The position numbers and the translations under genes were made by a program. Shown one piece after another: positions 1-64,000 of a DNA stretch of 64,000 nucleotides; the stretch's first letter is position 1, and every line of letters begins with the position of its first letter. The stretch is taken from IMG/VR virus record IMGVR_UViG_3300045988_183421. One strand, 5' to 3'. Below the pieces are notes generated by a model that saw nothing but the letters and a program-made list of their open reading frames with translations, did not search any database and had not been told where the DNA came from. The DNA comes from a virus.

Positions 1-3000
1 GCTATCATGTCTTCCGGTGGCTCACATGGGCCTTTCTTGAAGACAACAATCTACGGGTCTGAAAGTCTTCGTATCCGTTCTAACGGCGGTTTTACATACG
101 AAGAGGCGATGGTCAATCCCGATATCAAGCATCGCACACCGACCAACTGGCCTTATAAGTTTAGTGTTGGTCAGACAGTTCCTGCTGCTCTGACGCATAG
201 TAATGGTCAGGTCGCATTCGACGATATCTGGGTTCAGTATAACGGCTGTGCATCTGATTTTACAAATGCAGGACTTGGCAAGCTGTACGAACCCACCGTT
301 GATGGACGTAAAGGTACAAATAACTTCTATCTGGCTGGCTCCGGCAACTTTGTTATGAACCAGATTGGTCACCTTCCTCTGGATGATGGCGGTGGTCATA
401 TTAACCGTGCTTCTCCTCAGGAGATGCAGCTTTGCGTCAACACTCTGATGTGGATTTCTCAGCGCAAGCAGTGCGAAGTCTGTGCCGCTGACCAAGCCGA
501 CCAGCAGATGACGCACTTCGTCCATCGTGTCAATGCGGCAAACGCCAAGAAGATTCTGACAGCTCTCGCTAACGGCGGCAGCTACTGGTATCCTCTGAGC
601 GATTGCTACGAACTGATGGAAGACCTCGACCTGACGAAGCTGGGCTTTGATTCCACGACTTGGAAGCCCATCAAGAACTTCACAGGTCACTGGAACAGCA
701 AATACTTCGATGTAAAAGTTCCCAAAGACGGTGCTCTGTTCGATAACACCACCGGTGATTTGGGTGCATACCGTACCGGAGACGGCAACGACTGGAACCT
801 TGGTACTGATAGACTGAAAGGCTGGGACACTGTCTTTAAGGACAGCGGTAACAGCTCTCCGTCCGTTCGTACCACCGGTATCGCTCGTATCTACGGCAAG
901 CTGAGCGACGCAAAGTTGTTCAATGATGGTCAGGTTCACGAGGGATATACCGTTCATATCCGGTACGAGGACAACACTGCGCTGCTGCAGGAAGGCGACG
1001 ACTTCAGCTGCGTAGTCAACAACGTAGACCAGTATTGTATTTCTAACCTTCCCTGTATTTACGTAGGCGGCAAAACGATTCTTCGTGCCCGCGTATATGA
1101 CAAGGCTGGCAATGAGGTCACCAAATACGGTCCTATCGTTGCAAAGGTTCCTCCTCATTTCTGGAACGACTGTGAAACGGTTCCTCTGGAACTGCTGACA
1201 ATCGAAGCAACACCTATTGAGAACTACCGTTACTGGGAAGGCGAGACCACCAAGGTTCTCGAAGGTTCCGGTATCATCTACAATCAGCCCATCAGCAATG
1301 AATCCGTAACATGGTATTACCGCGTGGTTGACCTGCGCAATACCAATAATGCTCTGAGCGACTGGGTCAAGATTGGTCATTACGGTCAGTTCACTACCGA
1401 AGACGGTGCCGTAACAGGTATCATCAAAACACCGGTATTCCATGACGGCAATGATGGTGTATACAATTACCCGCACAGTTCCGTGGATGTACAGCTGCAA
1501 ATGCTGGCATATACAGGAAACGCTATTCAGCTTCGTACAGACTACGAGGTTGAGGGTAAGACTTATTCTACCATCGACCCCGGCGTAATCACTCCGGAAG
1601 CTTCCGGTATCATTCAAATCGAAGAGCGCCCCATGTCCATGACGCAGGCACCGAATCAGCGTGTTATGACTCAGGACGAAGCCACCTTCGTGTTTGAAAC
1701 AGATTACTGGAAGGGCCTTGATGATAAGGGCTACAGCTACGATGTTCAGTACAAAGACCCCTATGATGACGATTGGCAGACTCTTGCCACATCCGTCACA
1801 TTCGGCGGTACTTATACATTGAATACCGTAGATAATAGTCAGGTAAACAAGGTTGACATTGAAGCACATACGGTCGATACCCTCGCAAAGGGGAAAGAGA
1901 CCGCAAGTATGATTCATGACAACAAATGGCTGCCTGCCGATTTCTGGCGTCCTGATGGTTTCACTGACCAGCAGTGTGCTCAGAAACACACTACTATCAC
2001 CCTTACCCTGCACGCGGCAGATTACAACTGGTCCGGATATTATTTCCGTATCGTTGCAAGCTATCGCTTTAACGAAAAGAGAACCAAGGTCGAGAACTCC
2101 TACAGCGCAATCGGCGATGCTGACAATGCAGGGTTCGATACTTCCCGTTATGGCCTGTTGCAGGTCGATGCACCTTTCGTTTCCGCAACTATGCTGGAAG
2201 CCCGTGCATTGATGATGCAGGAGCATAACAGCGAGGGCGATGCGACTGGCGATTTTGGTCAGAATTACTGGTCTGTTGAGACAACGCAGGACCAAGTAGA
2301 TAACTGGAATGCCAGCAGAGGCGATTCCAATAACCCGTTGATTTCTGATAAGAATGTGGCCGTTTATACAACGACTATCACATTCTCTCCCAGCAAATTG
2401 ACAGAATCCGGAAACCGTATCCTTATCCCTGTATTGCAGTGGGGTTTCCAAGACGACCTGAATTCGGAATCTACCGATTATAAGCCCGTTATTGACCCCA
2501 TCAATATCAACGGGTACGCTAACAACGGTAACGGTTTGACTACCGAAAACTACAAAGACTGGGCAAATATCGTCAAAACCAGATACGACATCAATACAGA
2601 TGACAGTTCTGTAATGAAGCAGGTCGTGGACGCAATCGAAACTGAACATTCCGGTTCTCCGTTCGGCAAGTTCACCGCCTACATCACCATTGATGATATC
2701 AAACCTGTTGAGGATACGATGTTGAATGGTCAGCCGTTTGACATCAACAGTGCATATGCTAAGTGGAGCATTACCACGAGCCTGCACATTGAATCCGCAA
2801 CGAACCCGATGGACTTCGGTACTGAGCACTTCTATTTCCAGTGCAAGCCGTATCTGGAATACATTCGCGGCTACAACAGCACGAAACTGAAGAGTCAGAC
2901 CATCACAAATACCCTTGCTCATAACTTTGACTATGTGAACGGCGGTATCGATGAAGATAACACCGACACTGGTGCAGAGTTGTGGCTGGATTACAATATC

Positions 3001-6000
3001 AGTATCCATGCAAACGAGCGCAATCTTGTTAGTTGCGGCGTTGATAAGCACTCTATTTTCATGTATCCCGAACTGACAATTGAAGCGCCTAATGGACTTC
3101 GGTACATTATGTCCCGCTATCAGATTGTGAATGAGTTCCCGTATGGCAAGCACAGAGACACTTCTCGTACTGTGTTTAACCAGAGTGACCATCTGAGCGT
3201 CAATCTCGGTACTCAGTATCGTGGACAAATGACAACCGTTACTCGTTATGACATGAACGGCAATCCTTCTCAGATTGATGTTCAGGGCAAGACGATGGCT
3301 GAACTTGGCATTTCCCTCGATGAACGCGGATATCTGGACAAGAACAACGAGGACTATGCGCCTTATCTGGACCACGGCTATGCATTATGGTCCGATTATT
3401 CTTACCCGAAGGAAATCTGGCAATGGTTCTGGCGCAATGCTATCCAGTATCATTGCTACGACATGGAAGAGTTTGACGGCACCAATGAACAGGTTTTCTT
3501 CTACATCGATGAAAAGAATGTTCGTGCGGCCGACAAGTCCTTCAAAGCCAATGACGGAAACAATCCCACTTCTTCTTGGACCGCTCCGTTCGATGCAACC
3601 TATCAGATTGACCTGTGGGGTGCTGGCGGCGGCAATGCAAGTATGACAGATGGTATCAGCGGCAACTCCGGCAGCCACACCATTATCACAGCAGACATTA
3701 AGGAAGGCACGACCCTCTACTTTGTCGCTGGCGGTGCAGGCGGTGGCGGTTCCGGTGGTGGTTCCGGTGGCGGTTCTACCGGCAGTGGTTCCGGTGGTTC
3801 CGGTGGCTATAACGGCGGTGGTTCCGGTGGTGTCGGCGCAGTGTTCTATGACTGCTATAAAGGGGGAGGCGACCCTGACCACAGCTACCACAGCAATTCT
3901 CCCATAGGCTTTGGCGGTGGTGGTGGCGCTACCACGGTTGCATTCGGCCTTATTGGTGACGGACAGCTGAAGAACTACGGTGACGGCTCGCCGATGTTCG
4001 GTGTTGCTGGCGGCGGTTCCGGTGCTGCAATTATCTCCGGCAATGGATACACCGAGCGTGGTGTCGGCGGTTCTGGTTCAGACTACAGTGGTCAGCGTTA
4101 TCACTGTGCATTAAAGGAAGACAAGGTCTTCAGCGATGGCTACGAATACCATCATGGCGATATCTGTGGCTGGACTTACAGTGGCCCCCACAGCAGTGAT
4201 ATCAAAATGCAGCGAGAAGACGAGGAAGGCTACAACAATACACTGCACGAAAACGGCGGCGGTTCTGGTTGGCAGTCTGCTTCTACCGATGGTGCATTGC
4301 GTGGTTCTTCTTATGCCGCTTCTGTTGGTGAAAACCTTGACAACGGCAACATCATCATTAAAGCAAACGTCACTGGTGCAAACCAGCTGAATGACGGTGC
4401 CGGTTCCGGTATTGGTCAGGCTGGTCGTGCAAAAATCAAGGTTGTTGACCTGAATAAGCGTCTGTATCGTCGCGTTGGCAAGAACGCAATGGATATTGGC
4501 TTCGAGGATGCAAACGAATGCACTCCTACTCGTGCCAAGGTCATGCTGACTGTTGCTAATAAGATGTACGACGGCAACCAGTTGACTGTTACCGCACACG
4601 TTGTATGGGACGGCGATACCGATGCAGGTATCGATGAACAGGAAATCCTGCGCGGCGTAAACATCACCTATTCGAACAACGAATCTCCCAACATCACATA
4701 TCCTACAAACGCTACTACCGATAGCAAGAAGAAGCCTCTCGTTCGTACCGGTTCCTACACTGCTACGGCAACCTACACGGGCAAGTACGAAGTTACTTTC
4801 TGCTGGGAGAACACGAAGCCCGGCAAGACTTATGTAGTCCGTGGCGAAAGCACTACACCTGATGAATATGTATCCGGCAACGGTAATGTCGTATACTTCG
4901 ATATTTATCCGCGCCCGCTGCATCTTTACAGCTATGACAACAATAAGATTTACGACAATATCAGCACCGCAAAGGTATCTGATATTAAAATCAAAGCAGC
5001 AACTGCTGATTCCGGTATTGTTCACGGCGATACTGTCGCGCTGAACAGCACACTGGCTTACGGCTATTATTGCGAAAACTATGCTCCTGAGGACTTCGCA
5101 AAAACGAGTTTCAGAGAGTCCATCCATACGGGTCTGCACAGTATTAAGACCGTTACGATTCTTGAACTGATTAACAACCCGTTCGACAACTATTATATTG
5201 CAAGTGAAGATTTCACTGGTACCATCAATCCTCGTCCTCTGTATGTCCACAGTCAGTATCATGATGTGAACAAATACAAGTGGAACTACGATGGTAACTC
5301 CAATGATATCGGAAACGGCAAGTATCTGACCGATACGACTGTCTACGATAATCAGAATGTGACTATCGAGCAGGCATATGAAATGATTCTTGCTGGTAAA
5401 CAGGAAAACATCGATATTACCCGCTATACCAAGACCGAACAGGATAACTACCAGAACACGGTAGTGAATCCGAACAACATCAAGGTATATGATTCCTACT
5501 ACAACGCCAATATCGGTGAAGAAGGACAGGGAAATATCTATATTGATAATATCACCAACTACGATTCCGTTGAACTGAATGCTCAGACCTATGTTGGTTC
5601 TTATGCTGACAGCAATGCTGGCGAACAGCTGACCGGGTATGATGCAAACGGCGACAATGGTGTCATCAAGGAAGACCGTTACAATGGTCTTTCGACGAAT
5701 ACGATTCGCCATCTGCCGTATTCTGTAAAGTACAGCTACAGTACGACCACCCCGCAGGTTGGTCAGAAGATGACTGTTACGATTGCAGTAACGAACAAGG
5801 ATACCGGATATGGTCTGGCAGCGCAGAACAATTATGTTGCTCCTGTTGCTATCCAGAACCTGCGTCTCAAGAGCAGATTTGCAGGCAATGGCCCCATCAC
5901 TCTGAAATCCACCAATGGCATTCGTATGAACCAGCAGGGCACAGAGTTCTACATTGACACGATTCCGGTCGGCGGTACCGTAAACATCGAATTTGAGTAC

Positions 6001-9000
6001 ACTGTACAGGATATCGATGATACGAACGCACTGGTACGTGACATTGAGCAGAACAACGAAATGTACCTTGTGAACAACAACTACAACGACTACTATATCG
6101 CAGACAAGACTTTCAGCGGTGGTATTTACCGTACGACGCTGCGTGCGCAGGTCAAGAGCGTAAGCACCACTTATGGACACGGTTTCAAGAACATCAAGCT
6201 TCCGTATGCAGACGATGTCTACTACTGGAATAAGGGTTCTGATAGCTGGCTGACCATGGAAGGTCTGGTCGAAGACCATAAGACCGCTTCTTCGGACGAC
6301 GAAAAACTCGACCTGAAAGCGAAAAAGACAAACAATTATCAGAGTAAATTCGTATACAATGTAGTACCGAGTGAAACAACGGATGCTGGTTCTTACCCTG
6401 TATCTTACATTGGTCTGAACGAGTTCAACTATGATGTATTGAAGAACTATGTTGTCACGGAAGACCCCGGTTCTATCGAGGTCAAGCCCCGCAAGATTAT
6501 GATTTCCGTTGACGAAAGCCAGAAGATTTACGGTACAACGAACCCGTTCTTCAACTCCACATTCAAGGTTCTTGGCACAGATGACCAAGGCAATGAACTG
6601 GATGTTTCGGACGAGAACAACTGGACCGTTCTGGGCGATGACGCTACCGTTGATTACAACAACATGCATCTGATTGGTAATGATACCATCGGTAATGTGG
6701 TTGAAGTCGTAAACGGCGTTTCCCGCACAGCTCTGGCATTCAAGAACGGCACTTCTAATCTGCCTTATCTGACAACCGCTACACAAAGCAGTGATGTAAT
6801 CTATCAGACGGATGTTCCCGAAGAAGAATGCGCTTACTGCTTGGAGAAATACAACGAAATGCACAAGGGTCATGAGCATTATCATGACGATGACCATCCG
6901 CATACCCATGTTCCCGTAAACGGATATCCTGTATCCGTGAACGAAAACACCGGTTACGGCAACACTCTTGGCATCAAGACCGTCACGAACAGTGAAGGAC
7001 AGGTAGTTTCCAACTACGAACTCGTTTACGAGTCCAATGTTCTGAAAGTACATCCTCGTCTGATTCGCATTGCGGCTCTCGATGCAACGAAGGCATACGG
7101 CGGCACGGAACCCGCATTGAAGTGGACTGTCGATGGTGAAATCATTAAGCCTACCAGCGAAATGCTCGGCATCAAGGCAGTTCGTGACAGCGGTGAGAAT
7201 GTACGTGACGAAGGCTATACCATCCGTATCTCTTACGAAAAGAGCACAGCAAGCAACTATATCGTCGAAACGAACGACGCTAAGATGACCATTACGCCTG
7301 TCCCGCTGACAATCGTATTCGGTAATCAGGAGCGTTACTACGGCGAAGATAACAAAAATGACTACACGCTGACCGTTGTTGGCTTGAAGCACGGCGATAC
7401 TGCTGATGTTGCTTTGAAGAATAACGATGGCGCAACCGCAAAGGTTCTTGAAACCGCAAAGAATACTCTGAGCGATTACATCAACCTGACTTACAATAAG
7501 TACACCGATGTCGGTTCCAATTACTTGTATGGCGATAAGAGTTACTGCGAAGAGCATACGATTCTCGTACCTCGTGAAAACGCAGATGGCGGTTATAACT
7601 ATACGATTGCGAACTACACACCCGGTGTTCTGACTATCAAACCTCGTCCGATGCTGCTGGAAGTCACTGGCTGGCAGAAGGAACTGGGCGATGCTGATAA
7701 GGTTCAGGATTTCACCCTGACCGATATGATTACCCATAATTCCGTAAATGGTCAGCAGAAGCTCGGCGCAGGCAGCCGTATCACGGATGCAAGCGTTGTT
7801 GTGAACCCCGATAAGGTTCCCATCGTCTTCAATCTGGTTCGTGCAGAGGGTGAAGAAGTCGGTTCTTATCCCGTCTACTCCACGCCGCAGGACCGTCAGA
7901 TTGGAAACCTCGCAGCAAACGACCAGAAACAGCTTGAGCTGGATAACCCGAACTACGACTTTGAGTATCGTTACGCAAACGACCTCATTGTCAAGCGTCA
8001 GGGTCTGATGATTACCGTGGATGATAAGGTTCGCTATTACGGCGACCGTGTCAACCGCTTCTACGATGGCTCTACCGATTACACCTATCATGTGTTTAAG
8101 GTAGAAAACGGCGAGGCTGTTGAAATCACGGCAGAGGAAGCCGGTATCAACACCAATTCCTTTACCTTTACCCATCTGGATACACAGACCAGCTCCAGCG
8201 GCACTTACAAGGATTGCATCAGCCTGTCCGGTGTCCACAGCACCATCTATGATGATGATGACATCACGATTACCGCTGGCAACCTGACTATCATTCCTCG
8301 CCCCGTTTCCGTTATTGCTGAGGATAACACCAAGGTTTACGGCGACGCTGACCCCGAATTGAAGTACACGCTCCATGATGGTGTCCGTGGCGAAGATGGC
8401 AACTACTACATTGAGTACGCAAACGGTCCCGTTCTCACCGAGAAGGAAGGCGCGGATGTGCCTGTCCAGCCCGGCGACCTCGAAGGTACTGGCGTGACTC
8501 GTGAACCCGGTGAGGATGTCTGGACTGGCGAGCATTCGTTCGGCAAGGCTTACGCCATCAACGCCAACGATATCAGCCCTGTCAGCAAGGATGGTATCAC
8601 CAACTACGTTATTACCATGGAGAACGGCAACTTTACGATTACTCCGGCTGAGCTGGTTGTTACCGTAAAGGGTGGCTATTCCAAGACCTATGGCGAAGAG
8701 AATCCCGCATTTGATGCCGATATTACCGGCTTCAAGCGTGATGACACGAAGGAAACCGTTCTGAACGGTGAACTTGGCTTCGCTACTCTGTGCTTCGACC
8801 TGTCTGACGCTGGCAAGTACATCGTAACTGCTGGCAACAACAACGAGGATGCGGTGAACCCGGATTGCGTTGTTCTGGAAGACGGTGAAGAGCATATCGG
8901 CTCCACTTTCGAAGTCAAGAGCAACACAAACTTCGAGAAGAACTATGTTATCCGCTATGTCAATGGCGATATCACTGTCAACCCGAAGGAACTGATTGTT

Positions 9001-12000
9001 CGTATTGACCATAAGGTCAAGACCTACGGCACTGCTGACCCGGCATTTACCTTCCATTACGAAGACAATGCTGGCAATGTGATTGGCCTGATTGACCCCG
9101 AAAACAGCCCGCTGAATGTTGAGTTGTACCGCACCAAGGGTGAGAATGTTGTGCGCGGCGATGTCACTGCAGCAGATTCTCTCAATAAGTGGGGAACTAC
9201 CCTCTATGATGGTGATTACCTCATTTCCGCAAAGTACGATACAAACAACAAGAACTATGCCGTTACCGTATACGATGGTTCTCTGAAAATCATCCCCGCA
9301 ACGCTCACTGTTACGGTCGATGGCGGATACAAGACCACCTACGGCGATGAGATTCCCGAATTCACTTATTCCATCACAGGTTTTGTCGGTCGTGACGTTA
9401 AGGACGAAACAGGTACCGGTATCAAGGACGATGAATCCAAGGTCTCCGGCACTGCTACAATGTACTGCAACGACAACGCTGGCAATCCCGTAACGAATAA
9501 GACGAAAGTTGGTAATTATCCCATCAACTACGATAGACAGCAGTTGGTTGCTGACAACAGCAATTACAAGTTTATCTATGTTGGCGGTGACCTGACGATT
9601 GGTAAGAAACCTATCCATGTGAAGGCAGATGACCAGCAGAAGGTTTACGGAGAGAAAGACCCCGACCCGCTGACTTGGACGATTACTGACCCCGAAGAAC
9701 TGGTCAATCCCGGTGACGAAGACTTCTTCGATATCACCACAAAGCGTCCCGGCGCTGATACTGATGACGGTGAGCAGGTAGGCAAGTATCCCATCACCAT
9801 TGATGGCACTGACCCATCCGGCAACTACGAAATCATTACCACTCCCGGAACTCTGACCATTGTTCCTGCAACTATCGTTGTTACAGTTATTGACGACGAA
9901 AAGTATTTCGGCGAAGATAACCCGACACCCAACGTAACCATTACCGGCTATAAGCGCGGTGACACCATCGATGATATCGGTGGTAAAGATGCGCTCAAGA
10001 CCAAGACTGATGCAGAGAAGTGGAGCCCTGTTGGTGAATATCCTGTATCTGCCAAGGATTCTACTTTCCATAACCCGAACTACGATTTCGTTTACATCGA
10101 TGGTAAGTTGACCGTCAAACCCTTGATTATTAACATCAAGGCAGAAGACGACCGCAAGACCTACGGTGATAACGACCCCGATAAGTTCAATGTTTCCTAT
10201 ACGCTCACGAACGAGAAGGATGAGACTTACACTCCGGATAAGGACCTGCGCGATTATATCGACCGTGCCCTGAATCTGGATGCAGCTCGTGTTCCGGGTG
10301 AGAATGTTCGTACCGAGAACCCCGGCTATTCCATTGTTCCTACCTATACTGAGGTGGATAATATTGAGATTGGCACAGTAACTCCCGGACATTTCTTCAT
10401 TGACCCGCGTGAGGTAACCATTACTGCAAACTCCGCAGAAAAGGTATATGACGGCACTCCGTTGACGGAACCCGGCTATACCTACGCTCCGGAACTCGTA
10501 GATAACGACCTGCTTGGTATTCACGATAAGATGGATTCTGTGACCGTAACCGGTTCTCAGACCGAAGTGGGTTCCAGCAAGAACGTTCCCAGCGATGCAG
10601 TTATCATCAACACCGAAGATGGCAGCGGCAGCAATGCCAACTACATCATCAAGTATGTGGATGGTACTCTGACCGTTCGCGATAAGGAAATTGTCTCTAT
10701 CGAGAAATCTGCTGACCGTGAACGCGCTACGGATTACGATGTAATTCGCTACACGATTACCGTCACGAACGCGACAAGCCACGACCTGCACAATGTCGTT
10801 GTAAAGGATACCAACAACTTCGTTGGCGTTCCCGTTCTGTCTCAGGCAAACGGCGTGACCTATGATGCAGAGAAGGGCGAGTTCGTTATCGCAGAGATTT
10901 CTCACCTGCGCGATGAAACCCATACCAATGCCGTAACGTTCACTTATACCTACACGGTAGACCCGACCGACCACGGCACGAACAACAATGATATCCTCGA
11001 AAACAACGCCAAGATTACCGACATGAAGGTAGTCGAGAGTTATACTGAGAACCCCGATGGCAGCACCACTCCGAACTACACCGAGCCTGAAAAGGATTGG
11101 CTGGTCAAGACTCCTGATGTTGATGTGGAAATCATCCGTCAGAACCTGACCATCGAGAAGAGTGCTGATAAGACCGAAGCTGGCGTAGGTGATGTCGTCA
11201 CTTACACGCTGAAAGTCACCAATACGGGCAACACGAAGCTTGAAAATGTTGTCGTAAAGGATACGAACAACTTCATGGGCGAGCCTGTCGAGAACACGAA
11301 GCTCCACTTCGGCTATCGTGTCAACGATGATGGAACATGGACAATCACCAGCCTTGGCGTTGGAAAGTCCGTAACCATTACCTATAAGTACACGGTTGTC
11401 GCAGATGACCTCGCAAACGGCAAGCTGGATAACATTGCTACCGCAACGATTCCTGCTCGCGAAGACCCGACTATTCCTGAGAAACCTGTCGATTCCAACG
11501 AAGTAATCGTGCCGCTGTACTACAAGCACCTGACGATTGTCAAGTCTGCAGACCGCGACCACGCTTATCCCGGCGAAGTCGTCAAGTATCAGGTCACTAT
11601 TACGAACGACGGTACTGTCGATATGACGAATGTTACCGTCTCCGATAACACCAATGCTCTGGGTATGTTTATCGTCTCTACCGGCGACGGATATACCTAT
11701 AACCCCGAAACCAGATTGTTCACCATTCCTGCTCTGAATGTCGGCGATTCCGTTACGCTGAATTACCTGTATATTGTGCAGAACGGTGACCCCGAAACGA
11801 TTATCAACGTAGCTACTGCTCACGCTCCCAAGAATCCCGATACTGAGATTCCGGGTGACAAGGACATCGAAGAGCCTTCTAAGCCTGTTGAGGTTGATGT
11901 GCTCCGTGATGAACTGACCATCGTAAAGAACGCTGACAAGAGCTTCGTTGATATGAACGGCAATGACACGACCGTAACCTATACTCTGACCGTTAAGAAC

Positions 12001-15000
12001 AGTGGCAATACCAAGCTGACGAATGTTATCGTTACCGATACATCCAACGGCAACGGCACTGTCGAGTACACTGGCGATTTGATGTATGACGGAAACGGCA
12101 AGTGGATGATTCCTGAGCTGAACGCAGGCGATTCCGTTGAAATCACTTATGTCTATACTGCTGTGGCAGAGGACATGAACCTCGATAACGGTAACATCGT
12201 GAATACGGCTGTTGCTGAGGGCAAGAACCCCGACAACAAGACTGTTACGAGCGACCCCGATACTGAGACTGTCCATGTAGGCGAAGTGCCTGACCGCGAC
12301 ATTCGCGTTGTGAAGACTTCTCTTGAATCCAGTGTGATGATTGGCGATACCATTCACTACACCATTACCGTTACGAATAACGGCACAATGGCTGCTCAGA
12401 ATGTAGTTGTGCGCGACTTCAATGACGGCATTGGCGAAATCAATGCTGCAAGTTCCGACAAGTACACCTATGACGCAGCGACTCATTCCTTCACCATCGC
12501 AGAAATTGCGGCTGGTGAGGTCGTTGAGATTCCTGTCACCTATACCGTACAGGAAGGCGACAAGGATGTCGTAAACAATGCTGCTGTCGAGATTCCGGAA
12601 GTTCCCGAAATCGAGAAGAAGGCAGATAAACAGACCGTAGTGGTTGGCGAGGTGGTGACTTACACCATTACCGTTACCAATACGACTAACGAGACCAAGA
12701 CGAATGTTGAGGTCAAGGATACGAACAACTTCACGGGCGTTATCACGCCTGCCGAAAACACTGATGTTGTAAGCTATATTGGCGACAAGGTCTGGAATAT
12801 TTCTTCTATCGGCGCTGGTGAGAGCGTAGACATTGTCTACACCTACACGGTAATGAATGAAGATGCTCCCAATACCATGCTTGTCAATAACGCCGAAATG
12901 ACATATGTGACGGATTCTGGCAAGGTAAAGATTCCTTCCAATGAGGTTGATATCCCTGTCATCCCCGAAACTCCCACGCCGGAACATGTCGGACCCACCG
13001 TTGTGAAACAGGCAGACAAGGCCATTGCAAACATCGGCGATACGGTGCATTACACCGTCGTCATGCACAACAATGACACTGTTGACTATGTGAATGCAGC
13101 GCTGCACGACAAGAACAACTTCAACGGCGTTATCACGAATGTCAAGAACGGCACTCTGGAATCTGCATCTGCCGGTTCCGCAGTCATCAAGGTTGGTACT
13201 ATCCCGGCTGGCAAGACTGTCACGGTAGAATATGATTACATTGTGCTGAACACCGATGCCGGTAAGGGTCAGGATACCTACAACGAGCTGAAGAATATGG
13301 CTACGCTGCATTACTGGTTCGCTGACGAAGACCAGACTCCTGAGAATGAAAAGACGAAGCCTTCTAACGAGGTCACCGTCAAGGTTCCCGGCAGTGATGT
13401 ACCTGTTCCTGTCAACCCGCCCGAGGGCAAGCTGAAGGTCGAGAAGTTTGTTGACAAGAAGAGCGCTTCTGTTGGCGATATGTTGAACTACACCGTTAAG
13501 GTGTCTAATGTCGGCGATGGCGAACTGAAGAATGTTCTGATTGAAGACTTCTTCGATGGACACGGAAAGCTCAACTACATCCCGACTGTCGGTGTTGTAG
13601 TAAACGGTGATGGCACCTACACTATCAACAAACTGCCTGCCGGTACATTCATGGAGCTCCGCTTCACCTATGTTATCGTGGAAGGCGATGAGCCTGAGGT
13701 CCTGAACGCCGCTGTCGTCACGACACCGCCCGTTGACCCGCCGCTCGAACCCACCAAGACGGCTGACAAGAAGTTCGCATTTGTCGATGAAATCGTGACT
13801 TACACCATCAGCGTGTATAACCCCGATACCAAGGCAAAGACGAATGTCACTGTCAAGGATACCAATAACTTTGTTGGCAGCATCAATGCCGCCAATACAG
13901 ACAAGTACACCTATAACGGCGATAATACTTGGACGATTCCGGAAATCGGAGCAGGGGAGACCATCGGCATTACCTATACCTACACGGTACAAAGCAATGA
14001 TGAGAAGCTCCTCGAGAACAAGGCTGATGTGACGTATTCCGAGAACGGCGATACCGTGAAACTTGATACGCCGACTGTTGATGTGGTCGTACCCGATAAG
14101 GGCACTGTCTCCATCCACAAGGAAGCGGACAAGAAGATGGCTAAGCCGGGTGAGGTCGTCACCTACAATGTCACCGTTACCAACAACAAGGGCTTCGATG
14201 TTCACGATGTTGTAGTAACCGATGCTAATAACTTCGCTGGTGAAATCACTGGCGTTGACGGCGCAGATTACACCTTCGAGAACGGTGAGTTCCATATTGC
14301 TGAGATTGCCGCAGGCGCTTCGGTCACTCTGACCTACACCTACACGGTTGAAATTGGTGATGTGCCTACTCAGATTCTGGAGAATATCGCTACGGCTGAT
14401 GTTCCCGGAACGAACCCCGAAGACCCGAACAACCCCGGTCACGGTAAAGACCCGAACAAGCCTATCGATAACGATGAGAAGATTCCTTCGAATCCTGTCG
14501 ATGTTGAGGTTCCGGGTTCCGAGACTGAAACCAAGATTCCTGACCTTGTTCTGACAAAGAGTGTGGATAAGAATGAAGCCGTTGTCGGTGATACTCTGAA
14601 CTACACGATTACTGTCAAGAACAACGGCAAGGGCGATGCTGAGAATGTCACAGTCAAGGACTTCTTCGACGGCAAGGGCACACTGAACTTCGTGGCTATG
14701 GATGGCGTCACCGATAACGGTGATGACACTTACACGATTGCAAGCGTCAAGGCTGGCGAAAGCGTAACGCTCAACTTCACCTATGTGGTAGTTGACGGAG
14801 ACGCACCTGAGGTTTTGAACGCGGCAATCATCAAGACTCCCGAACCGCCCACGGATATTGTGAAGAGTGCAGACAAGCATATCGCTAAGGTTAATGAGAT
14901 TGTTACCTACACCATTACGGTGAAGAACAATTCCAAGGACACCTTGACGAATCTGCTGGTAAGCGATACGAACAACTTCAAGGGCGAAATCGAAGCCAAG

Positions 15001-20107: not shown

Positions 20108-23100
20108 ATGCAGAAACCTCGTAAGCGGTTTTTGAGTGCGATTGTCGCCGTAGCAATGTGCCTGTCTCAGTTTGCTCCTGTCACTGCTTATGCAGTGGAG
20201 AGCGCGAGTGGAATCACGCAGAGTGAAGAAGCTCCGAAGGAAACTGATGCACTCAGCACTACGACAACAAACTCCGACTCTTCCGCTACTACTCCCGCGC
20301 CGAAAAGCGATGTTACCGACACAGCAAGTTCCGCGTCCAGCGACACTTCTGTGACGAGCGATGTTTCTTCTGAGGCTACAAGTCAGGCGGGGTCTGAAAC
20401 GACCACTGCCTACGCAAACAGTGCTGCCTCTGATACTGGTGCAAGCACCAGCACTTCCAGCGAAGCTTCTACCACTGGCAGCATCAGTGAAGCAGCACAG
20501 GCATTTATCGATGCGGCTAACGCCCTTGTAAGCCGTAAAGATGAAATTCTGACTGCTGCAAACAACTTCGGTCTTGCAAGCAAGGCATGGCAGGCTGACA
20601 AGGAAAACGCGGTTCTTGATGCGATGGTCACGCGTCGCACTGAGGAACTGGATGCAGTTTATGACTGGGAACCCATTGAGGACATGTATTATTCTCTGAG
20701 CGAGGATGAGCAGGTCGCAGAGCCCGTCATGAATGCATACCTTGACATGTCTGACCTGTATCTGCAGGTTTGCGACCGTCAGGAAAACCCCGTAGACAAC
20801 AGCGGTGCCAGCGCGTTTGATGGCGGCGGTTCTACGACTGTCATCGGGGACTATCAGGCAATCACCGCTGCTGAGACTGGTAAGCAGATTGCCGCAGGTA
20901 CTGGTATTCAGTATACCAAGATTAGCGGTCAGGAGAATGTTATTCGCATTCTGCCTCAGACTGTTACCTACACCTACGGTGACTCTTTCAAGTCTAAGGG
21001 TCTGACCATCGAATACAGCACTGCTGATTCCCGTACTTCTCAGGAAGTCGAAAAGGATATTCAGGCAGCTATCGACGGTCTGAGCTTCATCATGTATGCT
21101 CCGGCTGACGGCGACGGCCAGAATCCCACAGACATTCATTGCAATGCCGGTACTTATCCGACTTATGTTGATACAGGTGCCACAAGCGTTACTGTGAATG
21201 GTCTGAATTACACCATCATTGATGGTTCTAACTTGGATTCTTCCAAGAACATCCGCAATGACACGGGTGTGACTATCAATAAGCGTCAGATTTACATTGT
21301 CCCTCATACCACCTATGTTACGAAGGGCAATACTATCAGCCAGATTAACTACACCGTTATGGATACCAATGGCGGTCTGGTTGACGGCGACCTGCTTCCT
21401 GCGGATGTTCTGACCACAGAGAACTTTGATAAGGACACTACCGGTTCTTACAAAATCATCTTAGGTTCCTCCGCGAAGAGCAACACGAACTACAACATCG
21501 ACATTCAGCCCAATACCGGCGATGTGTATGTTGTCGTTTCTGAAAAGACTCTGACCCTGACTCCTGTATTTGTCTTCAAGGGCAATGATGGCGTACAGAC
21601 GACCGGCAGCAAAGCCACTCGTCAATATGGTCAGCAGAATCCTCAGGTTGACTTCGTGATTACCGGCTGGTCTGATACCGATAAGACGAATTTCGAGTAT
21701 AAGACCAACAACGAGCACAAATCCAACGCAGTTGCTCTGAAAGAGATGCTTGGTCTGAGCGGTGAACCCACCGTTGTTCTGCCCAGCATCACCTCTGCTC
21801 CAGGTGGCTATACTGTTACAATCGGCAATATCCAGACGAATGCGCCTATCAATGGTTATAACATCAACCTTGCTACCGCAACGTTTGAAATTACCAAGCG
21901 TAACGTAACCATCACCAACGACCAGATTGATGCCATCTATGGTGAGGCTGAAAAGGGCAAGTCTTCCACCATCACCTTCGACGCTGTTGCTTATAACGGT
22001 GCTGCTCAGGCAGTGGCCTCCGATAAGCGTATTGTCGCTGGTTCTGACATCACCGCTGATGACGGTGTGAACAAGCTGGTCAGCATGGTTCTGACAACAC
22101 AGCGTCAGGATATCGACAATAAGAATGTTGGCGAATATCCGATGACTGTCGAAGTTCCCCCTGCATGCACTGCTTACTATGACGTCAAGGTCATCAACAG
22201 CAAGTACATCATCCATCCTGCAATGCTGACTGTCACTCTCGATGACCTGTCCGCAATGTATGGCGCTGCTCGTTCCGGCAAGATTAAATCCATCGAAGGT
22301 TTCAAGCTGAACGATACACAGGCAAGCATCGGTTTGACCGAGGACAAGCTTGGCTTTACTATGGTAGATGCGGCTGGCAACAGCGGCACTTCTACAACTG
22401 CCAATGTTGGCGAATACACCGTCAGCGCATCTGTGCAGGGTGCTTCTCAGGAGCGTTGGTCTTCTGACTGGGACCCCAATGCCGATGGCAAGAACTACGA
22501 CCGTTACGACAACTATCTGGTTCGTTTTGTCAACAGCAAGCTGACCGTCACCAAGCGTCCTATCGCCATCAATGTGATGGGTGGTCAGACGAAGGTTTAC
22601 GGCGACAGTGATGCCAAGGGCGGCGTTGCCTTTACTCTTGACCCCGTCAATGGCAAGGGTGGCCGTGTTGGTTCCGACTTTGCTGGCTGCGTTGTGACTC
22701 GTGAGGTCGGCGAGACTGTTGGCTCTTACGCTTACAGCGATGCACAGTTCCAGACTGCTGAAATCGCCAAGAACTACGACATCACCTTCAATGCTCCCGA
22801 TAAGTACACTATCACCAAGCGTACTCTGACCATCACCGTTCCGAACCGTGAGCGTCTGTATGGCGCAGAGAATCCCAGCGATGCCGACATTACCGGCGCA
22901 CTGGAATACAAGAACTTCGCAAGCAACGATGAAATCGGCATCCATGATACCGTCGCTTCTCTGGGCGGCACTGTCACCATCAAGTATGGCGTTGACAATA
23001 CCGTTGGTAAGCTGACTGGTGTCGGTACCTATCCTATCGTTGTTTCCGGTTACACCAACCCCAACTACAACATCGTTTACACCGGTACTTACAACGATGG

Positions 23101-26100
23101 TACAAGCGGTACACTGACTATCAATGCACTGCCTGTCACCATCAAGGGTACTACCAACAGCGTCCGTAAGTACGGCGTTGCCGGTAAGAACACCCCCAGC
23201 TATGCGCTGTATGACGAGACCGGTTCTCAGGCTATCAATGTGGTTGACCCGCAGGGCAGCCCGCTGAACATCCACATCGACCTGACCAAGTGGGAAGACC
23301 CCACCACGGTTGTCGGCAACTATGAGGCTACCATCTCTTATGATGAGAACCCCAACTACATCGTAACGATTGCTCCGCAGGCCACGTTCCAAGTCACCGA
23401 GGCTGATGTCTCTGTCACCTTCAACGCACTGCAGACTACTTACGGTGAGAAGAAGCCCGACACCATCGCCAAGGAAGTTTCCGTCAACGTGAATACCTCT
23501 GATGGCACTCAGATTTACCACGATGGCGAAACCGTCAATATCAAGATGGACGGCAAGGATGTTTCTCTGGGTGTTGTTCGTATCGCCGTTGAGGCTACTG
23601 CGAACGCTTCTGGTCTGTACGATGCAGGTTCTTACAACCTGACCTTCCGTCTGGATAACCAGCCCGCAAACAGCGTTAAGCTGTCTGAGCCCGATGGTAA
23701 GAACATGCTGATTGTTCACCAGATGCCCCTGACCATCACTCCTCGCTATGGCCTGTCCAAGACTTACGGCGAGACTGACCCCAGCTTTGCAGTCAACGAT
23801 ACCTATGTCATCTTCGACTACAACACCACCAGCTTCGCAGAACCCAAGGCCGACTTCGCACAGGCTCGTCTGAGCCGTGAAGCAGGCGAGAACGCTGGCA
23901 CTTATCCGATTTACAGCGGTAACATCTATGAGCAGACGATGGCAAAGAACTATCGTATCAGCTTCACCAATGATGTTCGCTTCACCATCAATAAGCGTAC
24001 TGCCGTTATCAACCTGCTCGAAACCGAAAAGACCTATGGTGAGACCCTCACTTCTATGAACGTGAAGGATTACATCAAGGGCGGCACTGGTCTGCTGACT
24101 ACTACTGATGTTCAGGCAGCAGAAGCCGAAAAGATTCTTAAGGGCATTACCCTGACTTCCGGTGCAACTTCTGCTTCCGCAAGCGTTGGCACTTATGCTC
24201 TGAAAGCTATCTACGCACAGCCTGCCAACTACGACCTGACGGTGATTGATTCTACCATCACCATCACTCCTCGTCCCATCACCCTGACTTTCTCCAACTA
24301 CGAGAAGGATTACGGCGATGCAGACCCCGCATTCTCTTACAGCGAGATTTCCGGCAACATTTCCAACGATGGTCTGAAGAAGAATACGCTGGAACTGACT
24401 ACTGGTGCTCTGAGCGGCTCTGTTACTCGCAAAGCCGGTGAGGATGTCGGTGAATATCCCATCAGCTCCACTCTGTACAACAAGTACGGCAACTACGCCA
24501 TCACCATCGTGACTGGCTCCGGCACTTCCGTCGATGTTGGTTCTTCCACCACCGAGCCCGAAGCTATGGAAGTTGCTACTCTGACCATCAAGCCCGTTAA
24601 GGTCACCTTTACTGTGGCTGGCGGTTACTCCATGATTTATGGCGGCACCGTTCCCACGTTCAGCTACACCGTTACTGGCTTGAAGAACAACGACACCGTT
24701 GCTTCCGCATTCACTGGCTCGGTTGTCTACAACATCAAGAATGCTGACGGTTCTCTGTCCGAGATTCCTGCTCGTCCTGCTGCTGGCGATTATGTCATCA
24801 CCATGAGCGGTCTGGAAAACAAGGGCGCAAAGAACTATGACCCCATCGTCTTTGTTGATGGTTCTCTGCATGTCGATAAGCGCGATGTAATCGTGGTTGT
24901 TGACGAAGGCCAGAAGAAGGTCTACGGTGAGGCTGACCCCGCACTGACTTGGACTGCAACTGGCGACGGCGCTTACTATGTGAGCGAGGATGCAGGCGAC
25001 CTTGCAAATCTGAAGGTTGTTCGTCCTGACGCTGGCACCGATGCTGGTGAAGATGTCGGCAAGCACCCGATGATTATCGAGGGCGATGATGCCAACTTCA
25101 ACATCACCCGCGTAAACAACACCTTCGAAATCACTCCTGCTACTCTGAATGTCACTCTGGCAGCTCAGAGCAAGATTTACGGCGATGAGAACCCTGTTCT
25201 CTCCGGCGATGACCTGATTTTCGATGGATTCGTTGTGAAACCCGTCAAGGGCAACACCACTCCTGATGATGCTGGTGTCCTGAGCATTGCAAACCTGACC
25301 TTCAACTTCACCGATGCTGAGGGAGCTCCCGCAACGGTAGCTTCTCACGCTGGTACCGGCAAGGTCGTTCCTGCAAATGTTGAGAATGCCGCAGCAAACA
25401 ACTACACCTTTGTTTACGCTCCCGTTGATTTTGTTATCGACAAGCGTCCCATCACTGTCACCGCTAAACCCCAGACTTCTATCTATGGCGACGATGTTGC
25501 TGTTGAAGATTGGTCTGATTACGGTACCGTGAACGTTCTGGAATACACTGGTGACACTGCCAAGGCAGCTCTGGTCAATGGTGATATTCTGGAAGGCACG
25601 AACCTGTGCCTCGTCACTTCTGCAAGCCATGTCGGAGGCTATGACATTGTTCCTTCCTTCTCCGGTCTGGCTCACCGCGTCGGTCAGGCTTCTTATCAGG
25701 ATTATCTGGTAACTGCTATGAACGGCACTTACACGGTCACTCAGCGTCCTCTGACTTGGACCATCGGCACTGTTGGTTCTGTCTACGGCAATGAAATGGC
25801 CGAACTGAGCAATACTCTTACCTATACTGGTGATGCCGATAAGAAGACCATCGTTAATGGCGATGACCTGAAAGCTATTATCAGCATCACTCAGAAGGAT
25901 GTTGAGAACGCGGTTGCCGAAAAGATTTCCATGAAGTCTGCTGATGGTGCTGCTTCTCTGGTTGCGGAGAGCGTGCCCGAATCTGTCAAGAATTACGGTG
26001 TATACGACATGGTCGGTTCTTACGACAATGATGATTACCTGATTACGATTGTTAATGGCGTTTATACCATTGGCGAGCGTCTGGTCGAAGTCACTGTCAC

Positions 26101-28051
26101 CGAGCCCAAGGATATCGTCTATGGCGATACCACTAACCCCGACTTTACCGTAAATGCTGTTGCCACCAATGGCGATGGTACGCACGGTGCAGCTGTCAAA
26201 CCTGATTCTCTGGGCCTGAAGATGGCACTTGTTTATACTCCTTTCGAGAACGACAAGACCACCGACAATGCACAGACTGCTCCCTTGACTGCTGATGCAA
26301 AGGCGACTCTGACTCCTGACATCGCCAGCGGCGATGACGGCGTGGAGAGCGACAGCCAGTTCAAGACTGAGAATGTCAAGAACGCTGGTACTTACACCTA
26401 CACCGTTACCTCTGATTACGATGCTGCTGTTGAGCAGAATTACGCAGTAACAATCAATGTCGTCGATGCCGATAAGAACGAAGCCGATGGTCAGTTCGTT
26501 ATCGCTCGTAAAGACCTGACGGTTACTCTCGACCCGAACCCCGTCGTCAAGCTGTATGGCACTAAGACGGAGATTCCCGAAATCAAGACCAGTGGTTACG
26601 CTTTCGACGAGACTGCTGAAACCGTTAAGCTGCCTTCCTTCGAACTCATTGTTGCTTCCAGCATCGATGGTATCTTCGGTAATGTTGGCTTGACGAAGGA
26701 CGCTTTCAAGTATGTTGGCGGCGCTTACGACAACTACAATTACCTGCCTACCACCGGAGACATCGAAGTTCAGCGTCTGCATCTTGCCGATGTAGAGCCC
26801 GCAACTATCGTTGGTACTGTGGCTGACGAAAAGACCGGTAAGCCTGTTGAGGTTACCAAGAAGACGACTGATGACCTGAGTGGCCTGTACTTCAACTCTA
26901 AGGTTGAAGTTATCGCTCCTAAGGGTTACGCAATCGGAACCAGCGATTCCCTGACCGATGCTGAGTGGGCCGAGAAGATGGTCATTTCCGCTAATAGTGA
27001 GAAGGTTACTTCTACCTATTACCTGATTGACCTGAAGACCGGTGCCATTACCGAGATGGGAACTATCATCACTTCTCTTGATACCGAAGCTCCTGTCGTT
27101 GCTTCCGCTTTCGCTGCCGATAAGGTTGATTCTACCAATAAGACCGACTTGCTGAACGAAAAGTTCGTCAAGTTCGAGAGCACCATCAATGTGTTCATTA
27201 CTGGTGAAGAGACTGGCAAGGCTCCCGAAAAGGACGACGATAAGAAGAACGATACCGACAAGAAGGAAGATTCCGGTAAGAAGGATGAAACCGAATCCGG
27301 TACCGATGAGAAGATTCCCGCCGAGTCCGAGAAGACCGAAACGACCAATGACAAGACCGAAGCTACTACGCTTCGTATTGCTCATGGTAAGCCCGCTCTC
27401 TTCACAACCGGCGACGAGACCGGTGATGAAAACGGTAATGATGTCGTTGCTACTCCCGACGAAAACGGTGGCAAGGATGATACCGAAGACCCCGACTTCG
27501 TGCCTGTTGTAAAGGTCAAGGATTCCGTTCCTGCTATCTCCGCTCTGGATGGCGAGTACAACTCCGGTGTCGCTAAGATTCAGTATTACAAGGTCAATGG
27601 TTCTGCTATTGCCAAGAGTGCTGATGGCGATTACACCTTCGACGAAACCAAGTTCGAGACTGTCAATGTCACAAGCATTGATAAGGACAACGGTTACGTT
27701 ACCTTCAAGCTGAGCCCCGATTGGACTGGTTACATTGTGACCCGTACAGTCGATAAGGCAGGCAACTACGGCGATGTCCGGGTAGCAAGCGTTAAGCTGG
27801 AGAATCCTCCGGAAGAAAGCAGACCGACTCCGACTCCTGTAGTCAAGAATGAGCCTGCTCCCACTCCGGCACCTGTTGTAGTCAACTACAAGACTGGCGT
27901 TGGTTTTGGCGCAGACATCATCGTTCCTGTTATCGTTGTTGTTGCTCTGATTGGCGTTGGCGCATTTGTCATCGTTAAGAAGAAGAAGGGCGATAGCGAA
28001 GAAAAAGCTGCTGAAAAGACCGAGGATAAAACCGAGGAAAAGAAGCAGTAA
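20108..28051 (+). CDS. Giant surface adhesin 2 of 2647 aa. It has a signal peptide, a Ser/Thr-rich region, about 25 MBG repeats, an acidic K/E/D-rich region, a Pro/Thr linker, an NYKTG sorting motif, a transmembrane helix and a KKKK tail.
   Basis: RBS AGGAGGG lies 10 nt upstream of the ATG. The N-terminus is MQKPRKRFLSAIVAVAMCLSQFAPVTAYA. Many 'K(V/T)YGExDP' motifs. The C-terminus reads 'VVVNYKTGVGFGADIIVPVIVVVALIGVGAFVIVKKKKGDSEE'. Confidence 0.9.
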   Translation: MQKPRKRFLSAIVAVAMCLSQFAPVTAYAVESASGITQSEEAPKETDALSTTTTNSDSSATTPAPKSDVTDTASSASSDTSVTSDVSSEATSQAGSETTTAYANSAASDTGASTSTSSEASTTGSISEAAQAFIDAANALVSRKDEILTAANNFGLASKAWQADKENAVLDAMVTRRTEELDAVYDWEPIEDMYYSLSEDEQVAEPVMNAYLDMSDLYLQVCDRQENPVDNSGASAFDGGGSTTVIGDYQAITAAETGKQIAAGTGIQYTKISGQENVIRILPQTVTYTYGDSFKSKGLTIEYSTADSRTSQEVEKDIQAAIDGLSFIMYAPADGDGQNPTDIHCNAGTYPTYVDTGATSVTVNGLNYTIIDGSNLDSSKNIRNDTGVTINKRQIYIVPHTTYVTKGNTISQINYTVMDTNGGLVDGDLLPADVLTTENFDKDTTGSYKIILGSSAKSNTNYNIDIQPNTGDVYVVVSEKTLTLTPVFVFKGNDGVQTTGSKATRQYGQQNPQVDFVITGWSDTDKTNFEYKTNNEHKSNAVALKEMLGLSGEPTVVLPSITSAPGGYTVTIGNIQTNAPINGYNINLATATFEITKRNVTITNDQIDAIYGEAEKGKSSTITFDAVAYNGAAQAVASDKRIVAGSDITADDGVNKLVSMVLTTQRQDIDNKNVGEYPMTVEVPPACTAYYDVKVINSKYIIHPAMLTVTLDDLSAMYGAARSGKIKSIEGFKLNDTQASIGLTEDKLGFTMVDAAGNSGTSTTANVGEYTVSASVQGASQERWSSDWDPNADGKNYDRYDNYLVRFVNSKLTVTKRPIAINVMGGQTKVYGDSDAKGGVAFTLDPVNGKGGRVGSDFAGCVVTREVGETVGSYAYSDAQFQTAEIAKNYDITFNAPDKYTITKRTLTITVPNRERLYGAENPSDADITGALEYKNFASNDEIGIHDTVASLGGTVTIKYGVDNTVGKLTGVGTYPIVVSGYTNPNYNIVYTGTYNDGTSGTLTINALPVTIKGTTNSVRKYGVAGKNTPSYALYDETGSQAINVVDPQGSPLNIHIDLTKWEDPTTVVGNYEATISYDENPNYIVTIAPQATFQVTEADVSVTFNALQTTYGEKKPDTIAKEVSVNVNTSDGTQIYHDGETVNIKMDGKDVSLGVVRIAVEATANASGLYDAGSYNLTFRLDNQPANSVKLSEPDGKNMLIVHQMPLTITPRYGLSKTYGETDPSFAVNDTYVIFDYNTTSFAEPKADFAQARLSREAGENAGTYPIYSGNIYEQTMAKNYRISFTNDVRFTINKRTAVINLLETEKTYGETLTSMNVKDYIKGGTGLLTTTDVQAAEAEKILKGITLTSGATSASASVGTYALKAIYAQPANYDLTVIDSTITITPRPITLTFSNYEKDYGDADPAFSYSEISGNISNDGLKKNTLELTTGALSGSVTRKAGEDVGEYPISSTLYNKYGNYAITIVTGSGTSVDVGSSTTEPEAMEVATLTIKPVKVTFTVAGGYSMIYGGTVPTFSYTVTGLKNNDTVASAFTGSVVYNIKNADGSLSEIPARPAAGDYVITMSGLENKGAKNYDPIVFVDGSLHVDKRDVIVVVDEGQKKVYGEADPALTWTATGDGAYYVSEDAGDLANLKVVRPDAGTDAGEDVGKHPMIIEGDDANFNITRVNNTFEITPATLNVTLAAQSKIYGDENPVLSGDDLIFDGFVVKPVKGNTTPDDAGVLSIANLTFNFTDAEGAPATVASHAGTGKVVPANVENAAANNYTFVYAPVDFVIDKRPITVTAKPQTSIYGDDVAVEDWSDYGTVNVLEYTGDTAKAALVNGDILEGTNLCLVTSASHVGGYDIVPSFSGLAHRVGQASYQDYLVTAMNGTYTVTQRPLTWTIGTVGSVYGNEMAELSNTLTYTGDADKKTIVNGDDLKAIISITQKDVENAVAEKISMKSADGAASLVAESVPESVKNYGVYDMVGSYDNDDYLITIVNGVYTIGERLVEVTVTEPKDIVYGDTTNPDFTVNAVATNGDGTHGAAVKPDSLGLKMALVYTPFENDKTTDNAQTAPLTADAKATLTPDIASGDDGVESDSQFKTENVKNAGTYTYTVTSDYDAAVEQNYAVTINVVDADKNEADGQFVIARKDLTVTLDPNPVVKLYGTKTEIPEIKTSGYAFDETAETVKLPSFELIVASSIDGIFGNVGLTKDAFKYVGGAYDNYNYLPTTGDIEVQRLHLADVEPATIVGTVADEKTGKPVEVTKKTTDDLSGLYFNSKVEVIAPKGYAIGTSDSLTDAEWAEKMVISANSEKVTSTYYLIDLKTGAITEMGTIITSLDTEAPVVASAFAADKVDSTNKTDLLNEKFVKFESTINVFITGEETGKAPEKDDDKKNDTDKKEDSGKKDETESGTDEKIPAESEKTETTNDKTEATTLRIAHGKPALFTTGDETGDENGNDVVATPDENGGKDDTEDPDFVPVVKVKDSVPAISALDGEYNSGVAKIQYYKVNGSAIAKSADGDYTFDETKFETVNVTSIDKDNGYVTFKLSPDWTGYIVTRTVDKAGNYGDVRVASVKLENPPEESRPTPTPVVKNEPAPTPAPVVVNYKTGVGFGADIIVPVIVVVALIGVGAFVIVKKKKGDSEEKAAEKTEDKTEEKKQ
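20940..26800 (+). repeat. MBG-domain repeat array inside adhesin 2.
   Basis: Recurring YG(D/E)xDP...Y..(T/S)G motifs roughly every 75-90 aa. Confidence 0.65.
27884..27898 (+). other. Sorting motif NYKTG of adhesin 2.
   Basis: The codons aac tac aag act ggc are followed by 'VGFGADIIVPVIVVVALIGVGAFVIV' and then 'KKKKGD'. Confidence 0.5.
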
Positions 28052-28092
28052 CCAACTGAAATAATCTCTACTCCGCGTAAGAGATAACATAT

Positions 28093-28130
28093 AGCGCTCC
28101 GCAGGTAAATCTGTGGGGCGCTATTCTTTG
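28093..28130 (+). terminator. Terminator of adhesin 2.
   Basis: AGCGCTCCGCAG-gtaaat-CTGTGGGGCGCT stem followed by ATTCTTTG. Confidence 0.6.
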
Positions 28131-28159
28131 TTGACTATTTATGCTTTTGGTGGTATAAT
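28131..28159 (+). promoter_or_regulatory. Promoter family B, copy 1 (TTGACT, a 17-nt spacer ending in TGG, then TATAAT: the extended -10 'TGGTATAATAT').
   Basis: Consensus sigma-A hexamers with a TG extension. Confidence 0.65.
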
Positions 28160-28227
28160 ATAAGCATAGTGCATGAAGCTTGTTTATGCACATCAAACAA
28201 ACACACATGAAAAAGGAGAAGTTACTC

Positions 28228-28887
28228 ATGCAGAAGGTTAACAAGAGTTCTGTAAAGAAGGGTGCTGCGCTGTGTCTCGCTATGGCAATGGCCTGCACTG
28301 CATTTGTTGGTTGTGGCAAGAAGGATGATGCTGCCAGTGCAAGCGGCGCGACCAGTGAGTCCGCAGTTGAGGTTCTGGATAACAGCAAGCTGACTGAGAT
28401 GCCCGATGGTGTTTCTCTGAGTGAGGACCAGATGAAGACCACCATGAACGCTTATGCCGCTTATATGACCGAGGCTCTGGCAAGCGATGGCTATACCGTC
28501 ACCGTTCGCTATGACGAGGATGGCAGCGTTCATTTCGACGGTACTAAGACCGCTGATGACGGTTCTACTGTTGAGGTTCCTGACCTGTCCAAGTTCGACA
28601 ATCTGAGCGCCGCGTTCGCATATCTGTACAACTGTGGTCAGGCTGATGCCGAGGGCAATCTGCTGGTGGCTACCTCCGTGCCTGCTGAGGAAGCGGCTGC
28701 ATCCGAGGCTGAGAGCACTGCTGAATCCGAAGCTGCTGACAGTGAGGCTTCCGACAGCGAGGCTAAAAGCACCGAGACTGATGGCGATGCCGCTGAATCC
28801 ACTGAGGAGGCTTCCTCTGAGGATACTACCGAGGCTGATTCTGCTGCTGAGTCCGAGGCCCCTGCTGACGAAACTGCAGTAGGCTAA
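28228..28887 (+). CDS. Lipoprotein with an acidic S/E/A-rich C-terminal tail.
   Basis: RBS AAAAGGAGAAG. N-terminus MQKVNKSSVKKGAALCLAMAMACTAFVGCGKKDD contains a lipobox-like FVGC. Confidence 0.75.
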   Translation: MQKVNKSSVKKGAALCLAMAMACTAFVGCGKKDDAASASGATSESAVEVLDNSKLTEMPDGVSLSEDQMKTTMNAYAAYMTEALASDGYTVTVRYDEDGSVHFDGTKTADDGSTVEVPDLSKFDNLSAAFAYLYNCGQADAEGNLLVATSVPAEEAAASEAESTAESEAADSEASDSEAKSTETDGDAAESTEEASSEDTTEADSAAESEAPADETAVG

Positions 28888-29038
28888 AAGACGCCTTGTG
28901 AGGCTGGCACATAAACTCGATTATTTTCTCAAAGTGCGATGCAGGATGTATAGACCTGCGGTTGGCGAGCAACGATAAAACCAGTCATCAGGGAAGCAGA
29001 ACAGTGTTTAGGCACTGAATGCGGACCTTAAACCTTCA

Positions 29039-29073
29039 GATAGCCGCTCAGAAATGGGTGGCTATCTTTTTTT
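29039..29073 (+). terminator. Terminator lying 150 nt after the lipoprotein stop.
   Basis: GATAGCC..(14 nt)..GGCTATC followed by TTTTTTT. Confidence 0.6.
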
Positions 29074-29085
29074 GTATTATACAAG

Positions 29086-29114
29086 TTGACCATTAAGGCA
29101 AAATGTGGTATAAT
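29086..29114 (+). promoter_or_regulatory. Promoter family B, copy 2 (TTGACC..aaaTGTGGTATAATATAG).
   Basis: -35 and extended -10 hexamers with a 17-nt spacer. Confidence 0.65.
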
Positions 29115-29136
29115 ATAGAAAAGAGGAGGAATGAAA

Positions 29137-29691
29137 ATGCCGATTATTCTTTATTTAGGATTGACTTTACATCTTTGTACGAAGGGGCTTGGCTTCTTAC
29201 ACTTCATTGCTAATCTGCTGACTACCGTAACACTTCTTTTTATTTTTGTTTGTGTTATGAAAATATCCTATAAGGCATATAAGAAGGGAGCTTCTCCGCT
29301 CATTTTCGCCTATGGTACCTATGGCGTGTATCCGCTGGTATACGGTGTAGGCTCTATCATTCAGTGTGTTCCGTCTTGGCTTTGGGTGTGGTATTTTATG
29401 AACCATGTCGAGTTGGGAACTGGATTTACAATGTTCCAGTTCGATTCCATTGCTTACACTCTTGCATTGTCTGCTTATTGCTGGTTCTTCTACAAGAAAC
29501 TGGCAAAAGCGTTTGATAAGGATGAAGCATTTGCCAAGAAGCTGTTTTTTGCCTATCCGTTAGCATTAAAGGAACTTGCGTTTGGCGATAGTGAATATGT
29601 ACTCAAATGTCGTTGTGAGCCCACACCTAAGTACATTCCGAAAGAGGAACGAGTAAACACGACTGTCAATGAAGACGTCGATGAAGATTGA
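29137..29691 (+). CDS. Integral membrane protein of unknown function. A start at 29131 is also possible.
   Basis: RBS AAGAGGAGGA. The translation is hydrophobic: MPIILYLGLTLHLCTKGLGFLHFIANLLTTVTLLFIFV... Confidence 0.7.
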   Translation: MPIILYLGLTLHLCTKGLGFLHFIANLLTTVTLLFIFVCVMKISYKAYKKGASPLIFAYGTYGVYPLVYGVGSIIQCVPSWLWVWYFMNHVELGTGFTMFQFDSIAYTLALSAYCWFFYKKLAKAFDKDEAFAKKLFFAYPLALKELAFGDSEYVLKCRCEPTPKYIPKEERVNTTVNEDVDED

Positions 29692-29705
29692 TATGTGATG
29701 GGGAT

Positions 29706-29736
29706 GCCGAGCGGTGATAAGCCGCTCGGCTTTTTT
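29706..29736 (+). terminator. Rho-independent terminator.
   Basis: GCCGAGCGG-tgataa-GCCGCTCGGC followed by TTTTTT. Confidence 0.85.
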
Positions 29737-29737
29737 C

Positions 29738-29766
29738 TTTGCTATTTGCTGCAAAGTAGATACAAT
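29738..29766 (+). promoter_or_regulatory. Promoter family A, copy 2 (TTTGCT-atttgctgcaaagtaga-TACAAT).
   Basis: It shares the ATTTGCTGCAAAGTAGATA core with the other family-A copies. Confidence 0.5.
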
Positions 29767-29830
29767 AAAAGGAGAATTCGAAAGGAGGCGGCGTACAGGC
29801 AGACAAGCTGCTAAGACGCCCAAAAAAGCT

Positions 29831-30910
29831 ATGAAAAATGTAATGAGAGTGCTTGCTTTTGTAAGTGCGCTGCTTTGTGTAGGATGTATTTCTACACAAG
29901 CGTTGACTTCTCTTGGTGATATTGATATTGATATCACTCGTGAGTTCAATTACAAGGACCAAGAAGAAGCCGATGCCAATCCTCTTCCGAAGGAAATTGA
30001 GGAGAACGGTAATACCTATGTCCTCGACGAAGACAGCGTAGATTATCAGCAAAGGGAACTCAATACCAAGTATCAAGAAACCGTAGAATATACGGATTTG
30101 ACTGTAAAAGAAGTTCCTCAGACTTATACTGTAACGCTGGGCGGAGAACAGTATGAATTGCCGCTCGAAGATGTTCAGTACACGGAAGAGCAAGCCGATA
30201 TTCCCACAGAAATGACAGTAGAGTATAAAGGCGAAGACAAGAAACAGAACGCCCCGCAAAACAAGACCTTCACTCTTGATGATGGTACGGAAGTTGAAGG
30301 CGTTCTGAAAGAGGTCAATGAAGTCGAGGACACCGATACATGGGTCGATTTCACGATTGATGGACAAGTCGTAATTCCGGAAGGTGCCACCGCATATGTC
30401 TATCTCGGAAAAGTCCACACATACAATCCCGCCACACCGCTTTGGGATGGTTATAAGAGCGATTTGATGTCTGCCATCGGTCTGAACAGTGATTCCTATA
30501 AAATCACAGGCGGTAAGTGGACAAGCGACCCAGTAGCGAGGGCAGAAGGCGGATTCTACCGCACACTGTCTATCTACGGTCAAAAGAATACCGGCAAGAG
30601 TTATGTAGCTGTATATGAAACCGCTGCACCTATCGAAATCAAGTATGTAGCCAGCGCAACCTATTCCATGTCGCTGCTCAGCATCGGTCTTGATGAATCG
30701 TTCGGTAACGCTTCTGAACTTACGATTTGCGCGATTGCACACTATGTATTGGAGCAGGTAGCTAACGCCAATTTCATTGTAGGCGCTGTATATAGAAACA
30801 GACTCATCATGCCCATTATGGCAGTAATCTTCGGAATTTCCGCAGGCGCATGCGGTTTTGTCGGGTTCTCTAAGGATAGTCGCAAAGAAGAAGATAGCGA
30901 AGAAACTTAA
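29831..30910 (+). CDS. Secreted or surface protein with an N-terminal signal or lipoprotein-like peptide, a C-terminal transmembrane helix and a charged tail (KDSRKEEDSEET).
   Basis: N-terminus MKNVMRVLAFVSALLCVGC. C-terminus IMPIMAVIFGISAGACGFVGFS followed by a charged tail. No LPXTG or NxKTG motif. Confidence 0.6.
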   Translation: MKNVMRVLAFVSALLCVGCISTQALTSLGDIDIDITREFNYKDQEEADANPLPKEIEENGNTYVLDEDSVDYQQRELNTKYQETVEYTDLTVKEVPQTYTVTLGGEQYELPLEDVQYTEEQADIPTEMTVEYKGEDKKQNAPQNKTFTLDDGTEVEGVLKEVNEVEDTDTWVDFTIDGQVVIPEGATAYVYLGKVHTYNPATPLWDGYKSDLMSAIGLNSDSYKITGGKWTSDPVARAEGGFYRTLSIYGQKNTGKSYVAVYETAAPIEIKYVASATYSMSLLSIGLDESFGNASELTICAIAHYVLEQVANANFIVGAVYRNRLIMPIMAVIFGISAGACGFVGFSKDSRKEEDSEET

Positions 30911-30928
30911 TAGCATAGAAAAGCAGAA

Positions 30929-30959
30929 GGCGAGTGAGAAGTATCTTGCTCGCTTTTTT
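30929..30959 (+). terminator. Terminator.
   Basis: GCGAG..CTCGC imperfect 10-bp stem followed by TTTTTT. Confidence 0.55.
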
Positions 30960-30961
30960 AA

Positions 30962-30990
30962 TTGATTCTTTTGCTTATTTGTGGTATAAT
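30962..30990 (+). promoter_or_regulatory. Promoter family B, copy 3 (TTGATT..TTTGTGGTATAATATAAT).
   Basis: Extended -10 consensus. Confidence 0.65.
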
Positions 30991-31028
30991 ATAATATATC
31001 AATTGGAAAGATAGGGGGAGTTCCATTT

Positions 31029-31259
31029 ATGACATCGAACAGCAATACTGAAAGTGCGAGCGAACACGATATTTTTAGAACCTGTTATCAATGCCCACAT
31101 CGCAAAGCTGGATGTCATTCCGTATGCGAAGGCTATTCGGCTCGTGTTGCCAAACAGCAGGAGATATATAAAATGCGTTTGGCACAATGTGATGAATATG
31201 CATTCAAGAAAGAGGTCGCCAGCAAAGTGTCAAAGTATTGCAAATCCCATTGCAGATAA
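31029..31259 (+). CDS. Small Cys-rich protein of 76 aa, possibly metal-binding.
   Basis: RBS AGGGGGAG. Cys pairs in CYQCPHRKAGCHSVCEGY...CKSHC. Confidence 0.5.
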   Translation: MTSNSNTESASEHDIFRTCYQCPHRKAGCHSVCEGYSARVAKQQEIYKMRLAQCDEYAFKKEVASKVSKYCKSHCR

Positions 31260-31274
31260 GAAAAGGAGTATACC

Positions 31275-32809
31275 ATGTTTTTAGGAATCATCATTGTCGT
31301 ATTGTTTGTTTTGTTCGTATTCACATGCTACAAAAAAGCGCCTCCCACAGCAGCCATCGTTGTGACCGGATTCGGTTTAAAAAACCTAAGGTCGTTTGCG
31401 GAAAAGGTACATTCGTCATCCCCGTGCTGCAGCGTGCAGATAAGCTGAATATGCGTCTTCTGAAAATTGATGTCAAAACCCCTGAGACGGGTGTCAAGAC
31501 AAAAGAAGGCGTATCGCTCTGGATTGATTCTGTTGTAACGATTCAGGTATACAGCGATAATTCTACTGTTCTCGACTCTGAGGTTCAGGCATCTGGTGCA
31601 AAGGATGTCAAGGAATATATTACGGGTCGTCAGCAGTCGGCTATTTCGAACTTTCTTGGCATGGACGAAAAAGGCATCAATGACAAAGTAAATGATGTCT
31701 TGCAAGGCAACCTGCGCGAAATCGTTTCGGATATGACGGTTGACCAGATTCTCACAAATCGTAAACAAATGGCGCTGTCAGTAATCGAAAATGCCCGTCC
31801 TGACCTTGCAAAGATGGGCCTCGAAGTTGTAACCTTCAATGTGCAGGATGTAAAAGACGCCGTTGATGCGCAGGGTCACAATCACGGCGTCATTGAGGCT
31901 ATTGGTATTGAGCAGGAAGAAGCCGTTAAGAAACGTGCAGAGATTGCTCGTGCAGAAGCCGCTCGTGATATTGCTCGCGCAAAGGCTGACGCTGAAATGG
32001 CAGCCAATGAAAAGGAAGTTGAAGCCCAGACTGCTATTGCACAGCGCAACAATGAATTGCAGCTGGCAAAGGCCAAATTGAAGGCCGAGGCTGACAAGGC
32101 TGCTGCTGATGCCAACGCTGCAGGACAGATTCAGACAAATCTTCGCGCTAAGGAAATCAAGGAAGCCGAAGCTGATGCGGAAATTGCAAAGCAGAAGAAG
32201 ATGGTCGACCTTGCTGCACAGGAAGCCGAGGTTCAGCAGAGAAAACTGGATGCAGAGGTTCGCAAAGCTGCGGATGCCGAATTGTATAAACGCCAAAAAG
32301 AAGCAGAAGCAAAAAAATACGAAGCCGAACGCGCTGCTGAGGCTCAGAAATTTGCAAAGCAGCAGGAAGCCGAAGGTATTGCCCTTGTAGGTAAGGCAGA
32401 AGCTGAGGCTATCCGTCAGAAGGGTATTGCTGAAGCCGAAGCTATGAAGCAAAAGGCGGAAGCTTACAAGCAGTACAACGATGCTGCTGTTGCTGAAATG
32501 CTTATCAAGGTCCTGCCTGATATTGCTAAGAATGTGGCTCAGCCCTTGTCCGCAATCGATAAGGTATCTATCATCGGCGGCGATGCATCTGGCGTTTCCG
32601 GCGTGTCTGGGAATGTTCCCGTGCTGATGGCACAGACCATGCAGACCGTCAAGGAAGCTACCGGTATTGATATGGCCGATATCGTTCGTGCGAATAGTAT
32701 CAATGCTAAGACTGACCGCAATATCAACATTCACGGTTTGCCTGTAATCGAGAAGGCTGATGACAATGCACACATCGAACCTGACGAAAACGCAAGCGAT
32801 ATAAAATAA
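31275..32809 (+). pseudogene. Flotillin/SPFH (band-7, FloT/YqiK-like) gene interrupted by a frameshift in an A6 tract at 31379-31384.
   Basis: Frame 0 from ATG 31275 gives MFLGIIIVVLFVLFVFTCYKKAPPTAAIVVTGFGLKN and then a stop after 57 aa. Frame +2 continues as KKPKVVCGKGTFVIPVLQRADKL... through the SPFH domain and a long A/E/K coiled coil. One extra A would restore GLKKPKVVCGKG. Confidence 0.75.
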
Positions 32810-32834
32810 TTTGCTCAAAAAAATATAACTTCAG

Positions 32835-32874
32835 CCGTCGTAAATGCGAAAACTAACATTTGCGACGGTTTTTG
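32835..32874 (+). terminator. Terminator after the flotillin gene.
   Basis: CCGTCGTAAATG-cgaaaactaa-CATTTGCGACGG 12-bp stem followed by TTTTTG. Confidence 0.8.
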
Positions 32875-32877
32875 TCG

Positions 32878-32906
32878 TTGACTACCTTGTTTTAATGTGG
32901 TATAAT
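32878..32906 (+). promoter_or_regulatory. Promoter family B, copy 4 (TTGACT..aaTGTGGTATAATATAG).
   Basis: Consensus hexamers with a 17-nt spacer. Confidence 0.65.
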
Positions 32907-33070
32907 ATAGATATGTTCAAGATGAACAGGGAATATCGGTGATATTTCTATGGTGGAACAGCGCAGAAGAACATCTGTACGATTTTTTACGCAGTTTTTT
33001 GATGTTGACTATATTAGAATAAATAGGCAATATCATACGAATCAACAAGCAAACACGGGGGACAGATTCA

Positions 33071-33790
33071 ATGGTAGAAAAACGTTATGTAGCAAAGAAA
33101 AGAATTCCGGAGTATTGCCCTTTCGGGTCAGTTATGTCCCTGAAAGTAGAAAGTGAAAACGATGCGCCTGCATGTTTTGGTCGTGTCGTTGGCTATCAGT
33201 ACGAGGGTTCTGACGAAGTCGTTTCAACGATTGAGGGCGACAATCTGAAAGCCAAGGGCGAGAGAATTATTGACCGTCTTATGTACGACGGCTATCTCGT
33301 CAAACATCAGACTGTCAAGAAGATTGACAATCTCGGCACCGTCAACGTTACACAGTACGGAATCATGTACGAGGCGGAGAGTGCAGCACAGCACAAGGGA
33401 ACTCCTACACACGGAATTCCGTCACCAACAGCAGGGCAGTTCATCTGTACCTTTGAACTTCTGATGGTTACGGAAATCAACGGAGAACTTTACGAGCGGT
33501 ACATCACCATCCGTAAGAAAACGCCTCCGGTATTCCGGTTCACTACAACCGATTTCTTCTGCAACATGGGTAGTTATATTACCACGATGCTGTGCAGAGG
33601 AGAGAGTGGATTCAAAATGCTGGATACCGATGACAATCCGAATCGCTGCTCTGCTCAGTTCTATGATACCTTTGGCGAGAAGAAGAACATCATCTTCAAT
33701 AGCACCAAAGACCTGCTTGCTACCATTGTTTCTGTAAGGCTTGTTGATGTAAAGCCATTCGAGGTTGCTGAAAGCAGCATCGCAGGATAA
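33071..33790 (+). CDS. Hypothetical protein of 239 aa.
   Basis: ORF with RBS ACGGGGGA. No recognisable motifs. Confidence 0.6.
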   Translation: MVEKRYVAKKRIPEYCPFGSVMSLKVESENDAPACFGRVVGYQYEGSDEVVSTIEGDNLKAKGERIIDRLMYDGYLVKHQTVKKIDNLGTVNVTQYGIMYEAESAAQHKGTPTHGIPSPTAGQFICTFELLMVTEINGELYERYITIRKKTPPVFRFTTTDFFCNMGSYITTMLCRGESGFKMLDTDDNPNRCSAQFYDTFGEKKNIIFNSTKDLLATIVSVRLVDVKPFEVAESSIAG

Positions 33791-33809
33791 ACAGAAACGG
33801 TGGTAGACC

Positions 33810-34448
33810 ATGAGCAAAAAGAAATTCTACGTACTTCAAAGCGACGCAGATACTCTCCCCGCAGAGATGAAGGGAATTTATACAGGAGATGAGTTCCCTG
33901 AATATAAGGGTGCAGAAACAATCACCTTTAACAACAAGACTTACATCAACGGATTGGATTATCAAACCGTTAAGTCCGGAAAACATGTCCGAATCGAAGA
34001 ATGCCCTATTTGTAATAGGCTTTCTATCATATATGCGCGGGGTGTATGCAAAGCCTGTGCGCAGCGAACATTGTACAGGCACAGAAGAGATAAGACCGGC
34101 GATGTCATGACAGAACGGAATATCCGCGAAGCAAACATTGCCTTCCGTAAGGGTTGGCCCGTGAATATCATTTGCGGGCTGGACGGGGTCAGGTATAACA
34201 TCGACGATTATCCTTATTCGAAAAAAGAAGAAGCGAGAATTGTCGATGCTATTCTTGCAATCAGAGATACGACTGTTACAGATTATCTCTTGAAGCATTA
34301 CAAAGACGGCATCAAGTATTCTGATATGGCTTATGCCGAAAACAAAAGTAAGCAGAATGCACATGGCTTTGGCAGAAGACGCCTTGCATATGTGCGGAAC
34401 ATTCTCAGAACCAAGGGGCTTTTAAAAGGCCCAAAGACCACGAAATAA
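33810..34448 (+). CDS. Hypothetical protein with a CxxC..CxxC zinc-ribbon (CPICN...CKAC).
   Basis: ORF with the Cys motif. Confidence 0.6.
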   Translation: MSKKKFYVLQSDADTLPAEMKGIYTGDEFPEYKGAETITFNNKTYINGLDYQTVKSGKHVRIEECPICNRLSIIYARGVCKACAQRTLYRHRRDKTGDVMTERNIREANIAFRKGWPVNIICGLDGVRYNIDDYPYSKKEEARIVDAILAIRDTTVTDYLLKHYKDGIKYSDMAYAENKSKQNAHGFGRRRLAYVRNILRTKGLLKGPKTTK

Positions 34449-34477
34449 ACATCATCAATCGTAAGGGGAAGATTGCC

Positions 34478-34996
34478 ATGAACAGCGTAGAAACGAAAAC
34501 AACGGATAAGACTTATGCAGTCAAGAATACTCACAAACAGGAATGGGAGACGCCTCAGGGGCTTTTCGATGACCTGAACAAGGAATACGGTTTCACTCTG
34601 GATGCGGCTGCATCGGACAAAAATCATAAATGCAAGAAATATTACACGGAGCGTGTCGATGGTCTCTTGCAGGACTGGAAAGGTGAAACAGTATTTTGCA
34701 ATCCCCCGACAGGGCACAAGTCCTTTAAGTTGTGGGTGCGCAAGGCGTACGAGGAGTCAAGGAAAAAGAATACCACGGTCGTCATGCTTTTACCCGTTTC
34801 TACGGACTCTGACTGGTTCCAGAGATACATCTATGGACAGCAGGGAGTAAGGGTAAAGTTTCTGCCTGCCAGAATCAAGATGACGAACCCTTATTTGTTC
34901 ATTGATTCTGAAAATCGGAAAGAGACTATCGGCAGTCGTCGTCCTTCTATGATTGTTGAATTCACAAACAAAAAGCGTAAGTTCTCGATTATTTAA
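34478..34996 (+). CDS. Phage-type orphan DNA N6-adenine methyltransferase (Dam family) with a non-canonical NPPT catalytic motif.
   Basis: Translation 'WETPQGLFDDLNKEYGFTLDAAASDKNHKCKKYYTERVDGLLQDWKGETVFCNPPTG'. It has motif I and an (N)PP(T) motif where (N/D)PPY is expected. Confidence 0.7.
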   Translation: MNSVETKTTDKTYAVKNTHKQEWETPQGLFDDLNKEYGFTLDAAASDKNHKCKKYYTERVDGLLQDWKGETVFCNPPTGHKSFKLWVRKAYEESRKKNTTVVMLLPVSTDSDWFQRYIYGQQGVRVKFLPARIKMTNPYLFIDSENRKETIGSRRPSMIVEFTNKKRKFSII

Positions 34997-35080
34997 GCGA
35001 GGCAAACAGGCCATACCGCCATTTCTTATAGGAAATAGAGCGCATGGCCTTTTTGCCGTATTTAGAGTGAGGGTTAAATC

Positions 35081-35362
35081 ATGTACGGAAAATTTGGCTG
35101 TGGCGTAACGCATGAACAAGCTGTAGAGGAATTCAACGGAGGAAAAACGGTCGTTCAGATTGCCAGAAAGTATGGTATCACAACAAAGGAAGTAAAGACC
35201 ATTCTTCGGGAAGGCGAAATCGAAAAGAAGAAAGAAGAGAAGAAAACCGTCAAAGCCCAACGCGGTGTTATTTGCAGTCGGGCGCACTGCGAGTGGGGCA
35301 ATAACACATACGGTGTCTGTTGCCTTCCTTGTTGTATGAAAAATAAAGTTCATCGAACTTAA
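35081..35362 (+). CDS. Small HTH-like protein with a Cys-rich C-terminus.
   Basis: 'IARKYGITTKEVKTILREGEI' reads as a helix-turn-helix. The C-terminus is CSRAHCEWGNNTYGVCCLPCC. Confidence 0.5.
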   Translation: MYGKFGCGVTHEQAVEEFNGGKTVVQIARKYGITTKEVKTILREGEIEKKKEEKKTVKAQRGVICSRAHCEWGNNTYGVCCLPCCMKNKVHRT

Positions 35363-35386
35363 ACTGCCGGTGAAGGAGTTGATAAC

Positions 35387-37057
35387 TTGGTTACACAGAA
35401 TGTGATTAACGGCTTTGTGATTCCTGATGATATTGCTGAAATCAGGGATTTCCCGCGAGAATTTAAAATCAGCACCGTTGATTTTGTGTATCAGCGGATT
35501 GCTTTTCTAATCGAGTGCTTTCCTTTGAGGAAGGAAATCATTGAACTGGCTCAGTCAGACAACGATTGCCAGAAGATGAAAAGGAAAATCCTTAAAGGCG
35601 AAAATGACCTTACCATCATTCTTGCAGGGAATGATGGATTGACAGATACGGCACTTGACATCCTTTCATATCTGGTCATCAAAGCCGATAAGACGAATCC
35701 CACGCTGTACCAGATTGTAAAGAAAATCGACGGCGAATCGGATAAGCTATTCGAAAAGATGTTCCACGAGAATGATTTGAGTAAGAGAACCATTACGCGT
35801 GGATTTAAGGCTGCATTGGACATTTTTCAAGCAGCATCCGTAAAGGACGGAGACAGTATCAGGAAAATCGTCAAAGATTTCGATAACTCCTTCTCTGACA
35901 GCGGCACGGAAGCGATGATGGCCTTTGTGAAAGAAGCAGTGTCCGATATCTGGGATGTCGCCACACTCGGCGATATGATTTATGCGCTGCGATACGACAG
36001 TGACTGTAACAGCTGGGATATGCCGGAAATGGCTGATTTCTTTACGCAAGCCGTCAAGAATGGCGTTGCTCCAGCGCCTCCGTTAAATATGTCCAGTCGT
36101 CCGCGTATCGATATGTGTATGAGCTCTTTCCGGATTTCTACCAGTATCGGTGTCAATCATCATTCGCTTTATAAGTTCCCCATCACGGAGAAAATGAAAG
36201 AGCGAATTTGCGCAATTATGGCAATGAGCTGCACAGTAGACCCGAGAAAGATGGTACATAGAGCGTCTATCGACAGAGGAATTCGTGATGCTTATATTGC
36301 TCTTGTCTGGCAATATGTTGTTTCTTCTTTTGGAGAAAAGCAGCAAAAGAATGCGATTCTCGAAAAGAGCACTACAATCTATAACCAGAGAAAGCTGAGA
36401 AAACGCGAACTCGAAAACAAAAAATACGAGGAGCAGCTAAAGCAAAAAGCTTCCGAAGTCAAAAAGGAAGTGGCTGAGGCAAGCACAAACGCAAAACTGG
36501 AAAAGGTCAAGAAAGAACTTTACGATTTCAAGGCCACATCCATGAAACGAGAAACGGCTTTGCGCAAAAAGAACGATGATGCCGAGAGTAGAATCCATGA
36601 ACTGGAAAAGCTGTTGGCGAACGCAGAGCGAAAGCTCATTCAGCTTCGGCCAGAAACTTCCGAGTTTGATGACTTTGATGATTCTGATGCAGGTATCTGT
36701 GAACAAGAAACAGAAGTCATTGATTATCATAAAGAACTGAATCAGATGGCAAAGAACAAGAAAATTGTTTTCTGCGGTGGACAGCAGAACTTTGTCAACA
36801 TGCTTCGTAATGCACAGCCGGACATCTCTTATGTTGACCAGTGTAATCTGGCTACCTGCGATGCGCTTATCGCAAACAGTGACATTGTTATTTTCCGTGT
36901 TACACAGATGAGTCATTCTTTGTACGGAAAGGCGAAGCAGATTTGTAAGGCTCGTGGCATTCGATTCGAGCATCTGCCCAATGTTACATCTATTCCTCTT
37001 ACAGAGGAGTTAATCTATACACTCATCACGAAAAAGGAGGCAACCGGTAATGAGTAA
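35387..37057 (+). CDS. Hypothetical 556-aa protein (TTG start) with a central coiled-coil and a C-terminal DUF2325-like module.
   Basis: GGAG lies 8 nt upstream of the TTG. There is a long KEL-rich heptad region. The C-terminus contains 'IVFCGGQQNFVNMLRN...IVIFRVTQMSHSLYGKAK'. Confidence 0.55.
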   Translation: MVTQNVINGFVIPDDIAEIRDFPREFKISTVDFVYQRIAFLIECFPLRKEIIELAQSDNDCQKMKRKILKGENDLTIILAGNDGLTDTALDILSYLVIKADKTNPTLYQIVKKIDGESDKLFEKMFHENDLSKRTITRGFKAALDIFQAASVKDGDSIRKIVKDFDNSFSDSGTEAMMAFVKEAVSDIWDVATLGDMIYALRYDSDCNSWDMPEMADFFTQAVKNGVAPAPPLNMSSRPRIDMCMSSFRISTSIGVNHHSLYKFPITEKMKERICAIMAMSCTVDPRKMVHRASIDRGIRDAYIALVWQYVVSSFGEKQQKNAILEKSTTIYNQRKLRKRELENKKYEEQLKQKASEVKKEVAEASTNAKLEKVKKELYDFKATSMKRETALRKKNDDAESRIHELEKLLANAERKLIQLRPETSEFDDFDDSDAGICEQETEVIDYHKELNQMAKNKKIVFCGGQQNFVNMLRNAQPDISYVDQCNLATCDALIANSDIVIFRVTQMSHSLYGKAKQICKARGIRFEHLPNVTSIPLTEELIYTLITKKEATGNE

Positions 37058-38399
37058 GGAGTCTTATATCGCCGAGTCTGAGGCGTTGAACAAGCTGTTC
37101 AACAATATGACACAGCGCAAAGTTGATGCCGCAGAAAAGGAAAAACTCAAGAAGGAGGAGAATAAGGGGGAACAGGTGGAAGCAAAGAAGCCTCTGCAGG
37201 CAGCTCCCACGACATCTCGTCCGATTCACTCTGAGTATCTCGAAAAGAAGAAGAAAGAAGAAGAAGAAGCAAAGCGCATCGAGGAGGCTCGCCGCGCAAA
37301 GATGCGCAAGCAAATTGAAAAAGAAGAAGCCGAAAAGGCAGAGCAGGAACGTAAGCTTGCGGAAGAACGCAAGAAGCAGGAAGCTGAAAGGAAGAAGAAA
37401 GAGGAAGAACGTCTCGCAAACCTTTTCGGTGTCACCGCTAAGAAAGAATCGAAACCGCAATCAAATCCCGCCGTCAAGCCTGCAACAAAGGATGAACCCG
37501 TAAAAGAAGAATCTCTTCCTGTAAAGGACGAATCCAAAAATGAGGCTACCGAGTCTAAAACGAAGGAAGCGCTCCATGTTTTTGAAACGGTTCTGAACAA
37601 AACGGAAGAAAACGAACAAGGGCCGAAAGATGCCGAACCGGAACAGAAGAAGGTCGCTCCGGTGATTGCAAAGCCTCCTGTTTCCGAACAGATTTCGGAA
37701 CAGCCCAAGCCTCCTGTCATTCCGGTTAAGGATAAAAAGCCCGTGACGGATAAGACGGTTTCTGCGCCGGAAATGAAGTCAGAGGCGAAACCCGTTCAGA
37801 AGCCTGTTTCACAGCCTGCACAGCGCACAGAATCTCCTCAGAAAGGGAATAGTGCAATCATGGCTCGTGGACAGTCCGGTATGCAGATGGAGAAGCCTAA
37901 GACAGACAAGCTTTCTATTACCGGCATTGTTCCGATGAAGAGCGACCGTGGTTCAAAATATGATTCCGCCATGAAGGCTTCGAATGCATTCCGTACGAAT
38001 GTATTCCTCACTTGCGTTTACAACGACGAGACGCGTGAAGGCGCTTACGGTATCGTGGTAGATATGGGAGACAAGCGAATCATCCACGGTATGTGTGGAC
38101 ACACGAGCGATGAATGGGAGTACGGCTTTGCCGGAGCTATCGAGGCTATGCGTATCTGCACGGAAAACAACGTGAAGGAAATCATGTTTGTTGTACTGGA
38201 CCCGCTTTGCGAAATTCTACAGCAAAACGCCGATGGTCTTCGTTGGGGGTATTCGTACACCCGTTCTCAGTTTACGAAGGCTATCGACGTTTTGAAGAGG
38301 GAAGCTGCTATCGGTTTTATCCCGGAGCACGTTGAGAGCGAGTTTCAAGACCTTGCTGAGACAATCGCTAAGACGCTGGTTTTTCCGGTAAACAATTAA
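37050..38399 (+). CDS. Protein with a long K/E-rich disordered N-terminal half and a C-terminal RNase-HI-like domain.
   Basis: C-terminal 'VYNDETREGAYGIVV...SDEWEYGFAGAIEAMRI...IMFVVLDPLCEIL' aligns to the RNase HI D-E-D core (TDGS, MELMAAIxAL and TDSQY segments). Confidence 0.5.
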   Translation: MSKESYIAESEALNKLFNNMTQRKVDAAEKEKLKKEENKGEQVEAKKPLQAAPTTSRPIHSEYLEKKKKEEEEAKRIEEARRAKMRKQIEKEEAEKAEQERKLAEERKKQEAERKKKEEERLANLFGVTAKKESKPQSNPAVKPATKDEPVKEESLPVKDESKNEATESKTKEALHVFETVLNKTEENEQGPKDAEPEQKKVAPVIAKPPVSEQISEQPKPPVIPVKDKKPVTDKTVSAPEMKSEAKPVQKPVSQPAQRTESPQKGNSAIMARGQSGMQMEKPKTDKLSITGIVPMKSDRGSKYDSAMKASNAFRTNVFLTCVYNDETREGAYGIVVDMGDKRIIHGMCGHTSDEWEYGFAGAIEAMRICTENNVKEIMFVVLDPLCEILQQNADGLRWGYSYTRSQFTKAIDVLKREAAIGFIPEHVESEFQDLAETIAKTLVFPVNN

Positions 38400-38626
38400 C
38401 CGTTCCTGTCATTGGAAATACCAAGCAGCCAGTCAGACGAAACATGTAAGGCTTTTGCTAAATTGCATAGCATTTGTGCTCGCGGCATCGTCTTTCCTGA
38501 CTCCCATTTTTGGATGCAGCGATAGGAACAATTCGTGCTTGCCGCCAACTGTTCTTGGCTGTAATTGATTTCCATTCGTTGCTTTTTGATTCGCTTTCCT
38601 ACCATGGTATCAAAGGTGGATGGCAT
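38396..38626 (-). CDS. XRE-family (Cro/cI-type) HTH transcriptional regulator.
   Basis: 'GKRIKKQRMEINYSQEQLAASTNCSYRCIQKWESGKTMPRAQMLCNLAKALHVSSDWLLG'. RBS AAAGGAG. Confidence 0.8.
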   Translation of the reverse strand: MPSTFDTMVGKRIKKQRMEINYSQEQLAASTNCSYRCIQKWESGKTMPRAQMLCNLAKALHVSSDWLLGISNDRNG

Positions 38627-38670
38627 AAATAACTCCTTTCTTTTTTGTTGTCTATGCGAACAAAAGTTCG

Positions 38671-38760
38671 TTGCTGGACAACTGCATGTGTGGTATCATG
38701 ATAACAACAGGTAGTTGTATATTAGTTGTTCTTTCCGTTTTAACAACTGCTATGCATCAG
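38671..38760 (+). promoter_or_regulatory. Divergent control region. It contains promoter family B copy 5 (TTGCTG..TGTGGTATCAT) and iteron-like ACAACT/AGTTGT repeats, which could be a parC-like centromere or an XRE operator.
   Basis: ggACAACTGCATG, aACAACaggtAGTTGTatattAGTTGTt and aACAACTGCtATGCAT lie between the XRE gene and parM. Confidence 0.45.
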
Positions 38761-38864
38761 TCAGTGAGTCCCATTGTTATCTGGTAGACACTTATATTTT
38801 ATCACGCAGAGTATCCCAAAATTCGTACTTTCAACTATATTGCGACTCGTTCGGAGGATTTTTT

Positions 38865-39824
38865 ATGGAGATTATTGGAGTAGATACCGGAAACAAGGCA
38901 ATGAAGACGCCTGGCTGTGAGCCGTTTCCCACTGGTCTTGTTCGTCATGGTACGACTGAACCGGCTATCAAGGGAGAGACGATGTGCTACATGGGGAAGT
39001 ATTATTCCCTCAATGACAGCCGTACGCCTTATCAGCAGGATAAGACGAAGGATGACACTTACTTTTTGCTGACGCTGATTGCCGTAGCAAAGAACCTTAT
39101 AAAGAAGTATCCCAATCAGAAATTCTACAAATACGATGTATGCCTCGCGATGGGCTTGCCCCCGCAGCATATGTCCCTGAAAGCGAAGTATGATGAGTAT
39201 TTCGGCAAAAGCGGGAAACTCATCAATTTCATGTACAAAGATATCCCGTTTGAGATTACTGTCAAGCATGTCTTTGTCTATCCTCAGGGCTTTTCTATTA
39301 CGGCAGCAAGCGAGATTCAGAAGGAAATCAAGCGCTATCCCCGTTCTTATGTCGTAGACATCGGCGGGTATACCACGGATGTGATTCGTTTCTCTGGTCG
39401 TGGCAACACTTATGCTCCGGACCTTTCTTTCTGCGAAAGCTATGACCGTGGAGTCATTGAACTCCTGAGCACTGTCGAGAGCGAGCTGCGTGTCCATTGT
39501 TCCTTGTCGGTCGATGACTACATGGCTGAGGCAATCCTTGCAGGGAACAACAACATGCTGGTCGATGAAAACGCCGTGAAAATTGCCAAGGAAACCGCAG
39601 ACAATTATGCAACAGCATTGATTCGTACGATTTCCGAAAAAATCAAGGACGACTTCAAAACATCCTATTTCATCTTTATGGGCGGTGGTTCTGCTATGAT
39701 GCGCGAAAGCATCGAGCGAGCCATTGACACCAAGAACCTTTTCTTCTTGACGGATGTAACCGCAAATGCAAAAGGATATGAAATCATGGCTCGTGCAAAG
39801 CTGACCATGAGCGGTGAAATTTAA
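38865..39824 (+). CDS. parM: ParM/StbA-family actin-like plasmid segregation ATPase.
   Basis: RBS GGAGG. 'MEIIGVDTGNKAMK', 'VVDIGGYTTDV' and 'FMGGGSAMM' match the actin-fold phosphate and adenosine motifs. Confidence 0.7.
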   Translation: MEIIGVDTGNKAMKTPGCEPFPTGLVRHGTTEPAIKGETMCYMGKYYSLNDSRTPYQQDKTKDDTYFLLTLIAVAKNLIKKYPNQKFYKYDVCLAMGLPPQHMSLKAKYDEYFGKSGKLINFMYKDIPFEITVKHVFVYPQGFSITAASEIQKEIKRYPRSYVVDIGGYTTDVIRFSGRGNTYAPDLSFCESYDRGVIELLSTVESELRVHCSLSVDDYMAEAILAGNNNMLVDENAVKIAKETADNYATALIRTISEKIKDDFKTSYFIFMGGGSAMMRESIERAIDTKNLFFLTDVTANAKGYEIMARAKLTMSGEI

Positions 39825-39857
39825 GAGCACCGTTTTCGAAAGCGTGGTGAGCACTGA

Positions 39858-40322
39858 ATGCCGCGTGGACGTCCCAAAAAGAATGAAGCAGAAAAAGAGA
39901 CCGTTGGCACGACGGTACGAACCACACTTGTTTTTGATTTAAGCAAAGACAATCATGTACTTGTATATGATTATCTGAACAGTTTGCAACGCGGCGGAAA
40001 AACCGATGCGGTTGTAAATGCTATAATCGACAAGGCTACAAAACAACATGAGATGCAAGAAGCGCAGTCCATCTTAAAAGAGGAACTGCAAAACACAATA
40101 GCAGAAGAAATCAGAAGCTGTATTCCTCAGATTGTAGATGCAGTGACAAGCAGCATTCAGAAAAACGGGATTGCGGTAGCTGCGCCAGCTTCAAATTACT
40201 CCCCCCAAAACATTACAGACACACAAACCATCAACACAACTCCCAAAACAGAAGAAGCACCGCCTCCTATTTCAGAAGAAGCGATGCTTGCATTACAGTT
40301 AGCCGATATGTTTGGCGGCTAA
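39858..40322 (+). CDS. parR: ParR-like ribbon-helix-helix centromere-binding adaptor.
   Basis: 'TLVFDLSKDNHVLVYDYLNSLQRGGKTDAVVNAIIDKA' resembles the ParR RHH. It sits immediately downstream of parM. Confidence 0.55.
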   Translation: MPRGRPKKNEAEKETVGTTVRTTLVFDLSKDNHVLVYDYLNSLQRGGKTDAVVNAIIDKATKQHEMQEAQSILKEELQNTIAEEIRSCIPQIVDAVTSSIQKNGIAVAAPASNYSPQNITDTQTINTTPKTEEAPPPISEEAMLALQLADMFGG

Positions 40323-40985
40323 TCATTTGTCGTGATTGGCTTTCTCTATTTTATCGAGACGCTTAATCTTATTCTCAGCGTTATCTAATCTGTTGCGGTA
40401 CTGAACTTCATTGGGTAACGCTTCACCATCATTACCATAGAAGTATTTCTTTGCCTTTGAAAGTATTTGAGAACTTGTTTTTCTTAAATTCGGGTCAAGG
40501 TATTCGGCACCGACCAATGTTCTTGAAATATCATCCATTGCATCGGGGCCAAGAGAAATCAGAAAAGAAGCCAGTTCCAAAGAGTATAGGTCTGCCACTG
40601 TTTGCGGAGCAGACACGGAATCAGGAATTGACAAATTATAGCCAAACAGATAGCAAAACTGAACCACATAAGGAAATACTACAGTTCCAAAGTTTGCATT
40701 TGGTTGCATGAATGTCTTGTTGTAAGCGGCAGTGCTGCTGTATCCCAACATTGCTGCAAATTCATCAGCGGTAAACCCATAACGGAGTCTCGTCCGTTCC
40801 ATCAGAACATTCAGATATTTCACGGTATTCTCCGTGTCAACAAAGCAAGATTTTGCCTGTTCCATAAAGGTATCTACAATTTTTGCTCGTTCTTGCTTGG
40901 AAGCAGTGTTCATTTTGCCTCCCATCAAAAAAGCATTGAAGATATTCTCTACCGATTCGTGGTTGTTGTTGATATTGTTACTCAT
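40323..40985 (-). CDS. Hypothetical protein with an HTH-like segment (GFTADEFAAMLGYSSTAAYNKTF).
   Basis: RBS GGAGGG (reverse complement). ORF of 220 aa. Confidence 0.55.
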   Translation of the reverse strand: MSNNINNNHESVENIFNAFLMGGKMNTASKQERAKIVDTFMEQAKSCFVDTENTVKYLNVLMERTRLRYGFTADEFAAMLGYSSTAAYNKTFMQPNANFGTVVFPYVVQFCYLFGYNLSIPDSVSAPQTVADLYSLELASFLISLGPDAMDDISRTLVGAEYLDPNLRKTSSQILSKAKKYFYGNDGEALPNEVQYRNRLDNAENKIKRLDKIEKANHDK

Positions 40986-41138
40986 AATTTCCCTCCTGCT
41001 TGGTTTAACAGACAAGTTTATATAATTACCGAAAACAACAATTTTTGTAATCGGTAATATAAATTATACCTTTACTGCACTTATATAATACCACAAAAAC
41101 GCGAAAAAGTCAATTACTGTACATTAGGGGAGCGATTT

Positions 41139-41594
41139 ATGGCCGCTATTATTTATCTTGATATCGTCAAAACGCCGGAACTGAATGGGGAGGTGTGCGT
41201 TCACAGTTTTGTCGTAAATCCTTCCGCCAAGTCGGATAGACAGAAGGATACTTATTTTATGGCTACTCCAATTGGTTATACAAGGCTGAAATTGGCAGAG
41301 CTCTGCCGCATTATCGAGAACATCGGTTTGCCAACAGGGTCTCAGATTGTCGTATTCAGCAGCGATAATGCGATTGCGCGTACTGGTGCTTCTTTTGGCG
41401 TAGAGGACGGCGATACTGAGCCCAGTCATAACAAAGACCTTTGGGCGCGACTCAAATATGCCTGTAGCGCAAAGAAGTACAAGGTCATGTTCCATTATAG
41501 TGGCCTTTTGTCCGAAACCGTACATGATAACACGCATATTCATATTGAAACGAATCTTGCGAAAGGAGGGAAGGCAAATTGTCCGAAGCATTGA
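41139..41594 (+). CDS. RNase-HI-like protein of 151 aa.
   Basis: 'GYTRLKLAELCRIIENIG..IVVFSSDNAIARTG..NKDLWARLKYACSAKKYKVMFHY' is collinear with E. coli RnhA '[58 protein letters not shown]'. Confidence 0.65.
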   Translation: MAAIIYLDIVKTPELNGEVCVHSFVVNPSAKSDRQKDTYFMATPIGYTRLKLAELCRIIENIGLPTGSQIVVFSSDNAIARTGASFGVEDGDTEPSHNKDLWARLKYACSAKKYKVMFHYSGLLSETVHDNTHIHIETNLAKGGKANCPKH

Positions 41595-42640
41595 ATAAAG
41601 CCCAAGAACAGCAGCTTTACGCATTGCTCGATGCTATTATGCAGGACAACATTGTTCTGCGTAGAAGTTTTGGCGGAGACATCCCCAATTCTTATGTGCT
41701 GACAAAGTGCGTAAACCGTGTTGTGGAAGAGCGGCCTGAACTGAAAGAAGCGGCTGTTCTGATGATATTGTATCCGGCACTCAAATGGATGATGCAGGCA
41801 CAAGACCTTGATGTCATGATGCAGAACTGTGAAAACGTTCACGACGATGAGATGTGCGATGTCGAAGCCATTTCCCGTCTGCGCCGTATTCAGAGCTGGC
41901 TGGCTCCGAATATTGAGGAAGAGTCTTTGCATTTCAGGAAACGCAAAGAATACTTCGAAAGTTGTCAGATGCTGCTTGACGCCATTGAGGAGTCGCGGTT
42001 AGAACTCTTGTACGAAGTCGATTATTGTTCCAGCATGCGGGAGGTGTTTGATTGCTTTTTGAATCCCGCCGTTCTTCCGAAGAATGGACGCATCAAAATC
42101 ATGAAGTATTGCGAGCGGTGCATTGAATCCGTTTACAATACAGCAGGTAGTGTTATCAAGGAATATTATAAAATCCTGATGACAAGCAGTGATGTGGACG
42201 GGGTAGAAGAAGCAAGCCTTTATCATAATGTTCCGCTGCTCCTTACGGAATACACGCGTATTCTGTATCGTGCCTCACGGTCAAAGGACCCCGCCATGAA
42301 GCTGCTTGGGTCTTCTTCGTACGAAGATTTGAGTAAAATCAAAGTTTCTGATAAAAACAGAAGCGATGCCTATCTCATTGTGGAGTATGTGAAACTCATA
42401 CGAGGGGCTGTCGAAATCATGAAACAGTTTCCGCTTGGTCAACGTTATTATGACGTTATCCTTGCAATGATTGAGGGGAAAAAGTACAACTGGACAGATG
42501 AGCAGATTGCCGGGCATCTTGGTGTTACGGCAGGAACATTCTCTACCAGAAAAGGACATGCCATTGGTGTGTTCGGATGCTTATTGTTTGGCTGTGACGC
42601 GAACGGGCTGCTTAATTGCCTGATTGACGCTCGCGTTTAA
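41579..42640 (+). CDS. Putative regulator with a C-terminal sigma-70 region-4-like HTH (TTG start).
   Basis: RBS AAAGGAGGG. The C-terminus 'EGKKYNWTDEQIAGHLGVTAGTFSTRKGHAIGVF' resembles region 4.2. Confidence 0.45.
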   Translation: MSEALNKAQEQQLYALLDAIMQDNIVLRRSFGGDIPNSYVLTKCVNRVVEERPELKEAAVLMILYPALKWMMQAQDLDVMMQNCENVHDDEMCDVEAISRLRRIQSWLAPNIEEESLHFRKRKEYFESCQMLLDAIEESRLELLYEVDYCSSMREVFDCFLNPAVLPKNGRIKIMKYCERCIESVYNTAGSVIKEYYKILMTSSDVDGVEEASLYHNVPLLLTEYTRILYRASRSKDPAMKLLGSSSYEDLSKIKVSDKNRSDAYLIVEYVKLIRGAVEIMKQFPLGQRYYDVILAMIEGKKYNWTDEQIAGHLGVTAGTFSTRKGHAIGVFGCLLFGCDANGLLNCLIDARV

Positions 42641-42656
42641 ATAAGAGGTACAGATT

Positions 42657-43151
42657 ATGGCTCGGAATCATTGTACTTCTGAAAACAGCAACCATACAGA
42701 AACCCAAAAACAAAGTACAACTCCTAAAACCATAACGTACGAACGCAAATGCAAGGAATGCGGCAGGATTTTTTATTCTACCGCCAAAAACACTCAATAT
42801 TGCAAGTCCTGCAGTACCCTAAGAAGAGAAACTCAGGTAAAGAAGAACACAGAAACGAGGCGAATGAAGATAGGACAGACAAGAAATAAAATCACTACGG
42901 GACATGCTTACAATCTGGACGGGAAAAGGGTTGTAATCCCGAATGATTATATGCTGAATGCTGTCAGCATATTCGCCAGTTATCTCGGTGTTTCATACGG
43001 CAAATTCGATTCATGGAAAGAGAAAAATATGGACGAATACCTTGAATGGGAACGTCAGATGCTCATTGATTATGTTGAGCAGAGTAAAAAGTGCAAGATG
43101 TGCGGTCCGAGAGCTCCTTCGCGCAAGGTGTTCGAAAAGTACAAGAGATAA
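42657..43151 (+). CDS. Zinc-ribbon protein of 164 aa.
   Basis: CKECGRIFY..CKSCS and a C-terminal CKMCG. Confidence 0.55.
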   Translation: MARNHCTSENSNHTETQKQSTTPKTITYERKCKECGRIFYSTAKNTQYCKSCSTLRRETQVKKNTETRRMKIGQTRNKITTGHAYNLDGKRVVIPNDYMLNAVSIFASYLGVSYGKFDSWKEKNMDEYLEWERQMLIDYVEQSKKCKMCGPRAPSRKVFEKYKR

Positions 43152-43165
43152 GGGGTGTGATAAAC

Positions 43166-44152
43166 ATGAATGAGCATTATGTTATCGGTCAGGTACGCGC
43201 CATGTATGAAGGCAAGGAACGTGTTTTCGATGTCTATGATGATGGTACGGTAATTCTGCCTAACGGGGAACAGATGACGCTTGACGATTCCGTTGTGGAA
43301 ACGCTTCGCGCCGAATACAACAACGCAAAGTCTGCCAACAACAATGGCGCAAAAGGGCTGAATGTGAATGTCGGCCATAGAGAGACCAAAGCTTACGAAG
43401 TGCTTACAAAGACAAGCGATACACTGGATGAAGCAAACCAGACGCTTAAAGATACTAAGCATGCCAGTAAGGAAATCCTAGAACAGGCACAAATCATCAA
43501 AAACAATAACAAGCGTAATATCGGTATCGCAATGTTCATTGTTGCCGTTGTCGCCATCGCTATTGGCTTCTTCGTATACACAAACTGGGTCCAAATCAGT
43601 GGACAGCTTACCGGAGAATATAAAGTTGCTGTCGTAAATGTGGATATTCCTTCCGGGGATACCATCGAGGATTCAGAACTCAGCTATAAGACTTTGAGTG
43701 TCAACGAATACGAATCCTTATGCGGTTCGCATTTCGTAGACGGCGACGGGAAGATGCAGCAGGATACTCCCGTGTTCTTTGTGGATAGAACAGGTTCTAT
43801 CGTAAACAAGTTCGCGACCTCTGATATGAAGGCCGGAGATATTGTTATGACGTCTTCTGTATCTGCACAAAAAGCGTCACAGGATATGTATGTGGTTGAG
43901 ACCGAAGATAAGGATGGAAATCGTCAGAAGCAAACAATAGATGGCGCATTGCTTGCGGGGGATACGACCATTCAATATATCGCACGGGTAACTACTTCGT
44001 CTGGGGAGTCTTACGATGTCGTCTTGTCCAGCATTAAACTACGCGACAAGACAATCGAGGATGTTCTGAATGAGCAGGGTGCAAGCATTTTACAGTCTGC
44101 CAGTACGACAAACAGCGCAGATAAAGATTCTAACGTAGAAGGCGGTGAATAA
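43166..44152 (+). CDS. Single-pass membrane protein, hypothetical.
   Basis: RBS AAGGGG. Transmembrane segment IGIAMFIVAVVAIAIGFFVY. Confidence 0.55.
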   Translation: MNEHYVIGQVRAMYEGKERVFDVYDDGTVILPNGEQMTLDDSVVETLRAEYNNAKSANNNGAKGLNVNVGHRETKAYEVLTKTSDTLDEANQTLKDTKHASKEILEQAQIIKNNNKRNIGIAMFIVAVVAIAIGFFVYTNWVQISGQLTGEYKVAVVNVDIPSGDTIEDSELSYKTLSVNEYESLCGSHFVDGDGKMQQDTPVFFVDRTGSIVNKFATSDMKAGDIVMTSSVSAQKASQDMYVVETEDKDGNRQKQTIDGALLAGDTTIQYIARVTTSSGESYDVVLSSIKLRDKTIEDVLNEQGASILQSASTTNSADKDSNVEGGE

Positions 44153-44153
44153 A

Positions 44154-44828
44154 ATGTCTAAGATTTATCATCCGGATTGCAAATCTCTTATCACATCTAT
44201 GTATGTGAAGAATGGGCTTATCGCTATTCTGTTCTTGATTGCTTCTATTTTCGGTGTTGTTGTAATGCAGGAGTGGAAGATTCTTCTTATCGGCTTGATG
44301 TGCGCCGCTTATTTTATTTTTCAAATTTATGAGATTCATAATGATGAAAAAAATGAACGGTATAAGACTGTTAAGGGAATTGTTGTATCCGATGAGTCCA
44401 GCAAAAATATGATTCGCCAGCAGATTTCAACCTATCGAATCATCCCTGTCAATGAGGATGGAGAGTTTATCGACAAAAACGGAAAATACGATTTTTTCCT
44501 CAGCGTCAACGAATCAAAGAAAAACGTTAAAAACTCTTTCTTCGTTGGTGCTATGTATGACTTTATTTTTAAATCAAATGAGGATGGCGTAACTGCGTTT
44601 AATGACAGAAATCTCGTAACCTGCAGTCGTGTAACGACAGCCGTCAAAAACGATGATACTATTGTCCCCTCTGATACGCAGAAATCAGTACCTTCCATGA
44701 GTCCGTTGGAAGCGTACGATAAAGTCAAACAAGAAGCTGAAAAAGAAGTTATTGAACAAAAAAAGAAACACACAAAAGAAAATCTTGTCTTTTTGGACGG
44801 ATTTGGCGAAGGCGGTGATTCAAAGTGA
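44154..44828 (+). CDS. Membrane protein, hypothetical.
   Basis: Two N-terminal transmembrane helices ([17 protein letters not shown] and [13 protein letters not shown]). Confidence 0.5.
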
Positions 44829-46249
44829 ATAGCTTTGTATCATTCGTCTTGCTGATGCTCGTTCCGTATATTTTTTCTTTAAGCATTATCACCATAAATG
44901 CTAAGTACCTTACATTGCTTATTATTGCTGCGTATTGCATGGTAAACACGTGGTATTCTGAAAACTCCTTTACTTTTATGGGAAGGCGTGTTCATAAGCG
45001 CGGTATATTGGTGCGCGGTATTGTGCAGAACGTATGGCGCGGTGAAGATGATACCTATGTAGTAGATATCGCCGCAAAAGATTCTGACGGCATCGAAACG
45101 ATTATTGTTCCTGCGCGGTCTGTTGGAAATGAATTCTTACGTGCATTCTTGGCATCACAGAAGAATGGTGAATATTTTGATATTGCTGTAATTCAGTACA
45201 CAGACAGCTTAGGAGAAAAGACTTACGAGATACCTTGTGATTGGGCAACAAACGGCTTGTCAAGTGGTTTGTCTTATCACCCGCAGAAGGGGAGAGACAG
45301 TTTTATGCAAAACCGAAAAGACCAAGGAGATAAAACAGTATTTATCATGCGCGGTATCTGCGAGCTGCTGATTCCGGTGTCGTTTATCTGTTTTATTTTT
45401 GATGCAGGACTTGCTATTGTTTTACTGGTTGTTTCTCTGTGCGGTATTGTATGCTTTGTGCCGAGCCGCAAGTTGTCAAACCACAAATTTTGTGGTATAA
45501 TATTAGTAGAAAGAACGATTACTACTATTGAGAAGTGGTGGAATTCGAAATCTGACATGAATGTGCCTGCTGAGATAAAGGAAAGCGAAAATACCGCATC
45601 AGCAGAAAAAGAAAAGAAAGAAAAAACTGAGGCGATTCGCCGTGCAGTACAAAAGGCGGAGTCCGAAGAAAAGAAGTCTGAGGCCGTTGTAGCAATCGAT
45701 GGCCTTTTGCAGAAGGGAACTGCCAAGGTTCCAGTAAAGGAAGAATCTGTAGTGCAAGAAGAGCAAGGCTCAAACGCACAAGAGTCTTCTGCTTTGGAAT
45801 CAAAACAATCAGACAAAGATGATTTATCAAAAAACAAAAAGGTTCAGGAACCCGTCACAGAAACAAACAAGGATAAGGCTTCAGCGGATGCGGTTGTTGA
45901 TTCAAACACAGCAAGTGCAAAAACAAACGATGGTGGTTCCAATGAACCTGTAAAGTCAAAAAGAACTTCCAAAAAACGCCAAACAACCAAGAAAAGAGAA
46001 AAGAAACCAGCGTCCTCAAATTCTCAGTTGACATTTGATTTGCTTTCAGATGTTGCAAAAGAGGATGCACAAATCACCAATCCATCGGATAAGGTTCAGA
46101 ATGAAAAAGACGACGATTCCTCTGACGAAATCGAAAAAGTGGAGGATACCGACATCGAGGTCATTGAACCGCCGAAAGAACATGTAAATCGATTCGGGGA
46201 CTCTTTGATAAAGAAGAAACCCGATGATAACATCGTGGCAGAATATTGA
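44825..46249 (+). CDS. Membrane protein (N-terminal 220 aa) fused to a long acidic K/E/S-rich disordered tail. An intact promoter sits inside it at 45473-45501.
   Basis: Continuous ORF of 474 aa. The hydrophobic N-terminus gives way to low-complexity sequence. Confidence 0.5.
45473..45501 (+). promoter_or_regulatory. Promoter family B, copy 6, located inside the ORF (TTGTCA..TTTTGTGGTATAATATTAG).
   Basis: Perfect -35, 17-nt spacer with TGTGG extension, and -10 TATAAT. Confidence 0.5.
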
Positions 46250-46280
46250 TTCTGTCACTCCTTCCAAAGGAGGAGCCTGT

Positions 46281-46934
46281 ATGCCGAAGAAGTCTAATGC
46301 AGAAAAAGTATGGTCCAATAAACTCCCTAAGATACTCAAACCTGTTGGCTGTTCGTTTTCTGATGATGAATGGAACGACTTTTCCAGCTTTTTTCCTGTA
46401 AACGGATGGGATGCGTATCCTCCTGAACCCGATAAGACCGGTGAAATCATAAAAAAGCTATTAGAGAACAAGGCTAATAAGTACAAGAATATTGTTTCTC
46501 AAAATAAATGCCTTTTGTGCGGTGAAGTCACAGATGGTCTCTCTTCTCACTACCGCAAAGATTTAGGCTTATGCGTTGCCTGCTGCCAAAGCGTGTTCTA
46601 TGTGCGCCGCTGTAAGCGCAACCGCCTTGTAATAGACCCGGAAAACGGAAAAGAAATAAAGGAATGGGATAGAGATAAGACGCATGCAAAATGCGCCGTC
46701 TGCGGGAATGAAGGCATTTCTAATGTCGCGCTTTGCTTATGCAAGAAATGTTCTTCTCGCGCATCGAATCAACGTATCAGAAAAACTGTAGCAGATATCA
46801 AACCGGAAGAACTCGGCGTAAAGTATGTTACGAAACGCTATCAGGATTACGCTAAAGAGATGTTCCCGAACAGTCTGAAAGACACTTCGGAAATAAAACT
46901 TGTACGACAAGATATGGGATACGGTATTCGTTGA
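46281..46934 (+). CDS. Cys-rich (multi-CxxC) hypothetical protein.
   Basis: RBS AGGAGG. Motifs CLLCG, CVACC, CAVCG, CLCKKC. Confidence 0.55.
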   Translation: MPKKSNAEKVWSNKLPKILKPVGCSFSDDEWNDFSSFFPVNGWDAYPPEPDKTGEIIKKLLENKANKYKNIVSQNKCLLCGEVTDGLSSHYRKDLGLCVACCQSVFYVRRCKRNRLVIDPENGKEIKEWDRDKTHAKCAVCGNEGISNVALCLCKKCSSRASNQRIRKTVADIKPEELGVKYVTKRYQDYAKEMFPNSLKDTSEIKLVRQDMGYGIR

Positions 46935-47057
46935 CATTCTCCCCACGGCTAAAGCAGGGGGATTCCTGCATCAACCACCACTGCACAGCAACCGAGGTTG
47001 TTGCGTCTTACACGATGTCAGACAGGCGTTACTTCCCGTGTGTCCCACGGTACGGTA

Positions 47058-47296
47058 TGTATTAGTTTAAGCGGATTTTTCAAGTCCTTTACGCAAAATG
47101 TTAATGGCAGCGTTCTTGTCACGGTCATGAACCGTGTGACAAGACGGACATTCCCATTGACGGATGCTGAGGTTCTTAACAGCCACATTCTTATAACCGC
47201 AGCAACTGCATGTTTGGCTGCTTGGATAGAATGTATTGTCCACGCTATCGGAGAAAACTATTTCTTGTGGCTGGGTTTGAGGCTCGATTCAAGGAG
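47058..47296 (-). pseudogene. tnpB: C-terminal fragment of an IS605-family TnpB (zinc finger plus RuvC-III).
   Basis: Reverse-complement translation '..[54 protein letters not shown]'. Confidence 0.75.
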
Positions 47297-47574
47297 CTTG
47301 TGGCCCAAATCTGTGAGCAAAACGACATCGTGATATTGGCAATGGAATGTCATGTTGACCATTGTCATCTTTTCGTGAATGCTCCGCCTACATTAAGTGC
47401 TGCGGAAATCATGAAAATTTTAAAGGAACCACCGGAAGAATACTCAAGCAAGAGTTTTTCCCTGACACGGTTATGCAAATGTGGACTCGCAGCTACTTTG
47501 TAAGTACCGCTGGCGATGTGTCCAATGATACAATTCAACGCTATGTTGAAGAACAAAAAACGAGAGGAGGGTAA
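47210..47574 (+). pseudogene. tnpA: IS200-family TnpA (HUH Y1 transposase) with a frameshift at a TTTTAAAGG site (47419-47425). The N-terminal ~25 aa are missing.
   Basis: Frame a gives '[63 protein letters not shown]'. Frame b gives 'GTTGRILKQEFFPDTVMQMWTRSYFVSTAGDVSNDTIQRYVEEQ'. Confidence 0.75.
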
Positions 47575-47576
47575 TC

Positions 47577-49313
47577 ATGGCATTCGGGAGCAAAAACAGC
47601 ACACCGTCATTTGTGTTGACACTGCCGATGGTTATAGGTCTTAATGAACAAGACTATCTGAATAAAGAATTCAAGAAATGCGGCATTATCTATAATCAAC
47701 TTGTAAATGCGACCACAAAGATGTGGCATCAATTGCGTAAGACACGCAAGTATCGTGAACTAATGGCAGCTATTGCTAAAGCTGCTCCCGATAGCGATGA
47801 GCAGAAGGCACTTTTTAAGCAACGCGAGAAAATGCTTAAAGAGTACCGCTTCTCTGAGGATGCCTTTCATGCGATGGTCGTGCCCTATGCAAAGCACTAT
47901 GCTATCAATTCTCATGTAGCGCAGTCGATTGCTACTGCGGTTTGGACTGCGTGGTCATCTTTCTTTTTTGATAAAGGAAAGGAAGTCCACTACAAGAAAC
48001 TGGAATATGTTTCTTCAATATCAGGAAAAAATAATGCTACCGGAATAATGCTTCGTCCAGCAAATCACACCACAAGTGTTATCAATTCTGCCAAGACAAA
48101 AGCTAAAAACTCTATTGAGAAAAAATACTTTGCTGCGTACAGAAAACCAGACGCCAAAGAAGGCGAAGAAGTTGTTCTTCCCGACGAAGTAAAAGCACAA
48201 ATGGAAAAAGAGATTGCTGCTGCTACAGCAAAAGTCAAAACTTCCATTGGCAAAGGCAAGTTGCACATCACTTATGGGGATTATACATTCCCAGTGACAT
48301 TGCGAAATCCCGACACTCAAACGGGATGGTATCAACAGGAAGCGCTCAAATGCGGCGTTAAATACTGCCGTATAATTCGCAAATGGGTCAGCACCAAATG
48401 GAAGTATTATGCCCAAATTGTCCTTGAAGGCTATCCTCCCATTAAGTGTGACAACAACGGCGTTGCAAAACATCCTGTCAAACAGGGTCGTGTCGGTATA
48501 GATATCGGTACTCAAACTATTGCCTTTAGCGGTAAGGATGTTTGTGACCTTCGCGTGCTTGCTCCGGCTGCAAGAGCGCAGGCGAAAAGCCTTGTGAACG
48601 AAATCGCTTCTACGCTTCGTGCAATGGACCGTTCGCGCCGCGCTACGAATCCGAAATATTATAATCCGGATGGCACAATCAAAAGGTTAAAGCGGCAGCA
48701 TGGGCAAAAACAAAAGCGCAAGTGGAAATACAGCAAACGGTATTATCGCCTGCGTGCAAAACTGCGTAACCTGTACCGTAAATTAGCTGATATCCGCAAA
48801 ATGGAGCATAACATTCTCGCAAACGAATTGCTTACCCATGGCAATGAGTTCGTCGTTGAAGATATGAACTATAAAGCCCTGCAGAAGCGTAGTATAGAAA
48901 CAAAAATCAATTCAAAAACCGGCAGAGCACATACTAAAAAACGGTTTGGTAAATCGTTAAGTCGTTGTGCGCCTGCAATGTTTATCTCCATTCTGGGGAA
49001 AAAGGCAAACCGTTACGGAGGCAGTGTTATTAAGGTCAGCACCTTTGAAACAAAAGCCTCGCAATTTGACCATACAGACGAAAGTTATACCAAAAAGAAA
49101 CTATCTGAACGAATGGCTCGCCTCCGCAGCGGCGATATAGTTCAGCGCGACTTATATTCCGCCTTCCTGCTTGAACATATAGATACCGAATCTTTGCAGT
49201 ACAATATGGAAACCCTTAATTCAGCTTTTCCTGCATTTTTAGAAATGCACGAAAATACAAAGCGGCGCTTGCAGGCGGTTGGAAGCTCTCTTCCTGCAAG
49301 CATTGGATTCTAA
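47577..49313 (+). CDS. Large (578 aa) TnpB-like protein. It has a TnpB-type N-terminal WED region with insertions, and RuvC-I/II/III motifs, but lacks the zinc-finger cysteines.
   Basis: RBS GAGGAGG. Motifs 'GRVGIDIGTQTIAF', 'EFVVEDMNYKALQ' and 'IVQRDLYSAFLLEH'. The region where TnpB carries SQTCSxCG...CxxCG reads 'SQFDHTDESY...RLRSGD'. Confidence 0.7.
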   Translation: MAFGSKNSTPSFVLTLPMVIGLNEQDYLNKEFKKCGIIYNQLVNATTKMWHQLRKTRKYRELMAAIAKAAPDSDEQKALFKQREKMLKEYRFSEDAFHAMVVPYAKHYAINSHVAQSIATAVWTAWSSFFFDKGKEVHYKKLEYVSSISGKNNATGIMLRPANHTTSVINSAKTKAKNSIEKKYFAAYRKPDAKEGEEVVLPDEVKAQMEKEIAAATAKVKTSIGKGKLHITYGDYTFPVTLRNPDTQTGWYQQEALKCGVKYCRIIRKWVSTKWKYYAQIVLEGYPPIKCDNNGVAKHPVKQGRVGIDIGTQTIAFSGKDVCDLRVLAPAARAQAKSLVNEIASTLRAMDRSRRATNPKYYNPDGTIKRLKRQHGQKQKRKWKYSKRYYRLRAKLRNLYRKLADIRKMEHNILANELLTHGNEFVVEDMNYKALQKRSIETKINSKTGRAHTKKRFGKSLSRCAPAMFISILGKKANRYGGSVIKVSTFETKASQFDHTDESYTKKKLSERMARLRSGDIVQRDLYSAFLLEHIDTESLQYNMETLNSAFPAFLEMHENTKRRLQAVGSSLPASIGF

Positions 49314-49566
49314 ACAATAACTTTCTGGGGACTCGACACTTCCTCATTAAAGAGCTGCCTCGCAAGAGGTGAAACTCCCTTCGGAGGATGCACTTAAAAG
49401 AACTGGGAATGCAGACAAGTATGTTGGTCAACCTTTTAGGCTGGATGCTCGTTATACGCTACACCCGTAGCGTATGGTGGGAAACCGCATAACTCGCTGT
49501 TTCAGACACGGTTTGGCGATGAACCTTGCCGCGCCGCTCAGGAATCCCACGATTTCAATCGTGGGA
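49314..49566 (+). ncRNA. Highly structured non-coding region immediately 3' of the tnpB-like gene. It could be an omega-RNA (reRNA) scaffold or the IS right end.
   Basis: Hairpins CCTC-GCAA-GAGG, CTCC-CTTC-GGAG, GCTAC-accc-GTAGC and CCCACGA-tttcaa-TCGTGGG within 250 nt. No ORF. Confidence 0.4.
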
Positions 49567-50151
49567 GGTGTCAATATCGGAATAGAATTCTTTGAGTCCA
49601 ACATCAACGCCTACTACACAACCGTTGTTTGGTATAGGCTGAGGGTCATATTCCACATTAAGAACTACGAAATATTTACCGGTGGCTGTGCGTGCTACTG
49701 TTGCGTTGTGAATTGCGCCAATCTCCATAGACTGATGAACTTTTACCCAACCGATTTTCGGTAAGTGAATGCGCTTATTAGAAATGCGTATACCGTTATC
49801 AATATTGAGTGTGCGGTATGATTGTTTGGCGCTTTTTTTGCTTTTGAATTTTGGATGTGCAGCTCTATGCTCGAAAAAGTTTGTGTATCCGGCATCAAGG
49901 TTTCGCAGCGCTTGCTGCAAAGCAATGGAATCCACCTCTTTGAGAAACGCGTAGTTCACATCCTGCTTGAGCGCTGTCAGCATAGCAGAAGTTTGCTTGT
50001 AGCCGCACTTTTCCCCACCTTTGAAAGCGTCCTCCCGCATGGCAAGACCTTTATTGTAAATGAGTCTGCTGCAACCGAGAGTGCGGTCAATCAGATTGCG
50101 CTGCTCCCGGTTTGGGTAGATTCTAAATTTTACACCCTTTTGAAATGTCAT
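49555..50151 (-). pseudogene. tnpB: N-terminal fragment of an IS605-family TnpB (198 aa through RuvC-I). It is truncated at its 3' end.
   Basis: 'MTFQKGVKFRIYPNREQRNLIDRTLGCSRLIYNKGL...PKFKSKKSAKQSYRT...VVGVDVGLKEFYSD'. Confidence 0.8.
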
Positions 50152-50326
50152 CCCATTTTATCCTTTTGCCGTTGAGAAATTTTTTGATTTATTATATCAC
50201 AGCTCGCCATTCAATACTTGTGCAATTTGTAAACATTACAACTTAAGTTTCACTGCGCCTTATATTCCCATAGCTAAAACAAGGGGTTTTACGGCGCAAT
50301 CTGATAAGACACTTCTGATATTTTAC

Positions 50327-50355
50327 ATGCCCTGCTTTGGCAGGGCATTTTTTTA
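50327..50355 (+). terminator. Hairpin with a T-run (ATGCCCTGC-tttg-GCAGGGCAT TTTTTTT). It could be a terminator, an insulator or the IS left-end structure.
   Basis: 9-bp perfect stem followed by a T-run. Confidence 0.55.
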
Positions 50356-50368
50356 TTCGCAATTTGTA

Positions 50369-50397
50369 TTGACCACATTATATTTATGTGGTATAAT
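50369..50397 (+). promoter_or_regulatory. Promoter family B, copy 7 (TTGACC..TTATGTGGTATAATATAAAT).
   Basis: Consensus hexamers. Confidence 0.65.
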
Positions 50398-50444
50398 ATA
50401 AATATTCCAAGCGAAACATTGCTTTTTAGTCAAAGGAGAAATTT

Positions 50445-50960
50445 ATGAAGAAGAACATTCTGTCCGTTATTGGTGCCGCCACCGTTGCAGCCGTTGCCCT
50501 GAAACTCACGACCAAGTATGTGAAGAACGAGGTCATCAAAGAGTTGGAGGATGACGGTTATCTTTATGATGACGACGATTGTGATGACTGTGATGAGTGC
50601 TGCGGTTGTGATGAGCGCATCGATGATATTCATCACGCGCCCGTGGCTGCCGTTCATGTCATCCGCGTAGAACGCAAGCATGATGAGACGAAAAAGGATA
50701 CTGATAAGGCAACCGAGGCGAATCCTGATGCCGATAAGGATGAATCCGGCAAGGTGGATTCCGATAGCGCGTCCGAGGTCACTAAGGCCAAGGATGAATC
50801 CGCAGAGAAGCCTGTTGAAGAAAAGGCGGCGGAGGAAAAGAAGAATGAGCCTGATATCGTTGTTCCTGTAAAACAGCCCGCCAAGAAAGATGATGACAAG
50901 TCCGACTTGAACGTCCACGTTGATGAAATTATCGATTCTTTTTCTGGTCCCAACGCCTAA
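50445..50960 (+). CDS. Membrane-anchored acidic protein with a Cys/Asp cluster (DDDDCDDCDECCGCDE).
   Basis: RBS AAAGGAGAA. N-terminal transmembrane segment followed by an acidic low-complexity tail. Confidence 0.6.
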   Translation: MKKNILSVIGAATVAAVALKLTTKYVKNEVIKELEDDGYLYDDDDCDDCDECCGCDERIDDIHHAPVAAVHVIRVERKHDETKKDTDKATEANPDADKDESGKVDSDSASEVTKAKDESAEKPVEEKAAEEKKNEPDIVVPVKQPAKKDDDKSDLNVHVDEIIDSFSGPNA

Positions 50961-51004
50961 TCAATCATTATTTTAATTTTTTTACCATAAAGGAGACTTA
51001 AACC

Positions 51005-51694
51005 ATGAAAGATGCAGCAAAGAAATTCCGCAAGACCTGTGAGAAGTGCAACAAGCCGTTCAGCACCGCCAATGAGAGCGAGGTGCTGTGCCGCGAGTGT
51101 CGTATGCGTGACGATTTCGCAAAGCGCCGCGCAGAGGATGAAGCTCGCAAGGAAGCTGATGCAAAGAGCAATGAGGTGTTTGAGACCCGCAAGTGCGTTG
51201 ACTGCGGTCATGAATTCGACATCACCAATCGTGACCGCGATTTCTTCGAGAGCCACGGTTATTCTCTGCCGAACCGCTGCCCGGAATGCCGCAAGATTCA
51301 TCGCGACTTCGTGAAGCGCGGACTGGATAACATCGGTCTGGAAGACACTTGCGCAGATTGCGGTCAGAAGCTGCAGTTTACCAATCGCGAGCTGTACTGG
51401 TATGTTGTCCACGACTACAAGCTCCCCACCCGCTGCAAGGCTTGCCGTGAAAAGCGCAATGAGCACTTCGCAAAAATCGCAGCAAAGAAAGTGACTGCTG
51501 AGGGAGTCAAGGATGCGGTTATTGAAGCGCCCATCAATGAGTCGGTTGCAGAAGATGCCAATGTCCCCGCAATCACCGGGGATATCACTTCTCCCGCAGA
51601 GACTGTCACGGAAACTCCGGTAGAGGCCGCTGCCGAGACGGTTGCCGAGGCCGTCTCCAATACGACTCCTGACGCCAACGGCGCATCCGCTTAA
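51005..51694 (+). CDS. Protein with three CxxC...CxxC zinc-ribbon modules and an acidic tail.
   Basis: CEKCN..CRECR, CVDCG..CPECR and CADCG..CKACR. Confidence 0.6.
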   Translation: MKDAAKKFRKTCEKCNKPFSTANESEVLCRECRMRDDFAKRRAEDEARKEADAKSNEVFETRKCVDCGHEFDITNRDRDFFESHGYSLPNRCPECRKIHRDFVKRGLDNIGLEDTCADCGQKLQFTNRELYWYVVHDYKLPTRCKACREKRNEHFAKIAAKKVTAEGVKDAVIEAPINESVAEDANVPAITGDITSPAETVTETPVEAAAETVAEAVSNTTPDANGASA

Positions 51695-51969
51695 TGTCGT
51701 CTTTGCACAGTTTCTGTATCGAGCTTCTAATCGTATACGGATTCTGTATTGCAACATGGGCTTTGTTTCGAACTTTGTTTGTGCTTAATCGCAACAAAAT
51801 CAAGAAAAACCATGTTGACGGGGATTGCGACAGTAACAAAAAAGATGCTGCCGCAACAAATGTATTCGACGAAGGTATCGACAAACTCGATTGGTTCATG
51901 TGGCTTGCAACGAAGTTGGCCGTTGTAGCCTTTCTGATGCGAATCATCGTTGCTTTCTTTGCTCGATAA
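51694..51969 (+). CDS. Possible small membrane protein of 91 aa. No clear RBS.
   Basis: Two hydrophobic segments. Its frame avoids the codons TTA, CTA and TCA, as the neighbouring host-like genes do. Confidence 0.3.
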   Translation: MSSLHSFCIELLIVYGFCIATWALFRTLFVLNRNKIKKNHVDGDCDSNKKDAAATNVFDEGIDKLDWFMWLATKLAVVAFLMRIIVAFFAR

Positions 51970-51993
51970 TCTCAGTCGCGGAAGGAGTAAGCA

Positions 51994-53334
51994 TTGGACA
52001 ACATTAAAAATCCGGCGAAAAAGCCGAAACTCAAAAAGTCTTATTCGAACAGCACCATCTTTCAGAAGCTGATGGTGGATGATGTTCGCAACAAGATTCT
52101 CTTCACCATCCTTTGTCTTCTGATTTATCGTCTGGGTTGCGGTATTACGATTCCGTTCGTAAACACCGCTGCGCTTCAGACTATGTTCGGAAGCACCTCT
52201 GTACTGGATTATTACAATCTGGTTTCCGGTGGCGCACTTTCTCAGTGTGCGGTATTTGCGATTGGCGTATCTGCATACATCAACGCAAGCATCATCATCC
52301 AGCTTTTGACTGTTGCGATTCCGAAACTGGAAGAAATCAGCAAGGACATCGGCGGGCAGAAGCAAATCAATAAAATCACGCAGTATGTTGGCTGTGGTTT
52401 GGCGGCTGTAACAGCTATCGGGTACTTCTTTATTATGAAGAACTACGGTGCGATGAAATACACTTCCGGCATTTCGCAGGTCGTGGAAGCCATTACTGTT
52501 ATTGCCATTCTGACTGCTGGTTCTCAAATCGTCATCTGGCTTGGATGGCTGATTGACGAAAAAGGTATTGGCAACGGTATTTCCCTTATCATCTTTACCG
52601 GTATCATTTCCAGATGGGATGCTGTCATCTCGTTGTTCCAGAACTCTATTGCAATGGGCAAAGAAAATGGATGGTGGTATTACCTGATGATTCCCGGCGT
52701 CATCCTCTTTGTTTTGGCGGCCACCTTCTATGTCGTTTTCGCAAGCGATGCAGAGCGCCGCGTTCCTGTTCAGTATGCCGGTAAAAATGTAGGGAACAAA
52801 GCATCCACTGGTCAGTCCAGTTATATCCCCATCAAACTGATTATGTCGGGTGTTATGCCTATTATTTTCTCGTCCACCATTTGCAGTATGCCGTCTCTCG
52901 TGACGATGTTCCTCGATTACAACAAGCACCCCAGCCTGTATATGGCGCTGGCATCTTGGAATTCGCGGAATTGGATTTATGATGTTGCGTATGTGGCCCT
53001 GATTTTCGCATTCAACTTATTCTACATCGACATCACATTCGACCCCATCGAAATGGCAAACAATCTGCGCAAGAACGGCGGCAGTATCCCCGGTATTCGA
53101 GCAGGCAAAGCTACCAGTGATTATCTGCGCAATGCTTGCCATTCTCTCGCCGGTTCGGGAGCATTTGTTCTTTCGGTTATTGCATGTGTGCCTATCTTGG
53201 CAACTGCGGTTACAGGTCTGAACATGCACTTTGGCGGTACCAGTCTGTTGATTGTCACAGGTGTTACGCTTGAAGTTATCGATTCTCTTAACAGCCATTT
53301 GGTGGTTCGCCATCACAAGGGTTTCTTGAATTGA
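51994..53334 (+). CDS. secY2: SecY-family preprotein translocase subunit. It is a paralogue: it is not in a ribosomal-protein/adk context, so I call it SecY2-like.
   Basis: TTG start with RBS AAGGAG. 'DVRNKILFTILCLLIYRLGCGITIPFVN', 'GGALSQCAVFAIGVSAYINASIIIQLL' and the 'GNGISLIIFTGI' signature. Confidence 0.85.
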   Translation: MDNIKNPAKKPKLKKSYSNSTIFQKLMVDDVRNKILFTILCLLIYRLGCGITIPFVNTAALQTMFGSTSVLDYYNLVSGGALSQCAVFAIGVSAYINASIIIQLLTVAIPKLEEISKDIGGQKQINKITQYVGCGLAAVTAIGYFFIMKNYGAMKYTSGISQVVEAITVIAILTAGSQIVIWLGWLIDEKGIGNGISLIIFTGIISRWDAVISLFQNSIAMGKENGWWYYLMIPGVILFVLAATFYVVFASDAERRVPVQYAGKNVGNKASTGQSSYIPIKLIMSGVMPIIFSSTICSMPSLVTMFLDYNKHPSLYMALASWNSRNWIYDVAYVALIFAFNLFYIDITFDPIEMANNLRKNGGSIPGIRAGKATSDYLRNACHSLAGSGAFVLSVIACVPILATAVTGLNMHFGGTSLLIVTGVTLEVIDSLNSHLVVRHHKGFLN

Positions 53335-53349
53335 CGGGAGGGCAACACA

Positions 53350-53604
53350 ATGGCAATTTATGAAATCATTCTGTGCATCTTGATTCTGTTTGTTTCTGTT
53401 CTGGTTTGTGCGGTTACGCTTTCCATGGATAAGGCCGACAAGAACAGTCTTAGTGTTATCACCGGAATCAGTGATACAATGCGCTCGAATGCTAAAGACA
53501 GCACGAAAACGTCCGCAAATAAACTGGTTGCTGTATGTACAGCTATTCTGCTTGTTATCGCAATCATCATGTTCGTAGTAACCGGAGTAGGAGGTGCGGC
53601 ATGA
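53350..53604 (+). CDS. SecG-like small membrane protein of 84 aa.
   Basis: Two transmembrane helices flank an S/G/T-rich loop (LSMDKADKNSLSVITGISDTM), similar to SecG 'LLQSSKSAGLSGAISGG'. Confidence 0.4.
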   Translation: MAIYEIILCILILFVSVLVCAVTLSMDKADKNSLSVITGISDTMRSNAKDSTKTSANKLVAVCTAILLVIAIIMFVVTGVGGAA

Positions 53605-53852
53605 AAGATAAACTGAAAAAGGTAGGAACGGCTATTGCGAATTTCGTGAAGGCAATTCCTTCTTTCGTCAAGAGCACGCCTAAGAAGCTTCACAATTTGG
53701 TTGCACCCAAAAATGTGACTTGGCCGAGTATGCACAACACGCTCCATCGAACCGGAGCAGTTCTTGTTGTGAGTGCTGTATCCGCCGTTATTATTGGCAT
53801 TATGGATGCGGCATACGCTCTGTTGCTTCACGTTCCGTTCCTGTTCGTTTAA
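53601..53852 (+). CDS. SecE-like protein.
   Basis: 'KNVTWPSMHNTLHRTGAVLVVSAVSAVIIGIMDAAYALLL' matches the SecE 'KVSWPKGKELTRYTITVI..FALLD' pattern. Confidence 0.5.
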   Translation: MKDKLKKVGTAIANFVKAIPSFVKSTPKKLHNLVAPKNVTWPSMHNTLHRTGAVLVVSAVSAVIIGIMDAAYALLLHVPFLFV

Positions 53853-53858
53853 AATACT

Positions 53859-53895
53859 GCCCCGGTAGGCAACCTGTCTGCCGGGGTCTTTTTTA
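53859..53895 (+). terminator. Weak terminator.
   Basis: CCCCGG..CCGGGG stem followed by TCTTTTTT. Confidence 0.4.
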
Positions 53896-53909
53896 TAAAG
53901 GAGTTTTTT

Positions 53910-55073
53910 ATGAAAAAAAATGCAAAAGAGATTTTGGCAGTCATCAGTGCCGCATGTATTGCATTGACCGCGTGTGGCAAAAACGTGACCGATGCAAGTA
54001 CATCTGAGACTGCGGAAACAGCTACCTCTGAAACGGCTTCCGCTGTTGAGTATGACCTCGGTCTTGATGATGACGGGTATTTTCGTGATGTGACCGCGTC
54101 CAAATACATAAAGATGCCCAAGAATTATAAGGAATATACGGTCAGCAAAGATGTATACGCTGTTACGGACGAGGAGATTCAAAGTGAGTTGGATTATTTT
54201 CAGTCCAATTACAAGCTGACAACAGAGGTAACAGACCGCGCCGCACAGAAAGGCGATGTTGTGAACATTGACTATGAGGGTACGGTTGATGGTGTTGCTT
54301 TTACCGGTGGAACAACAGAAGACTACGATTTGGAACTCGGTTCCAATACCTTTATTGACGGATTTGAAGAGCAAATCGTCGGGCATAACACGGGGGATTC
54401 GTTTGACGTCACAGTAACATTCCCTGATGGATATAGCAGTACAACAGATAGAACCACAGGCGAGCAGACTATCGAGCTCGCCAACAAGGAAGCTGTTTTC
54501 CATGTAACGCTTAATAAGATTTCTCAATATAGCATGACAGATGCTGATGTTGCCGGTATCATGAGTGGCTACAAGCTGCAAGACGGCACTGCTGTAACTA
54601 CAGTAGACCTGCTTCGTGAATATGTTGAAGAGAATCTTCGTATGAATAAGATTCAGAATGAGATTGAACAGTATTTCATTGACAATGTAAAACTCAAAAA
54701 GGATACGACAGACCTTGTCAACCTGAGTCTTGAAACCAACTTGAAGTATGTCGAAAACGAAGCAACTGCCTACAATATGGACTTGGAGACATTCGTTCAG
54801 ACATACAGCAATTATAAGACCTCGGAGGAGTATTCAGAAAGTCTTCGTGGTCAGACGGAAGAAAATGTTTTACTGAGCCTTGTTGCGCAGTATCTGGCAG
54901 AGGAACAGGACTATAAACCGTCTGTCGATGAAGTGAAAGCTTATATTGGCAGTAACTACGATAACGCCGTTGATACCTATGGAGCAGGTCCTTTGGCACA
55001 GGAGTGTATGTATAACAAGATTATGGGCAACTACTGCATTGATGTGTACGAGCGGTCTGCCGCAGCTGAGTAA
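53910..55073 (+). CDS. Lipoprotein homologous to trigger factor. It has the FKBP-type PPIase and C-terminal chaperone domains but no ribosome-binding N-domain.
   Basis: RBS AAAGGAG. Lipobox in ISAACIALTACGKN. 'AAQKGDVVNIDYEGTVDGVAFTGGTTEDYDLELGSNTFIDGFEEQIVGHNTGDSFDVTVTFPDGY' is collinear with the TF PPIase domain. Confidence 0.7.
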   Translation: MKKNAKEILAVISAACIALTACGKNVTDASTSETAETATSETASAVEYDLGLDDDGYFRDVTASKYIKMPKNYKEYTVSKDVYAVTDEEIQSELDYFQSNYKLTTEVTDRAAQKGDVVNIDYEGTVDGVAFTGGTTEDYDLELGSNTFIDGFEEQIVGHNTGDSFDVTVTFPDGYSSTTDRTTGEQTIELANKEAVFHVTLNKISQYSMTDADVAGIMSGYKLQDGTAVTTVDLLREYVEENLRMNKIQNEIEQYFIDNVKLKKDTTDLVNLSLETNLKYVENEATAYNMDLETFVQTYSNYKTSEEYSESLRGQTEENVLLSLVAQYLAEEQDYKPSVDEVKAYIGSNYDNAVDTYGAGPLAQECMYNKIMGNYCIDVYERSAAAE

Positions 55074-55084
55074 GGTGATGTATT

Positions 55085-56056
55085 ATGGCAAAAACACCTA
55101 TTATTCCACCACTGCCCAAAGAAGAACATTTCGAGCAGGAACTTGGTGCGTACAATTACATTCCAAATGATGAGGATGATGGAACTGGTGAAAACTTCCC
55201 TCATCAAAAGGCAAGTCATGACGAGGATGACAATGAATCGATGGATGCGATGGACGCGTCAGAGGGCAAAGAGAAACGGCGATTTTCCATCTGGACAGTT
55301 TTGTTGGTCGTAATCTGCATCGTTCTTATTGCCATGATTGGCTATATTGGATGGAAGGCGTATGATTACTATCATATTCCTGCATATGAAACAGGAGACA
55401 TCTCCGACGATGTAGAAGAACCCGTTTCTACCCCCTCGATTCTTATCCCGTCTTCTAATTCAAGTGAGAGTGATTCAGAACCGGAACCGACACCAAAGCC
55501 AGCGTATTCCAAGAACACCGTTGGTTACTTAACTGTTCCCGGCGTTGATGTTACAGATGAGCCCATTTTGCAGCATCCCACAGACGATGATTATTACCTG
55601 ACTCACAATGAGTTCGATAGGGAAAGTATCTGGGGCGCTTATTTTGTTCCCTCCGAATGGAATGTCAGCAATGTTGACGATATGTACAGAGTAACTGTTA
55701 TTTTTGGACATAGCAACGGAAACAGTATGCACAAGAAATTCAGTGTTTTGAAATACTTCCGCGATGTCAACTTTGCAAAAGAACATCGGTATATTTATCT
55801 TACTTTGGGTGAACAACAGACACGATGGAAAATCTTTGCCGTTGCCGATTATCCTATTGACCCAAGTTATACCATTGCGAATCCGGATGATTCGTATTTT
55901 CTGACAGAGATTGCAAGTATGAAAGCTTACTCTTACAATCAGTACGCCACAGAAGTTGGATTGAATGATAAGGTTTTGATTTTGTCCACCTGTTCAGGCA
56001 GTGATAATTACGATACTCGTTTTATTGTATGTGCAAAACTTGACGAAGTCTTCTGA
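55085..56056 (+). CDS. srtB: Class B sortase (SrtB family) with an N-terminal membrane anchor.
   Basis: 'VTVIFGHSNGNSMHKKF' is the His motif. 'LILSTCSGSDNYDTRFIVCAKL' is the TLSTC..R active site. Transmembrane segment IWTVLLVVICIVLIAMIGYIGW. Confidence 0.85.
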   Translation: MAKTPIIPPLPKEEHFEQELGAYNYIPNDEDDGTGENFPHQKASHDEDDNESMDAMDASEGKEKRRFSIWTVLLVVICIVLIAMIGYIGWKAYDYYHIPAYETGDISDDVEEPVSTPSILIPSSNSSESDSEPEPTPKPAYSKNTVGYLTVPGVDVTDEPILQHPTDDDYYLTHNEFDRESIWGAYFVPSEWNVSNVDDMYRVTVIFGHSNGNSMHKKFSVLKYFRDVNFAKEHRYIYLTLGEQQTRWKIFAVADYPIDPSYTIANPDDSYFLTEIASMKAYSYNQYATEVGLNDKVLILSTCSGSDNYDTRFIVCAKLDEVF

Positions 56057-56063
56057 AAAAGCT

Positions 56064-56092
56064 CTTGCATTATGCTGCGAAGTTAATATAAT
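56064..56092 (+). promoter_or_regulatory. Promoter family A, copy 3 (CTTGCA-ttatgctgcgaagttaa-TATAAT).
   Basis: Diverged copy of the conserved element. ACATAAATCAAAT follows. Confidence 0.5.
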
Positions 56093-56146
56093 TGAGACAT
56101 AACATAAATCAAATGATTTAACTGTATTATTGCAATCGGCAACTGA

Positions 56147-56180
56147 GCCGCCAGTGGATTGTCCCATTGGCGGCTTTTTG
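56147..56180 (+). terminator. Leader terminator-like hairpin downstream of promoter A3.
   Basis: GCCGCCAGTGG-attgtc-CCATTGGCGGC followed by TTTTTG. Confidence 0.6.
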
Positions 56181-56235
56181 CTGTTTATATAGATGTCCGA
56201 ACATTAACCTAATTTAAAACATGGAGGTATTCGCT

Positions 56236-56550
56236 ATGTTAAGCTTCTTTGACGCTGTTGCATCTGTTGCTGCTTTGGTTTGGGCTCTCGCTGTGGGGGC
56301 TTGTATCTTCCTTGCCATCGATTGGGATGGTTTATTTGAGGCTAAATACATCAAAGTTTTTCTCGTTGTCGCCATCATTGCGCAAGCCACGCTGTTCATC
56401 ATCAAAAAAATTGGTGCTGTTCTGTATTGCGGTATGTTCGCCAGTCTTACAATTTCAGTTCTTGGAATGATTGAGAACTTGTATTTGTACGCATATTTGG
56501 CGATTATGATTGCAGCTATGTTTGGCATGACAAAGCGCTATCACAGATAA
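56236..56550 (+). CDS. Small polytopic membrane protein, first of a tandem pair.
   Basis: RBS GGAGG. Translation MLSFFDAVASVAALVWALAVGACIFLAIDWDGLFEAK... Confidence 0.65.
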   Translation: MLSFFDAVASVAALVWALAVGACIFLAIDWDGLFEAKYIKVFLVVAIIAQATLFIIKKIGAVLYCGMFASLTISVLGMIENLYLYAYLAIMIAAMFGMTKRYHR

Positions 56551-56605
56551 TGCGATTCGATGTCCATAAACCCGTAAACCATCAGTAATTTTGGAGGTAA
56601 CTGAT

Positions 56606-56923
56606 ATGAGTAACTTTTTTGACACAGCAACCCTTATTTTCGCTTTTGTTTGGGTCATCTGCATGGGAGCCAGCTTCATTGCTGTTCTTGACTGGGACGG
56701 AATCATTGAGGCCAAGCGTCTCAAGCTTCTTGTTCCTGCGGCAGTCGTTGCCCAGATGTTGATGTTTTTGGTCGATAAACTTGGTGCCGCTTTTTATTGT
56801 GGTGCTTTTTCGAGCTTTACCATCGTGATTCTGAACATGATTGAAAAGGGATACACTTACATCTACCTTGCATTGGCGCTTGCGGCTATGTTCGGTATGA
56901 TGCAACGCTATCACAGAGATTAA
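56606..56923 (+). CDS. Paralogue of the preceding membrane protein, forming a tandem duplicate.
   Basis: MSNFFDTATLIFAFVWVICMGASFIAVLDWDGIIEAK... About 45% identical and collinear with the first copy. Confidence 0.65.
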   Translation: MSNFFDTATLIFAFVWVICMGASFIAVLDWDGIIEAKRLKLLVPAAVVAQMLMFLVDKLGAAFYCGAFSSFTIVILNMIEKGYTYIYLALALAAMFGMMQRYHRD

Positions 56924-56968
56924 AACGATTTACAACTAAATCGTCCACACGAAAGGAAAGGTAAAAAA

Positions 56969-57568
56969 ATGGAAAAGATTCTCAATGTAAAAATTCACAA
57001 TCAGACCGAGGAAGTCGCCAGTAAGGCAAAGAACGAGGCTCGCAACACTGCCAAGAATCCCCACATGGCAATGTTCGTCTTGTTTGCCGTCCTGTTCAAC
57101 ATTCTGGCGTTCGTCGTTCCCGCCAACGCAAATGACCTGTGGGGTTCTCGCATGAGTGCCTATAAGGTCGGCTGCGGCATCGGGTGTGCTGTTTTGGCGT
57201 GGTGCCTGCTGCATCTGCGCGACATTATTCGTGAACCAAGTCTTATCGGGGCTTATCAGATGTCCTACGATAAGCAGCGCACATTTAAAAAGCGCGGCAT
57301 CATTGCAAGTATTGGTACTGTTCTGAATAGTGTTGTGTATGCGGCACTTACGGTAACGATTGCTTCGCTGCCAACGCTTGGCGCTCTCGCAGTCAGTTCT
57401 ATTTATTGCAAGAGTTTCGCAGGATTTGAGACGCTTGATGTTGGTATCATGATTAGCGGCATCATTCTTTATCTTGGCGCAATGCTTCTTAATCGTTTCG
57501 GCCGAACGATTGATGCTTTCGTTGAGAAGAAGAAGTCTCCGAAAATTCCTTCGGATAACAAAGAATAA
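56969..57568 (+). CDS. Membrane protein, hypothetical.
   Basis: RBS GAAAGGAAAGG. Four predicted transmembrane helices. Confidence 0.6.
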   Translation: MEKILNVKIHNQTEEVASKAKNEARNTAKNPHMAMFVLFAVLFNILAFVVPANANDLWGSRMSAYKVGCGIGCAVLAWCLLHLRDIIREPSLIGAYQMSYDKQRTFKKRGIIASIGTVLNSVVYAALTVTIASLPTLGALAVSSIYCKSFAGFETLDVGIMISGIILYLGAMLLNRFGRTIDAFVEKKKSPKIPSDNKE

Positions 57569-57579
57569 ATAACACTAAG

Positions 57580-57610
57580 GCGCTTCCCCGTAATACGGGA
57601 GGCGCTTTTT
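57580..57610 (+). terminator. Rho-independent terminator.
   Basis: GCGCTTCCC..GGGAGGCGC stem followed by TTTTT. Confidence 0.7.
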
Positions 57611-57623
57611 ATTGTATCCTGTA

Positions 57624-57652
57624 CTTGCAAATTGCTGCAAAGTTAATAATAT
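57624..57652 (+). promoter_or_regulatory. Promoter family A, copy 4 (CTTGCA-aattgctgcaaagttaa-TAATAT).
   Basis: Conserved element followed by GATAAATAAAAT. Confidence 0.55.
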
Positions 57653-57744
57653 ATAGTTATCCGATAAATAAAATCACACAATGCATCGTACCAGAGTTTT
57701 GTGGGCGTGCATGATTGAATTATCGCCAATCACAATGTACTAAA

Positions 57745-57780
57745 GGTAGCTATTTTTGAGAAAATAGCTGCCTTTTTTAT
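57745..57780 (+). terminator. Leader terminator-like hairpin downstream of promoter A4.
   Basis: GGTAGCTATTTT-tgag-AAAATAGCTGCC followed by TTTTTT. Confidence 0.65.
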
Positions 57781-57815
57781 TTAGAAAAATAATATATTAC
57801 GGAGGATATGTGAAC

Positions 57816-58067
57816 ATGAAAACTTTTAACGAGTATGTCGCGGAGACTACTGCTCCTATCATTATGGACGCTGTTCGTATGCAGAAGTACGAAAAGCGCA
57901 TTCGTTCTGCACGCATCGAAAAGAGAAAGCGTACCATGCGCAGCGACAAGAGCATTTCTATTGTTAAGAACACGCTGAAAAAGCGTGGCTACTACAGTGA
58001 GAAGACCAAGGGTGTTCCTGCGCGTTCTATCAACAGCGATGTCGAAAAGTATTTCGAGGTGGCGTGA
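57816..58067 (+). CDS. Small basic protein of 83 aa, hypothetical.
   Basis: RBS GGAGGA. Confidence 0.55.
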   Translation: MKTFNEYVAETTAPIIMDAVRMQKYEKRIRSARIEKRKRTMRSDKSISIVKNTLKKRGYYSEKTKGVPARSINSDVEKYFEVA

Positions 58068-58079
58068 TAGGAGGACACT

Positions 58080-58376
58080 ATGAGTTACGAGACTGTGATG
58101 ACGGCAGCAAAAATCATTGCCACTGCGCATCCTATCGCACGAGGGGTTTGTAAGTGCGATACGCCTGCAGACGTATCTTTCAAGGATGTTGCCAGTACGC
58201 TTCTCGATTCCGGATGGGAAAGCGTTCTTATTGCCGATAAAAATCTGTTGATTGCGAACACCGATGTCGCAAGAAACGATTATGTGAATGCTCATCCCAA
58301 AAGCAAATTCACGATTTATCGACGGAAAATCGACAAGCACGGCATCCCTCGGAAAGTCACCGAAGTGTGGGGGTGA
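58080..58376 (+). CDS. Hypothetical protein of 98 aa.
   Basis: RBS AGGAGGA. Confidence 0.55.
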   Translation: MSYETVMTAAKIIATAHPIARGVCKCDTPADVSFKDVASTLLDSGWESVLIADKNLLIANTDVARNDYVNAHPKSKFTIYRRKIDKHGIPRKVTEVWG

Positions 58377-59050
58377 AATGTGTGAGCTGCACTCGAACCG
58401 TTTGGCTGATTGACACTGAGAATATCCCTAAAAAATGGGTAAAGACAGTGTATTTCAAGACCAAAAGAGATAAACTAATTATCTTTCTCGGTCCAGAGGC
58501 CACCTGTATGTCACTCAAAGAGTTGCAGGTATTCCTGACAAAATATCCAGCTAACCAAGTTGAGTTCTGCAATTCCAATGCAGGAAAAAACAGCATGGAT
58601 TTTCACATTGCGGCCAAGCTTGGAAGCCTTTGCACAACAGGGAAGAAAAGCCATTATATCATCGTATCGGGAGATAAAGGATATGATGGGCTTATTCAGA
58701 CCATGTGCGAAAATGGATTTTGTGTTAGTCGAATGACTTGTGATGCAGCACCCGCACAAAAAGAATCACCGGAAACGGTGAAAAGTATTTCTGCTATCAC
58801 TGATAGCAAAAGCAAGGAAGTTTTTTGCGCACGACTTCGAGAATTGTGTATTCAGCAAAAAATTAACACTGAAAACACAAACAAGATTATCGATGCTGCA
58901 AAGAAAATTTCTTCTCCTTACAAAAAGAATTTCATCACGCATGTCAATCCTAAGATTTCTCATGCCGGTGCCGGAAATGCACAAAACGCAGCGCATGCTG
59001 CAGCACTGATGAGAGCTGTAAAGAAAGAAATATATCCTTTGCTTGCATAA
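58367..59050 (+). CDS. NYN/LabA-like (PIN-fold) domain protein.
   Basis: 'RTVWLIDTENIPKKW' resembles the NYN N-terminal 'vavFIDgeNl' motif. It overlaps the upstream gene. Confidence 0.4.
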   Translation: MGVKCVSCTRTVWLIDTENIPKKWVKTVYFKTKRDKLIIFLGPEATCMSLKELQVFLTKYPANQVEFCNSNAGKNSMDFHIAAKLGSLCTTGKKSHYIIVSGDKGYDGLIQTMCENGFCVSRMTCDAAPAQKESPETVKSISAITDSKSKEVFCARLRELCIQQKINTENTNKIIDAAKKISSPYKKNFITHVNPKISHAGAGNAQNAAHAAALMRAVKKEIYPLLA

Positions 59051-59061
59051 TTCAAAACCCA

Positions 59062-59092
59062 ACCGCTTACCTTTTCGGGTGAGCGGTTTTTA
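59062..59092 (+). terminator. Terminator.
   Basis: ACCGCTTACC-ttttc-GGGTGAGCGGT followed by TTTTT. Confidence 0.7.
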
Positions 59093-59117
59093 TTAAAAAG
59101 TATAAGAAAGGAATATA

Positions 59118-59465
59118 ATGCTTAAAGATATTACAATTCAGCATGGTGATTTTGGGACTGTTCAGCCGGAGATTATTCATATCTCTGTCAAGGGAAAGTC
59201 TCTCGGCACTGGTTCTTTTTTTGGTATGTTGTTAAGGCATATTGAAAAAGAAAAGGGAACTGATAGCGGAATGGCTGCATTTTCTCTTGCGATGTTGGCT
59301 GATAAGCCTGCTGTTATCTATGTTGATGATGTTATGGCGGCCGCCGATGACACTTTGCTGAATCCCGGCGCACTTATCAGCTACGGTGTGGATATCGCCA
59401 AGAACGCATCGCCCAAATGGACAGTCATTATTACGAAGAGTATTGATACCGCACTTTGTAAATGA
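59118..59465 (+). CDS. Hypothetical protein of 115 aa.
   Basis: ORF with RBS AAGAAAGGAA. Confidence 0.5.
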   Translation: MLKDITIQHGDFGTVQPEIIHISVKGKSLGTGSFFGMLLRHIEKEKGTDSGMAAFSLAMLADKPAVIYVDDVMAAADDTLLNPGALISYGVDIAKNASPKWTVIITKSIDTALCK

Positions 59466-59481
59466 GGAGGGCATAATCGAT

Positions 59482-60021
59482 ATGAAATATAGTTGGAACG
59501 CTAAAACGCCTATGACTTCTCCTGATATGGTTGCGAAACCTATCAAGTGGAATCCGATGAGTGAGGACTGGAAAAAACGAGTGGAGGCAATGCAGCTGTA
59601 CAACGAGGACGCTACCGCGCCTTGGCTCACAAACGAAATGAAAAAGACTTTGCGTGCTCTGCGTGATAGAATTTTAACTTTCGGCGGTGATGAGGTTTTG
59701 CTCAATACCCGTGATGAGGATGCGGAAAAAGTTTTGGAACGAGGACAGTTCTTCTATGGCTCCAAGTACATGAAGAAGGGCGAAGATTGTCGTTGCCATC
59801 AGAACGCTGCTTATCTGTGGGATGCAAATCGTGGCAGATGTCAGATTGCGACCGGATATGCCCTGAGCGAAGATGGCCTTTGGCGACAGCATTCGTGGGT
59901 CGTTCAGCCTATGACGCGTACCGTTAAGGTGTGGGAAACCACCGTCAAGCGTGTTGCCTACTTTGGTGTTGTGTTGAACGATGAGGAATGTCAGGAGTTC
60001 TTTGACATCGTGACATATTAA
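59482..60021 (+). CDS. Hypothetical protein of 179 aa.
   Basis: RBS GAGGAGGG. Confidence 0.55.
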   Translation: MKYSWNAKTPMTSPDMVAKPIKWNPMSEDWKKRVEAMQLYNEDATAPWLTNEMKKTLRALRDRILTFGGDEVLLNTRDEDAEKVLERGQFFYGSKYMKKGEDCRCHQNAAYLWDANRGRCQIATGYALSEDGLWRQHSWVVQPMTRTVKVWETTVKRVAYFGVVLNDEECQEFFDIVTY

Positions 60022-60037
60022 GAAGCGAGGTACATTT

Positions 60038-60259
60038 ATGACTTTCCCAAATCGAGAAATCGTCGCTGCGCTCCGTGCCGAATATCCAGCTGGGACACGC
60101 GTGAAACTGCTGAAAATGGATGATATTCAGGCTCCGCCTATTGGAACACTCGGCACAGTTTCAGGTATAGACGATACCGGCAGTATCATGGTTTGCTGGG
60201 ATAACGGCTCTGGTCTGTTCGTGGTTTACGGTGAAGATGTCGTTGAAAAAGTACCGTGA
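60038..60259 (+). CDS. DUF4314-like small protein, a type common on Clostridial plasmids and ICEs.
   Basis: 'MDDIQAPPIGTLGTVSGIDDTGSIMVCWDNGSGLFVVYGED'. Confidence 0.45.
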   Translation: MTFPNREIVAALRAEYPAGTRVKLLKMDDIQAPPIGTLGTVSGIDDTGSIMVCWDNGSGLFVVYGEDVVEKVP

Positions 60260-60289
60260 ATACGATGTTGCATTCCTGTTGTGGCTATC

Positions 60290-60317
60290 TTGTCAATTGC
60301 TGCAAAGTAGATATAAT
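60290..60317 (+). promoter_or_regulatory. Promoter family A, copy 5 (TTGTCA-attgctgcaaagtaga-TATAAT).
   Basis: Conserved element followed by AGATAAATCAAAG. Confidence 0.6.
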
Positions 60318-60380
60318 TAAGGAACTAAGATAAATCAAAGTATCAATTCCTTGACTTGTTTTAGTTCAAAATCTGTTCGT

Positions 60381-60413
60381 GCAGCCATCTCAATCGAGAT
60401 GGCTGTTTTTTTG
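60381..60413 (+). terminator. Leader terminator-like hairpin downstream of promoter A5.
   Basis: GCAGCCATCTC-aatcg-AGATGGCTG followed by TTTTTTT, 23 nt before the ATG. Confidence 0.65.
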
Positions 60414-60435
60414 TTGTGTTAAGGAGGAAATTGAA

Positions 60436-60633
60436 ATGTTTACAATTAACGTAAAAGAAAACAACGCCGTCAAGAAGTATATCTGCAGCTCCGCAAAAGC
60501 CGTGGCAGCAAAAATGTCTGAGCTTGCTCTGTGGACGAAGGATGTGCAAATCAGTTGGGGTGATGATGTCTACGGCACCGCTTACGATGCCCAGCGACAG
60601 ATTCCGGCCAACGATTTTCTGGCTTTTGTTTGA
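60436..60633 (+). CDS. Small hypothetical protein of 65 aa.
   Basis: RBS AAGGAGG. Confidence 0.55.
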   Translation: MFTINVKENNAVKKYICSSAKAVAAKMSELALWTKDVQISWGDDVYGTAYDAQRQIPANDFLAFV

Positions 60634-60654
60634 TTGAGAAGGGAGATAAGTGCT

Positions 60655-61395
60655 ATGTTTAAGATTTGTAATGATAAGACTTATTATGTTGTTCAGACCA
60701 CCTCTGAAGATGTAGTTGTCGAAATCTATACCAAAAAAGACGGACGAGGTAGTGGCATCAGTCTTCATGAAATGCATCTCGACCTGTGCCGTGCTATCCG
60801 AAAGCTGCAGCATGATGGTTATACAATCATGAAGGTTTATCCTGCAATGGGCGACCGAAGAGAGAGTATTGATGTGCTGTCTATGCCGGAATTCATCCAG
60901 TCTGCGAAATGTCCCGACAACGATGTTGAGGAAGCGGTTGTCTTTTCTTACTTCGAGTCCGGAGCAACATTCCAGTTGCCTTGCAAGGTAAACAAGAAAA
61001 CGCACGAAATTTTCGATGTCACCTGTGCAGTAATGCCGTGTGACGACGACTGTTTCAGTTATGCAGAAGTGGAAATCAACGGCAAGGATTATCCTGTCAA
61101 TTTTATTGACGATATTCTTAGCGAAAACAATGTTGATGATGCGCTGGATGAGTTTTATCGAATTCAGCAGACAGGCGAGTATTGGCAGCCTGCTGGCAAC
61201 AAAACGCTGGATGATGCCATTCACGAATGTCGTTGGGCGATTCTGAAAGACGCCTTGATGCAGCGCGGTCATGATGCCGTTGCCGATTTTGTTGGCACCG
61301 ATGTTTCCAGTGATTCTTACGAAAGACTGTTGGATGAAACGGAAGCACAGATGCCGAGCGAGGAATTCGAAAAGTTCTGGGAGAGATACATTTGA
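60655..61395 (+). CDS. Hypothetical protein of 246 aa.
   Basis: RBS AAGGGAG. Confidence 0.6.
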   Translation: MFKICNDKTYYVVQTTSEDVVVEIYTKKDGRGSGISLHEMHLDLCRAIRKLQHDGYTIMKVYPAMGDRRESIDVLSMPEFIQSAKCPDNDVEEAVVFSYFESGATFQLPCKVNKKTHEIFDVTCAVMPCDDDCFSYAEVEINGKDYPVNFIDDILSENNVDDALDEFYRIQQTGEYWQPAGNKTLDDAIHECRWAILKDALMQRGHDAVADFVGTDVSSDSYERLLDETEAQMPSEEFEKFWERYI

Positions 61396-61466
61396 GGAGG
61401 ACTTATTTTGGAAAATATGTATGTGTTGAGCCGTAAAGCGTAAGAGCGATACTACCAACATTAACG
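61322..61466 (+). repeat. Direct repeat copy 1. It covers the 3' end of gene 60655..61395, the RBS, and a decayed 5' end of a 'MENMY..' gene carrying a 35-bp deletion.
   Basis: Aligns to 61906-62085 at over 90% identity apart from the deletion. Confidence 0.7.
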
Positions 61467-61512
61467 TGTTCCAAAAAGTCATCGCTGAAGACAAAAAGAA
61501 GGAGACGAAAGC

Positions 61513-61854
61513 ATGACATCCTATTATCCGGGTGACCTACCCCCGATTACGGGTAATCCAGACGACATTTTCCTTTGTGACCCTATTAAAGAGGCAGCAT
61601 CTGAATACTTGCAGTCGGAAGCTAAGCGTCGAAAGGAAATCATCGCTCAAATCGAAAAAGCTGATGCCATCACATATCAGTTAAACACTGGTATTTACAT
61701 TATTGTAAGCCCATCATTTGAGCCAGATTATGCCTACCGAGTTACTTATATGGATTCGCAAGGGCCGTATGCTCACAACGATTTTGCAACAGCATCAAAA
61801 GTCGCTGATGAAATTGGGGCTGGTGCTGTAGCATTGGAAGCTGTTATCATTTGA
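61513..61854 (+). CDS. Hypothetical protein of 113 aa, bracketed by the direct repeats.
   Basis: RBS AAGGAGACGAAAG. Confidence 0.55.
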   Translation: MTSYYPGDLPPITGNPDDIFLCDPIKEAASEYLQSEAKRRKEIIAQIEKADAITYQLNTGIYIIVSPSFEPDYAYRVTYMDSQGPYAHNDFATASKVADEIGAGAVALEAVII

Positions 61855-61905
61855 CGAAAATAAATACCCTAATAAGGAAAGGAAATGTTTCCAGCGATTC
61901 CTACA

Positions 61906-62085
61906 AAAGACTGCTGGATGAAGCGAAAGCACAGATGCCGAGCGAGGAATTCGAGAAGTTCTGAGAGAAATATATTTGAGGAGGACTTATTTTGGAAAAT
62001 ATGTATGCGCTAAGCCGTAAAGACCCGTTTTTTGGAGATGTGCGTTTTTACGTAGAGTGTAAGAGTGATACTGCCAACATTAACG
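61906..62085 (+). repeat. Direct repeat copy 2. It holds a remnant of the upstream gene's 3' end plus the intact RBS and 5' end of gene 61992..62180.
   Basis: See copy 1. Confidence 0.7.
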
Positions 62086-62180
62086 AAGCGACGCGGTTCA
62101 GCTTGGATGAGGCGATGAAGCGGGCAAAGTTCCTGAATTGTGGAGCTTGCCACTATTCTTGCGTACGCGTACCCGCGTAA
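61992..62180 (+). CDS. Small hypothetical protein (TTG start, or ATG at 62001).
   Basis: RBS GAGGAGG lies 8 nt upstream of the TTG. Confidence 0.45.
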   Translation: MENMYALSRKDPFFGDVRFYVECKSDTANINEATRFSLDEAMKRAKFLNCGACHYSCVRVPA

Positions 62181-62197
62181 GACAAAGGAGAAAATAA

Positions 62198-62995
62198 ATG
62201 GCAAACAATATCATGAATATCATGTCTGTTTCTTTCAATTCTCAGGCAGAGTTGGAGGATTTTCTGAATCGTGTCAAGGGAAAAGACGATGATGGCGAAA
62301 AAGATTTTTCGCTTCAGTCTGTTGTTCCTATGCCGGAATCACTGCAAATCGTATCGCCATGTGACAGGATGCTCGCATGGGCGGCCGTAAATAAATACGG
62401 AATTGACCCGGAGAAGTATCCGGAAAACGTAAGAAAGGCTATTTGCAGAGAAACTTTTCTCCTGCACAGGAAGGAAAAACTTACTGCATCAGATATGGTT
62501 GGTGTTTGCAAGGAAGCTGCGGAAGCTCGCTCCAAACTGGAACACGTGAAAGATAGCAAACTCATCAACCTGAAACGTATCCCCTATAATGTCGAAGAGT
62601 TCGATACTGTAGCGGAGCGTGCTTTGGAAAATGCCGTAAAATATGGATATGCTTCATGGTATTATTGGCGTGTCGCAAACTGGGGCGTAAAGTGGGATGT
62701 TTTTGATGTGAATATCCGTAGAATAAATGATACGGAAATTGCCATCAATTTTAAAACCCCTTGGAATACACCTGCATGCGCCATTGTCGAACTGAGCCGT
62801 AAATTTCCACACGCCAATATTCGTGTAAAATACGCGGATGAGGATATCGGAAGTAATTGTGGCTGGTATGCGCTTTGCAAAGGAGATTTTGTTGACGACG
62901 GTTATCCCAGCAAAGGTAACGCAGCAATCGATTTTGCTTGTAATATCTGGGGCTACGACGCCAATGCGTATCGTGCAGAGATGAGTTTGCTGTAA
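62198..62995 (+). CDS. Hypothetical protein of 265 aa.
   Basis: RBS AAAGGAGAAAA. Confidence 0.6.
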   Translation: MANNIMNIMSVSFNSQAELEDFLNRVKGKDDDGEKDFSLQSVVPMPESLQIVSPCDRMLAWAAVNKYGIDPEKYPENVRKAICRETFLLHRKEKLTASDMVGVCKEAAEARSKLEHVKDSKLINLKRIPYNVEEFDTVAERALENAVKYGYASWYYWRVANWGVKWDVFDVNIRRINDTEIAINFKTPWNTPACAIVELSRKFPHANIRVKYADEDIGSNCGWYALCKGDFVDDGYPSKGNAAIDFACNIWGYDANAYRAEMSLL

Positions 62996-63051
62996 GTAAA
63001 GCGAAAAAATAAAACCCCCGGAAAAAGTTGAAGCGCCACTAAATAGCTGCG

Positions 63052-63080
63052 CTTGCAAATTGCTGCAAAATCGATATACT
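63052..63080 (+). promoter_or_regulatory. Promoter family A, copy 6 (CTTGCA-aattgctgcaaaatcga-TATACT).
   Basis: Conserved element followed by GATAGATAAAATACAAT. Confidence 0.55.
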
Positions 63081-63124
63081 AAGTATATTCGATAGATAAA
63101 ATACAATTACAATTCAAAATCAAT

Positions 63125-63161
63125 ATACCGCTATCTCGTAAGAGGTGGCGGTATTTTTTGT
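63125..63161 (+). terminator. Leader terminator-like hairpin downstream of promoter A6.
   Basis: ATACCGC..(CTC-gtaa-GAG)..GCGGTAT followed by TTTTTTG. Confidence 0.6.
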
Positions 63162-63188
63162 TATCGCCGAAAGGATGATGAAGAAAAA

Positions 63189-63644
63189 TTGATAAAAAAG
63201 ACAAAAAGCTGTTTATCAAGTCAGGAGTTTCCCGGCAAAAATATCGTTTGTGTTTTTTGTGATAGTAGTGGTGTTTTCAAAAACGAATCTATTGAAAGCA
63301 TGTTTCCGGATGCCAAGGTACGGTATGACAAATCTGAACATCACTTGGGACATGTTGTGAACTGCTATGGTAATAAAAGGACCGTAATAGCAGATATGAT
63401 TTGTCTTGAAAGTAACAAGGTGAATTACGGATACTTATACGGTTGTTTCCTACAAGTGGTCATGAAAGCAAAGCTGGCCGAAGCAAATATTCTGCTTATG
63501 AGCCCCGGCTGCAAAATCACAGAAAATCAATGGCACAAAATCAAGCCAATCCTTGAAGGCGCTCTTGAGAAAGAGGGACCAGATGTGGACGTGATTGTTT
63601 GCTTGTCGAATGATGATAATGTCATTCGTGTTCGTTGTGCCTGA
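63189..63644 (+). CDS. Hypothetical protein (TTG start).
   Basis: ORF of 151 aa with a weak RBS. Confidence 0.45.
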   Translation: MIKKTKSCLSSQEFPGKNIVCVFCDSSGVFKNESIESMFPDAKVRYDKSEHHLGHVVNCYGNKRTVIADMICLESNKVNYGYLYGCFLQVVMKAKLAEANILLMSPGCKITENQWHKIKPILEGALEKEGPDVDVIVCLSNDDNVIRVRCA

Positions 63645-63666
63645 CTGTTTATAAAGGAGAATTATC

Positions 63667-63978
63667 GTGACAAAGGTTTTTACAATTGTTGCCAATGAGG
63701 CTATTGGCTTATCCACAACGGAATGCACGCTGATGCAATTCAGCTATAATCCGGAGCAAATCCATGACCCGGAAAGTGTCCTGCGCGGCGCAATCAAAGA
63801 TTATCTCAAGACGGACGAAGGCAAACGACAGCTTGAAATCAACTGTGGTTGCTGGAACTGGGGCGATGTCGATGACATTCCCGGCTCGTTCTTCTTGAAT
63901 TACGGTCTGGGTAAAATTACACCACTGGATGTGGATATTATCGTTGACCGCAATGAGAGCTTTGCGGACGAGAATTGA
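63667..63978 (+). CDS. Hypothetical protein (GTG start).
   Basis: RBS AAAGGAGA lies 7 nt upstream of the GTG. Confidence 0.5.
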   Translation: MTKVFTIVANEAIGLSTTECTLMQFSYNPEQIHDPESVLRGAIKDYLKTDEGKRQLEINCGCWNWGDVDDIPGSFFLNYGLGKITPLDVDIIVDRNESFADEN

Positions 63979-64000
63979 TGAAAGGAGTAAATAGAATGTA

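What the first reader, a model, noticed from the sequence alone, without database searches (positions are those of the whole stretch)
47577..49566. Intact 578-aa TnpB-like protein with RuvC triad but no zinc finger, followed by a 250-nt highly structured RNA-like region
The protein has a TnpB-type N-terminus (compare the fragment at 49555-50151) with about 100 aa of insertions, and RuvC-I (GIDIG), RuvC-II (VEDMN) and RuvC-III (QRDLYSAF) motifs. The CxxC...CxxC zinc-finger segment between RuvC-II and RuvC-III is replaced by SQFDHTDESY...RLRSGD, leaving one Cys. Immediately 3' lies a non-coding stretch packed with stable hairpins, including a GNRA-capped hairpin and a CCCACGA/TCGTGGG hairpin. 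That is the position where a TnpB omega-RNA scaffold and guide would be encoded. A larger, zinc-finger-less TnpB with its own RNA resembles intermediate forms on the path from TnpB to Cas12, and could be a compact RNA-guided nuclease.
Basis: partly seen in the sequence, partly recalled or inferred. Interest (0 to 1): 0.7.

Follow-up and report, generated by a model that had tools for sequence, protein, structure and literature searches.

The report
Zinc-finger-less TnpB in ISCbt1-like insertion sequence
This is a damaged copy of a common Firmicutes insertion sequence (IS200/IS605 family, ISCbt1-like) whose accessory TnpB-type nuclease lacks the usual zinc finger and is followed by its conserved guide-RNA scaffold; it belongs to a catalogued but untested branch of TnpB, not a new kind of system.

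Summary
ORF 47577-49313 encodes an intact 578-aa TnpB-fold protein with a conserved D309/E428/D525 RuvC triad and no CxxC...CxxC zinc finger. It is followed by a 261-nt structured non-coding region.

It is the accessory gene of an IS608-type IS200/IS605 element. Identical proteins lie on 23 other contigs, behind an intact 133-aa Y1 TnpA wherever the upstream DNA is present. Flank and empty-site comparisons fix the ends: TTAC|AAAATGAAGG...GGTGTCAA|, with the right end at 49574.

The CCCACGA/TCGTGGG hairpin is the TnpA-recognised right-end palindrome. The roughly 220 nt before it behave as an omega-RNA scaffold, with conserved modules and covariation.

The window copy is a remnant. It has no left end, and its tnpA is truncated and frameshifted. 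It sits inside a second, canonical TnpB gene.

The family is large, with more than 2,100 clusters at 50% identity in the representative library, and the genome loci found are mostly Bacillota. It includes ISCbt1 OrfB of Clostridium phage c-st and relatives on phages and plasmids. Loss of the zinc finger in large TnpB branches was reported in 2023.

No evidence links this clade to Cas12 origins. RNA-guided cleavage with a TTAC TAM is inferred, not shown.

Verdict: a new member of a known kind, of modest interest.

The parts
47236..47574 (+). Remnant of the Y1 (HUH) transposase gene tnpA. It lacks its first 62 nt and the whole left end, and carries a 1-nt deletion near 47419/47420 that shifts the frame.
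   Evidence: Pfam Y1_Tnp and NCBIfam transpos_IS200 hit two overlapping frames. The alignment to the intact 133-aa tnpA of L001 shows the truncation point and the missing A. BLASTN homology to complete copies starts at 47236.
47577..49313 (+). Intact 578-aa zinc-finger-less TnpB-like gene. RuvC-I D309 is at 48501-48503, RuvC-II E428 at 48858-48860 and RuvC-III D525 at 49149-49151. The degenerate zinc-ribbon segment, residues 494-522, is at 49056-49142.
   Evidence: ORF. NCBIfam guided_TnpB scores 66 bits, below the cutoff of 100. hhalign to a canonical 367-aa TnpB gives probability 96% with all three RuvC motifs aligned. AF2 pLDDT is 91.9. Foldseek finds ISFba1 TnpB at E = 7e-12. D309, E428 and D525 are conserved in at least 90% of 64 family members, and no Cys pairs occur in any member. 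dN/dS is 0.075 against an 83%-identical copy.
49314..49574 (+). Right-end region, the predicted omega-RNA scaffold. P1 hairpin: GGGGA (49327-49331) / TCCTC (49341-49345), loop CTCGACACT. P2 GNRA hairpin: 49358-49369. Conserved GTGAAAC: 49369-49375. P3 hairpin: about 49375-49387. Central helices follow. A long-range helix joins 49312-49316 with about 49501-49505.
   Evidence: Identical in position and more than 98% identical in 10 independent loci. Conserved modules recur in copies whose proteins are 58-83% identical. The GTGAAA(C/G) motif lies 55-73 nt after the stop codon in the window subgroup and about 15 ISCbt1-type loci, and further out in a few others. Pair counts: A9 is 91.5% paired against 41-47% for slid controls. 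The sister subgroup A7 is 93.6% paired against 36-47%, with 23 pairs changed on both sides.
49542..49574 (+). TnpA recognition and cleavage module of the right end. GAAT is at 49542-49545 (the position of the IS608 G_R guide sequence), the palindrome CCCACGA-TTTCAA-TCGTGGG at 49546-49565, AGGTG at 49566-49570, and the cleavage tetranucleotide TCAA at 49571-49574.
   Evidence: All copies diverge from their flanks exactly after TCAA. The left end of complete copies has the matching hairpin CCCACGG-TTTTAA-CCGTGGG, preceded by AAAG and lying 19 nt from the flanking TTAC. This matches the IS608 layout (PMC3201880). The same terminal 33 nt lie downstream of a canonical TnpB gene in L003.
49575..49590 (+). 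Predicted guide portion of the omega-RNA: flank TATCGGAATAGAATTC, the antisense strand of the interrupted neighbouring tnpB.
   Evidence: L010 carries the uninterrupted target TTAC|TATCGGAATAGAAT at 3125-3142. The guide length and its use are inferred from the ISDra2/OMEGA paradigm (PMC13565253).
49575..50151 (-). N-terminal part (about 192 codons) of a second, canonical IS200/IS605 TnpB gene into which the element inserted.
   Evidence: NCBIfam IS200_TnpB, E = 9e-62, profile positions 1-189 of 360. It is 99.2% identical to the intact 367-aa gene of L010.
46931..47235 (-). C-terminal fragment, with an intact CxxC...CxxC zinc finger, plus the right end of the canonical TnpB element. It includes an unoccupied TTAC|TTCCCGTG target site at 47029-47032.
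   Evidence: NCBIfam IS200_TnpB profile positions 310-360 of 360. It is 88.8% identical to L010 2560-2773. A weak R1/nhmmer match covers 46931-47059 (-). The inverted repeat I2 with the inner right end supports the assignment. In L010 the element sits exactly at this TTAC.

Best explanation
Window 47236-49574 is a 5'-truncated copy of an IS608-type IS200/IS605 insertion sequence of the ISCbt1-like group. A complete copy reads: TTAC target | left end with hairpin | tnpA (Y1 HUH transposase, 133 aa) | tnpB-like gene (578 aa) | about 260-nt right end | TCAA.

Inferred mechanism: TnpA excises and inserts the top strand as single-stranded DNA, 3' of TTAC. It uses the two subterminal hairpins and the AAAG/GAAT guide tetranucleotides. 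The 578-aa protein is a TnpB-type RuvC nuclease whose zinc ribbon has lost its cysteines, probably keeping the fold. It binds an omega-RNA made from the 3' untranslated region, likely processed from its own mRNA. That RNA reads through the right end into 16-20 nt of flank. The complex would then cut TTAC-flanked empty donor sites so that the element is restored by recombination.

Shown here: homology, fold, conservation of the catalytic triad, the ends, the target site, mobility, purifying selection, and a conserved RNA structure. Inferred: transcription and processing of the RNA, and RNA-guided cleavage with a TTAC TAM.

This particular copy cannot transpose, because it has no left end and tnpA is dead. 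Its TnpB gene and RNA scaffold are intact.
For: An identical protein occurs on 23 contigs, in at least 6 different contexts among the 10 places shown. An intact Y1 tnpA lies directly upstream wherever that DNA is present. The ends are defined by flank divergence. They are confirmed by reciprocal empty sites: L010 3125-3142, and window 47029-47032. The flank immediately 5' of the left end reads TTAC in five loci (L001, L003, L004, L008, L010; four distinct insertion contexts), and TTAC also precedes both empty sites. It lies 19 nt from the left hairpin with AAAG at the hairpin foot, as in IS608 (PMC3201880). hhalign to a canonical TnpB gives probability 96% with the RuvC I/II/III motifs in register. 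The AF2 model has pLDDT 91.9. Foldseek's top hits are TnpB, Cas12f and Cas12m at E = 1e-9 to 7e-12. D309, E428 and D525 are conserved in at least 90% of 64 diverse members. dN/dS is 0.075. The protein aligns over its full length to ISCbt1 OrfB at E = 2e-83. A Y1 tnpA lies in 33 of 80 genome loci of the family, directly upstream on the same strand in nearly all of them. RNA evidence: including many G-U pairs that work only on the tnpB-sense strand. No terminator-like site lies on the + strand between the stop codon and the right end.
Against: No expression or cleavage data exist for any member of this clade, as far as the searched literature shows. The protein scores below the curated TnpB cutoffs: NCBIfam 66 against 100, and Pfam OrfB_IS605 E = 0.022. 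The zinc finger, present in all experimentally characterised TnpBs that I know of, is absent. Covariation within the window's own subgroup rests on few divergent sequences (L098, L115-L117), and those alignments were fitted to the model. The high conservation of the 3' region against L094 could partly reflect recombination, since identity already rises within the last 400 nt of the ORF. The window copy is a remnant, so a function at this locus is not assured.
Confidence: 0.8

Rival explanations
1. The 3' region is only the DNA-level right end of the transposon (TnpA binding and cleavage signals). It is not an RNA, and the protein acts without a guide or has another role.
For: The terminal hairpin, GAAT and TCAA are clearly TnpA signals. 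They have a counterpart at the left end, and the same terminal 33 nt follow a canonical-TnpB gene in L003. No Rfam family matches.
Against: Full-length IS608 right-end substrates in vitro are only about 45-56 nt (RE56/RE45, PMC3201880). Here a further 220 nt or so upstream are conserved, with covarying helices and frequent G-U pairs that would be C-A mismatches on the other strand. A conserved GTGAAA(C/G) motif recurs after the stop codon across distant members, 55-73 nt downstream in most. Every characterised TnpB uses such an RNA (PMC13565253).
Confidence: 0.1
2. The protein is a domesticated or nuclease-dead TnpB derivative, an RNA-guided DNA binder or regulator like TldR or Cas12m, rather than a cutter. 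Loss of the zinc finger would mark that change of function.
For: The zinc finger is absent in all members. Cas12m2, a DNA binder, is among the top structural matches. Exapted TnpBs are known (PMC10705468, PMC10691335).
Against: The D-E-D triad is at least 90% conserved, and RuvC-III keeps the typical-clade xRDxxxAxxI pattern. The gene is mobile, multicopy and linked to tnpA rather than to a fixed host gene. Described dead derivatives lose catalytic residues and mobility (PMC10691335).
Confidence: 0.1
3. At this locus the whole thing is inert debris: a decaying insertion-sequence fragment with an ORF that is open only because the damage is recent.
For: The left end is missing, and tnpA is truncated and frameshifted. 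The host tnpB gene is split and has lost about 355 bp. There is only one copy in the window.
Against: The 578-aa ORF is 100% identical to that of complete elements. The 4 substitutions in the RNA region preserve or improve pairing (reading of the sequence). TnpB and its RNA can act in trans on matching sites. This rival concerns the state of the copy, not the nature of the element, and is compatible with the best explanation.
Confidence: 0.3

Closest known systems
ISCbt1 (IS200/IS605 family; OrfA + OrfB, CST007/CST008 of Clostridium botulinum phage c-st), with pXO1-20-like ORFs and relatives on C. botulinum, C. difficile and B. cereus group plasmids and phages
   Same: Same gene order: a Y1 tnpA followed by a large zinc-finger-less tnpB. 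The proteins are homologous over their full length (32% identity, E = 2e-83). The ASQxxH...QRDLYSAF signature is shared. The 3' region has the same plan: P1 hairpin, P2 stem, GTGAAA(C/G), a terminal hairpin, then TCA(A/G).
   Different: The window protein is 85 aa longer, with a helical insertion around residues 123-230. Its RNA region is about 260 nt against about 170-190 nt. Its right end finishes in TCAA rather than TCAG. The central RNA helices differ: a local P3 hairpin replaces a long-range helix.
IS608 (ISHp608) of Helicobacter pylori
   Same: Insertion occurs 3' of TTAC, which lies 19 nt from the left hairpin. AAAG sits at the foot of the left hairpin. The right end finishes in TCAA a few nt after the right hairpin. 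There are no inverted terminal repeats and no target duplication (PMC3201880).
   Different: IS608 TnpB belongs to the typical small TnpB clade (300-450 aa per PMC10691335), which has the C4 zinc finger. Here the protein is 578 aa without it. The hairpin sequences differ.
ISDra2 / ISFba1 TnpB-omegaRNA (solved structures 8h1j, 8exa, 8iaz)
   Same: Same overall fold: Foldseek E = 7e-12 to 6e-8, target-normalised TM 0.63-0.73. The RuvC triad is in register. A structured RNA is encoded at the 3' end and runs into the flank.
   Different: Sequence similarity is barely detectable (phmmer E = 0.45). The zinc finger is absent. Insertions add about 170-200 residues (in the WED-like region, after RuvC-I, a lid after RuvC-II, and a C-terminal helix). 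The TAM would be TTAC rather than TTGAT.
TnpB branches without a C4 zinc finger in the Altae-Tran et al. 2023 classification (e.g. RIIIr-4)
   Same: The zinc finger is lost across a whole large branch that is still predicted to be active. The family occurs on phages and plasmids (PMC10691335).
   Different: RIIIr-4 has the RuvC-III Asp replaced by His. Here D525 is retained in an xRDxxxAxxI context, so the family is not RIIIr-4. I could not tell which named branch it corresponds to, because the supplement is not held.

Membership tests
IS200/IS605 insertion sequences (IS608 type) | A Y1 HUH transposase (TnpA) is encoded in the element | tested here: met
   Complete copies have an intact 133-aa Y1_Tnp gene ending 2 nt before the tnpB start codon. 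The window copy keeps only a truncated, frameshifted remnant.
IS200/IS605 insertion sequences (IS608 type) | Subterminal hairpins at both ends, with no terminal inverted repeats | tested here: met
   Left end CCCACGG-TTTTAA-CCGTGGG and right end CCCACGA-TTTCAA-TCGTGGG lie on the same strand. The window lacks the left end.
IS200/IS605 insertion sequences (IS608 type) | Insertion 3' of a fixed tetra- or pentanucleotide, without target duplication | tested here: met
   The flank next to the left end reads TTAC in five loci (four distinct contexts). Two reciprocal empty sites, also preceded by TTAC, show no duplication.
TnpB (OMEGA RNA-guided nuclease) | Split RuvC domain with a conserved D-E-D triad in a TnpB/Cas12f-like fold | tested here: met
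TnpB (OMEGA RNA-guided nuclease) | C4 zinc finger (TNB domain) between RuvC-II and RuvC-III | tested here: not met
   No CxxC pair occurs in any of 64 members. The first pair is deleted and the second replaced. This feature is not universal: it is lost in some large TnpB branches (PMC10691335).
TnpB (OMEGA RNA-guided nuclease) | Score above the curated family thresholds (NCBIfam guided_TnpB, Pfam OrfB_IS605 / Cas12f1-like_TNB) | tested here: not met
   66.2 bits against a cutoff of 100, 15.4 against 30.5, and 12.9 against 26.3. The protein is a divergent member that current models do not capture.
TnpB (OMEGA RNA-guided nuclease) | Structured omega-RNA encoded at the 3' end or right end, with the guide outside the element | tested here: inconclusive
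   A conserved, covarying structure lies in the right place. Its expression, its ends and its binding to the protein cannot be tested with these tools.
TnpB (OMEGA RNA-guided nuclease) | RNA-guided, TAM-dependent DNA cleavage | not testable with these tools
   This needs biochemical or interference assays. A TTAC TAM is predicted from the target site.
Cas12 (type V CRISPR effector) | Association with a CRISPR array or cas genes | tested here: not met
   No repeat array lies in 44000-53000. No cas genes appear in any of the 10 contexts. The gene is always linked to tnpA and transposon ends.

The most novel reading that the evidence does not exclude
The ISCbt1-type zinc-finger-less TnpBs would be an active, experimentally untouched class of RNA-guided DNA nucleases. 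The family has more than 2,100 clusters at 50% identity, mostly in Bacillota and their phages and plasmids. It would have its own omega-RNA architecture (P1 hairpin, P2 stem followed by GUGAAAS, right-end hairpin) and a short TTAC TAM. That would show the zinc ribbon to be dispensable for TnpB function and would offer a new scaffold for compact genome editors.
Probability: 0.6. Interest if true: 0.45.

Novelty: new member of a known kind. Interest (0 to 1): 0.3.

Why it matters
If active, this clade would show that a TnpB can work without its zinc finger, and it would add a roughly 500-580-aa nuclease with a simple TTAC TAM to the editing toolbox. Current Pfam and NCBIfam models miss the family, so thousands of copies are labelled 'hypothetical protein' or plain 'transposase'. 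A dedicated protein model and an RNA model would correct the annotation of many Firmicutes genomes, phages and plasmids. For this locus, the result is mainly a clean example of nested insertion sequences and of transposon decay.

Tried and rejected
- Rfam, at permissive and gathering thresholds: no family covers the 3' region.
- phmmer against PDB sequences: only E of about 0.45 to ISDra2 TnpB. Structure prediction was needed.
- Covariance model R1, built from the window subgroup, searched over 80 distant genome loci: it recovered mostly just the terminal hairpin. The central RNA is too diverged for one model, so I analysed the ISCbt1-like subgroup separately.
- Assignment to branch RIIIr-4 of Altae-Tran 2023, which lacks the zinc finger: rejected, because that branch has Asp-to-His at RuvC-III and this family keeps D525.
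- Supplement of that paper, to name the branch: not held.
- Literature search for 'ISCbt1': one irrelevant hit.
- CRISPR-array or Cas12 reading: rejected.
- Other copies or stand-alone RNA copies in the window: none.
- L014, the closest genome relative at 93% identity: its element has lost the last roughly 100 nt of the right end, so it was not usable for the RNA analysis.
- Metagenome scan with P0123: only 3 loci.
Full report
**1. The observation**

ORF 47577-49313 (+) is intact and encodes 578 aa. GIDIG starts at residue 307, VEDMN at 427 and QRDLYSAF at 523. SQFDH (495) and RLRSGD (515) lie between them. The only Cys between RuvC-II and RuvC-III is C464.

The 261 nt after the stop codon contain two hairpins:
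- CCTC-GCAA-GAGG (49358-49369)
- CCCACGA-TTTCAA-TCGTGGG (49546-49565)

As RNA the region folds to -87.2 kcal/mol. That is 2.7 sd better than dinucleotide shuffles. The description is therefore accurate. The true 3' boundary is 49574, not 49566.

**2. What the protein is**

Curated models barely see it:
- NCBIfam guided_TnpB scores 66 bits against a cutoff of 100.
- Pfam OrfB_IS605 gives E = 0.022.
- phmmer against PDB sequences gives E = 0.45 to ISDra2 TnpB.

More sensitive methods are clear. A profile of 64 family members aligns to a canonical 367-aa TnpB with 96% probability, and the motifs pair up as follows:

| Motif | This family | Canonical TnpB |
|---|---|---|
| RuvC-I | GIDIG | GIDVG |
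| RuvC-II | VEDMN | IEDLN |
| RuvC-III | QRDLYSAF | NRDKNAAV |

The segment ASQ------FDH...KKLSERMARLRSGDIVQRD lies opposite [10 protein letters not shown]...[20 protein letters not shown]. The first CxxC is deleted and the second is replaced.

An AlphaFold2 model has mean pLDDT 91.9. Its best Foldseek matches are ISFba1 TnpB (E = 7e-12, target-normalised TM 0.73), Cas12m2, AsCas12f, Cas12p and ISDra2 TnpB. In the model the former zinc-finger segment still forms short beta strands (residues 513-515 and 521-523). This suggests, tentatively, a zinc ribbon that has lost its metal ligands.

The extra length comes from four places:
- a helical insertion around residues 123-230, absent from ISCbt1 OrfB
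- an insertion after RuvC-I, around residues 358-386
- a lid after RuvC-II, around residues 432-457
- a C-terminal helix

**3. The family**

An exhaustive search of cluster representatives found 2,144 clusters at 50% identity with E <= 1e-3, and 557 with E <= 1e-30. Most members are 480-570 aa.

In 64 diverse members D309, E428 and D525 are at least 90% conserved. None has the Cys pairs. The consensus is KASQYNH..Y.KK.LS.RW....G..QRDLYSAFLI.

More than 561 loci occur in species-representative genomes, mostly Bacillota. A Y1 tnpA lies in 33 of the 80 retrieved, directly upstream in nearly all of them.

Annotated relatives include:
- the 'putative IS transposase (OrfB)' of ISCbt1 in Clostridium phage c-st, whose depositors already noted similarity to pXO1-20 of B. 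anthracis
- genes in Geobacillus virus E3, phiCD211 and AR1086-1 (labelled 'ISCbt1')
- genes on 143 plasmids, including 98 Bacillus and 19 Clostridium records

BLASTP to ISCbt1 OrfB covers the full length at E = 2e-83. PHROG 506 'transposase' matches at 8e-38.

Altae-Tran et al. [quoted passage not shown] Their ZF-less clade RIIIr-4 has Asp-to-His at RuvC-III, which is not the case here (PMC10691335).

**4. The element and its ends**

The identical 578-aa protein lies on 23 other contigs, in at least six different contexts among the ten places shown. These include phage-like, plasmid-like (Rep3/ParA/ParB) and chromosomal-looking settings. Wherever the upstream DNA is present, it sits 2 nt downstream of an intact 133-aa Y1 tnpA.

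Flanks diverge exactly before AAAATGAAGGCCGAG... and exactly after ...GGGAGGTGTCAA. The flank next to the left end reads TTAC in five loci, representing four distinct insertion contexts.

Two reciprocal empty sites prove the ends and the mobility:
- L010 carries the uninterrupted TTAC|TATCGGAATAGAAT (3125-3142). This is the site occupied in the window, where the junction reads TCAA|TATCGGAATAG at 49574|49575.
- The window carries the uninterrupted TTAC|TTCCCGTGTG (47029-47032). This is the site occupied in L010.

The left hairpin CCCACGG-TTTTAA-CCGTGGG starts 19 nt from TTAC and is preceded by AAAG. The right hairpin is preceded by GAAT and followed by AGGTG-TCAA.

IS608 has TTAC 19 nt from IP_L, G_L = AAAG, and TCAA just 3' of IP_R (PMC3201880). 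That G_R of IS608 is GAAT is my recollection; it was not found in the held text.

The same terminal 33 nt (94% identical) lie downstream of a canonical 388-aa TnpB gene in L003. The canonical element in the window (46942-46968, minus strand) has a related GGAAT-hairpin end.

**5. State of the window copy**

Homology to complete copies begins at 47236. The left end and the first 62 nt of tnpA are gone. A 1-nt deletion near 47419/47420 shifts the remaining frame.

The element inserted into a canonical IS200/IS605 tnpB on the opposite strand. Two fragments of that gene remain:
- an N-terminal fragment at 49575-50151
- a C-terminal fragment with an intact zinc finger at 47067-47235

About 355 bp of that gene are also missing. 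A single deletion across the left junction explains the layout.

The copy is thus immobile. Its tnpB is nevertheless 100% identical to that of complete elements. Its RNA region differs from the consensus at 4 positions, at least three of which keep or improve pairing (my reading of the helices).

**6. The RNA**

Several lines indicate a functional sense-strand RNA, not just a DNA end.

(a) Constraint. Against an element whose protein is 83% identical (L094), dS is 1.45 and third codon positions are 57% identical. The 261-nt region is 96% identical. dN/dS of the gene is 0.075. One caveat applies: identity already rises over the last roughly 400 nt of the ORF. This could mean that the RNA overlaps the ORF, or that recombination has occurred.

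(b) Shared modules. These recur in elements with 58-72% protein identity (L098, L112, L114), with compensatory changes:
- P1, a hairpin with loop YCGACRY
- P2, a hairpin followed immediately by GTGAAAC
- P3, a local hairpin: CUCC/GGAG, CUCCC/GGGAG or CCCUU/AAGGG
- the terminal hairpin: CCCACGA/UCGUGGG or CCCACUCC/GGGGUGGG

(c) A conserved motif. GTGAAA(C/G) lies 55-73 nt after the stop codon in the window subgroup and in about 15 distant ISCbt1-type loci, including ISCbt1 itself. In a few others (L021, L030, L042, L093) it lies 79-99 nt out.

(d) Covariation in the sister subgroup. In 15 ISCbt1-like sequences the RNAalifold structure is 93.6% paired, against 36-47% for slid controls. It has 23 of 37 pairs with changes on both sides (controls 6-11). 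The covariation score is 0.435, against 0.08 or less. Several positions are near-invariant G-U pairs.

(e) Covariation in the window subgroup. Adding three independent sequences (L115-L117) gives 91.5% paired, against 41-47% for controls. A long-range helix joins the nucleotides right after the stop codon to about 49501-49505, and 4 of its 5 pairs are changed on both sides. The caveats are few divergent sequences and a model-fitted alignment.

No terminator-like site lies on the + strand between the stop codon and the right end, and no promoter-like site lies inside the region. This fits processing from the tnpB mRNA, as described for ISDra2 (PMC10278001).

**7. Mechanism and comparison**

The best-supported reading is an OMEGA-type system. 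TnpA moves the top strand by peel-and-paste, inserting 3' of TTAC. The zinc-finger-less TnpB, loaded with the right-end RNA that reads into the flank, would cut TTAC-plus-flank empty sites and so favour retention of the element (PMC13565253). Cleavage, TAM and RNA ends are inferred.

The 'intermediate towards Cas12' idea has no support. There is no array and no cas genes. The best-covered structural match is a TnpB.

**8. Verdict**

This is a new, and here decayed, member of a known kind: an ISCbt1-like IS200/IS605 element with a ZF-less TnpB. The points of interest are that the clade is large, missed by current models, and experimentally untested.

Noticed in passing
window 46931-47235 (-) and 49575-50300 (-): A second, canonical IS200/IS605 element (a TnpB of about 367 aa with an intact zinc finger) is split by the inner element. 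It has lost about 355 bp. Its C-terminal fragment is only 88.8% identical to the intact copy in L010, while its N-terminal part is 99.2% identical. This suggests the two halves may derive from different copies, by recombination.
   Followed up: partly
L010 2565-2600 versus window 47029-47040: In another assembly the same element sits at a different TTAC, only about 560 bp away, inside the right end of the same neighbouring canonical element. That makes two independent insertions into one host insertion sequence. The two element types also share GGAAT-hairpin right-end signals, so one TnpA may mobilise both.
   Followed up: partly
window 7-19680 (+) and 20045-28051 (+): Two giant ORFs of at least 6,557 aa and 2,668 aa. 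The first possibly runs off the window start. Its C-terminal part has about 11 DUF11/DUF7507 repeats, and the second has 6 MBG domains. They are probably giant surface proteins.
   Followed up: partly
window 51994-55073 (+); L002 10418-13497: SecY (446 aa), a small ORF, SecE and an FKBP/trigger-factor-like protein lie together, away from ribosomal genes. They are near the giant ORFs and a flotillin/SPFH gene (31238-32809). This may be an accessory secretion module for the giant proteins.
   Followed up: no
window 47577-49574 versus L094 1501-3498: Nucleotide identity between two copies climbs from about 67-70% in the middle of tnpB to 91-95% in its last 250 nt, and to 96% in the RNA region. 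Either the RNA begins inside the ORF, or the 3' module has been exchanged by recombination.
   Followed up: partly
L014 4400-4560: The closest genome-collection relative (93% protein identity, Clostridiales MAG HRGM_Genome_2451) has lost the last roughly 100 nt of the right end, including the hairpin and TCAA. It is another decayed copy.
   Followed up: partly
L099-L110 (IMG/VR) and L007: The element occurs on contigs classed as viral, up to 172 kb. It also occurs next to Rep3/ParA/ParB plasmid genes, so it travels on phages and plasmids as well as chromosomes.
   Followed up: no
L112 707-2445: A 72%-identical relative has its tnpB-like gene split into 165-aa and 414-aa ORFs, apparently by a frameshift, yet keeps a complete 3' RNA region and right end.
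   Followed up: no

Follow-up and report, generated by a model that had tools for sequence, protein, structure and literature searches.

In this study, we show that a stretch of DNA of 64,000 nucleotides (hereafter the window; IMG/VR record IMGVR_UViG_3300045988_183421) carries five real and unusual genes, encoding a SecY paralogue, a predicted SecG, SecE, a trigger-factor-like lipoprotein and a predicted class B sortase, yet that this cluster is already contained in a February 2026 preprint (PMC12934698). By its likeness to the description given there, the window appears to be a G2 member of "Hodor", a conjugative megaplasmid that is very common in the human gut. On balance, we consider it probable that the window is part of such a G2-type megaplasmid, that the five genes represent the conserved secretion part of its surface module, and that they serve the dedicated export, folding and anchoring of two giant surface proteins. 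The locus from SecY to the sortase is non-chromosomal. The evidence supports an accessory SecY/SecG/SecE set in a mobile-element context instead of rplO-secY-adk, its conservation, with foldase and sortase, alongside two giant proteins with signal peptides and non-LPXTG sorting signals, and a system that is not of the SecA2/SecY2 type.

The preprint (Yuan et al., bioRxiv, 22 Feb 2026) describes a surface-associated gene module of the order hyp-SecY-SecG-SecE-trigger factor-class B sortase plus two giant proteins with signal peptides, sorting signals and MBG domains (7,309-7,704 aa and ~2,642 aa); the Sec, trigger factor, sortase and giant genes are among the few genes common to both deeply diverged Hodor groups (PMC12934698). 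Gene order, giant proteins, co-transcription pattern and proposed function are alike in the window, without essential difference. The original prediction held that the arrangement had not been described; section 6 of the preprint gives the exact gene set with the same proposed function. Beyond its main text go the predicted extracytoplasmic location of the "trigger factor", its chromosomal relatives in Faecalibacterium, the nearest cellular SecYs and the SecY-SecG-SecE trios of diverged elements.

All five ORFs are co-oriented on the + strand, at the coordinates first proposed. The secY gene (51994..53334, +) has a TTG start and encodes 446 aa. Its product matches Pfam SecY (E=1.1e-86), aligns over its entire length with SecYs of solved structure (3DL8, E=3.9e-78) and passes the curated cut-off of the housekeeping SecY equivalog model TIGR00967 (329.6 bits; cut-off 253.6), which bears out the prediction of a full SecY; SecY2 models reach only ~145 bits (cut-offs 249.6 and 353). 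The next ORF (53350..53604, +) encodes 84 aa with two TM segments. Of the secretion models in Pfam and NCBIfam, SecG fits it best, below cut-off in both (17.9 vs 29.2 and 19.8 vs 30.85 bits), and SecG is the top Pfam family in all five syntenic orthologues from diverged elements (best E=7.7e-07); for one distant relative, a SecG hit is precomputed. We predict from these profile matches that the ORF encodes a divergent SecG, as had been proposed. SecE (53601..53852, +; 83 aa), whose start overlaps the secG stop by 4 nt, lies like SecY above the curated cut-offs (PF00584, 33.4 bits, cut-off 22.7; TIGR00964, 30.9, cut-off 27.55), and the VTWPS motif pointed out earlier is recovered in its orthologues, VTW being invariant over five and VTWP present in four. 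A terminator-like hairpin (53859..53887, +; 13-bp stem with 8 GC pairs, then a T-run) ends the secY-secG-secE unit and another (56145..56176, +; 13-bp stem with 8 GC pairs) ends the unit of foldase and sortase; the position of the former is consistent with the two transcription units reported, SecYGE and TF-SrtB (PMC12934698). Upstream, a gene (51005..51694, +) whose cytoplasmic product has several CxxC pairs of the zinc-ribbon type (zf_Tbcl; PF13451, E=2.7e-10) adjoins secY 5' in the window type, the 90% SecY clade and the 59% clade; it is probably the "hyp" of the preprint.

Plasmid SecY, SecG and SecE are under strong purifying selection (dN/dS against the sister group of 0.044, 0.095 and 0.096, within a range of 0.04-0.10 in a comparison where dS is saturated); dN/dS of the zf_Tbcl protein is 0.14. 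The three Sec genes have their origin in housekeeping genes of Oscillospirales (Ruminococcaceae-like): in a neighbour-joining tree the element SecYs form one clade (99% bootstrap) beside Ruminococcaceae housekeeping SecY, and among cellular SecYs the closest, at ~49% identity, are housekeeping copies of Ruminococcaceae. SecYs of 55-71% identity lie in element-type contexts, where the diverged elements carry SecY-SecG-SecE trios, whereas those of 49-50% identity lie in rplO-secY-adk operons within DNA of 57-58% GC. The mobile-element context and the low identity of the rplO-adk relatives uphold the reading of this SecY as a paralogue rather than the housekeeping protein.

The trigger-factor-like lipoprotein (53910..55073, +; 387 aa) consists of a signal peptide with an LTAC lipobox, a linker of ~25 aa, an FKBP PPIase domain (FKBP_C, E=9e-17) and a trigger factor C-terminal chaperone domain. 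Its match to TIGR00115 (tig; E=4.6e-50) is restricted to model positions 108-371 of 410, and the ribosome-binding domain is thus absent. Cys22 of the lipobox is invariant across 22 homologues. In an AlphaFold model (pLDDT 85), the top Foldseek hits in the PDB are trigger factors (8/8). The earlier description of a lipoprotein in which a lipobox replaces the ribosome-binding domain agrees with these matches. From the invariant lipobox Cys and the missing N-domain, we predict that the plasmid "trigger factor" is extracytoplasmic and lipid-anchored; the main text of the preprint names a "trigger factor" and mentions neither its lipoprotein nature nor the missing domain (PMC12934698).

The window has a single sortase-like ORF, the last gene of the cluster (55085..56056, +). 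At the N-terminus of its 323-aa product lies an acidic tail, followed by one TM segment and the catalytic domain. Among the PDB matches listed, all nine are class B sortases or SrtB homologues, and the catalytic His, Cys (LSTC) and Arg align; the TIGR03064 match (E=7e-22) is below cut-off (77.9 vs 153.75). The SrtB-class assignment made at the outset is retained in the form of a predicted divergent class B sortase with its putative catalytic His/Cys/Arg present.

The ORF of giant surface protein 1 (1..19680, +) is open at base 1, where the left window end cuts the gene; the full protein has ~7,323 aa. In the related contig L053 it starts 764 aa further left with a signal peptide (...TIAYA/AEP). 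It contains MBG_2, DUF11 and DUF7507 repeats and ends in SNKKTG-IGF, a TM segment and HKRKK. Giant surface protein 2 (20108..28051, +; ~2,647 aa counted from Met22 of the listed ORF) has the signal peptide MQKPRKRFLSAIVAVAMCLSQFAPVTAYA/VES, six matched MBG_2 stretches and a C-terminus of VNYKTG-VGF, a TM segment and KKKK. Both giants hence share a T-G motif, TM segment and basic tail, as predicted, and no LPxTG is found in either. The motif was given too narrowly as NxKTG: sister-group protein 2 has QAPTG-VGL in place of NYKTG-VGF, and the shared form is x-x-[K/P]-T-G. No other window ORF combines these three features; in the real ORF 29714-30910, a TM segment and basic tail are present at the C-terminus, but the T-G motif is absent. 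Nor does the locus sit next to the giant genes, as had been stated: these stop at positions 19680 and 28051, on the upstream side of secY and 24-32 kb away from it. The nearest gap is 23.9 kb in the window; a gap of 5.6 kb is seen for the sister group alone.

We propose that the giant precursors (~7,300 and 2,650 aa) would be threaded through channels of plasmid SecYEG. Host SecA would drive their export, because plasmid SecY retains the SecA/ribosome-contact motif PGIRxG, in the form PGIRAG. The membrane-tethered trigger-factor-like protein may hold and isomerise the emerging giants at the outer face of the membrane, the part that PrsA, PpiD or a Streptomyces FKBP lipoprotein plays elsewhere. 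At N[K/Y]KTG or QAPTG, the sortase would cut the T-G bond and link the giants to the cell wall, and the surface fibres so formed would probably bring cells into contact for conjugation or colonisation. Of the original proposal of a self-contained export, folding and anchoring system, the conservation of the gene set with both giants is supported; self-containment is not. No SecA was seen in the window, nor were they found there in a SecA-motif scan of related IMG/VR contigs, and neither signal peptidases nor lipoprotein maturation enzymes were seen there; the motor would have to come from the host, a dependence that rests on the negative motif scan and on the absence of SecA from the discussion in the preprint's main text (PMC12934698). 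The distance of the window substrates from the Sec genes, the sub-cut-off matches of SrtB and SecG and the differing sorting motif of protein 2 between groups count against the proposed reading.

It is possible, though distinctly less probable, that SecYEG, foldase and sortase have no exclusive tie to the giants and instead raise or standardise secretion for the whole plasmid secretome (T4SS parts, membrane proteins and lipoproteins) across Bacillota hosts. SecY and SecE score as ordinary housekeeping types and not as a specialised SecY2, the gap in G2 is filled with ~24 kb of unrelated genes, distant relatives (L015) keep SecY-SecG-SecE without an adjoining trigger factor or SrtB gene, and other exported plasmid proteins are encoded, such as a Big_2 lipoprotein. 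Such a general role fits poorly, however, with the presence of Sec genes, trigger factor, SrtB and giants among the few genes common to both Hodor groups (PMC12934698), and with their arrangement in G1 as one cluster. Rather unlikely is that SrtB has another substrate and that the giants are anchored instead by the class A sortase encoded elsewhere on the plasmid, outside the window (PMC12934698), a sortase that makes the pairing of SrtB with the giants only putative. The preprint allows for "class A and/or B", and in vitro C. difficile SrtB did not cut an N-x-Q-T-G motif (PMC4155245); but the giants lack LPxTG, no further window ORF offers the complete sorting signal, and SrtB is co-transcribed with the foldase and kept with the giants in both groups (PMC12934698).

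The assignment to Hodor is consistent with the distribution of the element. In the collection, 2,294 indexed blocks contain an identical SecY, and the contigs concerned measure 207-333 kb, come from human-gut metagenomes and keep the gene order unchanged; overall, human-gut contigs with this SecY span 200-390 kb and are classed as viral by IMG/VR. Local GC is 43.7% for the window type and 48.9% for the 90% SecY clade (sister group), compared with the reported 44.6% for G2 and 47.1% for G1 (PMC12934698). Hodor megaplasmids are human-gut elements of 211-389 kb with ParM and TnpB insertions, formerly mis-filed as huge phage, with hosts named only as Bacillota (PMC12934698). That the element is a jumbo phage remodelling host secretion upon infection, in line with its IMG/VR filing, with catalogued viral relatives of up to 389 kb and with phage-type Dam, dCMP deaminase, HNH and TnpB genes close by, is very unlikely: none of ten neighbouring proteins has a PHROG match, the window contains a ParM-like partition gene, and in Hodor Rep_3, ParA/B, VirB4, VirD4 and VirB6 are found and TerL is confined to embedded prophages or chimeric assemblies (PMC12934698). 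That secY is the housekeeping copy of a cellular chromosome, which its TIGR00967 score would allow, is already refuted by gene context, as neighbours include neither ribosomal-protein genes nor adk and are largely of families not known, no relative turned up when GTDB representative genomes were scanned by pattern, and the real housekeeping relatives are the distant rplO-adk copies.

Compared with known systems, the favoured dedicated system combines familiar parts. PrsA, a parvulin of Bacillota, and PpiD at E. coli SecYEG are extracytoplasmic foldases. Streptomyces lividans has an extracytoplasmic FKBP-like lipoprotein foldase (PMC6833217). Like these, the element foldase would be an outer-face-tethered PPIase/chaperone for proteins exiting the Sec channel; unlike PrsA-type foldases, it has an FKBP domain and trigger factor C-domain arms instead of parvulin and SurA-like domains, is plasmid-borne and is co-transcribed with a sortase. 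Its design is not exclusive to the element. Chromosomes of Faecalibacterium prausnitzii encode lipoproteins of ~380 aa with a lipobox (annotated "trigger factor", e.g. P0204, CP186691.1) of the same architecture, FKBP_C and Trigger_C without Trigger_N, at 39% identity over 81% of the query, but as stand-alone genes amid metabolic genes with no Sec or sortase gene adjoining.

SrtB of Clostridioides difficile and C. perfringens (PDB 4UX7, 5GYJ, 5B23) is among the best structural-database sequence matches of the element sortase and has the catalytic His/Cys/Arg in common with it. A further point of likeness is the x-P-x-T-G-type end of SrtB substrates, cleaved between T and G. Sequence similarity is low, and the element sortase differs in its long acidic cytoplasmic N-terminal extension and in its candidate motifs N[K/Y]KTG and QAPTG. 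The SecA2/SecY2 (aSec) systems of streptococci and staphylococci likewise place a second SecY beside genes for very large cell-wall-anchored surface proteins. In contrast to these, the element system is without SecA2, Asp1-3 and glycosyltransferase; as expected from the original prediction, no secA2 or asp gene, and no gtf gene, was seen among the ~37 window proteins scanned. Its substrates are not serine-rich repeat proteins, its SecY is of the housekeeping type, and it brings its own SecE and SecG.

The five genes predicted at 51994-56056 are present as co-oriented ORFs on the plus strand. The first (51994-53334) encodes a full SecY of 446 amino acids (profile search, Pfam SecY E=1.1e-86), which matches solved SecYs along its whole length and keeps the PGIRxG motif of the cytosolic loop as PGIRAG; this loop is a contact site for SecA and the ribosome. 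Its start codon is TTG in the window type and in the clades with 90% and 59% SecY identity. The SecE-like 83-aa ORF (53601-53852) passes both SecE models (TIGR00964, 30.9 bits vs a cut-off of 27.55), and among five orthologues VTW is invariant and VTWP is found in four. The predicted SecG (53350-53604) did not stand by itself, as the 84-aa ORF scores below both SecG models (17.9 bits, cut-off 29.2; 19.8 bits, cut-off 30.85), and a search of PDB sequences with the SecG-like profile returned noise only. The ORF was aligned with the same-position ORFs of four diverged relatives, and SecG is the best Pfam family of all five syntenic orthologues (best E=7.7e-07). The most distant orthologue, from the related locus L023, retains the Gly-rich SecG loop and carries a precomputed SecG hit. 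On this comparison the 84-aa ORF is accepted as a putative divergent SecG. The stop codon of secG and the start codon of secE overlap by 4 nt (ATGA, 53601-53604), which suggests translational coupling of the two genes.

The fourth gene (53910-55073) encodes a 387-aa protein with the N-terminus MKKNAKEILAVISAACIALTAC, a signal peptide ended by an LTAC lipobox that follows the bacterial lipoprotein pattern [LVI][ASTVI][GAS]C. The lipobox Cys is invariant in an alignment of 22 homologues. The trigger factor model TIGR00115 matches with E=4.6e-50, covering only positions 108-371 of 410 and reaching 170.6 bits, below the cut-off of 180.2; solved trigger factors are matched over their residues 125-395. 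FKBP_C is found with E=9e-17 and Trigger_C with 21.8 bits (cut-off 22.7). An AlphaFold model (pLDDT 85) has its best eight Foldseek matches in the PDB exclusively among trigger factors. The ribosome-binding N-domain is missing, and residues 1-45 comprise the signal peptide and a disordered linker, disordered also in the model. Thus the original prediction was right in describing a trigger factor homologue reduced to the FKBP peptidyl-prolyl isomerase and chaperone domains, with a lipobox signal peptide in place of the ribosome-binding domain, and the lipobox together with the missing N-domain upholds its extracytoplasmic location. This architecture also occurs outside the element. The nearest cellular homologues are 380-aa proteins of Faecalibacterium prausnitzii (39% identity), named 'trigger factor' by NCBI, which have a lipobox, FKBP_C and Trigger_C and no Trigger_N; one of them is encoded among metabolic genes of a 3.12-Mb chromosome (CP186691.1; locus L026, 6001-7143). 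A related cluster comprises 2,497 member sequences. We know of no prior study of this extracytoplasmic trigger factor-like family.

The last gene of the module (55085-56056) is the sole sortase ORF within the 64-kb window and encodes a 323-aa protein with one transmembrane segment. Its prediction as a class B sortase is supported by sequence matches in the PDB: all nine listed belong to class B sortases or SrtB homologues (Clostridium perfringens, Clostridioides difficile, Listeria, Staphylococcus aureus), and the catalytic residues, His in GHS, Cys in LSTC and Arg in TRF, align to those of SrtB 5B23. The position of the Cys is occupied by Ser in 5YFK, which is otherwise near-identical to 5B23. 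At the level of family models the class is less firm, since the protein misses the TIGR03064 cut-off (77.9 vs 153.75 bits) and gives no match to Pfam Sortase. Candidate substrates are two giant proteins, both with MBG (YGX) repeats: giant protein 1 (1-19680) has about 7,323 aa with its signal peptide, its ORF being cut by the window edge, and giant protein 2 (20108-28051) has 2,647 aa counted from the signal-peptide Met. Only these two ORFs of the window show a T-G motif followed by a transmembrane segment and a basic tail. The motifs read SNKKTG-IGF in giant 1 and VNYKTG-VGF in giant 2. In contigs of the sister group (L031/L034, compared with window 27900-28051), giant 1 retains NKKTG and giant 2 has QAPTG-VGL. 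Of the predicted shared non-LPXTG motif, the T-G core in both giants thus persists and the strict NxKTG does not; owing to QAPTG the conserved core is x-x-[K/P]-T-G-[I/V]-G. Sortase identity between the two groups is 67%, and the motif change could mean either that sortase specificity is relaxed or that motif and sortase have co-evolved. The related locus L053 (3272-7432) encodes, upstream of giant gene 1, a 459-aa lipoprotein with Big_2 repeats; beyond it, the opposite strand encodes a 602-aa protein lacking a Pfam match.

In the assembly collection, 2,294 blocks are indexed with an identical SecY. Their longest contigs, of 207-333 kb, come from human-gut metagenomes and show the same gene order without ribosomal-protein context, and relatives of up to 389 kb are filed as 'viral' in IMG/VR. 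The element appears to be one of the Hodor conjugative megaplasmids of the human gut, which a preprint (Yuan et al., bioRxiv 22 Feb 2026, PMC12934698) describes as 211-389 kb in size, first filed as huge phages, reported from 9,349 samples and falling into two groups (GC 47.1% in G1, 44.6% in G2); they encode Rep_3, ParA/B/M, VirB4/D4/B6 and a MOBH-like relaxase. The Hodor surface module has the order hyp-SecY-SecG-SecE-trigger factor-class B sortase, identical to that of the window. The Hodor giants, which measure 7,309-7,704 aa and about 2,642 aa and bear both signal peptides and sorting signals (PMC12934698), correspond to those of the window in length, sorting signals and MBG domains, and our contigs agree with Hodor in size (207-389 kb), GC (43.7-44.3%) and IMG/VR membership. 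From their local GC we read the window type (43.7%) as G2 and the clade with 90% SecY identity (48.9%) as G1. The preprint reports co-transcription of SecY-SecG-SecE and, separately, of TF-SrtB (PMC12934698); the strong terminator-like hairpins 3' of secE and of srtB fit these two units. The preprint also proposes that the plasmid Sec pore exports, the trigger factor chaperones and sortases anchor, leaving class A or class B sortase undecided for the giants; its main text mentions none of the terms lipoprotein, lipobox, FKBP and SecA (PMC12934698). The module had been put forward as not a described arrangement. Its order, giants and proposed function are in the preprint, and the discovery of the cluster is already published there. 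Elsewhere the searches were negative: blastn of the locus against annotated plasmid and phage collections gave no match, a tblastn search of these with SecY yielded only housekeeping-type proteins of less than 46% identity, either in an rplO-secY-adk setting or on mislabelled records, and a pattern scan of GTDB representative genomes found no relative and hence gave no direct host assignment.

The giants had been placed next to the Sec genes. In the window they are separated from them by 23.9 kb; in the G1-type contig L021 (4519-10001, compared with window 28051-51994) 5.6 kb lie between the end of the giant-protein operon and secY. Five genes of the shorter gap match window genes at 28.4, 33.1, 33.8, 41.1 and 46.3 kb, and their scattering across 24 kb indicates that G2 gained inserted blocks. 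The gained blocks include a flotillin (31238-32809), a phage-type Dam (34478-34996) and a ParM/Alp7A-like actin (38715-39824), the last of these being the only gene of the Hodor set from Rep_3 to the relaxase that lies in the window. Besides these and TnpB remnants, many neighbouring ORFs are familyless: most gave no Pfam match, ten neighbouring proteins gave none in PHROGs, and a tRNA scan found none. The region 47000-50400 is a polymorphic insertion site, occupied here by a 578-aa ORF with only a weak OrfB_IS605 match (47577-49313) and, on the minus strand, by the N-terminus of a truncated TnpB (49555-50151, HTH_OrfB_IS605 E=1.8e-17); in otherwise identical contigs it is empty in several and holds a 367-aa TnpB in others. 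Directly upstream of secY, a cytoplasmic zf_Tbcl protein with several CxxC zinc-ribbon pairs (51005-51694) is encoded in G2, G1 and the 59% clade, with a dN/dS of 0.14. The 91-aa ORF in between (51694-51969) was rejected as a module member, as the 90% and 59% clades lack it. Just downstream of srtB follow tandem paralogous multi-TM ORFs of 109 and 110 aa (56221-56550, 56591-56923) and a 199-aa membrane ORF (56969-57568), all three without family match and kept in window-type contigs, not in the sister group. In a syntenic 208-kb contig (L003, 15500-20100) the block downstream of srtB, from DUF1281_C to an 83-aa gene, is inverted.

Concerning the status of the translocon, SecY passes the NCBIfam housekeeping equivalog (TIGR00967, 329.6 bits, cut-off 253.6). 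Even though both SecY and SecE pass equivalog models, a housekeeping secY was rejected for lack of the rplO/adk operon context, which true housekeeping relatives do show. SecYs at 90, 71, 59 and 55% identity all lie in element-type contexts, and those at 49-50% are housekeeping proteins in rplO-secY-adk operons of 57-58% GC, one of them named Gemmiger sp. The 59% clade (L012) has the whole module as zf-SecY-SecG-SecE-TF-SrtB. The 71% clade (L015, 7001-8834) has SecY-SecG-SecE with no adjacent TF or SrtB and with dCMP deaminase, NT5C and RRXRR nearby, and the 55% clade (L023, 1236-8296) has the trio with a different Pfam-Sortase protein and a bactofilin upstream. The trios of these last two, on elements of about 42% GC, suggest that elements equipped with a translocon form a larger family, to our knowledge largely undescribed. 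In a rough neighbour-joining tree of a trimmed alignment, element SecYs from 56% (sequence el63) to 100% identity, el66b excepted, form a clade with 99% bootstrap, which el52 and el55/L023 (51-54%) join at only 67-69% support. This clade stands beside the housekeeping SecYs of Ruminococcaceae (Gemmiger, Subdoligranulum), with Vescimonas, Agathobacter and C. difficile further out; a Ruminococcaceae host would fit the affinities of both SecY and the TF-like protein. The SecY of sequence P0084 (66% to the window) groups outside the element clade with Vescimonas housekeeping SecY (88% bootstrap) and may represent a chimera or an independent capture. Between G2 and G1, dN/dS is 0.044 for SecY, 0.095 for SecG and 0.096 for SecE at saturated dS (1.3-2.1), and the low values indicate strong purifying selection on all three; TF and SrtB were left out owing to saturated dS.

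How the module works can be proposed as follows. Giant precursors would enter the plasmid SecYEG driven by host SecA, the TF-like foldase on the outer face would handle them as they emerge, and the SrtB-type sortase would anchor the two giant surface proteins. Taken as a whole, we consider this chain moderately probable. Host SecA is the likely motor. The system had been called self-contained, a claim that finds no support, as we saw neither a SecA nor a signal peptidase, Lgt or Lsp in the window. When IMG/VR was searched for the SecA motif DEARTPL[IV]IS-G, 24 contigs were hit, none of Hodor type, a weak result since the exact motif is required; the searched collection does include Hodor contigs, one of 346 kb and one of 389 kb. 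The main rival explanation gives the translocon a general role in exporting the plasmid secretome. A more specific proposal, which we advance only tentatively, holds that the plasmid SecYEG is specialised for precursors of 2,600-7,300 aa, with the TF-like lipoprotein docked outside as a dedicated holdase/foldase, that the trio is a hallmark of a mobile-element family of gut Oscillospirales reaching beyond the two published Hodor groups, and that Ruminococcaceae (Faecalibacterium, Gemmiger) are its natural hosts. A SecA2/SecY2 system is dismissed, as SecY scores too low on the SecY2 models (TIGR02920, 145.5 bits, cut-off 249.6; NF009082, 144.9 bits, cut-off 353) and the partner genes are missing: as originally noted for secA2 and asp, neither SecA2 and Asp1-3 nor glycosyltransferases beside a serine-rich repeat substrate were found among the approximately 37 window proteins scanned. 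Overall, the original observation holds and its reading as export, folding and anchoring is largely that of the preprint; its novelty is gone, and adjacency, motif conservation and self-sufficiency were put too strongly.

A plasmid with a complete SecYEG, an extracellular TF-type foldase and a sortase, alongside surface proteins of 7,000 residues, is a rare import of core secretion machinery by a mobile element, and this element is very common in human guts. If export by plasmid SecYEG with host SecA, outer-face folding and SrtB-type anchoring is true, giant adhesins would have a route of export and anchoring that bypasses the host channel, and the module would give a handle on megaplasmid hosts and conjugation biology. 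What is still new is the family of extracytoplasmic TF-like lipoproteins, the affinity of SecY and TF to Ruminococcaceae and the wider set of SecY-SecG-SecE elements. Were the channel specialised for giant precursors, the TF-like lipoprotein would be a monoderm counterpart of PpiD at SecYEG. Its closest functional analogues are lipoprotein foldases such as PrsA and the FKBP lipoprotein of Streptomyces lividans (PMC6833217).
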